Part shown: piece after piece, positions 1 through 64,000 of the stretch
Position numbering within the stretch: position 1 is the stretch's first letter
How the letters are laid out: each line of letters begins with the position of its first letter
Assembly (NCBI RefSeq): GCF_036588685.1
Contig: NC_086375.1
Coordinates: 44,020,001 to 44,084,000 of the forward strand
Origin: Mytilus trossulus
Taxonomy: Eukaryota
Direction: 5' to 3'
Length of the DNA stretch: 64,000 bases
Notes under the pieces: model-generated
Told to the model about the DNA's origin: nothing
What the model saw: the letters and a program-made list of their open reading frames with translations, nothing else
Databases searched by the model: none
Position numbers and translations under genes: made by a program

Positions 1-230
1 GACAAAGCAACACAGACCCCACCTAAAACAAGTGTAATATCAGGCACTCCAGAAGGGTAAGCATATCCTGCTCCACATGTTGCAACTGGTCATGCTGCCC
101 ATGTTATTACAATACAAGTAAATAGTCTAATTCGGTAGGTAAAATTCGCACAGAAGGAACCGGATTGTAGTTACGACATCAGGAACATAACCCATATCAT
201 CTGTGAAACGTATATTCCACAACAGTCAAG
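1..230 (-). mobile_element. Dispersed repeat fragment, probably the 3' end of a Penelope-like retroelement
   Basis: Minus strand reads ...GIYVSQMI followed by gtggagcaggatatgcttacccttctggagtgcctga, a motif I recall from abundant bivalve RT-associated repeats. The probable continuation of the same family occurs at 27110-27285. Confidence 0.4.
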
Positions 231-1060
231 AAACTGCGCACTTTCAAATGGCAGAGCCAAATTAAAGGTAGTGTCAATGACTCGCTAATAATGTTTAAAC
301 TCGCCACATTATTTATGTACCTATCCAAAGTAAGGAGATGGTTATAGTGCTATAACACATTGGGGAATTATTTTATATACATGATATTTTTTTTAATTTT
401 TATTTGTTTGGGTCGAGCGGCAAATGTTTCACCCAATTCAGGACGAGAAAAAATCAACATAACTCTAATAAGTAGGTTCTACAAAGGGGTTGCAATGCGT
501 TGAATTTAGACTGGCACTGCCCTCGGAAACTAAAAGCAGTAAGTTTGCCTTTAAATAGACCACCTCATCCTCGAAAAGTTACAATGGTTCTCTTAAGTGT
601 AAGGAGCCGGCATTTTATGGAGGTCTTTTTACGTAAATCAGATTCAGATAAACTGACGTTTTTCACATTTTAACACCAGCATGCTTATGAAATGTCATGA
701 ATAACTTGCATACTCCAATGAGAAAAGTTGAAATCCTGGAGTGTTATGCTGTAAATAATGAGGGCTTTTCGATTTTCGGAAGTGCTTCAGAATTGCTTTC
801 TATAATTAAAAAAATATTTATTTGCCGATGACATGGAATTTTGTCAATTATTTTTTCAATATTTTTTCCTTTGAATTTTAATATTTTTATATATATATAT
901 ATATATACATGTAGCTCTATAGTTACGACTTCAGAACTTTTTTCCTTTCGACATTTGTCTATCATCTCCGTTAATATTCATAATAAAATTCAACACAATA
1001 TTGGTAATATAACACTCATAAAATATCACTGTAAAAACAAATTTTTTTTTAATTTTGTAG

Positions 1061-3349
1061 AGCTTTAGTCACGCTGAAGATGATACTGAAAGTTTAGAAT
1101 TAAAAGAGAAAAATACAGAAACTCCTAGCCAGAAAAAAGATCCAAATAAACTGGAAAATTATAATGATTTCCGATGTAAGTGTAAAAAAAAACCGTTGTC
1201 TCATATAAGAGTGAGACGAGAAGGTGACTACTTTCATCATTTCGTGGTGTTGGCAATTACTGAAGTATCTGATGGGATAGATGCTGTAACCATCGGACAA
1301 TGCACAGGCTCGGCTAAAAATGGGATTGAGAATTGTAATGGCGACTGTAAATTTGTACAGCATATGTTTTTGATGGAAGAAATCGACAAACAAACACTTA
1401 AACATGCTATTTTAAACTTTACGCAGGGTGTATACTTAGTTAAACAGGAGAACTACCGAAGTACAAGAAAAGACATTGAGAAAGCTTCTAATCGTCTCAG
1501 CGAGAAGATAGGCGAGGGAAAGTATGATGTATCATCAAATAATTGTGAGCATGCAATTAGTTATATTTTAACCAGAAAGAGTGTCAGTGATCAAAAGGAA
1601 AATCATCTAATCAAACTAGAAAATTATGATGATTTTCGACGTAAGTGTAAACCGTTGTCTCATATACAAGTAGAACGAGAAGGTGGCTACTTACACCATT
1701 TCGTGGTGTTGGCAATTTCTGAAGTATCTGATTGGATAGATGCTGTAACCATCGGACAATGCACAGGCTCGTCTAAAACTGGGATTGAGAATTGTAATGG
1801 CGACTGTAAATTTGTACAGCAGACGTTTTTGATGGACGAAATCAAAAAACAAACACTTAAACATGCTATTTTAAACTTTGAGCAGGATGTATTCTTAGTT
1901 AAAAAGGAGAACTATCCAAGTACAGGAAAAGAAATTGCAGAAGCTTCTAATCGTCTCATCGAGAGAATTGGTGAGAGAAAGTATGATATATCATCAAATA
2001 ATTGTGAGCATGCAATTAGATATATTTTAAATGGTCTAGTTAAACTGGAAAATTATGATGATTTCAGACGTAAGTGTAAGTGTAAACCGATGTCTCATTT
2101 ACAAGTGAAACGAAAAGGTGGCTACTTCCACCATTTCGTGGTGTCGTCAATCTCTGAAGTAGATAATGCTATAGATGCTGTCACCATCGGAGAATACACA
2201 AGCTCGGGTGAAATTGGGATGGAAAGTTGTGATGGCATCGGTAAATTTATACAGCAGACGGTCTTTATCGGAGAAAAAGTTACACACAAAAATTTCGACT
2301 TTGTTGAGGGTTTGTATCTAGTTACGAATAAAAACTATCCAAGTGGAGAAAAATTTGAGGAAGCTTTTAATCGTCTAAACAGTAGAATTGGTGAGAGAAA
2401 GTACGAATTATTATCAAACAATTGTGAGCATGTAATTAACCATATTTTTACCGGAGAGAGCGTCAGTGATCAAACAGACGCAGACTCCATCACTTTCTCG
2501 AGGAAATGTTTTAATGATATGTTCAACATTTTGATAATAGATTGTAAAGAAGTAGGATTCAAAACTGCTTTATTAGTAGCTGCCCTTGGTGCAGTTGCTG
2601 GTTCGTTGGTGCGTCGAGCTTATGTAAGGGTAATTATTGCAGCTATTGTCAGCCTTACCGTGGAAAGTAGCATCCTTAAATGCGGAGACAAAAGGGGAAG
2701 TAATTTACGCAAAGAAGCGGATATCAGAATAGACTTGGCTTCTTATTTGCCCGATATCAATGGTGCTTTAAAAAACACAAGTATCGCTATCCTTGAAGAC
2801 GTGAAGAATCACACTGATACAAATTTTGTTTGTAAAATTGCAGAGAAACTTATCTATGAAGCAGCTATGACGACGTGTTTGGCGACTGTTGCTTTCGCCA
2901 CAGGAATAGAAACTATTGTATTTTTGTCTTTCGTATTTAACAATTTAATTTCAAGGAGACGAAATAAAACTTTGGAAGCTAAATATCTATGTCGGATGTT
3001 GTTCCTGCAACTATTTGCAGGATATGGCTCTATAGGAATTGCTGTAGTTTGTGGATATTTCGCATTTTTAGACTTTAATCGTCCTGCATTGTCTTTCTTT
3101 GGAATTGTATTTGGCTGTTGTATTGTATTTCGATATATATTGACTTGTATTGCAGGGATGATTTTTTCCGTCTGCTTTCATAAGTGTTGCTGGGACTGTT
3201 ATAAATCAAGCTGTTGTAAATGTTACGAGGCCAGTTGTCAATGTAGATGCTATAAATGTTATTTCAGCACCGTTTGTTTTATTTTTCTATCTTCAGTAAT
3301 TTTTCTAGTTGGTGCATTTTTAGTTATTATTGTTTTCTGGGATGATTAG
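1061..3349 (+). CDS. LRAT/PLAAT-like (permuted NlpC/P60) membrane protein, copy 1: three tandem catalytic domains + multi-TM Cys-rich tail (large coding exon; first exon lies upstream of window)
   Basis: Acceptor ttttgtag ends at 1060 and the frame is open from 1061 (phase 0) into the 1196..3349 ORF. Three repeats of KLENYxDFR..SH...YxHHFVV...VTIG[Q/Q/E]...RIGERKY...NNCEH (NCEH near 1540, 2000, 2420), followed by about 6 hydrophobic segments and CCWDCYKSSCCKCYEASCQCRCYKC. Confidence 0.85.
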   Translation, partial: SFSHAEDDTESLELKEKNTETPSQKKDPNKLENYNDFRCKCKKKPLSHIRVRREGDYFHHFVVLAITEVSDGIDAVTIGQCTGSAKNGIENCNGDCKFVQHMFLMEEIDKQTLKHAILNFTQGVYLVKQENYRSTRKDIEKASNRLSEKIGEGKYDVSSNNCEHAISYILTRKSVSDQKENHLIKLENYDDFRRKCKPLSHIQVEREGGYLHHFVVLAISEVSDWIDAVTIGQCTGSSKTGIENCNGDCKFVQQTFLMDEIKKQTLKHAILNFEQDVFLVKKENYPSTGKEIAEASNRLIERIGERKYDISSNNCEHAIRYILNGLVKLENYDDFRRKCKCKPMSHLQVKRKGGYFHHFVVSSISEVDNAIDAVTIGEYTSSGEIGMESCDGIGKFIQQTVFIGEKVTHKNFDFVEGLYLVTNKNYPSGEKFEEAFNRLNSRIGERKYELLSNNCEHVINHIFTGESVSDQTDADSITFSRKCFNDMFNILIIDCKEVGFKTALLVAALGAVAGSLVRRAYVRVIIAAIVSLTVESSILKCGDKRGSNLRKEADIRIDLASYLPDINGALKNTSIAILEDVKNHTDTNFVCKIAEKLIYEAAMTTCLATVAFATGIETIVFLSFVFNNLISRRRNKTLEAKYLCRMLFLQLFAGYGSIGIAVVCGYFAFLDFNRPALSFFGIVFGCCIVFRYILTCIAGMIFSVCFHKCCWDCYKSSCCKCYEASCQCRCYKCYFSTVCFIFLSSVIFLVGAFLVIIVFWDD

Positions 3350-4914
3350 TAAAACTGAACAACGGGCTTAGGTCGCTATATGAGGTTTGAAGAAAGGAAG
3401 AGCGATAGGGGTCCAACCTTTTAGGACATAAGCATTGTATTTTAAAAAAAAAAAGATTATTTTGAAATAGATCTTATCAGAATTATTTGAATACAAATAC
3501 ATTTACTGTAAATAATTTTAGGCTTTTGCGTTAGCTAAAACTCGGCTGAATTATTAATCCCTTTTCAATTGATAAAAATATATCTGCAAGTATAGAACCC
3601 GGTAACATTAGACACATAGAAGTAGAATTAATATCTTATAAAAGATCTCCTGTAGTTGGTGATCGAAATACTGGGCTTATGACTTGGAGTGTGTTTGTTT
3701 GAAACCACCTGAATGTTATGTGTTTTATGTCTAAACAATGAAATCCTTGTGGTGAGTAATATGCAACATATTGATTTGTTTTGCAGGAAATTTAACAATT
3801 TGTATAGCGTGTGGTGCTCACTTTCACCGTAATTTCCATGTTTTCTGCAGTTTATGGTCAGGTCTTTATGTTGGGTTTTTTAAGTATACTGATATAACTA
3901 TATGAAGCTAACATCAATAACAAAACTTTTTAGCTTGAAAACGTGTTTCTTTGAAAAAAATCATCTGAAAAATTAGAGTAAAGACTGTTTGAATTTTCCT
4001 GATGTCTTGTCAAAGGGGGATACATATGACATGATAAAACAAACTTGTATATCTGGTTAACAAAAAAAGACATGGAAGTTAAATTAAAATGTGAGCATAC
4101 CAAACATTTAATGAATTTCATAATACTCATTAACTTCTTGAATGATAAACTATTAAACAAATGTTTGTAAAATTTCTAAATTGTATATTATATTGCTGTT
4201 TATATCATTCCTTGCTTTTGTCTCTAAGTGTGTGTAATCTAGATAAAAATGTTCTCTGAAAGTGTTTTTGTTCAACGAGTGCCGAAAAAAGTAAAATAAC
4301 AAAAATACTGAATTGTTAGGAAAATTCAAAACGGAAAGTCAATACTCAAACGGCATGGAAAATATTTATCATATTCCTGACTTAGTACATATATTTCCTT
4401 CTGTAGAAAACAATGAATTAAACCTCTTTTTATAGCTAGCTAGCTAAATCTCTCACTTAGTATTGTATGATAGTGACATATAATTGTATAATATGGACAA
4501 CAAAAGATGGACAAAAGATACCAGAGGGACATTCATTGCATGAGCAAAACAAACAGACGTTATAGAGTGAAAATTGGAGTACAGCAGTTTACACTGTGCT
4601 TTAACCTTAATCTCTATAAAAACAAATAACATTAAAACAAAATTGCATATAGACAATCAATGGGCAAAGTTCATAGGCAAAATGTACGACAGGATTACAA
4701 ACTTGAGCATAGCACAATAAAACAATTGCAAAGTGTATGAATACAACAAATTACCTCAAAAGGATTTAACAGTCAAAATTAAAAATATACAAATACAATA
4801 AACATGACCATGACTATAGCACCTAAGTAAGATGATATATAACGACAGTACCTAGAATCTATACTCCAAGACCATTTCATACGATTTCATAAGTCCATTC
4901 AGTTACAATACTAA

Positions 4915-5220
4915 TATTGAGTTCACACGTAATTCGAATTCGTTCGCATTAACTAATTCGAATTAGTTTAATTCGCATTCGAAACGTTTAAAGTCCTAGC
5001 GTAAATTCTAATTCGAATTGGAATGCGCGTCAAATTCGCTTTACTGTCCTAACGACGTTAGCTTTTAATTCGAATTAACAAAAACGTATTTCTAATGCAA
5101 ATTGGATAATTCGAATTAGCTATTGCGAATCAATTCGAATTAAAAAAGAAGAGTGTGTGAACGCGATTAGCGAATTCGATTCGAATTCAATTCTAATTAA
5201 ACGTACGTGTGAACGAGGCA
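4915..5220. mobile_element. PIF/Harbinger-like MITE (306 bp) with internal aattcgaatt palindromes
   Basis: Imperfect 15-bp TIRs (tattgagttcacacg / cgtgtgaacgaggca) and TAA on both sides. The paralogous site in the duplicate (~13850) is empty, with a single TAA. Confidence 0.8.
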
Positions 5221-7542
5221 TAAATTACATATTTGCCATCGAGTGCGAATATGTCTATTTAAAAAACATAAATTGGAAAAAAACGATCGAACCAAGTTTG
5301 TTTTCACATTCCACAAAAATTGACCCCTATCAATACCAAAGTTTCTATAGTAAATAATATGCGAATAATATTTAATTTCTGATTATTTAAAGGATTGTCT
5401 GGTTCTTTTTAAATTTTAATTGGCATTTAAATCGTTGAAAGAAACAAATTTTGTATGAAGCATGGAAGCTCTTTACAAAGTGAATGCTTGCCTTTAACAA
5501 ATATATAAAGGTACATTTAGTTCTTACTTTACATGTCTTTGCTATTACCTTGGCGTTAAATGAAGTTTTTTTTGTATGCTGCCTAGGCGTTGTTGAAATT
5601 TTGTCATGGAGAAATAATTCATTTTATTGAAAAATTACGTAATATTTGAATGCACTGTAATGGTTGTCTGGCAGTCAAGTTATGATTCTGATGAAACATC
5701 CTTGTGATCCTTTTTTGTTTGTTTTTAATTTGTTTTAATATATATACATTGTAGGCTTCCTTAAAAAATGATTTATTTGTGTTATAAAATGTGACCTAAC
5801 ACAACTTCGATTATTTTTTAAAGAAATCATGAAAGTAAGTGATTTTCAAAAAGGTAGTTTGCTCATTGTTTAAGGCCTTACAGTGACTGATCCTTACCCT
5901 TAAAGCCTAGTGTGATGATAGGTAAATTTTTTAAAATCTTTTTTAGAATTTGAATTTTACACATATACTAGTAGACAAAAATGACTTGCCTAGTGAAATA
6001 GAAAATGTGTGCTTTATTGGACATTCAAATTCAAGGTTGCCTATAACCATGAGTTCTACGAAAATGGTATGTAAGGAATAATATTGAATCCACACATGTG
6101 AATTTAACTTTTCTTATGTTTATAGGTATAAGAAGATGTGGTATGAGTGCCAATGAGACAATTCTCCACCAAAGTCACAATATATAAAAGTAAACCATTA
6201 TAGGTCAAAGTACGGTCTTCATTGCTACATTGTACTTCAATATGTAAATTAAAACTAAATATGTACTATTCTTCCATCCAAACAATGTGATAAACGGTTA
6301 AGGAATATGTAAAGGGAACAATAGAGTTTGTAATGTATTAGTAGAACTGGGTGACAGAAAATTTAACACACAAATAGTCATTCATTTCATCATTGAAATG
6401 TGAGATAATTATACAAAAAAACAAATGTTTTCTGTACATTATATGTAAACCATGATTTGTTATATGTTCATGGTGAAATTCATAAACACAATAAAAATGT
6501 CTGAAATAAAATATATTTGGAGTATTTTTAACTAAAAAAATAAATAGCAGAAAAATCATTTCATGCATACATAACTAGAAATAGAACATAAAAATGGAAT
6601 AAGATTAAACACGTTACAGTGTGTTGAAAATTATGGAAGATATGTACACCTCAGCTTGTAATGGAGGGTTATGCTTATCATTTGTTAAAGGCTGTGGTTT
6701 TGTGTCAGATTGATTATATATATTAAAATATAAAACCTACCGATTTCATGTTTTTTTTATGTGTTTTGCCTTCAAATACTACTGTTTTGTTGTTTGTTCA
6801 AAACAACTGGTACTAGCAGCTAAATTTTCTGTTTTATCTGGAATTAAAAACTGAAAATTTTAAAAAAGAAATGGATTTTTTATTGTATTCAGTTGTTCAT
6901 TCGAAAGTAGTACCTGAACATCGCATACCTAGCAAGTAATTAAACCGTTAACATGATCACTTTCATTTTTTTTAATTAAGGTGCGCGTTCATCTGACAAG
7001 GTTGTTGATATTGAGGTGTATGTACTATAAGACCCGCCTACGTCCACTCTGTTTTTGTTTGATGAATTACTATTTATATCCATCTGACGAGTTGAGCCTT
7101 TTTCAACTGGTTTTTATACATATTTTTCTAAGACGACGAGTTACTCCGATAGATCTGGATTTTAATCAGAACGATGGCAGACAGTAAAACCACGACGTTT
7201 TATAATGCGGTAAGTTGTTTAGTAAATCTATTAGTAAGTGTTTTTAAATAAAGAACAAACAATTACGGAATGTTTTCCTTACATTTTAAATTGCGAAAAT
7301 GTTTTATTATAAAGAAAATCTTTCGTTTCTAGTGTTTGGTTTTGTTGTATTACCAAATACTCCTGCCATACAGAGACTACTATAACACAGTGTTATAGTA
7401 CACAGTGTTATAGTAGTCTCATTGCCATACGATCAAAGTTGACTACACATACATATATAGAGTCTATAAGAATCTACCAACCTGTAAACTTAATAGGTAT
7501 TGGATCATCAAAATTGACAATACTACACAAACAGGAAAAATG

Positions 7543-7696
7543 ATATGAGTCTAAAAGATTGTGTAACAATACCGATAAATAGATGGAAAACAAAACACTA
7601 AAAAGTGTTGAATATCATCTTTGATATTCAACACTTTTTAGTGTTTTGTTTTCCATCTATTTATCGGTATTGTTACACAATCTTTTAGACTCATAT
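7543..7696. repeat. Perfect 75-bp-arm inverted repeat (hairpin) with 4-nt loop, adjacent to (TA)n
   Basis: 7543-7617 is the exact reverse complement of 7622-7696. Confidence 0.9.
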
Positions 7697-9213
7697 ATAT
7701 ATATATATATTTAGACGAGTTGTATATATATATACTATATACATGTATACGAGTCTACGAGTCTAAATTGAAAACTACGTTCAAACCTATGATTGCGTTG
7801 GATAAAAAAGCAATTTTTTTACGTGTGCATGTAAAACAAATTTCGTTGTAGAAGGGTCTAAATACAGCACAAACAACATTTTCCAAAAGACCAAAAAAGT
7901 GAGAAAGTATATTTAAACAAAACGCATTTGACTAACAGGTCGAACAACTGATGTTCTTAAACCCTGCTGACTGCCATTGGCGATTGCCAAATAAAATTGA
8001 TCACGAGATGTAACAAAATGGATCTTAATATAATTTAATACTAAACAGAAAACGATAAACTTGTGGTCAAGATGTTATGCCACAAACACAAGGTGTCAAT
8101 ATTTTTTTTGTACACCACTATATATATATAAATATTATATATATTTATTTATTAATTATGGAATTTTGGTTATATGGTCAAAACGTTATATGTGAAACTT
8201 TTCGTATTATATCGACCCAGGACAAAATCCGACGTGCAATATTATACAGTTACTGTCTTTTGATGAGGTAAATGTGTGGTTTTATTGACTTTTGAAAAAC
8301 TGATATTCACTGAGGCAAACGGCAAAAGTCAATTAAACCACATATTTACCGAAGCAAAAGACAGTAAATGTTTTATTCCATATTCCGAAAGAAATGAATG
8401 TAATGGAAAATATTTACCAAAACTAATTGTACATCAAACGTTTTTTTATCAAAATTATACAAGTAAAAGCACGCGACGTTTTGCGCGGTGAATATCCTTT
8501 TTCTGCAGGTGAATATGCTTATTTATTCAAGATCCAATTCATATAGAAAAACCTACTAATATTTTATCAATATGGAATAATATTCATTTATTTCCCGTGT
8601 CTGAGGGAGATATGAAGATTTGTTCACCCAAGACAAATCTTATTTCACGAGGGCTTTGCCCGAGGAAAATATGATTTTTCGAGGGTTAACAAATCTTCAT
8701 ATCTCCCAAAGCTACGGAGAATGAATGTTTTATTCCACTGCCTTTATATTTTTTTTTACTTCTTGACATAAGCTATTGATTTACATGATTCAGTTTTCAG
8801 AATTCTTATCCGTTTTTTTTTTTTATTACTTAACACATCGTCAACATACACAATACTACTCATTACTGATTAAACATTAATTATTTGTTCTCTTCTGTTT
8901 GTTTTTATATCTTTAAAAACATAATTACTAGTCTATCTCTAAAAAAATTCGTTCAAAACGTTTTAAAACATTAACCGCGGGTAAAAAAAAGCCAATCCCG
9001 ACGTTCAGAGGGGAATATGAAGTTTTGTTCGAAATCACGTGGGATAGTTTCAACCAATCAAATGTTGATTTCGCTATCAAAATCAGCATGCAGTGGAATA
9101 AAATCTAACAGGCCCATATATAATGTATTTACTGAGTGAAATGCCTAAATTTATATATCACACATGTACAAGTGTAAGTTCGAACATGGTATCGATTCGA
9201 TGCTATTATATTC

Positions 9214-9500
9214 GGAAATGATATTGACTCGCTGTTACTATATTTGGAAATGATATTGACCCGATGTCACTATTTTTGGAAATGATATTAAGCCGATGTT
9301 ACTAATTTTGGAAATGATATTGACTCGATGTTACTATATTTGGAAATGATATTGACCCGATGTCACTATTTTTGGAAATGATGTTGACTCGATGTTACTA
9401 TTTTTGGAAATGATATTGACTGCATGTTACTATTTTTGGGAATGATTTTGACTCGATCTTACTATTATTGGAAATGATATTGACTCGATGTAATTATTTT
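9214..9500 (+). repeat. 32-bp minisatellite, ~9 copies
   Basis: Unit ggaaatgatattgactcgatgttactatattt recurs at 9214, 9246, 9278, 9310, 9342 and onward. Confidence 0.9.
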
Positions 9501-12500
9501 AAGTAACATGGAGTCTATATCATTTCTAAAAGTATTTATAGTAACGTCGAGTCAATATGTCAAAATAGTGAGAGAGAGAGAAATACAAAATATATCTTGG
9601 AAAACACGAGTCTAAATAAACCAATGAGAAACAAGAAAAATAAAACCATATGTAATATATTTGACATGACATGTAAATCATAATAAAAGTAATACAAAAC
9701 ATGTGTAGTGCAGTGGTGTATCTAGAAATTTTCATAAGTGGGGGCCCACTGGCTGCCTAAGCAGGGGCCCGCTCCCGTCACGCTTCAGTGATTCCCTATA
9801 TAACCAACCAATTTTCTTTCTTAAAAGCCCCCCCCCCCCCCCCCCCTAAATCCGCCTCTGTAGTCAGAAAATATTTTACATAATCCTGGTACCTTTGATA
9901 ACTATTTACATACTTTGGAATATTATGGTAATTGAAATAAAGCTATTTCAAGCTAAAACAAAACAAAAGATGTAGATTGATGAACCCACGATGCATTTTT
10001 TAACATCCTATATGGGTGTTTCTCGTTGTTAACTCATGCAGTTGTTTACATGTCTGTCCTTTGTTTACGGTTAAACGTTTCGACATCGGCAGTTATATAT
10101 ATATTATTAGACACCAGAATTCCCCATTTTTCGACATTTGCCTATCATTTCTTTTTATATTCATAAGGTATTTGAAGGCAAGATTGGAATTTTAACACTC
10201 ATCAAAATTCAAGTGATAATTTCGTTTTTTAATTTTGTAGATCTGTTCTCAAGTTGAAGATGACACTATCGAACTGAAAAATTATGATGATTTCCGATGT
10301 AAGTGTAAACCGTTGTCTCATATAAAAGTGGAACTAAAACGAGAAAGTGGCGACTTCCACCATTTCGTGGTGTTTGCCATCGCTGAAGTATCAGACGGGA
10401 TAGACGCTGTCACCATTGGACACTACACACATCCGGCTGAAATTGGGATGGAGAGTTGGGAAATATCGCTAAATTTGTACAGCACACTTTCTTGATATAA
10501 AGGAAAATGACAAACATACACGTATACATGTTATTTTAGACTTTGAACAGGGTGTGTACTTAGTTAAACATGAGAACTGTCTAAGTACAACAAAATAAAT
10601 TGAAGAAGCTTTTAATCGTCTTAGCGAGAGAATTGGGTAGAATGATATATTGACAGACAATTGTGAGCATGCAATAAGCTGTATGTTAACCAGAAAGAAT
10701 ATCAGGGCTCAAGAGGTAAATACCGAAAATTCTAGCCAAGAAGAAGATAAAAATAAACTTAAAAATTATGATGATTTCCGACTTCAGTGAAAACCGTTGT
10801 GTCATATAAAAGTGAAACGAAAAAGTGCCTGTCGTAATTATTATCATCATTTCGTGGTGTTGGCAATCTCTAAAGAAACTAACGGGATAGACGCTGTCAC
10901 CATCGGACAATACACAATCTCGCCTGTAATCGCGTTGGCAACTTGTGAAGGCATCGGTAAATTTGTACAGCAGACGTTCTTTATGGCAGTAAAGGACAAA
11001 GATACAGAAACAAACGACAAAGATACACGTACACATGCTATTTTAGACTTTAAGAACGGTGTATTCTTCGTTAACCCGGAGAAACATCCAAATCAAACGT
11101 GCGAAATCGAGAAAGCTTTTAATCGTCTCAGCGAGAGAATTGGAGAGAGAAAGTATGATTTAATATCGAACAATTGTGAACATGTTATTAACCAAATATT
11201 AACCGGAAAAAGTGTCAGCAATCAAATAGACTCTGAAACTGGCTGCAATACATGTTTTGAAGATTCTGGCAGTCATCAAACAGACTCTAAAGCTGGCTCC
11301 TATACATGTTTTAATGATTTGTTCAACAGTTTTAAAATAGACTATAAACAGGTAGGGCTTAAAACAGCTTTGTTAGTAGCTGCCCTCGGTGCCAATGCTG
11401 TTTCGTTGGTGCGTAGAGCTTATGTAAGTAATTATTGGTGCTATTGTTAGCCTTACCGTCGAAAGTAGCATTATCAAATGTGGGGACAAAAGGGGAAGTA
11501 ATTTACGCAACGAAGCGAGCATCAGAATAGACTTAGCTGCTCATTTGCCCGATATCAATGATGCTTTTAAAAACACAAGTATTGCTATCCTTGACGACAT
11601 GAAGAATCACACTGATACGAATTTTGTTTGTAAGATTGCAGAGAAACTTATTTATGAAGCAGCATTGACGACGTGTTTGGTAACTATTGCTACGCTACAG
11701 GAATAGAAACTATATTATTCTTGTCTTTTGTATTTAACAATCTAATTCCAAGGAGACGGAAGAAAACATTGGACGATGAACAGCTATGTCGGATGTTGTT
11801 CAACTTTTTGCAGGATATGGCTCTATAGGAATTGCTGCAGTTTGTGGATATTTCGCATTTTTAGACTTTAATCGTCCTGCGTTATCTTTCTTTGGAATTG
11901 TATTTGGCTGTTGTATTGTTTTTCGATATATATTGACTTGTATTGCAGGGATGATTTTTAACGTCTGCTGTTGTGATGGCTGCTGGAACTGTTATAAATC
12001 AAGCTGTTGTAAATGTTACAAAGCCAGTTGTCAGTATGAATGCTATAAATGTTATTTCAGCACCATTTGTTTTATTTTTCTATCTTCAGTAATTTTTCTA
12101 GTTGGTGCATGTTTAGTTGTTATTGTTTTCTGGGATGAATAGTAAAGCTGAACAACGGGTTTAGGTCGCTATGTGAGGGCTGAAGAAAGGAAGAGCGATA
12201 GGGGTTTAACGTTTTAGAACATAAGCATTGTATTTAAAAAAAGAACGATTATTTTGAAATAGAACTTATCAGAATTATTTGAATACAATACATTTACTGT
12301 AAATAATTTTAGGCTTTTGCGTTAGCTCAAACTCGTCTGACATATTAATCCCTTTTCAATTGATAAAAAGATATCTGCAAGTATAGGACCCGGAAACATT
12401 AGACACATAGAAGTAAAATTAATATCTTATAAAAGATCTCCTGTAGTTGCTGATCGCAATACTGGGCTTATGACTTGGAGTGTGTTTGGTTGAAACCACC

Positions 12501-12521
12501 TTAATGTTATGTGTTTTATGT

Positions 12522-12712
12522 TTTTATCCCAGGCATAGATAACCTTAGCCGTATTTGGCACAACTTTTTGGACTTTTGGATCCTCAATGCTCTTCAACTT
12601 TTTACTTGTTTGGCTTTATAAATATTTTGATATGAGCGTCACTGCTGAGTCTTATGTAGACGAAACGCGCGTCTGGCGTACTAAATTATAATCCTGGTAC
12701 CTTTGATAACTG
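12522..12712 (+). mobile_element. 5'-truncated hammerhead-ribozyme-bearing retro-element insertion (Penelope-like/retrozyme type)
   Basis: 191-bp insert flanked by TTATGT duplication (12516-12521 / 12713-12718), absent at the paralogous site near 3725. Contains an HHR motif at 12634-12680 with core CTGCTGA (A-to-C change). Confidence 0.8.
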
Positions 12713-14732
12713 TTATGTCTAAAATAATGAAATCCTTGTGATAAGTAATATGCAACATATTGATTGGTTTTGCAGGAAATTAAACAATGTGTATAGCTTG
12801 TGGTGCTCACTTTCGCCGTAATTTCCATGTTTTCTGTAGTTTATGGTCAGGTCTTTATGTTGGTATTTTTAAGTATACTGATATAACTATATGAAGCTAA
12901 CATCAATAGCAAATATTTTTTAGCTTGAAAACGTGTTTCTTTGAAAAAAATCATCTGAAAAATTAGAGTAAAGACTGTTTGAAATTTCCTGATGTCTTGT
13001 CAAAGGGGGATACATATGACATGATCAAACAAACTTGTTTATCTGGTTGTCTTTTTTTGTTAAATTGAAATGTGAGCATTTCAAATATTTAATGAATTTC
13101 ATAATACTCATTAACTTCTTGTATGAAAAACTATTAAACAAATGTTAGTAGAATTTCTAAATTGTATATATTGCTGTGTATATCATTCCTTGCTTTTAAG
13201 TGTGTGTAATCTAGATAAAAATGTTCTCTGAAAGTGTTTTTGTTCAATGAGTGCCGAAAAAAGTAAAATAACAAAAAATACTGAATTCTAAGGAAAATTC
13301 AAAACGAAAAGTCAATATTAAAACTGCTTGGAAAATATCTATCATATTCCTGACTTAGTACATATATTTCCTTCTGTAGAAAACAATGAATTAAACCTCT
13401 TTTTATAGCTAGATAAATCTCTCACTTAGTATTGTATGATAGTGACATATAATTGTATCATATGGACAACAAAAGATGGACAAAAGATACCAGAGGAACA
13501 TTCATTGCGTGAGCAAAACAAACAGACGTTATAGATATTTAAAAAAAAGAGTAAAATTGGAGTACAGCAGTTAACACCATGCTTTAATCTAAATCTCTAT
13601 AAAACAAATAAAATTGAAACACAATTGCATATAGACAATCAATGGGCAAAATTCATAGGCAAAATGTAAGACAGGAGTATAAACAAATTACCTAAAAAGG
13701 ATTTAACAGGTCAAAATTAAAAATATACAAATACAATAAACATGACCATGACTATAACACCTAAGTAAGCTGATAAACAACGGCAGTACCTATAATCTAT
13801 ACTCCAAGATCATTTCATACGATTTCAAAAGTCCATTCAGTTACAATTCTAAATTACATATTTTCCATCGAGTACGAATATGTTTATTTTAAAAACATAA
13901 ATTGAAAAAAAAAATCGAACCAAGAATGTTTTCACATTCCACAATAACTGGCCCCTATCAATACTAAAGTTTCTACAGTAAGTAATATGCGAATAATATT
14001 TAATTTTTGATTATTTAAAGGATTGTCTGGTTCTTTTTTAATTCTAATTAGCATTTAAATCGTTGAAAGAAACAAATTTTGTATGAAGCATGGAAGCTCT
14101 TTACACAGAGAATGCGTGTCCTTTGACAAATACATAAAGGTACATTAAAGGAACATTCAATTCTTATTTTACACGTCCTTGCTATTACCTTGGCGTTAGA
14201 TTTTAGTTATTTGTATGCTGCCGAGGCGTTGTTGAAATCTTGTCATGAAGAAATAATGCATTTTATTGAAAAATTACGTAATATTTAAATGCATTGAATT
14301 TGTGATGGTTGTCTGGCAGTCAAGTTATGATTCTGATGAAGCATCCTTGTGATCTTATTTTTCGGTTTTCAAAATATGTTAATATACTTACAAAGTAGGT
14401 TTCCTAAAAAAAAAGATTTATTTGTGTACTAAATTATTGCCTAACACAACTTCGATTATTTTTTTAAGAAATTATGAAAGTAAATGATTTTCAAAAAGGT
14501 AGTTTGCTCATTGTTTAAGGCCTTACAGTAACTGATCCTTATCTGCAACTACCCCTATAGTTTAAACTAAAAGCAGTTTAGTTCAGTCTTAATTATTTTA
14601 TTACTGTGGATTAATTTATTTTCTTGGATACAAATGTTCGATGATTGAGGAAAAATTGTAATAGCATGGCAATTTGATTTCGTGGCCAAGTTAAGCATAA
14701 TAGTTATCAAAGGTACCAGGATTATTATTTAG

Positions 14733-14780
14733 TACGCCAGACGCGCGTTTCGTCTACATAAAGACTCATCAGTGACGCTC
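14733..14780 (-). ncRNA. Minimal type-I hammerhead ribozyme, intact core (within element 14700-14790)
   Basis: Minus strand: gagcgtca CTGATGA gtct-ttatgt-agac GAAA c-gcgc-g TC tggcgta. Stem I gcgtca/tggcgt, stem II gtct/agac, very short palindromic stem III, GUC cleavage triplet. Confidence 0.8.
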
Positions 14781-16198
14781 ATATCAAAATCCATAGATTG
14801 CATAAGCCAATAGAAAATGTGTGCTGTAATGGACATTCAAATTCAAGGTTGTCCATAGCCATGAATTCCACGAAAATGGGTATCCTAGGAATAATATTGA
14901 ATCCAAACAATGTGTATTTAACATTTCTTATGTTTATAGATATAAGAGATGTGGTATGAGTGTCAATGATACAACTCTCTTTTCAAGTCACAATATATAA
15001 GAGTAAACTATTATAGTTCAAAGTACGGTCTTCATTGCTACATCGTACTTCAATATGTTAAAAACCAAATACATAACTATAATTTCATCCAAACAATGTG
15101 ATAAACGGTTCAGGAATATTTAAAGGGAACAGTAGATTTTGTAACGTATTTGTAGTACTGTGTAACAGAAGATTTAACACACAAAAAGTCTATTCATTTC
15201 ATCATTGAAATGTGAGATAATTTTACAATAACCAAATGGTTTCTGAACTATTATATATGTAAACCATGATTTGTTATATGTTCATGGTAAAAGTCATAAG
15301 CCAGAATAAAATGTGTAAAATAAAATAAATTGGGAGCATTTTAACTACAAATATTCCTTTATCTAAATAAATAGCAGAAAATCATTTCCGACATACCATA
15401 TGATTACTAGAAATCGAATAAGATATAACACGTTTCGTTGTGTTAGAACTTTTGGAAGATATTTATGCATCTACATGTACTCATGGAGGGGTTCATAAAG
15501 GCAACAGTAGTATAACGCTGTCCGAAAGTCATAAATGGATTGAGAGAAAACAAATCCTTAACATGTATGCTTAATATTTGTTATAGGCTTTGGTTTTGTG
15601 TCAGCTTTTAAATTATATACTATATACATTTGTAGCTATAAAATATAAAACAGATACCGATTTCATGTTTTAAATGTGTTTTTCTTTCGTTTTGTTGTTT
15701 TTCAACACATATAGTACAAGTAGTTAAACTTTCTAATCTGGAATTAAAAACTGAAAATAAAAAAAAGAAATGGATTTTTTTGTATTCAGTTGTTCTTTCC
15801 AAATTAATACCTGGACATCTTATACATATCAAGTAATGAAACCGTCAACATGATCACTTAAAAACAATTTAAGTAAGGTGCGCGTTCATCTAACAAGGTT
15901 GTTGATGTTGAGGTGGAATGCTACACGACCCGCCTACGTCCACTCTGTGTGTTTGTTTTATGAATTACTATTTATATCCATCTGACGAGTTAAGCCTTTT
16001 TCAACTGATTTTTATAGTTTGTTCTTATGTTGAACTGAGTCTGTTACACCACTGTCCCATGTTAGGGGAGGATTGATGCCTTCAACTGAACTTAATAACT
16101 TCGTCACATTCTGCATGTGCATGCCTGTCTCAAGTCAGGAGTCTGTAATTCAGTAGTTGTCGTTTGTTGCTGTGTAACATAATTGTTGTTCGTTCATT

Positions 16199-16527
16199 TT
16201 TTTATGTCTCATTTATGGTCATTATGTTTTCTGGTCTGTGCGTCCATCTGTTCGTTCATTCGTCTGTTCTTCCATTCGATCGTCTGTTCTTCCGTTCATT
16301 ATTCCGTCAGGCTGTCCCGCTTCAGGTTAAATTTTTTGTTTTGGTTGAGGTAATTTTTGATGAAGTTGAAGTCCGATCTACTTGAAACTAAGTACACATG
16401 TTCCCTACGACATGCTCTTTCTAATTGTAATGCCAAATTAGAGATTTTTCCACATTTTCACGGTCCATTGAACATAGAAAATAATAGTGCGGATGGGGTA
16501 CCCGTGTACTTTGGACACATTCTTGTT
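16199..16527 (+). mobile_element. Helentron/HINE-like non-autonomous element (related copies 33930-34072, 36380-36795, 51871-52150 on minus strand)
   Basis: ttttatg start, tccg/ttcg-type microsatellite, conserved body gaagttgaagtcc...acttgaaact, 3' end cattcttgtt; several dispersed copies. Confidence 0.6.
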
Positions 16528-17012
16528 ATTAATTAATTAGGCCGTTAGTTTTTAGATTGAATTGTTTATACTTTTCATGTTATGGCATTTTTAAGCCGAC
16601 AATAGGGTAATTGGTTTTCTCATTGTTGAAGGCCGTACGGTTGCATATAATTGCTTACATCCTCTACACTGAACGTCGTCTTATTTCCATTAAAAAATCA
16701 TAAAAGATATAGACGTGAATACAAGAGCATGTAAAAAGAAACAACACAAAGAACAAACGAAGCAACGCATAAAAAAGAAACATAGAAACAAACCCAACAA
16801 TCAAGATTTATAAAAAGAGATTCTACCATATTATCCAAAGTTCATTATAAGCTATGGTAGTTATGGACTTCTGAAATTATTCATATAAACAATTTTTATA
16901 CTAGTATCATACAATGTAAACATATTTTTATTTGGTCGGGTTGTTGTCTCTTTGACACATTCCCCATTTCCATTTTCAATTTTATTGTTAAAAGAATCTA
17001 TGAATCTTGATG

Positions 17013-17300
17013 AAAAGTAAAATCTCAAATATACTGAACTCCGAGGAAAATTCAAAAAGGAAAGTCTCTAATCAAATGGCAAAATCAAAAGCTCATACAC
17101 ATCAAACAGATGGATAACAACTGCCATATTCCTGACTTGGTACAGGCATTTTCTCATGTAGAAAATGGTGGATTGAACCTAGTTTTATAGGTAGATAAAC
17201 CTCTAAATTGTATGACAGTCGCATACAACTCATTATATTGACAAAGATGCGTGAACAAAACAAAAAGACACACTGTCAAAATTAGGGAACAGCAGTCAAT
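17013..17300 (+). repeat. Abundant dispersed repeat (aaaagtaaaa...atactgaactccgaggaaaattcaaa...), also at 4285-4560, 13258-13530, 20570-20910(-), 25095-25235
   Basis: Recognisably homologous blocks at several positions in both orientations. Confidence 0.7.
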
Positions 17301-18559
17301 ACTAGTATTGTAATGTCTTCGTAATCACTATGAAAAAAAAACAATGTAACAAAGCATTAGTCATTAAGAACATTTGCGTCAACATAGTTACATCGATACT
17401 TTTGGTACCTTCCCTAACCTGGGACAGTAGTGTAACAATACAACATAATCACAAACTATAAAAAGCAGTTAAAAAGGTTTAACTCATCAGATTGGTACAT
17501 AGAAAACAACAAAAACACATATATTCGATATGTAAATAAAAAGATCACAGAATCAATAGTGAACCAGGTTCAGATTTTTGCGATTGTGCTTATGTTTCGA
17601 TAATTTGTTTTAGAGGAAAAGTATCGAAACATGTCAGGGCTCGCCGTCGCGAAAAAACGTATCTAGTTCGGTGATACTTTACACGAATTGTTTTGACGAG
17701 GTTGTGTCGGCCTACATAGATTTATGTACTGTGGTCGTGAACTTAGAGAAAATGTTAAGTTACGTTGAATTACATCTTGCTAGTCATCACCGGAAGTTAT
17801 TTGAATCGTCTGTCGAGTGCGAATGTCCTGTTTTATTCTTACATAACTAAGTGAAATGTAACTTTGTTGTTTTGTATATTCATCGATAATGATTTACAAG
17901 AAAGTGCACATATCTGCATGCAGTAAATTATTTCGTGATTTGTTTTTATAATCAATGATTTGAAATCCAAGAATAATGTCTTTTTATTAGCAATCTGACT
18001 TTTTTTTTTGTGTGTGTGTAAAAACAATTTAAAATATGCCTGACTTTAAAATTAAAGACTTTTTATCAAACTGGTAGAAATACTGCATATTGTACTTAGA
18101 ATAGTTGTGACATAACTAGTAATACAATACAAAATAGCTCCTTTTTTGGAGTATTACATTTTGAATTCATAAGATATAACTATTAATTGATGCATTTTCT
18201 TATGTTTTAACGGAGGGTTTCGTTATTTTTTCCATCATAATCTATTACAGTTTTTATCTTTGATAAATCTGGCTGCAACCCATGTTCCTGAAAAAGTGTG
18301 TCTATATATATATATATATAAGTAAATATTTTAGTTACTGAACAATTTGGATCGTAGATGTCGGTCAAGATTTTCTTGGAGCTTTGAGATATAGAAATTC
18401 ACTGAATCGTTTAGTTTTGACAACATCTAGAAAATGTGCTGACATTGGAGCCTATACTCTTTTGAAAATTAGCGTTGAAATAGATCCATTGAAGAACTAT
18501 AATTTGATAGAGTGATACAGGAGAAAACACAGCTCATCAAAATAAAAATTGGTTAGTAT

Positions 18560-18715
18560 AGGATTAAACACATTTTTTCTAGAGGTTATTGATGTGTAAA
18601 CCGGGTCTATAACTCACAAACTTGACATAAAAGTCCTTCGGACTTTTATTCAGTTTGTGAGTTAATCGCCCCGGTTTACACATCAATAACCTCTAGAAAA
18701 AATGTGTTTAATCCT
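18560..18715. repeat. Long near-perfect hairpin (MITE-like); same class at 48866-49021 and 55420-55597
   Basis: aggattaaacacattttttctagagg... / ...cctctagaaaaaatgtgtttaatcct with central aaaagtcc-ttc-ggactttt. Confidence 0.8.
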
Positions 18716-19712
18716 TATAATTCTTCAGCCAAACATACACGATTACTAATTTACATTTTTACTTTAATGGCTACTATATGTACCATCAGAAACAAAATGG
18801 CATGTCGTAACTAAGGAGTACGCCGCCATCTTGACCTTCTAAAGAAACTTAAATGTGCGATAAACGCAACAGAATCTAAAATGAAATAGCACCTACCTCA
18901 AAAACTTCATTTTAATTAGATACTACCCGAATATGAAGCGTACAAGTAACGAACTAATCTTCCGTCTGAAAGTTTTCAATCGTATGACGTCGTGTTTTGC
19001 CATGACGTAAATTCGCCAAATCATACGTGAAATTTCCCGGAATTTTATTTAAATTTTATTTTTATACATTTTCGAAGCTTTATTGCATTTTTTTTTTGGG
19101 GGGGGGGGGGGTATATATGCATTAGAATAGAAACAACTGTTATGCAATTGTTTTATAATCTCAACTTGCTGAAAATCCCAATATCCCTGCAAGAATGTGT
19201 ATCGAGCATGAATAGATTACGAAAGTAGTTTCGGAAATATGGTTTATCGAAGTGTAAACCAAGAGAAAAATTCTAATTGACCAATCCAATTCAAGTATTT
19301 ATAGATATGCATATGATATAAGAATTATTCCAATATAATTAAACTTTGTGATTGTCTCATTTTTGAGTTTTTTGAGGTTTTTTTTAGAGAAGACAGAAGA
19401 TTTATAATGGGCATATATGACATTTATATCCCACCACGCATCAAATACTACGGACAAAACCGACTGCAGATTAACGAAATTGTCACTATTAGATATGTTT
19501 TCTGCCTAAAAATGCACACCTTCATATAATATGTAATACTTGAATACTTGAATATTCTTATACAGTCCTTCAATATCGTATTTGGACAATCCATCATAAA
19601 TAATATTACATAGTTATATATCTGATCATTTCATATCCTTGTGGTAAATACGTGCACTTGAACCATAACATTAATTCAATAGTATTTGTGTTTCAACAAC
19701 TAAAAGTTTGTG

Positions 19713-22700
19713 ATGGCGGATAATAGGTTGTCTGATACAACACCCGTAAGTTTATATGATTTAATTTTTTACTAACATTTTAGAAAACGATATTTTTATT
19801 CAGTACAAAGCGAGAATGTCCTATGCATCCAATTGTTACCTTGGTTTACTGTTTTGACAATGGCCTCTACGATTCACACATATATTATACATATAAACAT
19901 ACATGTATATACACCTTGTAATGACATGACATGAAAATTTTCATTTAACCTTTGATATATTTAGAAATAAAAAGATGTTGTGTGATTGCCATATAGACAA
20001 CAATTCATACGATAGGGATGACTGTCCGTCCGTCAACAATGATCAACACACACAGAACAGTTATCTCTGAATGTTAGCGGGCTGATATAATGGGAAACAA
20101 TTAGAGAAAATAATCGGACTGATTTATTCTATCATTATAAATACAAACAAATAAGGCAAACAGAAATCAACGACAAAATCGAAATGACATGTTCCTTGGT
20201 TTGGACAGACGCTTAAGGAATGTAGCGGGGGTTAACATGTTTGTAAGGACCGTATCCTCCCCTAACCTTACTTTTAATTTACAATTGTATGGTATTATGC
20301 GTATTGAACGTCATGAATACCTAACACGAATAAGTAATAAAAAACAAACGCGCGATTCTACATCAGAGTTTATGTTAATCTGACCATGTGTATGTCATCA
20401 AGGAAAGGATTCGGTCCCAATACAATCTTTCGACCCATTATGGTTGAATTTTGCATAGATAAATAAAATCGTATAATAGAAAAGCAAAACGAAGTTGCTT
20501 AATTTAATGCATGCCTTTTAGTGCTTCTTTGTTACATTTGTTTGTTTTATAATGATTAAGATGACAACACTATATTGACTGCTGCATGTATCCCTATTTT
20601 TTACATTTTTACATCGGATACTACTGTGTCTGTTAATATTGTTCACGCATCGTTGTCAATATAATGGAATTTGATCCGACTGTCATACTTATAACACAAT
20701 GTTGACTGCTGTAAGTGAGAGGTTTAGTTAGTTATAAAACCATGTTCAATCCACCATTTTCTACATAAGAAAATGCCTGTACCAAGTCAGGAAAATGACA
20801 GTTGGTATTCATTCGTTTGATGTGTTTGAGCGTTTGATTTTGCCATTTAATTAGGGATTTTCCTTTTTGAATTTTCCTCAGAGTTCAGTATTTTTGAGAC
20901 TCGTTTTACTTTATGCTACAATTACTAGAATGAAATGCTGTTGTGTTGTATATTTTCATGATTTTTTTTTACTATTATAACTACGAAACTGTCTACAAAT
21001 ATACTTGAAAAAATATGCCCATGTCATCGCAGTTTATTTAAGTTTACGTTTTTAACTGAATCTGTATAGTACATGATAGTTATCAAATATACCAGGATTA
21101 TAATTAACTACGCCAGACGCGCGTTTGACATAAGACTCATCAGTGACGCTCATAACAAAATATTTATAAAGCCAAACAAGTACAAAGTTGAAGAGCATTG
21201 AGGATCCAAAATTCCAAAAAGTTGTGCCAAATACGGCTAAGGTAATCTATGCCTGGAATAAGAAAATCCTTAGTTTTTCGAAAAATTCAAAGTTTTGTAA
21301 CAGGAAATTTATTAAAATGACCACATATTCATGTCATGAGTTCTATTATAAGACAGCAGCAATCACTCTCCTCGACATTTCCGTTGATATTGAAAATATC
21401 ATTTAAGACAATTTTTTTGAAAATAGAACACTCGCCAAAATGTAGTGTAAAATACGTCTTGTTTATTATTGTAGATTGTTAATCACGATGATAACACAAC
21501 AACGGAAAGTAAAGAAAATATTTGTCAGGGGAAAATTCCAAATCAACTAAGTAGCTACAAGGAGTTTCGAACGAGGGTCAAATTGTTGTCTCATATTAAA
21601 CTTAAACGAACAGGTGGCTACTTCCACCATCTTGTTGTGTTGGCAATCTCTCCGGTATCTGATGGGGTAGATGCGGTCACCATTGGGCATTACACAACAT
21701 CTGCTGAAATAGGGACGGAGAGTAGTCATGGTATTGGAAAATTTATACAGCAGACGATCTTCATTGGAGAAAACGATACAAACGATATTTTTGATTTTAA
21801 ACAGGGTGTGTATTTAGTTGAAAAGGAGAACTATCCAAAGACAAAAGATGAAATTGAGGAAGCTTTTAATCGTCTCAGCGAAAGAATTGGTGAGAGAATG
21901 TATGAGATATCATCAAATAATTGTGAGCATGCAATCAACTTTATTTTGACCGGAAAGAGCGTCAGTCATCAAGCAGACACCAAAACTTGCTCCCGGATTT
22001 GCTTTATTGATTTGATCAATATTTTGATAATAGATTGTAAAGAAGTAGGACTCAAAACAGCTTTGTTAGTAGCTGCCCTCGGTGCCATTGCTGGTGCATT
22101 GGTGCGAAGAGCTTACGTAAAAATAATTGTTGCAGCTATTGTCAGCCTTACCGTTGAAAGTAGTATCATTAAATGTGGTGACACAAGGGGAAGTAATTTA
22201 CGCAAAGAAGCCGATATCAGAATAGATTTGGCTGCGCATGTGCCCGATATAAAACGTGTTCTTAGCAAATCCAGTATTGCTATCCTTGACAACATGAAGA
22301 ATCACACTGATACTACTTTTGTTTGTAACATTGCAGAGAAACTTATCTATGAAGCAGCGTTGAAGGCGAGTTTGGCGACTGTTACTGTCGCTATAGGAAT
22401 TGAATCAATATTATTTTTGTCTTTTGTGTTTTACAATTTAATTCCAAGGCGACGAAAGAAAACATTAGATGACCAGCATCTTTGTCGGCTCCTGTTCATG
22501 CATCTGTTTTCAGGATATGGTTCGATCGGACTTGCTGTAGTTTGCGGATATTTCGCTTTTTTAGACTTAAATCGTCCTGCTTTGTCTTTCTTTGGAATTG
22601 TATTTGGCTGTTGTATCGTTTTTCGATATATATTGACTTGTACTTCCGGTTTGGTATTTAACGTCTGCTGTTGTCATGGTTGCTGGATCTGTTTTCAGTC

Positions 22701-22857
22701 AAGCTGTTGTAAATGTTTCGAGGCTTTTTGTCGTTGTAAATGTTATAGGTGTCATTTAAGTACCTTTTGTTTTATTTGTCTGACTGCATTAATCATTATC
22801 TCTGTTGCTTTACTTTTCATTGTGTTCTGGGACGATCGTTCATATCTTCGGATTTAA
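19713..22857 (+). CDS. LRAT/PLAAT-like copy 3, single catalytic domain + multi-TM Cys-rich tail (exons 19713-19745, 21475-22857; ~471 aa)
   Basis: Exon 1 ATG GCG GAT AAT...CCC|gtaagt (MADNRLSDTTP, phase 0, similar to the copy-2 exon 1). Acceptor ttattgtag at 21474 is in frame with ORF 21583..22857. Intact YFHH / VTIGHYT / NNCEH putative His-His-Cys triad. Confidence 0.85.
21076..21327 (-). mobile_element. HHR-bearing retro-element copy (longest in window) in the intron of LRAT-like copy 3; ribozyme damaged
   Basis: Same 3' end (gataactat) and body as 12522-12712. A small deletion removes the stem II 3' arm and changes GAAA to CAAA. Confidence 0.75.
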
Positions 22858-23129
22858 GTCGTAGAGTGAGTATTAAAGAATGCATGAATTGCCTGAATTA
22901 GAAGGGTTCGCGGTGGGCTTGTATAAACTTTCAACAATCGAAATAAGAACATCTTGTCAGAAAAGATTTATTGAAATTAGAATACTAAGGAAGAACGATA
23001 ATTTTGAAGATTAATTTGATAAAATTATGTGATACAAATACCCTAAATGTAAACAAATCATTCGTCGCCCCGGCTCATGGTTTAATTTTCAAGATCTACG
23101 CTTATTCGTTGTATCTATATTACATTATA

Positions 23130-23386
23130 CACTGTAAAAAATATAGCGGAGTTTAAATGGACATGAACGCCCAATCTCACCGTTGTCTAGGTCAGAAATA
23201 AACAATTAGTACCATTTTAAAGGACCTCGACTCACTAGGAGGGTTGACGATGAAATGAAAAATCATAAAAGCAATGTTTACCCTACTTATACATAATTGT
23301 AATTGTATTTATTGTTTATTTCTGCCCTCGACAACGGTGAGATTGGGCTTCATGACCATTTAAACTCAGCTTTAACTTTTACCGTG
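23130..23386. mobile_element. Foldback MITE with CACTG-type terminus (EnSpm/CACTA-like non-autonomous)
   Basis: cactgtaaaaa...gagtttaaatgg...cccaatctcaccgttgtc / gacaacggtgagattggg...ccatttaaactc...ttttaccgtg inverted arms. Confidence 0.6.
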
Positions 23387-24444
23387 TGCCTTTCTTAATC
23401 CAGCAGCCTGTAGTCACAATACTTCTCGTTTGATCTTTTTGGCATTTCAACTTAAAACAGGCAACTTGATTTTCCTTTTGAATTGTTTCACATTTTGTTA
23501 TCCTGGGGTGTTTTGCCTACCAAAGGTTTAAAGTCCAAAATTTTGTCTGGGTGTGTAAGAGGAAGGTTATTCTAAAAAATTCTGTCAAAAACATCAATTT
23601 AGTTTACATGTTATAAAATATGAGTGTGTTGACAAGATTTTTATCTGTAATAAAAACCCGTATACTAATTGCAATTGAAATGTCGAAAAAGGTATGAATA
23701 TTCGATCAAAAAAAGTTATCAGATAATTGTTATTTTATTTTATTTAACTTTTTGAACAACAAATCATAGATGTTTACCTTTACTTATTGAGTTACCCCTA
23801 ACAACTCATAAGAAAGCTATAGGTAATAAGGCTTAAGATATAGCACGTTTATCTTCCAATTCAGTATTTTACAAAAATAATTAAATATGTTTGTGTATAG
23901 ATAGAAAATTCGAATGAATTGAAAATGCTTATGAATTGAAAATGCTTAAATGCTGACTTTGGGAAAACACGTCAGATGAACGGTTCTTTATATTGTATAA
24001 ATAATAACTGTTTAACTAGGTGTTCCCTTATTTTTTTCTTCGTGTTGATTTATTTTTTGAGGCGGAGATTTTCTTTCTATGGGATATGGGTTTTGTTCAT
24101 TGTTGAAGACCGTGACCTGTAGTTGTTAATTTCTGTTTCATTTCAGTGATCTCTTGTATAGAGAGACAGTATATCGACACCAAATATTTTTGTCTTTGGT
24201 GCTTTGTGTTTGTCGGTTGCTGTCTCATTGATCTTTACATCTCTTTTTATTCAAATCGGTTTGTAATGGAGTAATTCAAATGAATAAGAACTATCATGGC
24301 TGTTCTTATCAGTCATGTATCCTTTTTTTTTATAACTAATTTCTCAAAAGAATTCGTATTTAAAAAATATTTAATAAATAGAAAGTTAGTCTTTTGGTCT
24401 TCAAACGTTCGTCTGCCAATATTTTGAAGATAAAAACACTTCGC

Positions 24445-24459
24445 AAGTGAAAGTGAAAC
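24445..24459 (+). promoter_or_regulatory. Candidate IRF-binding element AAGTGAAAGTGAAAC ~0.9 kb upstream of the BTB gene
   Basis: Exact tandem GAAA-GT-GAAA IRF/ISRE consensus; function is inferred only. Confidence 0.35.
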
Positions 24460-25379
24460 GATACTGTTATCTTTCCGAAAAAGCAGAACATATTTGAAAT
24501 TTCAAAAGGACGCTGGGCGTTAAGCAATTTATAAATCATCTCCGTAACCTTTATGCTTGCATAGTTTTATAAGAACAATCTATTTTAATGTAATATATCT
24601 ATTTATCACAATAAAATTTAGAATGGCAGTAGTGAATGTGTCAAAGAAACTACAAAGACCAAAGAGCAGAAAACAGCCGAAGACAACCGATGGGTCTTCA
24701 ACACAAAATTCGGCAGAGTTAAACATATTTTTTGGAGATCTCAACCCACCCTTATACCCTTAGCCAATGTAGAAAAACAGAAATAAGTACAGTAAAACTC
24801 AGTTTGTAAAAAATTCCGAGTCTAATGTCAGAAGAGGTAACACAACAACCTATGCAAAATGGCAATGATACATAAATTAACAAAGGACTACAAGAAGTTA
24901 CTGACATGCCATCTCTAATCCCCAATTATCTTATCCGAGCTTAAGCCTTGACCCAATTTGCCTCATACGATACAGGGATCAAGCTAAGGTAACTGAATAT
25001 AATCCAACTGATAAGTGATATTGCAACGTTAAGCAGGCTGTAACAGGGCTCCTTTTACGATGTGTTTCTGCTATTATAGGTATGCACAAAAAAAAAAGAT
25101 AACAACTGTCATATTCTCATTAAGAAAAATTGTGGATTAAACCTGATTTTATAACTAGCTAACCCGTTCACTTGTAAAGCAGTCGCATAAAATTCCGTTA
25201 AATTGACAACGATTAGTGAACAAAACAAACAGACATATATTTTCACTCAAAAGCCGTTTTTTTAACATCAATTTTGGCACTACCTGACAGACAAAAAAAG
25301 AAATACAAACGACGTGTGCTTCAGAATAACAGAAGAAAGAAGCGTGCAATAGCGTCTTCTTTGAATTCAACTGGAAACC

Positions 25380-26336
25380 ATGCAAAGACGTCATAATTTA
25401 GAATTACGGTTGCTATTAACGACATCTCTAAGGGGGAATAAAAAATATGTTAGACTCACAGTACAAATGAACAATATGAATAGCGACAACCATGATAGAG
25501 CAACCGACGATTCCGATTTTTCCGCTGACGAGTTTCTATGTGATGTCAACCTTATTGTAGAAGAAAAACCTCTATATACTAGTCGCAGTTTGTTAGCTTT
25601 TGCTTCACCTGTGTTTAAATGTATGTTTTCCGGGGAATTCAAAGAAAAGGAACAATCAAATATTGATCTCCCTGACAAGTCATATCAGGATGTTTCAGAA
25701 ATGATTCGTTTCATTCATCCAGGATTCAGTGACGATTTAGAAGCTGGTACGGATTCTGCGTTTCGTCTATTACCAATTGCAGAAGAATATCAAATAGACA
25801 AGCTAAAGGAAAAGTGTGAAGACGTTCTCTTGTCCAAGCTGAAAAGTGGTTCATATACTCAAGATTTTGTAGCTGACAGTTTGATAGTAGCAGATAAGTA
25901 TGTGTTGCAAAACCTGTTACAAGAATGCATTGAATTATGCAGTAAATCAAAAACTTTATGGCAAGTAGTTAAAGATAGTAAAACCATGTCACTAGAAATA
26001 AAGACGAAAGCTTTCGAATCTCGGTTGCGGAAACTAGAATTCGAACAGGATAGCTTTAACATCATGAAACAGAGAGTTAGTGCAGTGGCGTATAGGTTGA
26101 AAGAAATAGTGCATCCTCACGAAAATCACTGCAGGTGTCGAACAGAACTAAAACTTCGATCCCCTCTGCAGCGAACGTGTGTTTACTGTGCGCGAACATG
26201 GTGTTCTGAAAATGTCAGCACAGATTCATATCGGAACTCATACTGGTTTTACTGTAACCATAGGATAGGTTATACTGTAGCAAATGACACTATAATTAAA
26301 AGCTTCTTGGAAACTAAAGAATTCCTGAATTTATGA
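25380..26336 (+). CDS. BTB/POZ-domain protein (BTB + BACK-like helices, Cys/His-rich C-terminus); start may be 25467
   Basis: CDVNLIVEEKPLYTSRSLLAFASPVFKCMFSGEFKEK...IDLPDK...RLLPIAEEYQIDKLKEKCE is a typical BTB signature; single uninterrupted ORF. Confidence 0.9.
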   Translation: MQRRHNLELRLLLTTSLRGNKKYVRLTVQMNNMNSDNHDRATDDSDFSADEFLCDVNLIVEEKPLYTSRSLLAFASPVFKCMFSGEFKEKEQSNIDLPDKSYQDVSEMIRFIHPGFSDDLEAGTDSAFRLLPIAEEYQIDKLKEKCEDVLLSKLKSGSYTQDFVADSLIVADKYVLQNLLQECIELCSKSKTLWQVVKDSKTMSLEIKTKAFESRLRKLEFEQDSFNIMKQRVSAVAYRLKEIVHPHENHCRCRTELKLRSPLQRTCVYCARTWCSENVSTDSYRNSYWFYCNHRIGYTVANDTIIKSFLETKEFLNL

Positions 26337-26619
26337 CCAAAATAGACATTTTTACAGTGTTAATATATCATATTTCTATAAATTATATTATACCGATCAT
26401 TGGTCTTAGTTTGTTTTCTTTGTTTTGCTTGCAAACCATGATGAAAGTATTCAATTGCTTTTTTGATGTGTATAATTTGTAAAAAGTTTTGCATAACTTA
26501 TAAAGGCAACGGAAGTATTGACTGGAATCATACGTTAACTTGATAGTATTGCATACAAATCATTTTGAGCTATTTTTGGTTGTTCACATTTTCAACGGTC
26601 TTCTTTTATTAAAACAGAT

Positions 26620-26950
26620 AGTACACATGGCTTTTACAGATTTTTGTCTGTAGTTCACATGACTTTTAGGCCTATCATACACATACATGACTTTTGTTCT
26701 CAATAACAGAGTCTAAGGTGCTAGTACACTTGCCGACTATTTTTCTAATAACTGACATTAGGCTCTAGTATAAACATGACTTTTTGTCTAATAACAGATA
26801 TAGTTGTCTGCAGTACACCTGACTTTTTTTCTTCTAAAAGCAGATATAAGTCCCTAGTACACATGTCTTTTTTCTAAAACCAAATATTAGGCCCTGGTAC
26901 ACATGTCTTTTTTCTAATAACAGTAATTAGACTCTAGAACACATGCCTTT
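26620..26950 (+). repeat. Degenerate ~40-bp tandem repeat
   Basis: Recurring tagtacacatg[a/t]ctttttt..ctaataacag motif. Confidence 0.65.
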
Positions 26951-27793
26951 TCTGGTGAATACCATTTGAACTTATCAAATGTTTGCTATAATACTTTTAT
27001 CAATGACTATAAAATGGTGTATCATCCTTATGCAGTTAAAACTCGAGAGCGAAAGTTCAAATCACAAATTTTTCTCATATTCCTTTGTACTGGTTCCATC
27101 TAGTTTATATCACCCCCCACATTTTTTTGGTGGGGTTCGTGTTGCTTATTCTTTAGTTTTCTATGTTGTGTCATGTGTACTATTGTTTGTTTGTCTTTTT
27201 TTCATTTTTAGCCATGGCGTTGTCAATTTATTTTCGATTTATGAGTTTGACTGTCCCTCTGGTACCTTTCGTCCCTCTTTTATAGTATTGAGATAACTTT
27301 TTTTTCAAATAAAGACATAAGAAAACCGTACTTTGACCTATAATATGATTTTTCTTCTGCAAATTGTGACTTGGATGGAGAGTTTTCTCATTGGCACTCA
27401 AACCACATCTTCGTATATCTATTTGATTGTTTACCACCATTACCAAGTGTGTTACAAATTAAGGATGTCCCGAATAAGCTATACAAAGGTAAAAAAAATG
27501 TGAGATCATTAATCGAAAGTAAATAACTAGATTTTAATAAATAGCACTTAATAACAGTTTTTTTTTCCTAACAATGCTATGCATTAAAACAAATTTTGGC
27601 ACATATAGAGAAGAAGTCAGACGCATAATTAAACACAGAATCACTCGTGCTAGTTTACAGAACAACTTTTAACCACGAAGATTGAACAGCAATATTACTG
27701 AATTGGCATTTCGTACATATCGTTTTAAATTGTCGACCACTGGCTTTGGTCAATACTGCTTTGTGATGTTTTAGAAACAATATTTTAAAAGAA

Positions 27794-29356
27794 CTATGAC
27801 TGGAGCACCTTGATAATTGGCTCCGGAGGCAATGCTCCTGGTAAAACTAGTCTATAACATTTCGGTTCCAGTGGACTGAAACATTTCTCTGCGGTACCTT
27901 TACGAGGATTGTTTTTCTGTTGTCTCCCACGTTGACTAACGGTTTTTCTTGGTAAATTAGCGATGTCTTCTCGGATACTCTTATATTGGTCTTTGTCTAA
28001 CTCTGACGTGGAAATTGTTTTGTTTTGTAACTGATCTAGGAGCTGTCTAGCTATTTGAGATTGCTTCGAATAAGGGGGTAAAGACATAATGTATGCCTCT
28101 ATAGCTTTTAGAATAAGCTCATCATAAACAGATGATACAATGTCAATTTTTGGTAAATCGAGTGATTTACCAGACCTGTATGATCTTCCGGAAGACGAAT
28201 GTAAGAGGCGGGTTCCTGTGAGTGACTTTAAGTCACTTAAACTTTTTGACTTTTCTGAACTGAAGTCGGGAACTGTCAACGGTCTTAATCCAAGAGAAGG
28301 CAGAATTTCATTAAAACTGCTAATTTGACTTCCTTTTATAGATGGAAGGTCAACGGATTCCGCAAAATGTACTCTTTTTTGTGAGGAATCTTGAGATACT
28401 GATTTTCGAACGAAATCGAGAGATCTGACACCATATGATCCTGCAGTTCCTAACGCTTTCCTTTGTTCATCAAGGGAAATAAACGGTAATTCCAAACACT
28501 TGGTTGACAAAAATCTTGTAGATCCACGAAGTACGACGGTTTTTCCACTAGTTTCTCTCATTTCCCTAGTTTCAACTATTTCATTGTCTTCGCATATAGT
28601 CATTTTAATAGGTTTTTCATATATAGTCTCAAAATCCTGGTAATCCCAGTCTCTGCTGCCACGATGTCCAATAGATGTAGTTATTGTTGTTGCAGGAGTA
28701 GTCGGGGGATTTTTAGGCGTTAACTTTATTGGCAGCGGAAATACTATCTGCTTTTGAGTTGACGGTCTTTCGGGTAAAACCATTGGTTGTGACGGAAGTC
28801 CAAAATTATTTAGTGTCATCGTTTTTGATTTGTCTGTAAATATTCCATAATCTTCCTTTGTTGTAAACACAGTAGATCGACTAACTAGTTGTTTCCGTTT
28901 TTCATCGTCCCTCTGTCTCTCTTTCAATTTTGCTTTCACTTTTGTTACTTTTTCCTGTTTATCTGGCGAAACGACAAAATACACATACGGTACTTCTTCG
29001 CCTGTGTTTGAAATTGGAACCATTTCCATCGCTGTTTCCGTGTCAGGGACTTTCATGTCCTTCGTAGTTGGAGTGAACACATCGGCTACATGTGGAATGG
29101 ATCTTGAGCAGTTCAAGGCTTGGTTGTGTACCTTTTCAAAATGTCTAGCTCTGGATTCTTCAAGCTTTGAGCGAATTAAGGTCATTCTTTTCCGTGTCAG
29201 TTCGTTTCTTGTTATAACGAGTTGCTTGCTTTTGTTGGTTTTGTTCTTTTTCACTTGCTTCTTTTCCTTTTCGGCTTTTTCATTATCTTCGCCATCATTA
29301 AACTGGTTTGGCGGAGTCGTGTGCATGATGAAATATGAGGACACTGACGAAGCCAT
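27794..29356 (-). CDS. Uncharacterised 520-aa basic, Ser/Thr/Lys-rich, largely disordered protein (single coding exon)
   Basis: Long ORF in AT-rich DNA. Acceptor tttatttgtag at 29377 just upstream and an in-frame TAA immediately before the ATG. Possible non-coding upstream exon donors near 31038 and 33495. No domain recognised. Confidence 0.75.
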   Translation of the reverse strand: MASSVSSYFIMHTTPPNQFNDGEDNEKAEKEKKQVKKNKTNKSKQLVITRNELTRKRMTLIRSKLEESRARHFEKVHNQALNCSRSIPHVADVFTPTTKDMKVPDTETAMEMVPISNTGEEVPYVYFVVSPDKQEKVTKVKAKLKERQRDDEKRKQLVSRSTVFTTKEDYGIFTDKSKTMTLNNFGLPSQPMVLPERPSTQKQIVFPLPIKLTPKNPPTTPATTITTSIGHRGSRDWDYQDFETIYEKPIKMTICEDNEIVETREMRETSGKTVVLRGSTRFLSTKCLELPFISLDEQRKALGTAGSYGVRSLDFVRKSVSQDSSQKRVHFAESVDLPSIKGSQISSFNEILPSLGLRPLTVPDFSSEKSKSLSDLKSLTGTRLLHSSSGRSYRSGKSLDLPKIDIVSSVYDELILKAIEAYIMSLPPYSKQSQIARQLLDQLQNKTISTSELDKDQYKSIREDIANLPRKTVSQRGRQQKNNPRKGTAEKCFSPLEPKCYRLVLPGALPPEPIIKVLQS

Positions 29357-32300
29357 TTAAATCTATGTAGAACACCCTACAAATAAAAAAAAAATGCACT
29401 GAAATATGTGATGAGATTTTGTTAATTGTTAACAAAGCAATACAATAATAAATGGTAGATATGTATATATTTTATAACATTTGATAACTACACAAGACAT
29501 AAGTTGCACTAATCTGGTTGAATGAAAATGTTTTGTAATTTGCCAACAGAACAGACATCTTCGATGGCATTTGGTATCTGGTGGAGAGTTGTCTCATCGG
29601 CAAACATACCACATATTCTTATTCTTATATATCAACCACGCAAGATATCGTGTTGCTCGTTTAGGTCTATTCTACCCATACCGTATGTTGTCACGTGAAA
29701 AAAAAACCAACAAAGTTAAGAGACAGAGTCGATTCCTCTCTCGGTAAGTTTTCTCTAGCAAGCTCATTTTAAAAGTTATCAAGTCTTGATTTTTTTTTCG
29801 AAATAGTTCATCTTCTTGTATATAAAAAAGAAGATGTGGTATGATTGCCAATGAGACAACTATCCACAAAAGACCGAAATGACACAGAAACTAACAACTA
29901 TAGGTCACCGTACGGCCTTCAACAATGAGCAAAGCCCATACCGAATAGTATCATACTTTATTTCTCAACATTCAACAAAATTAGCATTCTTATAGTTCGA
30001 TGATGATTATAATGAAGCAAAGCGAATCATAGATGAAGACAAAGATTTCATGGTAATTGTGTCAATGGTACAATAGATATATATTGTCTCTTTGGTACAC
30101 ATTCAGCTATTTTGGTTCCAGCTGTTAAAAAGGATAAGACTTGAAGAGGTAAACAATGTTATAGGTGTTGTTAATTACTGTTTTGTTTGTATTTGTATTT
30201 TTGTAATCTCCTTACGATTTTATGCGGTTAAATGGAAATTTTCCAATACAGATTTTAATTGTACGGATTTTTTGCACCTTTTTATTCCACCTTCTATCGA
30301 GATTAAAATAGTACACTGATATCCTGAATAACATTCACCTCGCCACATGTTCAAGTCAGGAACCTCGTCAATAGTATTCGTTGTTCTTTGTTGGATTGCT
30401 GTCTTGTTTACATGTACCCCTGATCTTCTTTTATTCAATATGCAAAATTTGCAATAATTACCGTAATGGTCTTTAACAATATTATATCACTGTTTGTTGG
30501 AAAACCCGGAGCAATTTCATGACGTGATTAAAAGTTTGTTCTAGAACTTAGCAAAAAAAGATGGAATTCGCCAAGTCATTGCAAATAAGATAGATCACTT
30601 TTGTTAAACTACAATAAGTAACAGAAACAAATCTTGAAAATATCCCAATCAACGAAGTCAATACTGTGACTTATAACAATTCCATTTAATACAGTGAGAA
30701 ATAGCAGAATGAAGTTGACTCATTAGAATTGCATACGGTATTCCTTATAAATAACAATACTTCATGTTCATAGAGTTATACAGTTCATAAGAGATAATGT
30801 GTGTTTCGAACAGTTAGAGAACCCATGACGGTCAAACTCAGTAAAATGCATTCTCAAGAAAAATTCAAGTCTATACTGTGATCAGGTGTTTTGAGAATTT
30901 TAGCTGTTGATACCCTTAGGGATCAAAGACCGCATTTTAAGACCTACGCCCTGTTAAATGAAATTATAGACACGTACATAAAATAGCGTGTTTGTACTTT
31001 AGCTGAATATGTTAAATAACAAAATGTATGTGCGACTTACCTCTTACATATTGCAAGTATTTACCAATATTTCACTAGGACCATTTAAAATGGCAACTCA
31101 ATAATTATGTTACCCTAACAGTTAGAACTTTTTGTAAATAGTTTAATCCCGTTAATACTTCTTTAAAATAAAATAACACAATTCTAGACACAAAGGCTAA
31201 TCCGGTTAAACCTCTTATATTAATATCTGTATTAGTTCGTTAGAGAGTTGATAATCCCAGATATGTACATTACTTTATTTAACCTATATCTGTAAATTCA
31301 ATATGATATTATTACATCTATTGAAACTGGTTCCTAATTATTCAGATTGTGATCAATCTTTGTTAGGTGAAGACAATGCGATAGTTTTTGTGTAATTGTT
31401 GATGATTTCCATGTTAAAATGCTAACGAATGCGGAGGATTTTTCTTGTTTTTAATTATATAATTTTGTTTGGAACACCATGCTATGCAAACATGAGTACT
31501 CCCAATTTTGCAAATCAAGTTAAACAGAATACTATATATGTCTTTTAATACATTATTTTCTACATTTTTCAATGTTACATACCAATATGACACCATGTGT
31601 TTTAAAGTCGTGACTAGTGACTACGACACGAAAGTTAATTGGAAAACAAGTACATACAAAGTTCTTCTTTACTCTGCTCTTCAAAATTTAAAGCAATAAA
31701 GAAGCGAAGACAAGTCTTTTTTAACAGTGCTAAAAAATACTCCGAGTATTAGAGTTGCTCTACAATGGCCATTTTCCCTTTGTTTTGTGTGTGCTTTGCA
31801 AGGACGTTTGTTCAAGCTACACATTCACAGATAATAACATAGCCGAAGTACCAGTCAAACGTTAAAATAATTATGATTAATGTGTAAATTTCAAGTGTAG
31901 GAGAAACAATAGTTGTTAAAATCTAAAGCCTCGGTCACACCTTACCGGATAGCTCGAACGGACGCCTAACGGATGAAAATAAAAGTTTTCCGTTGACAAA
32001 ATTGTTATCCGTTGGGAGTCCGTAGATTAAGGGTCGAACGTGTCATTCTATTTGTGTTGTTTCGAAAGGAGGCGAAGATAGAAGGAGAGAGGTTTTGGGA
32101 AAAGTTCCCAGATAGTGAGAACCGTGCTATCTTACAACAGTATGCGTCTGAAAAGACTAGTAGAGTGAGTATATTTAGTATGAGTTTATTATTCATAATG
32201 TTTTCTTTCACGTTTGTGGTTTTTTTTTAATTTCTTAGTTTTTTCGGTATCACTATGACTGGTCTTCCTTCTTTTCTTTTTTCTAATATCAACCATGTTT

Positions 32301-32413
32301 AGCAATTTATTTTTTTAATAGTTGCATCAGTTAGAACAATCTGTTGCTCTTTTCACAAAAAAAAACTATTACGACTTAAAAGAAAAGCATGAATATTTCA
32401 GCACACACAGATA

Positions 32414-33404
32414 CTACGGGGCGCCGAATGGGACTCTTGTGGTTTTGTACTCAAAATTCAATTTTGTATGGACAAAAGTGACTTTTGTTCAACAAAAATA
32501 AGTTCAGTTTAACAAAATTTGTATCATACTACAAATTTAAAATTTTGTCATACAAAATTATCTATCAGCGGACAAAAGTCACTTTTGTCATGACAAAATT
32601 CATTTTTGTTACACAGACTTGAATTTTGTGTACTTATTTGAAAATTGGGCGACAAAAGTCAATTTTGTATTCAAATTAGTTTAGTTTGGTTTCTGTGAAC
32701 TAATTTGCATACAAAATCGACTTTTGTTACACAAAATTGACTTTTGTGAGACAAAATTGACTTTTGTCTCAACAAAATTGACAAATTTAAATTTTGTCTC
32801 AACAAAATTGACAAAATTGACTTTTGTCTCAACAAAATTAACAAAATTGACTTTTGTCTCTACAAAATTAACAAAATTGACTTTTGTCTCTACAAAATTA
32901 ACAAAATTGACTTTTGTCTCAACAAAATTGACTTTTGTCTCAACAAAATTGATTTTTGTCTCAACAAAATTGACAAAATTGACTTTTGTCTCAACAAAAT
33001 TAACAAAATTGACTTTTGTCTCAACAAAATTGACAAAATTGAATTTTGTCTCACAAAAGTCAATTTTGTCTCACAAAATTGAATCTTACCTCACACAATT
33101 GACTTTTGTGATTTAATTTCCATATCAGGTAACAAAAGTCAATTTTGTATGCAAATATGTTTATATTTGCATACCTTTTAGACAAAATTGACTTTTGTCA
33201 TGACAAATATGAATTTTGTCTACAAAAATGAATTTTGTCATGACAAAAATGAATTTTGTCTACACAAATGAATTTTGTCATCACAAAATTGAAGTTCTCA
33301 CAAAACAAGTCTGTAGCACATAGTTTTGTAAGACAAAACTGATTTTGTTGTGACAGAATTGAATTTTGTACAAAACCACAAGAGTCCCATTCGGCGCCCC
33401 GTAG
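32414..33404. mobile_element. Non-autonomous DNA transposon with 37-bp perfect TIRs and internal acaaaattgacttttgtctca tandem array
   Basis: ctacggggcgccgaatgggactcttgtggttttgtac at 32414 and its exact reverse complement ending at 33404. Flanked by ATA (or GATAC if the termini are TACGG/CCGTA). Internal 21/30-bp repeats. Confidence 0.9.
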
Positions 33405-34181
33405 ATACATTCTAATCGCGCCTTTTTGTGAAAAGAAAAACAAATATGTAGAGCCCGACTCGTAATCCGGAGAGAGAAGATGCACATTTTCTTACCCCGT
33501 TAAATTTCGCTCATTCCTTTTCTTGTAAGTCCTTTTTCTTATTACCTACTTTTACAGTTTAATACATAATCCAAAAAAACAAGTTCGATCGTATTAATGA
33601 TCTTCATTGATTGTTACTGTGTAGACCGATTTTTATAATATATTGTAATTGTCTGCTAGAAGCTATGTCATATATAAAATCCCTGCAATTAGCGCCCTTT
33701 ATTTCGTCATGTTATATATTTCTTTGAAACATAATATATTAGACATTTTATTACTAATTGACTTAGAGAAGTTATCGAATATTTTAACAAGAAAAATGTT
33801 ATCGAAAACATAGAAACGGGCTTAAAATGGTCAGACGCTCCACGTATAAAAAAATGTGGATTCGCCACTGATTAACCTAAACCCCCGTTTTCTATTAAAT
33901 GGTCATAGGCCAGTGATAGCGAACATCTGAATCAAGTTGTTCGGACTTCAACTTCATTATAAACTAACTTGCTAAAAACTTTAACCTAATTCGGGACAGA
34001 CGGACGAACGAACGGTACGACGCACATACCATAAAACTTAATGCGCCTCTACTATCGTAGGTGGGGCATAAAAATGTAAATCATGACTGAAACAAATGTG
34101 CCGACCAAACATAATAGGAAACAACAAGGGCTGATGATATTCAACCGACTTTTTGTTAGTCAGATAAAAAAACAAATGTTG

Positions 34182-34595
34182 TATATAAAAAAGAAGATGT
34201 GGTATGATTGCCAATGAGACAACTATCCACAAAAGACCAAAATGACACAAACATTTACAATTATAGGTCACCGTACGGCCTTCAACAATGAGCAAAGCCC
34301 ATACCGCATATAGTCAGCTATAAAAGGCCCCGATAAGACAATGTAAAACAATTCAAGCGAGAAAACTTACAGCCTTATTTATGTAAAAAAAAAATGAACG
34401 AAAAACAAATATGCAACACATAAACAAACGACAACCACTGAATTACAGGCTCCTGACTTGGGACAGGCACATACATAAATAATGTGGCGGGGTTAAACAT
34501 GTTAGCGGGATCCCAACCCTCCCTCTAACCTGGGACAGTGGTATAACAGTACAACAAAATAACGAACTATAAAAATCAGTTGAAAAAGGCTTCAC
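34182..34595 (+). repeat. Abundant dispersed repeat (aagaagatgtggtatgattgccaatgagacaac...), longest copy; others at 6128, 14940, 27320(-), 29580(-), 29820, 53022, 55135(-)
   Basis: Multiple homologous copies in both orientations with a shared end. Confidence 0.75.
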
Positions 34596-35299
34596 CACTT
34601 TTAATTCATTAGAAAAATCATTATAATATAAATTAAATTTACAATATAAATGTTCAGTTGATATTTCTACAGTTCAGTGATTATTATAACAACAAGTGAA
34701 CTGATTTTGACATTAATTGTGCAATCTGTTAATTAGCCGTATAATATTTGTTACGTTATATATTAACAAAGACTTAAGGATTGTCACAGTTAGCACCCTT
34801 TATTTCATCTCATTTAATATTTTTTGCACATACAAAATGTAAGAAATTTTATAGCTAACTGAACATTAAAAGTGTCAAGAATATAAAAAAAAGTGATATG
34901 CAGATTAAAACAAAAAAATATGGTTCTGCATACAGGTATATGTTGCAAATTGTAAAATGTTAAAAGACCGGTGAAGTATGACATGTTCATTGCAATAAAA
35001 AGCATACTTTTTTTCAACATAGTGGTGTACTCCTACCTAATGAAGGTTAACTGAAGGGACGAGTACCGATGGACTGTGCTGACCACAGCCCTGAAGGAGT
35101 AGAACACCTGTACTGTCAAAGCCACTTTGAATGTTAATAATAATTCTCATGCGCATGGGAACAGTATTAAACTGAGAGGAGATGGGATTATGTATAGGAG
35201 TAAGGGCTACGTGACGTGTCGTGTAGGGTAGGGGGAATGACGGGGTGTATTTTTGTGGTGCAGTTTGGCGGTTATGGGTTTTTGGTTAGGTGTTTACAG

Positions 35300-36110
35300 G
35301 TAGTGCGAAGGGGTGAGCGAGTGTGTGAGGAGTGAGTGTGTGAGAATAGACATGGGGTGAATGAGTGGTGAGTGAGTGTGTGTGTGTGAGAATAGAGACG
35401 GGATGAATGAGTGATGAGTGAGTGTGTGAGAATAGAGACGGGATGAGTGAGTGTGAGAATAGAGATGGGGTGAATGAGTGTGTGAGGAGAGAGGGGATGA
35501 GAGAGGGGATGAGAGATGAGTGAGTGAGGAGAGAGGGGATGAGGGATGAGTGAGTGGATGAGGGGATGACTGAGTATGTGAAGAAAGACGGGTGTGTGAG
35601 GAGAAAGGGGGTGAATGAGTATGTGAGGAAAGAAAGGATGAGTTAGAGTGGATGTGTGAGGACGGTGAGTGAGTGTATGAGGAGAACGGGTGTGTGAGGA
35701 CGACAGTGAGTAGGTGAGGAAAGAGAGAGAGAGTGTTAGGAACGCACAAGTAATTGAGAGAGAGAGAGAGAGGGTGTTAGGAACACGTGTGTGAAAGAGA
35801 GGGTGTAGATCGGGGGTGAGGCGAGGAGGAGAATGAGAATGTGGGGGGAGAGAAGAAAGGTTGTAAGTAGGAGGATGAATGAGTGTGTGAAAAGAAATGT
35901 TGTAAGTAAGAGGATGAGTAAGTGTGTGAAAAGAAAGAGTGTAGAAAGAAAGAGGGAAAGGTTGGTTGAGGAGACAGAGTGCGAAAGAGAGGAAGCTGTG
36001 AGAGGAGAGAGACGGAGTGTGTGTGTGAGAGAAGTTAAAGGAAATGTGTGAGAAGAGAGAGTGTGTGATGTGCGAGGAGAGGAGAGTGTGTGCGTGTATT
36101 TAGAAGAGAG
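35300..36110 (+). repeat. Purine-rich (GA/GT) low-complexity tract
   Basis: gagtgtgtgaggagagagg-type degenerate repeats; source of spurious ORFs 35294(-) and 35833(+). Confidence 0.85.
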
Positions 36111-37029
36111 GATAACCTTGGTTCTATCATGGTTCTTTGGTTCGAAACCTTGGTAACTGTAACAACATCCCGGGTTGTTTGGTTATAGCAATCCAATTAT
36201 TGAGTATATCCAGGTTCCTTTCTAATATTTCTGTTAAATTTTGAGAAGGTATCCGCAAGTATCCGAATAAAATGATATATTGTTTGTTAACAATAGAACG
36301 AGATTAAAACGTGTAGCAGATTTTTCAGATTTATCTCCCGGTAGTGTTAGGTACCACTTAACAAAAAAAAAATCCGAAAACAAGGTGTCCACACCCTCAC
36401 TATCATTTTCTATGTTCAGTGGACCGTGAAATTGGGGTAAAAACTCTTATTTAGCATTCAAATTAAAAAGATCATATCATAGGGAACATGTGTCTTAAGT
36501 TTCAAGTTGATTGGACTTCAATTTCATCAAAAACTATTACCAATGTTATTTCAACTGATCAGGTGGGGTTTGTTTTAAAGTGCATCAAAGGAATTTACAA
36601 ATCAATGAAATCCAAAGATGGTTTGGTTTTTTATGAGCGAACCGGTTAGACTCCGCCCAGTCAAGAGAAATAAATTGAGTAATACCTTGACCAAAAACGT
36701 TAACCTGAAGCGGGACAGACGAACGAACGAACGAACGACCGAACGGAGAAATGGACGCACAGACCAGAAAACATATCGTAGGTGGGGCATAAAAAGTAAT
36801 TTGGAAATAAGAAGAGCGAGAATGGAATCGGAGAGAGAAAAGAACGAATCAGAACGTGTCTAAACAGTGAGATTTTCCGTTGAATAAAGAAATATCAATT
36901 GCAATATCAATTAAAAATATCTTTATCCATAGTGTCACCATATTAGCACTTTTCAATATCTTATGTCGGTGATTTATTTTGGTGTTCGGAGTCTAATCTA
37001 ACCTATACGAGTTTTCATTATACAAGCTA

Positions 37030-38560
37030 AATTGTTGATATGTGTAAAACAAAATACCAATAAAACCTAAATGCAACCAATAAATAAAAGTAGTTGCAAC
37101 GAAAATGCATGTAATAGACTTTGATTACGATTATCAGATTGGTTTAATTTATTCTAACCGTCAAAGTCTGACACAAACCTCACATTAAAGAATCAGTTTA
37201 CCATGTTCACAAGCTCTAAATATGACAGAAAAAGCGGATCCACTTGCCTTTCTGGGTTATTTATCGTCCTTCGAATTTTTTTTTTTATATCACATATATA
37301 TATATCGTTTATTTGCCTTCTTTTTGATATGATACATCTCACCACTGTTTATATTATGTGCATCGATTTCAACGCCAGAACACTTAACAGCTCAAACTGT
37401 CTTCGAAGAACAGATTTTCAGGAAATGCATTGGTGCAACATTAAAGAATGTTACATCGTAGCTAATGATCCGAAAAAAAAATTGACTTTTAATTTCAATA
37501 TTAGTGAAGAAAGTAAGTGAAAATTAATGGATTCTGAAATAACTCCTTGCGGGCTTGTTTTTTGTTTGAATTTTTTGTTTGTAGACAGGAACAACTGCTG
37601 ACCTTGGAAGCACTAACTGTTTTAACAACATACTCAAAATTTTATGGAAGCCAATTTCTTGCAGATAATTTACAAATGTATGAAGTCTACTTCCGGTTTG
37701 GGGGTTGTACGAGAACGACGAAATATAATCAACAGTGTTGATTCCAAAATTATTTTTGCTGTAACACATTAGTATTTAGAGCAATGAACCGGTATGTGTT
37801 TTTATTTATCTTCAGACTCGTATTTTAAATTTTCTCAAGAGTTCAGTTATTTTGTGATTTTACTTTTTTTTTACAAAGGTATTAAAGAACAAGTCGGAGA
37901 GCGCGAAATTCTAGCCTATGTTCTAAATTAAAGAGTGAAACTTGTATGAAATTACTTTGAATGAAAATAACTCATTTGATCTTATGCTATAGTTATTTTT
38001 TGTTTTCTTTTTTGTTCATGTTCTTTGTCTTCATCCCTTTTTGACTGATACTGGGCCGATCAAAGGCTCAAAGTATCTGATGACAAAGGATATGGTAGCT
38101 GTAAGGTAGCAGGAAATGACAAATGAGGATGGACCGATAAGGAGGTTAAAAATTAGACGGAGGCGTTTGGGTAATAACCCCAACATGTCTGCCGGTGGTA
38201 TAAAAAGGTTAAAGATTGAACCTAGGCATAAACAATCAAATTCACAGAGGTAATTTTCTTGCCATTATTATAACTAATAATCAGAAAATTTGAAATTCAT
38301 CTGTATTTCAGTATTCTTAAATTCCTTGTGGGCTTGTTTTCTGTTTGGAATATTTGTTTTGTAGACAGGGACATCTGCTGACTTTGAAAGCACTAACTGT
38401 TTTAACAACATCCTCAAAATATGGAGAATTTATAAGTGTATGGTGTAAAAAAGTGTTTATGTTTTGAAACGTTTCTATCATGATCATATTCTTCAATTCC
38501 TCAATTACAATGGATACACGAAACCGGGAAAATAAATATGTTTAAACTAAACGAAACAAT
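37030..38560 (-). pseudogene. Decayed inverted paralogue of the CARD-like gene at 40534
   Basis: Minus strand encodes LHTFVNYLQEIGFHKILSMLLKQLVLPRSAVVPV (vs FRTLIKALRESGHHNISRMLLEKQVFPTSSVVRV), GVEIDAH (vs GAEIDAH) and LELVNMV...EVCVRL (vs LELANMVYCEVCVRL), with stops and frameshifts. A ~130-bp part is duplicated (37530-37640 vs 38310-38420). Confidence 0.8.
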
Positions 38561-38649
38561 AATCCTGTCCTGTTGACCTCGACTGTCATTTCACGGAATG
38601 AGCCATGTCACTGAGTTTGTTAAACTAACATAAGCAACACGACAAGTGC

Positions 38650-39615
38650 TAGGTGCGGTATGAACACAGTTTCAATGTCAATGAAACATGCCCTCCTAGA
38701 GAGGTGTTATACAGACTTTTCTATCGTAAGTCCATTATTTACACAAAGTGTCTTAATTCACATATCTCTAATTGCCACTTTTCCATATCTCATCTCTCTT
38801 TCTCCATATCCACTGTGATGGCACTTGTGCTTGTCTACATACTTTAGAAAAAAGCTGTTTCCTATCTGCTCCTACCACCACCCTAAGGTCATGAGAGCTT
38901 GCCATACTGTCTGTCTCGCAAACCCCTACACCCTACTTCAATAGCAAAGCAACACATTCTCTATGCCCTCTGTTGGCAATCTTCTACAAGCTGTTGCTAT
39001 TTTGCTTTTCGTACGCCTCAACCATCCTTTTTCTTCCCCAAGGGAGTGTCAGTTACAGCAAAACTGTCTGTCTAGTTCCCTGTGATCATAGTACTATATC
39101 TAGTTTAAGCGATGAAGCTGGTATTTCTGATGGGAAACTCTAACGCTGCTGAATATCTGCAGTAAGCTGCCAGGCTGTTGCATGGATTCCAAGGCCTTCA
39201 AGTGTGCTGTTTTAGCTCTCCCCAGCCTTCAAAAAGTTTACGAAACTGATGTTTTTCTTCTTCTTCCACCTGATTATGTCCAACCTCGCTGCTATTGATT
39301 TCAGTTCACTATCATGTCTCCATATGTACCTTTCATCTTTCAGTGCCACTTGCCATGATGACAACACATGTTGTAGAGATGCTGGTTTGTCTTTGCATAA
39401 TTAGATGTACCTGGGATCTTCTATCAACCCCAATGTATAGAGATTTGACGTACTTGGTAGTTCATCGTACACTGATCTCAATAAGAAGCTCAAACGGTAC
39501 CCCTCCATACTTCAAATCTCACTCCAGGATAAGGCCCTCCTCCTAGCTCCTTGTCAATGTAACCAGATCCCTTGTTGTTTCATGCCTACCGCCTTGATGT
39601 TCCAAGTCTTTTTCC
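38650..39615 (-). mobile_element. 5'-truncated, degraded non-LTR retrotransposon with restriction-like endonuclease (HERO/NeSL/R2-group)
   Basis: Minus-strand translation: RLSFLLRSVYDELPS..NL, LC...SLQHVLSS...RYIWRHD (decayed CCHC knuckle), LDIV, LT.PW, FAIEVGCRGFA, WIWRKR, with several stops. Confidence 0.85.
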
Positions 39616-40533
39616 TAAAAAATAACAATCGAAGATCTTAAGGCAAAATTTCCAATGAAAAAATAATAAACGAAACTATCGGCTTTTTCATCAAAGCTGA
39701 AGTCCTTACAATTGCAATAAAATATTCATTCATTCATTCATTCATACAACTAAAAAACAACGAAAAACATTACTTCTTGGTAAACTTAAAATTCAGCTCC
39801 ATTCAAGGTATTAAACTAAACTATCTTATTATTGTGGTCGATCTATGTGGTATTTCAATTACTTTTATTATACATCGTGAAATATTCACTTTCAGATACC
39901 GACTTTTCCACGAATTGATAAAATACAAACAAGTTCTTGGTATCAATTTTCCTTTCTGCCTTATTACACATGATATAAATTTAAGTATCTTTTGTGCAAG
40001 TTTATGAACATTGATTAATATATTTATAAATACAAATGAATAAGCGAACTGTTTGTTCCACTATAAGGAACTTGTCTATTTTTATACTGGAATTTTTCAA
40101 CTATTAATTACACGGTACTGTTTACTTCAAATGATATAATAATGCATAGCTACGTCAAACATATACTGTTTCGTTATTGTATTTTCGTTTTATATTTGAT
40201 ACAAATTAAGGTATGTTTAAGCATTATAAAATTTCAAAGATTTCATTTAGACAACTTTTATAATAGATTTAGAAAAATATGAGTATAAGTGTATATGTTT
40301 TCTTCATATTGTAAAATTCTGAATCCTGGTGTATCAATATCAACATAAGAAATATAGTAACTGTGAACTCTATTGTTATGTTCGAACCCTTATATTAATT
40401 TAAGTTTAAGCATATAATCAACACAACTACATATATTATCGAACGAGTACATTTGTTCAAGATATATTGCATAAACAACAACAACAAAAATAACATTTAT
40501 AAATTGTTTTAGGTTTCAACTAATTGACCCGTC

Positions 40534-42186
40534 ATGGAAGAAATAATATTTAAATACTCCTATGTCAGACCAGAACGAATGACTGATATAGAAATAGCTA
40601 TCCTGAACGATTTAAGTGAGAAATCAAAGGATGAGATTGACCCAGTCCAGCTTTTATATTATCTGTACAAAACAAAAACTGTTGATCAATATTTGTATGA
40701 AGATTTTCATAAAAATGCGTTTGAATTACATTGGCCAAATCGTAGGCTGTGTGAATTTTTATTACAGAAGCTCCAGAACGTGTGTTCTTTCCGTACACTG
40801 ATAAAGGCTCTTCGAGAATCTGGCCACCATAATATTTCTAGAATGTTATTAGAAAAGCAAGTGTTTCCAACGTCATCAGTTGTCCGCGTCTGTAGAACAG
40901 ATACTTCAAATAGAAAACAAGTCCAACAGTTTTTTAAAATGTTAAAAAGAAAGGTTTGGAATGCCGAATTTAAAGATCCATTAAACACTTTGCGATCATT
41001 GGCTAAGAGATTACAGATGTCCATGTTACGGGAAAGGGATTACATGAAGAAACAGATACTCGCAGATAAGGTTGTCGCTGTTCTTGGCGCTGAAATCGAT
41101 GCACATGCAATAACATTCAATACAGAATTGTCCGATCACGATCTTTTCAAAGAATTACGAGAAATTGTTCCATATACAACAAACACTATGGTCACAGATG
41201 TCATTTTATATGGAAGACTAGCAAACGCATGTGCTATCGGGAAATACTTTTCACAGGGTGAAAAATACCTTCAAAAGGCGAAAAGTTGTTCCGCTTTTAT
41301 GACCCCATGTTTAGAGCTTGCAAATATGGTATACTGTGAAGTTTGTGTTAGGCTCTGGCAGTTTGAACAAAATCCAAACCACCAAATTCGAGAGTCGTTA
41401 GTTCAAATGGCTGAAGTTGGAATTGAATGTCTAAGAGACGAGGAAGAAGAGATAAGACTTTTGTGGACCCGTATGTTTTTGTTAAGGATGGCTTTTTGTC
41501 TACTTGGAATTGGACACCGGGCAACAATAATCCAAAATTGCATTTTAACTATTGAATGTATCCAAAGGGCTAGACATGTACTTGGAATATTAGATACAAC
41601 TCTGGACAATATGGATACAAGAAGAGAAATGTTTTATCTGATGGCACGCGCGAGGCTGTTTGAAATCGAGGATGAGTTATCACTTGCATTTGAATACATT
41701 ACTAGGTCATTTCGTCTGGCCATGGAAGGTAAGTTCAAAGAACAAAGTTTTATTTGCCAATATATGAAATATATTGAGCAACGAATGGTTGTTCCAGCTG
41801 CATCAAATGTTGAACATGATCCAGTTGAATTGAACCAAGACAGTTTTGAAGGATCTCATATTTCTGAAGAAAGTAGTATTGGAATAGAAATGAATCGACC
41901 TGAAACTGCAATACATCATTATCCCAGTAATCATGACAACACGGATCTCATACCAGTGAGATTGGTTTCAGTTCCAGTACTAGACTCAAATAGTATTTTA
42001 AAGACATCAAATGGTACTCCATGCACCGAAAATTCGTTTTGTGAAATATTCAATGAACAGAGTGAAAACAACGCCGGAAATGAAGAAACACGATCGACGT
42101 ATGAGATGATAAATCTGGAGTCGGCAGCAAACATTGATTTTAACAGTTTTGACGTAATTTCGTCCGATGAAATTTCAAATACATAA
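40534..42186 (+). CDS. CARD/death-fold-like N-terminal domain + alpha-helical (TPR-like) domain + acidic disordered tail, 550 aa
   Basis: Residues ~20-108 follow the CARD pattern (IDPVQLLYYL...LCEFLLQKL...FRTLIKALRESGHHNISRML). Amphipathic helices follow (YLMARARLFEIEDELSLAFEYITRSFRLA). Acceptor ttttag at 40512; possible UTR donor at 40210. Confidence 0.75.
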   Translation: MEEIIFKYSYVRPERMTDIEIAILNDLSEKSKDEIDPVQLLYYLYKTKTVDQYLYEDFHKNAFELHWPNRRLCEFLLQKLQNVCSFRTLIKALRESGHHNISRMLLEKQVFPTSSVVRVCRTDTSNRKQVQQFFKMLKRKVWNAEFKDPLNTLRSLAKRLQMSMLRERDYMKKQILADKVVAVLGAEIDAHAITFNTELSDHDLFKELREIVPYTTNTMVTDVILYGRLANACAIGKYFSQGEKYLQKAKSCSAFMTPCLELANMVYCEVCVRLWQFEQNPNHQIRESLVQMAEVGIECLRDEEEEIRLLWTRMFLLRMAFCLLGIGHRATIIQNCILTIECIQRARHVLGILDTTLDNMDTRREMFYLMARARLFEIEDELSLAFEYITRSFRLAMEGKFKEQSFICQYMKYIEQRMVVPAASNVEHDPVELNQDSFEGSHISEESSIGIEMNRPETAIHHYPSNHDNTDLIPVRLVSVPVLDSNSILKTSNGTPCTENSFCEIFNEQSENNAGNEETRSTYEMINLESAANIDFNSFDVISSDEISNT

Positions 42187-43584
42187 ACCACCAAATTCCT
42201 GATATTATTCGTGTCTTACAGGATTTTTTTTTTGTTTTCATACCTTTAACAAAAATGAATATATGAAATTCACGTTTCGTTTATTTAAATGAGCTCAATA
42301 GTTACATACTACAATATGAATGTTTAATGGCGCAAACAAGACTTGTTTTATGTCTCTTGTGAATCTAAGAATCTCAGTGAGTTAGCTTGCTCAACTCAAG
42401 TAGAAAAGTTTTTGTACATTAACAAAAGTATTCTCATCAGAAGTGGCTTAACACAAGCAAAATGTGTTGATATGTGCCGTCATGAATGGAATCAACGAGA
42501 GATACTTGGTATACATATCAATGTTGTATAGAACTAACTGCCTTCATATCGCTGATAATGATAGCTAATTGCGCCTCTTTTTTCATACGTTGAAGAAAAA
42601 CCAAAACATAATGACCTAGGACCATTTAACAACACCATTAGAAACATTCTCAATATATGTGGCGATATGTTTTAGTGTCGATTCATAGTAAGGTTCTTCA
42701 GTTTATCAGCAGAAGAGGTGCTTGTCTTACAATCAAATCGAACGGGTTTTCTCTGATTGGTTAATAACCTATTACTTCAAATTTGGTTACAATTATAATA
42801 AAGATTCTTGGGTTATCATCCAATCAGAATTAAACGAGGATCGTTTTTGATGATATTTCATCCATATATATATATATAACTGCTTTCAAGTTCAACAAAA
42901 GTTGAATTGGAAAAAGGTTAGACATTCATTGATTGCAAAAGGTCACATAGTCTCCTAGGTAAAGTAACTATGTGCAACATATGGGTTCCTGAAATAAGAA
43001 TTATAAACCTCTTCAATATGAAAATTCAAACGAATCAAATCATTACATCAATATTAACAGAAACCTATAATTCAATAATAAAGAATGTTTGAATGGTATG
43101 ATAACCTTTTTATTAAGACACATCTCCACAAAAGTTTGGATTGTATGAGACATTAGAACTTCAGGTGTACACATTTGCCCTCTTTGTTTAGTGCAAAATG
43201 CAGGATAGAGTTACATTAATCCATACTATTATGTGTTCGTTTATAATGTGGTTGGAGGTTTTGATTTCGGCCATTTAATAAAGGACTTTTTGTTTTGAAT
43301 TTTCCTTGGAGTATTTTTGTTATTTTACTTTTTACAGTTCTGATGTGGTCAAATTCCTCCATTAATTTTAACCAAGTTTCTACTTTTAATTTATTTGTTT
43401 CCCAAACTATGATACCTGGAGTAGGTTTCACAAAAAAAGTTACGATCAAGATCGATTGTAAGTCATGAAAAATTCAGTTGCCTTAATTAAGATAAATCTT
43501 AGTCGTATTTTTTTTAAGAAACTGACTTCTGTTTACTTATTTACATCTAATGAACCATTTTGAAACAATGCTGTTTTGTGGTTA

Positions 43585-43708
43585 ATAGTTATCAAAGGTA
43601 TCAGGATTATAATTTAATATGCCAGACGCGCGTTTCGTCTACATAAGACTCATCAGTGAAGTTTAGATCAAAATAGTTATAAAGCCAAACAAGTACAAAG
43701 TTGAAGAG
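43585..43708 (-). mobile_element. HHR-bearing retro-element copy; catalytic core intact, stem I shortened
   Basis: Minus strand ttca CTGATGA gtcttatgtagac GAAA cgcgcg TC tggc at 43621-43660; shared 3' end. Confidence 0.75.
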
Positions 43709-46119
43709 AAGAAATTATACTTTTCTTAATCTGAATTCTATTGGAAATTCTTAGTTCTTTTCTGTCAATACTTTCTCACTACACGAAAGAGATGAAAAAA
43801 TAAAGCTTCCAAGGAGCATGATAGCTCGTCTGGGATAGCAGTAGAGGCAATATGGTCCATGTTTGGTCCAAAATATTGTAAATTACTTAAGAAGATAAGT
43901 TAAGGAAATAAAAATTAATTTATCATTTGATAAGTGCGAGGTTTGGTTCACAACAAAACCAAGTTCAACCCTCCGTGTTTTCTTAATATGTCCTGTACCA
44001 CATGAACATGGCATTTTTTTTTACTAATACTTCGTTTCTATGTATGTTGCATCATAGTTCGTTTTTGATGAATTTCAGTGTTTCTTTTATTTAATTGTTT
44101 TCCCCTCAAAGTTCATGTGTTTCCCATCAGTAGAAGTTTTTTTTCTCAATTGATTTACGACACTTGAACAGCTGTATACTACTGTTGCCTTTATTGATAA
44201 TTTTTCATAGTAGCAAACCATGACTTTTGTAGAAGTTGATTGAGTATTTTCCTTGTAGTGTCAACATTTGAGCATATTTCGGATTGATAACCAAAACTAT
44301 ATGTATTCAGTGGAATTTCATAAAAAGATTAAAGAAGTCTTCATAATAAATACTGTTATTATTAGCCTGCTGATAATGTCTCTACCAATGAAATATGGTT
44401 TGTAATCTAATTTTTTCTTCTATTTTCATAATTCATCATGAAATATGTGCATGATGAAATGTTATAACTTTGTTAATCTTGTCTTAACAAGGGATTATTT
44501 GCAAATTGAATAATTTTGAAATATGGAAATTGATATTATAAACAAATGCATGATCACTATGACGTAAACTAACTCAACTTAATATGGTTTGACATGCTTA
44601 AAAGATTTAGTTCAATTATTGAAATATTAGTGAAAGTAAAATTAACCTTAGCCATGGCTAACCCTAATTGGTTCAGTTAGTTTTCATCATTATTTTCATG
44701 TATATTTCCTAACTGGATGTATGGTCTTATATTACTATTTTTGGCAAATATGAAGTAGTTCTCAAATACTTCCTTTTCTCTGGTCATAAATGGACATTCA
44801 TGCCAGTTTTGATTAGCATTGGAAGACGAGAAACTTGTCTGGCATACAAAATGTAAATCCTGGTATCTATGATGAGTATATTTACCTCTTGGTTGCTCCA
44901 GATATTTACCTTGAGATGGCTTCAAATGTTCTCATCAACCACAAGCTTTAAAACTTCTTTCCCAATAGTTGTTGAAAGAGGTAAAACATATTGAAATAGA
45001 CAATCACAATCAAAGATTACTTTGTAGTCATGATTTCCATCCAATTGGAACCAAATGGAGATCTTTTGGAGGAGAATCTCCCATCTTTTTCCTAACAAAC
45101 TTGCACTTAAATAAACAAAGCAGTTTAGACAAGAATATGAAATGCCCCCATTTCTGCCAAAAGATCAATATCAAGATTTTGCTTTCTAGTTTCAGCAGGA
45201 AAAAGCATAATTTATATTGGGTTTAAAGGGAAACATGTGGAACTATATGTCACTATGTTTGCTGATGGATCAACATTATATGGAGAGCTTTTGTATTCAA
45301 TGATCAACCTTTCCAAATAAGGGGATTTTTCAAAGGGATATTGTATAGATCTGAAAAATTATCATTTTTGAAATATTTGGATGATAACTTAGTGCAATAC
45401 AAAAATTGTGAACAGAATTTTTAATAAAATGATTAAAGTTTTTAATTATACAACCACATGATGATTTCAGTTTTTAGTGGATTTAGAATGGTTCCAACTT
45501 TTATCAAAAACAAAGCATTAAAAATTGATAACAATACACAATTATTTTCAATATCTGTACATGTATTCATTTAGTGTGTAATTCCTTTTTTTATATCTAG
45601 TGTCAACATCACAATTCATGTATAAGTTCAAAGAATAAACTCACAAATACTTCTTATTAATATGTGTCATATCAATTAAACTATAACAGGATATTCAATT
45701 GCTTCTTCTTTTTGCAACATGATATACTTTTAATGTTTTAATTCATTTGAAAGCTTTTTCACTATAAGTTTCTGTAGTATTACTGTATCACAGTGTCACA
45801 CAGTTAGTTAGGGTAAAATGTTGTAGATTCAATCCCTATCAAAGTCAATCATTATAATAGGTATTTGCCTCTTTCCACCAAGCATATGGCATTCAGCTAT
45901 GTAATACTACATAGTAAAATACTGGTCAGTTAAGAGTCACCATAATGTGCCAAGGTAAAGAGACATTATTCCTTTTAAAGTTTGGATTCTAGGACAATTC
46001 AAATCATATAGAACAAATTCAATTGATGATGAAGATTTTCAGTTTACATCAACACAAAAAAGGAGGATGGAAGCAATTGTTTCTCAATTTAGTTTCTATT
46101 TTTGAAGAATTGCACTTAA

Positions 46120-46921
46120 GGTCAAGTAACAGTAAATGGGCTATGTCACAGATTGAAGTAAAATTTTGCATACAACTCTGGCTCGATGAACTCCAACTAA
46201 AAATCGAAAAAATAATGCATTTATCTCATTTATCATTTAAAATATTACTGATTGAATTATTACAAAATTGGTGAGCATTTGCATAGAAAGCACATAAAAT
46301 CGGCATAAAACCTTCTAAAATTTGACTTAAAATCGCCAAATCTCTAATTCTACTCCATAGATTTTTCTTAAAAAACTATATGTTGTTGATACATAAAATA
46401 CTGTTATAATGATGTTAAATAAAGATAGGGTCACCAACTTCGTTTTTTCGGTACACATCATTCAATGTTGTGTTCTTTGTGAAAAAATCCTATAAAATGT
46501 CGAATTATCGTAATGTCGCCGTGTTGGAGGCCGTAAAACGTTGATTTTTGACGTTTTTCACTACCAACAAGGTGAAAAAATTATTATTAGACAACAAACG
46601 AAGTCGGTGACCCTATCTTTATTTTGCATCATTATAACGGAATTTTATGTGTCAACAACATACAGTTTTTAAAGAAAAATCTATGGAGTAGAAAAAAAGA
46701 TTTGGCAATTTTAAGACAAATTTTGTATGTTTTTTTGTCGATTGTATGTGCTTTCTATACAAATATTCACCCATATTAAAAGAAATCAATCTGCAATATT
46801 TCAGATAATAAAAGAGATAAATGCATTATTTTTTCAATTGTCAGTTGTAGTTCACCGAGCTAAGATTGTATGCAAAATTTTAGCAAAATCTGCGACATAG
46901 CCTATTTACTGTTCCTTGACC
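46120..46921. mobile_element. 802-bp foldback element flanked by TTAA (Kolobok-like non-autonomous)
   Basis: TTAA|ggtcaagtaacagtaaatgggctatgtc ... gacatagcctatttactgttccttgacc|TTAA; arms are complementary over ~330 bp. Confidence 0.8.
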
Positions 46922-47940
46922 TTAAATGGAAAGGAATTTTAAAGCAATATTTAAAAATAAAAAAGGAAATTGAAGCAAAAACAAACCAATGGGGCAGGAG
47001 TAAGATACTTAATAACTAATGTAGCCAGGTTTTTTTTTGCATTATTTTATTACATTATACTATAAAATAAACATAAAATTAGAAAAATAAATGACAAAAA
47101 GGTAAAGACATATATATTTGTGTTACCAAGGAGTATGTTATATTTTGAAGGATAAATGCCTTTTTATACTTTAAACACAAAAAACAAATTTTTGTAACAC
47201 ATGATGGTTACAAATAATAATGAATTAAATATAAACTTTGTTTATAAAAATACAAAATATGTAAAAACTGAAATCTATAGAACAATAAATATCACAGCCT
47301 TTAGATAAAACATACATAAAAATATCAAAATATCAAAAATACTCAATATGATAATCACAGATCATCTTTTTATATAAAACATTTGTTTAAGAAAATAAAA
47401 TGTGTCATACATTTCAATAAGATGTCAACCTGAGTTTCATGCAGACATGATGACTTTTCATAAATATTGTTATGAAAAATTACTTCTCCAATAGTAATGT
47501 TGCTCTCAGTATTTATATAATACTCCTCTGAAATTTGTTAATCTGTGTATTCAAATATTACTGGGAGAATATCATCAATGTAAAAAATAGGAAAGGAAAC
47601 TTATTATTCACACTAGATTTTGCATTTCAATCTTTAAAATAATATACTAAAAAAAAGTTTAGAATAACATTGCATAGGTATTAAACTTTAGTAAAGGCAA
47701 GAAAATACCCCAATATTTTTTTTAATTTAACCAAATTAGAATTAAATTTCTCTATAATGAGTAGATTTAAACATTTCTACACATATCTTTATTTTTTTTT
47801 AATTAAAGCAATGTAGATGTATTGCATGTGATTGCACTACCCTTTTAAGTGAAAACAGATACTTTCGACCATATCTAAAAACTAAATATATAAATTAAGT
47901 CCATAAATAGTTCTTTAAAAGTGCATTTATACACCAAAAT

Positions 47941-57371
<9,431 letters not shown>

Positions 57372-59168
57372 TCTCTTAACAAATCTTAACAATTAATGTT
57401 TGACATCGATTACTAGTAAATTAAAAAAGTTAAAAATAAATGTGACTGTTTTTCTTGGAGACCGAAACCGGAAACTATAAATAAACTATAAAATTAGGTC
57501 TGGATCCGGAATTCCAAACTGATAAGACAAGAGCTCACATTTATAAAGTTTATGTGATATATTTTAGGTGTCATAATTAGGTAAAACTATATTCATATTG
57601 GGAAATAAAAATGAGTTATGCATGATTAAGGATAAAAAGATTAAGGGATAATGGAGAACGCATTTAATCTTTAAACACCTGCAAATTTTCACTCACCATG
57701 ATAAACTGATAAAGGCATCATGCATGATCATGCATGGCCCAAATGATTTTGTCTCCTTTGTATTTAGATTGAAGCTGTTCCTTTAATGTGGAACCTAAAA
57801 ATGATAAATCTAAAACACTCTTGTCAGAAAACACAGTGGCAGGTCCAGAAATTACCACTAAAGGGGGTGGGGGCTTCTGACTGCCATAATATTGGGAGGG
57901 TAGGAGGGGTCCTGATCCAGAAATCTCTGGCTTATAAATATGAAATCCTGAAATCCCGGGTTTAAAAACACAAATTCCTGAAGTCCCGAGATTTGAAAAA
58001 AGAACTCCCGGATCCCGAAAGGGTCAATCCCGAAATCCCAAACTTAAAAATACCAGATCCCGCCACTGAGTCCTGATAAAGGTCCTATCTCCCCTCAAAA
58101 TAGGATCCTGCTCTGTTTATGGCCTAAAGGTCCCATCCCCCCTCATAATAGGATCCTGCTCTGTTCATGCCCTTATATATATAAATTTATAACCAGTTCA
58201 AATTATCATGATTATTATAACATCTTTTTTCTGTGACAGCTTCCTAGAGAGTATGAATGCACTTTACTGTGGTTCTCATCAGGGTCTCTTCGTGACACGT
58301 GAAAGTCAAATTATAAAATGACAATTGCTAACATACGTGTAAGTGGGATACGGGAATCTGACAAAACAGTAAGCGGGATCCGGTATTCAAACCCCTAATG
58401 AGACCCCATTTGCCAAGCATCAAACGGTAATTTTTCATGATTCGGTCAAAATATGCCTATCATGATTCATTACAGGTCTTAAATAATCATCATAACCGTT
58501 ATTTTTCATGGAAAAAAATTAAGGTTATTCAGTTGATTATTTTATCCTCTAAAAGAAAGTGCACATTTTATCTTCATGCACCAAAAATTACGGTTAGTGT
58601 CATTTCGCAAGAATTTTTACCGCACGGTTTGTTGTCATGTAGGTAACCCAATTACTACCCTCTTCCTATGACTTTCAAAATGTGATTATTATTTGAACTT
58701 AAGAGTCCATTTTCACGTTTGCAATTATAAGTCTCATGATGTTTTTGGTTTCTGTAGACTGCTAAGGAAGAGATAGCGCTTTTGTTGTGAAATCACAGGA
58801 AAAACAAGATATTAGAAAATCCCTTACAACCATTTATTACATATATTCCAAACATTAAAGTACAATGTTAACAATGATAAATTGAGTAAGACAAAGCACA
58901 AATAATTAACGATCAAAATAAGCGCACATAAGAATGGTAATGAAATAAAACGAGCAGGCTAATGCCGCTACATGGCAGCACTTCCCACCTGCAAAGTGGA
59001 AAGGGATTAATATAAGTTGCAATAACTTGTTTCCCTATCCATTATATGTAAATGAATATATTTAAACTACTAAAACAGCACATCTATTAAGCACTTTAAA
59101 ATTTACATAAGCAAGCATGATTTGAAGCAAAGGCCTAGTACTTAATATCTATAGTTAACAATGGTTAA

Positions 59169-59791
59169 GGGCATACGATACAGTTTTGATCCTGTATTTA
59201 CAAGTTCGTGAAAATTTGCATATAGGCTGTTTTTTACCTGATTGAATCAAATATGTAATAAAAATTATACCTTCATGTGCTACTTTTTGAGTAAAATGAG
59301 GTCGAAATTTTGTATATTTGCTCAAAATTCAGATTTGAGGCCGTAATTTCTTTTTCGAAAAAAAGACACAACTTTTTTGTTATAAAAGATAATCACAAAT
59401 TGTTTTTTGTTCTATAATTGGTTATTTCTGTATTTTATAAGTATCATAAAAAATTATGCATTTTTTTAATTCAGAAATAACTCATATTCATCAAATGTTC
59501 ATGAATTGAGGAAATTACATCATTTTTTACTGCATGTTTATCAAAATTTTAAAAAATCCTCTATTTACATTTTTATAAAATTTGGGTCACATAATCTCCC
59601 TGCAAAATGAAACAAAATGCTGTTTTGAAAAATAGGGGTCCATGAACTCGTTTTCAAATTAAATCAGTTTGAATGATAAAAATCAGTCGAAAAATGCATC
59701 TTTTCCAGATATATGTCACAGTTTGACGTCGCGAAAATAACATTTTACGTTAGCAACGTCATTACCTCCCCTGTAACTGTATCGTATGCCC
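59169..59791. mobile_element. Kolobok-like non-autonomous element, 17-bp perfect TIRs
   Basis: TTAA|gggcatacgatacagtt ... aactgtatcgtatgccc|TCAA. Confidence 0.8.
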
Positions 59792-60687
59792 TCAAGAGGG
59801 AAGACATGATTTACAAAATGATTTATAAATTTTAGAGTTGTAATTGGCTTTTAATATGTTCAGTATTTTTTAAACTGCCAGTAAAGTTCCTAGTTGGTTA
59901 CTTTTTGTCTTTTTACTTTTTCTGTTGTTTTTGTGCTTCTGTCGATCTCTGAAGACAAGCCCTTTCTAATTGATTCAAATAGTTCTTATGTTGTGCTTTT
60001 TCAACATTATTGAAGGTTAAAATAGGGTCCAGTGCTTTTCCTCTGAGCAGTGAAAATCTGATTAGAAATAAAATCAGCTACATTTGTATGGTAACTGCTA
60101 CAGTCTGTTAGAATGTAAAAGATAAATTCAATCTCACATTGGATTAGTGTAAACTGAACTTGAATAAAAAATAAAACACTTACTGTGAATTCATTATTAT
60201 TCGTTGGATACTAATTTTTGTGGGTTCTGTGGGTACAGGTCAACCACGTCATCATATGTTCAACAAATAGCATATTTTCAATAGGCTTTGCATACAGAGA
60301 TAGGCAAAACTAAGAAATCAAATATCTATGAAAATGCAAGTTTTCAGCAATCCACAAAAATTGATACCCACAAAAAATAATTAATTCTAACAAATTAAGT
60401 TTGAAAATAGATTAAACATACACCAATTTTGTTAGATAAATGTATTTTTTTAAATTATAAAACCTCATAGAAATTAGATTCAAACATACATATATAAGAA
60501 CCAAAAATCAAACCTTTTTTGATTATACTCAATTGAACATAGAAAAGTTATTACAGAATTCCATGCTAATTAAAAACTTTATGTCAACATTAAATACAAA
60601 TAACATTTTAGCTAGCTCAACAAATATATCATGTTTACAAATAATAGCCATGCTATGTTTTATTTTTCAGCATTAAAAAAGTACACT

Positions 60688-63157
60688 ATGAGCCACAGAG
60701 TAGGATTTGCCTTATTTGGGCTTGGCAATATGGGTATGTATATTAATAGTTTTAAAAATTTCTTGTTTGAAGCATAAATATATATGCGAGACAAAATTAG
60801 TGGTGTCTGACATACTATTGTCTATTATATGAACATTTGATAAATGTTATTTTGTAGACTTGTAATACATTTTGATTTTTAAAAGGGGCAAAAAATTAGA
60901 TTTATCTTTTTATTTCACCATCCTTTCTCATTTACCTATGAAAATGTGCTAATATAAGAGGTTTTAATCTATGTGGATTTCGGAATAACATCACTTAATG
61001 TTGTATTAATTAATTAACTAGGTAGGTATCATTATTTAAAGGTTTTGACATAAAAACTTGTCAAATGTTTGCCAGTCTTCATTTGACATTGGCAATATGA
61101 TAAAAATATAAAAAAGAAAGAAAATCAACAAAATGGAATTATTACAAAGTCTTTTTAAATAATGTTAAAGACCTGTGACCCATTTCACAAAAAGTCTTAA
61201 TAAAAAAGATACTCTGCAGTCATAAACATTTCATGATATATTGCAATTGCTTTTGACGTAAGACATTTTAGGGAACAGAGCCAATTGTCTATTATATTGT
61301 ATGGGAACACTCATGCCACATCAAAAAGTTGAAGTACTGATCTACAAATTCAAAATTTTCTTGCAAAGAATATTCCGCTTATTTACAAAATCTGAAAAGA
61401 TATATACTAGGGGACAAAAATATTATGAATACATTTTGTTTGATTGATCCACTATTTAATCATATAATCACATTGGTGGCTATTTTTTCCATGATTAGAC
61501 AATTTGAAGAAAAAAATCAGATTCTGAAAAATGAGTTTAAAAGCGAATAGAAAGAGATACATGTATACTCAAGGAACTTATTAACGAATATTCCTGCACC
61601 AGATCAGTAATTCAAATCCCTTGGAGCCTCTTGTTTGAAAATAAGGCACATCCAATATATTTTCATGTGACATAGAAGAATCCCTTTGAGCCTCTTGTTT
61701 GAAAATAATTGCATTTGACCTAATAGATCAAAATCAAAGTTGTATGTAGGAGTCAGAAAAAAAACCCAGAGCACCTAAAATGATGAAGACAATTACTGCA
61801 ATAAAAACTCATTATCAAAATTATTTTTCAGGCTTGGCCCATATGAAGAATATTATGCTTTCACCCAGAGCTACGGTTAACTGGATCATAAGAAACAAGT
61901 TAGAAGATGCTGAGAAATTTGTTAAAGACCACAATCTGTCAGCTAAATGTACTACACCAGACAAACTAGAGGCTGTTTATAATGATCCAAAGTAACAAAA
62001 AGTTTACCTTATTATTTAGCACAAAATTTATACTCAACAAACTGATATGTTTAGATTATAAGATTTTTAATTGGATTTTCAAATTTAATCCAGTTGTGGA
62101 TTTGTGGTCTCAGAAGTATATGATAGTGATTTTTTTGGAACAGTCTGTTTTCTGAAATGAAGCCGACATTCAAACATATCACCCATCGACAGTAGCTTTG
62201 TAATATATGCAATGCTTTCACGTTTGAAATTTCATACTACAACTGAAAAGTGGGTTCATAGACATGATAGATATCTAATGTATACCCTTTTCAAATGAAC
62301 TTTTTTCCCTAGTAACAATCCAAATTTTGACTTTATCTAAACATTCTCATTTAATGTGTTGTGTCATTTGTTCTCTGTCTGAAATATGTGAAACCTATAC
62401 CACTGGAGAATTCACCAAACAATAATCAATTACTGTAAATTCAAAAATTATTGCTTGCATTTATTATTGCGATTTTGTTATTTTGGACTAAAAAGTAAAA
62501 TGCTATTTAAATTTTTGCCATATTCAGAAAAATCCTGTTTGATTCAAAGAAAAGATTTCAAAATGTGAGTTCTAATTATTTTGATGATAACCCTGTTGCA
62601 TTCTTGGCAATAATAAAAACATCGCAATAATTTCTGAATTTAAAGTATAATAATCGACTATGATTCTATTTCAGTGTGAAAGCAGTGTTGATATGTTCTC
62701 CAACAACAACACATGAAACTATCATCAAAGATTCTTTAAATGCAAGTAAGTATTTATTTTTTGTCTTATCTTCAGAAAAGAATGGCAAAATGGACACATA
62801 TAAACTTTAATCAAATGTTTGAGATGCAAAAAAAAACCTCTTAAATTTTAAAATCCAAAGAAGAATGTCTTTTATAGTTTTAGTAATACAGATATGTGTA
62901 CTTTCTAATTAGCGTGTCTTTTAATGAACAAATGTTGAAAAGGGTTACATGAAGATATTTCTGATATAATGGTAAAATTAATTTTATTTTTATATATTTC
63001 TATCAAGTTTTAACTTTTAATATTGAACACCATAAATATTTCTTTCAGACAAGGCAGTATTTTGTGAGAAACCAATTACAGATAACATAAAAACTACAGA
63101 AGATTGTTACAATGTAGCAGCTTCTAAAAACAAACCATTGTTCAATGCTCTACACAG
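60688..63157 (+). CDS. Gfo/Idh/MocA-family oxidoreductase (myo-inositol 2-dehydrogenase-like), first four coding exons (60688-60733, 61832-61991, 62675-62745, 63049-63157); continues beyond window
   Basis: Spliced translation MSHRVGFALFGLGNMGLAHMKNI...YNDPNVKAVLICSPTTTHETIIKDSLNANKAVFCEKPIT...LFNALHR: Rossmann GxGxxG and the family CEKP motif; GT-AG junctions in consistent phase. Confidence 0.85.
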
Positions 63158-63399
63158 GTATGATTTTTACTCAGATTACTGTGGGAAACTGTAATTGTGA
63201 TATTGTAATTGCTTATGGATTTTGTGCTGAAATTAAAAAACACATAATTTTCATGAATTTTGTCATCAAAAAGTAATGAAGAATACATCAAAAGTATGGA
63301 AACAAAATTTCTCTCAGAAAATGATTAGAACTCTACCAAAAAAAGCCTGAGTGATTTTACCTGAAGGACATGGCTTAAAAAACTCAGTTTTTTTACAGA

Positions 63400-64000
63400 T
63401 TTTTTATACGACCGCAAATTTTGAAAAAATTTTCGTCGTATATTGCTATCACGTTGGCGTCGTCGTCGTCGTCCGTATACTTTTAGTTTTCACACTCTAA
63501 CTTTAGTAAACGTGAATAGAAATCTATGAAATTTTAACACAAGGTTTATGACCACAAAAGGAAGGTTGGGATTGATTTTGGGAGTTTTGGTCCCAACATT
63601 TTAGGAATTAGGGGCCAAAAAGGGCCCAAATAAGCATTTTCTTGGTTTTCGCACTATAACTTTAGTTTAAGTGAATAGAAATCTATGAAATTTTGACACA
63701 AGGTTTATGACCACAAAAGAAAGGTTGGGATTGATTTTGGGAGTTTTGGTTTCAACAGTTTAGGAATTAGGGGCCAAAAAGGGACCCAAATAAGCATTTT
63801 TCTTGGTTTTCGCACCATAACGTTAGTATAAGTAAATAGAAATCTATGAAATTTAAACACAAGGTTTATGACCATGAAAGGAAGGTTGGTATTGATTTTG
63901 GGAGTTTTGGTCCCAACAGTTTAGGAAAAAGGGGTCCAAAGGGTCCAAAATTAAACTTTGTTTGATTTCATCAAAATTGAATAATTGGGGTTCTTTGATA
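63400..64000 (+). mobile_element. Helentron/HINE-like element with internal ~160-bp tandem repeats (3 copies visible), intronic
   Basis: ttttt-atacgac...gtcgtata subterminal inverted repeat, (cgt)n microsatellite, then repeats registered at 63514, 63673 and 63834. Confidence 0.7.

Follow-up and report, generated by a model that had tools for sequence, protein, structure and literature searches.

Why should neighbouring genes carry different numbers of the same enzyme domain on a common membrane anchor, and which of them still make a protein? The question is raised by a stretch of 64,000 nucleotides from Mytilus trossulus (the window), in which three tandem paralogues, A, B and C, all on the plus strand, carry three, two and one LRAT-type (permuted NlpC/P60) domains, respectively. 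The NCEH motif is found at six sites on the plus strand of the window, at 1541, 2000 and 2420 in A, 10659 and 11172 in B and 21919 in C, and 5' of every one lies a His box (1235, 1694 and 2129 in A; 10358 and 10845 in B; 21625 in C). The main coding exon of A (1061..3349, an ORF of 762 residues) contains two domains of the distal class, A-D1 (1157..1579) and A-D2 (1622..2038), 90% identical in DNA, followed by the membrane-proximal A-D3 (2051..2458) and the anchor (2537..3346). In C, the main coding exon (21475..22857) encodes 460 residues, 471 including exon 1, with one domain (21553..21957) before the anchor. Both genes are intact, with zero breaks across 3.7 kb of coding sequence. The main exon of B (10241..12142) has domains at 10274-10697 and 10764-11210, then the anchor.

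The domains of each gene lie within one coding exon, as the earlier note stated, but a short upstream coding exon is also needed. It was found for B (7174..7209, 12 codons) and C (19713..19745, 11 codons), in both cases with a GT donor in phase 0; a search within the window did not find that of A. Additional upstream domains, such as a death domain, were rejected because exon 1 has just 11-12 codons and relatives start likewise.

The array and the domain counts reported earlier are confirmed, but the three paralogues are not three enzymes: that the two-domain B is a pseudogene had been missed. It contains three in-frame stops (10596, 10638 and 10788) and five frameshifts (near 10463, 10497, 11427, 11692 and 11799), and therefore only the three-domain A and the one-domain C of the window are able to make protein. 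It is highly improbable, and largely refuted, that the repeats or the lesions in B are assembly or sequencing errors. Two of the frameshifts do coincide with short homopolymers or a dinucleotide repeat, but three nonsense substitutions and a deletion of 4 bases are also present in B whereas A and C are unbroken, and we rejected sequencing error as the source of the lesions on these grounds. DNA identity between the repeat units is 73-90%, a difference of 10-27% that excludes an assembly echo, and an M. edulis protein has orthologous first, second and third domains (91, 87 and 87% identity).

The domains are members of the LRAT-like permuted NlpC/P60 group, both by family and by fold. All four domains of the intact genes pass the curated Pfam LRAT (PF04970) cut-off of 24.3 bits (A-D1 24.8, A-D2 35.8, A-D3 30.1, C 31.0), as does B-D2 (31.2); the in-frame piece of B-D1 alone (72 residues) matched no Pfam family. 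In a profile search of PDB sequences HRASLS2/PLAAT3 ranked at the top (E 1.3e-8). The model of C has a pLDDT of 84.4 and a pTM of 0.79; that of A has 76.1 and 0.54 and shows the same strand/helix pattern in its three copies. The modelled C domain resembles PLAAT4 (7zot, Z 9.1, rmsd 3.2, 104 residues) and A-D3 resembles PLAAT3 (7zom, Z 9.3, rmsd 2.4, 98 residues), while A-D2 matches 4q95 with Z 6.5; these are separate structural matches for A-D2, A-D3 and C, and the PLAAT Z-scores are modestly above the background of this structure library. With the Pfam scores and the PLAAT3/4 superpositions at Z of about 9, the family claim of the earlier note is upheld. The highest structural score falls to a complex I subunit of Euglena (8iuf_E7, Z 11.4 and 10.3), which suggests that the fold can also fill a role not callable enzymatic. 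A Foldseek search with the A and C models against PDB and viral structures gave nothing at E<=0.001.

Two neighbouring families were considered and rejected. The scores for PPPDE/peptidase C97 deubiquitinases (12.9-22.5 bits) are under the 29.2 cut-off, and the NSE box of FAM84/LRATD, in which Ser replaces the catalytic Cys, is absent, with NCE in 6/6 domains.

The circular permutation is visible in all six window domains, the catalytic His lying upstream of the NCE-box Cys. A Tyr seven residues N-terminal of the Cys, a candidate for the fourth active-site residue, is 91% conserved and present in five of the six (absent in B-D1). The third triad residue is, in order along the window, Gln, Gln, Glu, His, Gln and His, so that in C it is a second His, the triad being assigned by motif position, alignment and predicted strand position rather than atomic superposition. 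Among 75 aligned relatives the position is His, Gln or Glu in 67 (38 H, 19 Q, 10 E; the rest are one Gly and seven gaps). As Gln or Glu is found in 29 of the 75, we rejected the idea that these residues mark an inactive enzyme. According to passages of two papers on the superfamily, a polar third residue suffices (PMC10102619, PMC3142127).

With vertebrate PLAAT1-5/HRASLS (PLA2G16, RARRES3) the mussel domains share the permuted NlpC/P60 fold, a His box before the NCEH box, the polar third residue and a hydrophobic helix immediately after the domain. However, the identity is 13-19% in structural alignments, and the vertebrate proteins have one domain and a single C-terminal hydrophobic segment, against one to three domains, five predicted passes, a lumenal cap and a Cys string in the mussel. 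The His box is HH[F/L]VV in 6/6 window domains and of the HW[A/G][L/I][V/Y]Y type in the vertebrate proteins, as given in parts of PMC3184775; with this departure from the HRASLS signature, the PLAAT likeness noted earlier does not extend to orthology. Vertebrate LRAT also belongs to PF04970 and shares the His/Cys pair, but its HYGIY His-box context, as quoted in excerpts of the literature, is missing from the mussel domains. The H-box/NC 2A proteins of picornaviruses and the LRAT proteins of giant viruses also adopt this fold (Z 6.4 for Aichivirus 2A; viral matches weak, E 0.0013 at best) but are distant from the mussel domains, and nothing suggests a viral origin of the intron-containing mussel locus.

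The anchor of A and C has about 280 residues and five long helices. The earlier description of a polytopic anchor with a Cys string stands, but its count of about six hydrophobic helices is better read as five passes because in the model of C a single continuous helix spans the first two hydrophobic stretches. That model does not fix the position in the membrane; the most likely topology that we infer has five passes, a lumenal cap bearing a disulfide and glycans, and a cytosolic Cys string. In C, pass 1 is predicted at residues 191-210 (22045..22104), inside a long helix (172-226), followed by the cap (227-290, 22153..22344) with Cys234/Cys284 and N-glycosylation sequons. Passes 2-4 and a basic cytosolic loop are predicted at 22345..22650, and the Cys string (393-430, low model confidence) and last hydrophobic helix (431-454) at 22651..22836. 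The same elements, five passes, two-Cys cap, basic loop and Cys string, are predicted in A.

Several counts are consistent with this topology. Each cap cysteine is kept in 23/25 non-redundant relatives and cap sequons are present in 24/25, and the sequon Asn count is 38/162 in the cap vs 33/253 in the catalytic domain plus linker (p=0.007) and 4/66 in the two predicted cytosolic loops (p=0.001), all of these being counts from related sequences and hence non-independent. The loop after pass 2 contains 22.7% K/R and 6.1% D/E. The Cys string, probably palmitoylated, is variable: 22 of 43 full-length relatives have at least 8 Cys per 30 residues, and five have 1-3.

No Pfam family matches the anchor (best E 0.02, under the cut-off) and the Atlas gave no usable match. 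Its structural matches are generic helical bundles such as dynamin stalks, ATP synthase subunit a and parts of GPCRs (Z at most 9.4, from whole-protein models), which does not establish a new fold. The anchor profile, however, matches a glycine-zipper-like tail in 15 of 69 LRAT-like proteins of at least 250 residues, vs 0/69 reversed controls, and judging by this profile the distal half of the anchor, in C the region of passes 2-4, is related to that tail. These proteins have a close catalytic domain but only one of it, and they are without the first pass, the two-Cys cap, the Cys string and the last helix. Atlas clusters with such tails are commonest in Echinodermata, Mollusca and Cnidaria; with scores of 0.77-0.84 these are leads only.

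The architecture is apparently an undescribed variant of a known enzyme family. It is not described in the titles and abstract beginnings covered by our literature search, which included LRAT in Mytilus, and in the portions of the literature examined the characterised LRAT/PLAAT enzymes combine a single catalytic domain with a short hydrophobic anchor. The subfamily shows that an LRAT-type domain can ride on a polytopic, probably glycosylated anchor and multiply in tandem. The current analysis settles no open question.

What would such proteins do? We think it rather probable that A and C are PLAAT-like integral membrane thiol acyl-hydrolases or transferases on a five-pass anchor, shaped by exon-internal duplication and unequal recombination. 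By analogy with the family, both would be enzymatically active. The cytosolic permuted NlpC/P60 domain would act through its Cys-His-(His/Gln/Glu) triad: an acyl group removed from a membrane phospholipid would first be bound as a thioester and then handed to water or another lipid. The anchor, with its disulfide-bonded, glycosylated lumenal cap and probably palmitoylated Cys string, would replace the single tail helix of PLAAT; being polytopic on the predicted topology, it would probably keep the enzyme permanently in a membrane of the secretory pathway or the cell surface.

It is rather unlikely that the acyl acceptor is instead a lipophilic alcohol from the diet (retinol, a sterol, a carotenoid or an algal toxin) or the cysteine of a protein, perhaps in the enzyme's own Cys string. 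Mussels esterify algal toxins, but the known mussel esterifying activities depend on acyl-CoA, which counts against this reading. A membrane helix bundle could make an acceptor site, and the new cysteines of the distal domains lie in the strand-3/4 loop, said in parts of the literature to tune PLAAT activity; the variability of the Cys string among relatives argues the other way. LRAT esterifies retinol and a gastropod stores retinyl esters, according to passages of PMC3320870. However, the LRAT His-box signature is absent here, and HRASLS-like activity is argued in parts of PMC3184775 to be ancestral among invertebrate members.

For the phospholipid-directed enzyme that we favour, the number of domains has its own history. 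In Mytilus, the domain would have been duplicated once within its exon, and unequal recombination since then would have altered the domain number and given chimeric genes and dead copies such as B; we suggest this process because the repeat, about 430-490 bp in length, lacks introns and recurs across tandem genes. Extra domains are found in 7 of the 176 sequences examined, all from Mytilus and from one clade, and 150 sequences have a single domain. In the tree, a single branch (support 91) unites the 16 domains that come from multi-domain proteins, and no form with at least four domains was found among 21 matches of 419-1334 residues. The database protein P0003 pairs a first domain that shares 87% identity with B-D1 with an anchor closer to that of A (96% identity) than to that of B (84%); this points to unequal recombination joining the 5' half of B to the 3' half of A, in a protein known from its database gene model that could be an assembly chimera. 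These gene models come from automated annotation, and some are cut short or wrongly joined (P0002, P0004, P0005, P0006, P0024, P0025). A and B with their 3' flanks form a 5.5 kb segmental duplication (1610..7118, copy at about 10268-16016), 79-87% identical in pieces. The birth-and-death proposed in the earlier note is supported by this duplication, the pseudogene in the array and the published excess of LRAT-like domains among dispensable mussel genes; the proposed change in domain number is supported by the multi-domain forms in one Mytilus clade and the B/A chimera P0003. Gene birth, death and shuffling in the mussel pan-genome are clearly illustrated by this locus. In 7 of 10 pairs compared, the repeats are most similar over their first quarter. 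A clustered LRAT-like expansion of 12 genes on three scaffolds is reported for amphioxus in passages of PMC3184775; it and the 54 M. galloprovincialis entries resemble this locus in gene turnover and clustered duplication, but the published passages and table make no mention of multi-domain forms or a polytopic anchor.

Do the extra domains matter? They keep the catalytic residues and have in common a new cysteine pair (Tyr-to-Cys and Gly-to-Cys, as seen in A-D1), and their sequences suggest that they are probably folded, catalytically competent and loosely constrained. The dN/dS is 0.75-0.91 between domains within A, with intervals spanning 1, and 0.29 for the anchor; the catalytic domains diverge faster than the anchor, and 0/17 pairwise intervals lie above 1. 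An adaptive role of the extra domains is not supported so far by these values. There is a serious possibility that the accordion is a near-neutral by-product in which the membrane-proximal domain alone matters, the distal copies persisting because their loss by frameshift would kill the enzyme downstream. The dN/dS of A-D1 vs A-D2 (0.91, 0.45-1.93) agrees with this, as do the changes between them at 5/28 family-conserved columns vs 25/105 elsewhere (p=0.62). One domain suffices in the 150 single-domain sequences, P0025 has a distal domain with Asn replacing the presumed catalytic His, and the low pTM of the A model suggests no fixed packing of the domains. However, NCEH is intact in 12/12 distal-class domains, the new cysteines are fixed in 8/8 distal domains and 21/28 conserved columns are invariant vs 53/109 others (p=0.018, eight distal domains from the window and three Mytilus species), a contrast that weakens to p=0.27 with two further distal domains, and all these counts overstate the support as the rows are related. 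C and A form a natural pair for asking whether extra domains raise activity, alter specificity or do nothing.

We consider it unlikely that the whole is a selected innovation, i.e. a multi-active-site LRAT-family enzyme whose distal domains have acquired a new specialisation through a cysteine pair that clamps the specificity loop (sensitive to redox state or metal, or serving as a decoy for pathogen inhibitors), a five-pass anchor derived from a glycine-zipper membrane-insertion tail, domain number segregating as alleles within mussel populations and infection-inducible membrane attack. An immune role as such is plausible by analogy. The immune effector of the earlier note, infection-induced, attacking pathogen-containing or damaged membranes and turning over in an arms race, is compatible with the acyl-transfer enzyme preferred here, and we regard it as a tentative possibility. 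It would give the locus a larger significance if infection induction is true; the literature searched holds no data on the function of the invertebrate LRAT-like expansions. The window contains 0 ISRE-consensus matches vs 1.22 expected, a weak test because it covers the window as a whole rather than mapped promoters, and the supplements of mussel and bivalve papers that were searched contain no LRAT/HRASLS term. The faster divergence of the catalytic domains would fit an arms race, but the dN/dS intervals give no sign of positive selection. According to passages of PMC8195618, a co-expression module in Aplysia lists an HRASLS3-like gene alongside RIG-I, MPEG1 and PARP14, but the membership of that gene in this subfamily is putative. 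PLAAT4 restricts viruses and parasites downstream of IRF1, as stated in parts of PMC10102619. In M. galloprovincialis, the LRAT-like domain (54 in the genome) is 13.9 over expectation among dispensable genes (FDR 0.0073), a figure that spans all 54 entries rather than this locus, in a table that also has non-immune domains but lists LRAT-like alongside IRG GTPases, Mab-21, C1q and BIR domains (PMC7653742 Table S52).

Paralogues A (ORF at 1061-3349), B (main exon at 10241-12142) and C (ORF at 21475-22857) lie head to tail on the forward strand. The main exon opens with an AG acceptor in phase 0 in all three, and for B and C a short first coding exon was located as well, at 7174-7209 (+) and 19713-19745 (+). 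A and B match each other over about 5.5 kb that takes in the gene and its 3' flank (1610-7118 and 10268-16016), so the two originated by segmental duplication. The anchor, the shared C-terminal membrane block, has a DNA identity of 89.5% between A and B and of 82% between C and either of them, so C is older than the A/B split. The closest named proteins to the locus genes are from Mytilus only; one from M. galloprovincialis is 97% identical to gene C over 82% of its length. GC per kb ranges from 23 to 47% across the window and is near 30% for most of it.

The earlier note described a series of enzymes with three, two and one catalytic domains. The six His-box/NCEH domains are indeed arranged 3+2+1, but B, the two-domain copy, is a pseudogene broken by five frameshifts and by in-frame stop codons (10596, 10638, 10788), all omitted there, and the functional series within the window is therefore three and one. 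The anchor of B compared with that of A has a dN/dS of 0.23 (0.14-0.37), still purifying, so the death of B is probably recent. Just past its last domain B has an extra 18-codon segment (~11223-11280), similar to the linker that comes next.

All four domains of the intact genes and the second domain of B pass the Pfam LRAT cut-off, confirming the family proposed earlier. Against PDB sequences, a profile of the relatives finds HRASLS2 first and PLAAT3 next (E 1.3e-8 and 6.4e-7), aligned over the C-terminal third only. The fold agrees as well: the structure model of C (pLDDT 84.4, pTM 0.79) superposes on PLAAT4 with Z 9.1 and, among permuted NlpC/P60 enzymes of bacteria, on 3kw0 with Z 7.1; the third domain of A superposes on PLAAT3 with Z 9.3. 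The three domains of A share one secondary-structure pattern in its model, and their mutual arrangement is not confident (pTM 0.54). Foldseek alone gave no matches at E<=0.001 with the models. By motif, the catalytic triad is intact, with His, Cys and a third member that is polar (Q, Q and E in the A domains, H in C), and a polar third residue is acceptable in the superfamily according to the available text of PMC10102619 and PMC3142127. The fold is common with PLAAT3 and PLAAT4, but the His-box signature differs, as the HH[F/L]VV context of the window domains fits none of the LRAT, HRASLS or FAM84 signatures listed in the part of PMC3184775 available. The A and C proteins are LRAT-like family members, yet not PLAATs; they probably work in a PLAAT-like way, with acyl-thioester chemistry that would act on phospholipids. 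A Euglena respiratory complex I subunit (PDB 8iuf chain E7) tops the structural matches of the C model and of the catalytic domain, with Z 11.4 and 10.3, which suggests that an LRAT-like fold may have been taken into complex I.

We counted domains in 176 proteins, namely A, C and 174 fetched proteins that include the best 150 of 164 hits. One domain is present in 150, two or three in seven, and none by the threshold used in 19. The six multi-domain database proteins come from M. coruscus, M. galloprovincialis, M. edulis (two) and M. californianus (two). The 16 domains of multi-domain proteins group as a single branch, next to C-type domains (FastTree support 91, few columns), and in this tree the multi-domain form shows a single origin among the sequences seen. 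A maximum-likelihood tree of 25 domains sets a distal class (12 rows, 98/94) apart from the membrane-proximal domains. Both B domains are placed in the distal class, therefore B seems to have lost its former proximal domain. The database protein P0003 is B-like in its first domain and linker; from there on it is of the A type, proximal domain and anchor included (identity of 96% to A and 84% to B), as expected from unequal crossing-over. It could also be an assembly chimera, and several database gene models are visibly faulty. Unequal recombination has probably changed domain number in the gene array. P0006 and P0025, "isoforms" of one M. californianus locus, have a common N-terminus and different domain pairs, explained either by alternative splicing of whole domains or by a merger of two tandem genes. 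Clustered LRAT-like expansions are already known in invertebrates, e.g. amphioxus (PMC3184775, available part), and mussel LRAT-like turnover has been tabulated (Table S52 of PMC7653742). In the open-access literature searched, we found no description of tandem LRAT domains or of this anchor.

The C model contains long helices at 172-226, 281-327, 333-364, 368-399 and 425-459. Anchor features were counted in 25 relatives below 60% mutual identity (gene C and 24 from the 43 full-anchor rows of the alignment of relatives). Among these relatives, which are not phylogenetically independent, each of two cysteines in the cap, the predicted lumenal segment, is present in 23/25 and N-glycosylation sequons occur inside the cap in 24/25. 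Per Asn, sequons are more frequent in the cap than in the catalytic domain (p=0.007) or in the predicted cytosolic loops (p=0.001). A strongly basic loop lies just after pass 2. The helices and counts fit a topology of five passes in which the enzyme and the Cys string face the cytosol and the cap lies in the lumen. The string, a Cys-rich stretch before the last helix, is variable (at least 8 Cys per 30 residues in 22/43 full-length relatives); from its position, it would be palmitoylated. The anchor profile matches a glycine-zipper-like tail in 15/69 other LRAT-like hits and in 0/69 reversed controls, which suggests that the anchor is an elaborated form of such a tail. It has no Pfam family, no Atlas match and no clear structural match. 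Its N-terminal half is present in 59/174 fetched proteins, at identities down to ~20%, and the polytopic architecture thus occurs well beyond this locus. Four other LRAT-like relatives (P0113, P0118, P0150, P0154) retain the catalytic domain and, in most cases, the glycine-zipper-like tail, with hundreds of repetitive or low-complexity residues in between.

Near the strand-3/4 loop, eight distal domains have Cys at three common positions; at two of these the family usually has a Tyr (82% conserved) and a Gly (80%), which the Cys residues replace. This gain is one evolutionary event, not eight. The same loop tunes PLAAT activity (PMC10102619, available text). Constraint on A's domains is weak by dN/dS, with 0.91, 0.75 and 0.79 between them, 0.40-0.49 against the C domain and 0.29 for the anchor. 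In the eight-domain set 21/28 conserved columns are invariant versus 53/109 others (p=0.018), i.e. change is avoided at conserved columns; this avoidance is not seen between the first two domains of A alone (p=0.62) or in a set of ten domains (p=0.27).

The immune-effector role suggested in the earlier note is plausible but not yet carried by the evidence, and we consider it less likely than not. The best support bears on LRAT-like entries as a whole and not on this locus: Table S52 of PMC7653742 gives 54 for the LRAT-like domain in the M. galloprovincialis genome, with 13.9 more than expected among dispensable genes (FDR 0.0073). Also away from this locus, PMC8195618 (available part) lists an HRASLS3-like gene of Aplysia in one module together with RIG-I, MPEG1 and PARP14. 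LRAT/HRASLS terms had no match in the accessible supplements of PMC7773633, PMC8382680 and PMC10514466, and an ISRE scan of the window was empty.

Directly 3' of gene C, a single ORF (25365-26336, +) encodes a BTB/POZ-BACK protein (Pfam BTB, E 1e-21). A 552-aa ORF (40528-42186, +) starts with ~90 residues that look death-fold/CARD-like by eye, an impression only, followed by a helical repeat-like region; it has no significant match in Pfam or PDB sequences. A basic 520-aa ORF (27794-29356, -) has few structure-like features and no significant Pfam match. Long inverted repeats, typical of foldback or MITE-like elements, lie inside B's intron (7543-7696, 75-nt arms, 100% complementary) and at 18560-18715, 23129-23387 and 46110-46931. 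Minisatellites are found at 9186-9500 (period 32), 32414-33404 (about 20-30), 52177-52679 (71) and 63486-63940 (159). A dispersed repeat is inserted in B's 3' flank (12518-12718), with no copy at the matching place in A; an inverted copy lies within C's intron (21071-21267), and further copies at 14696, 43583, 48298 and 53666.
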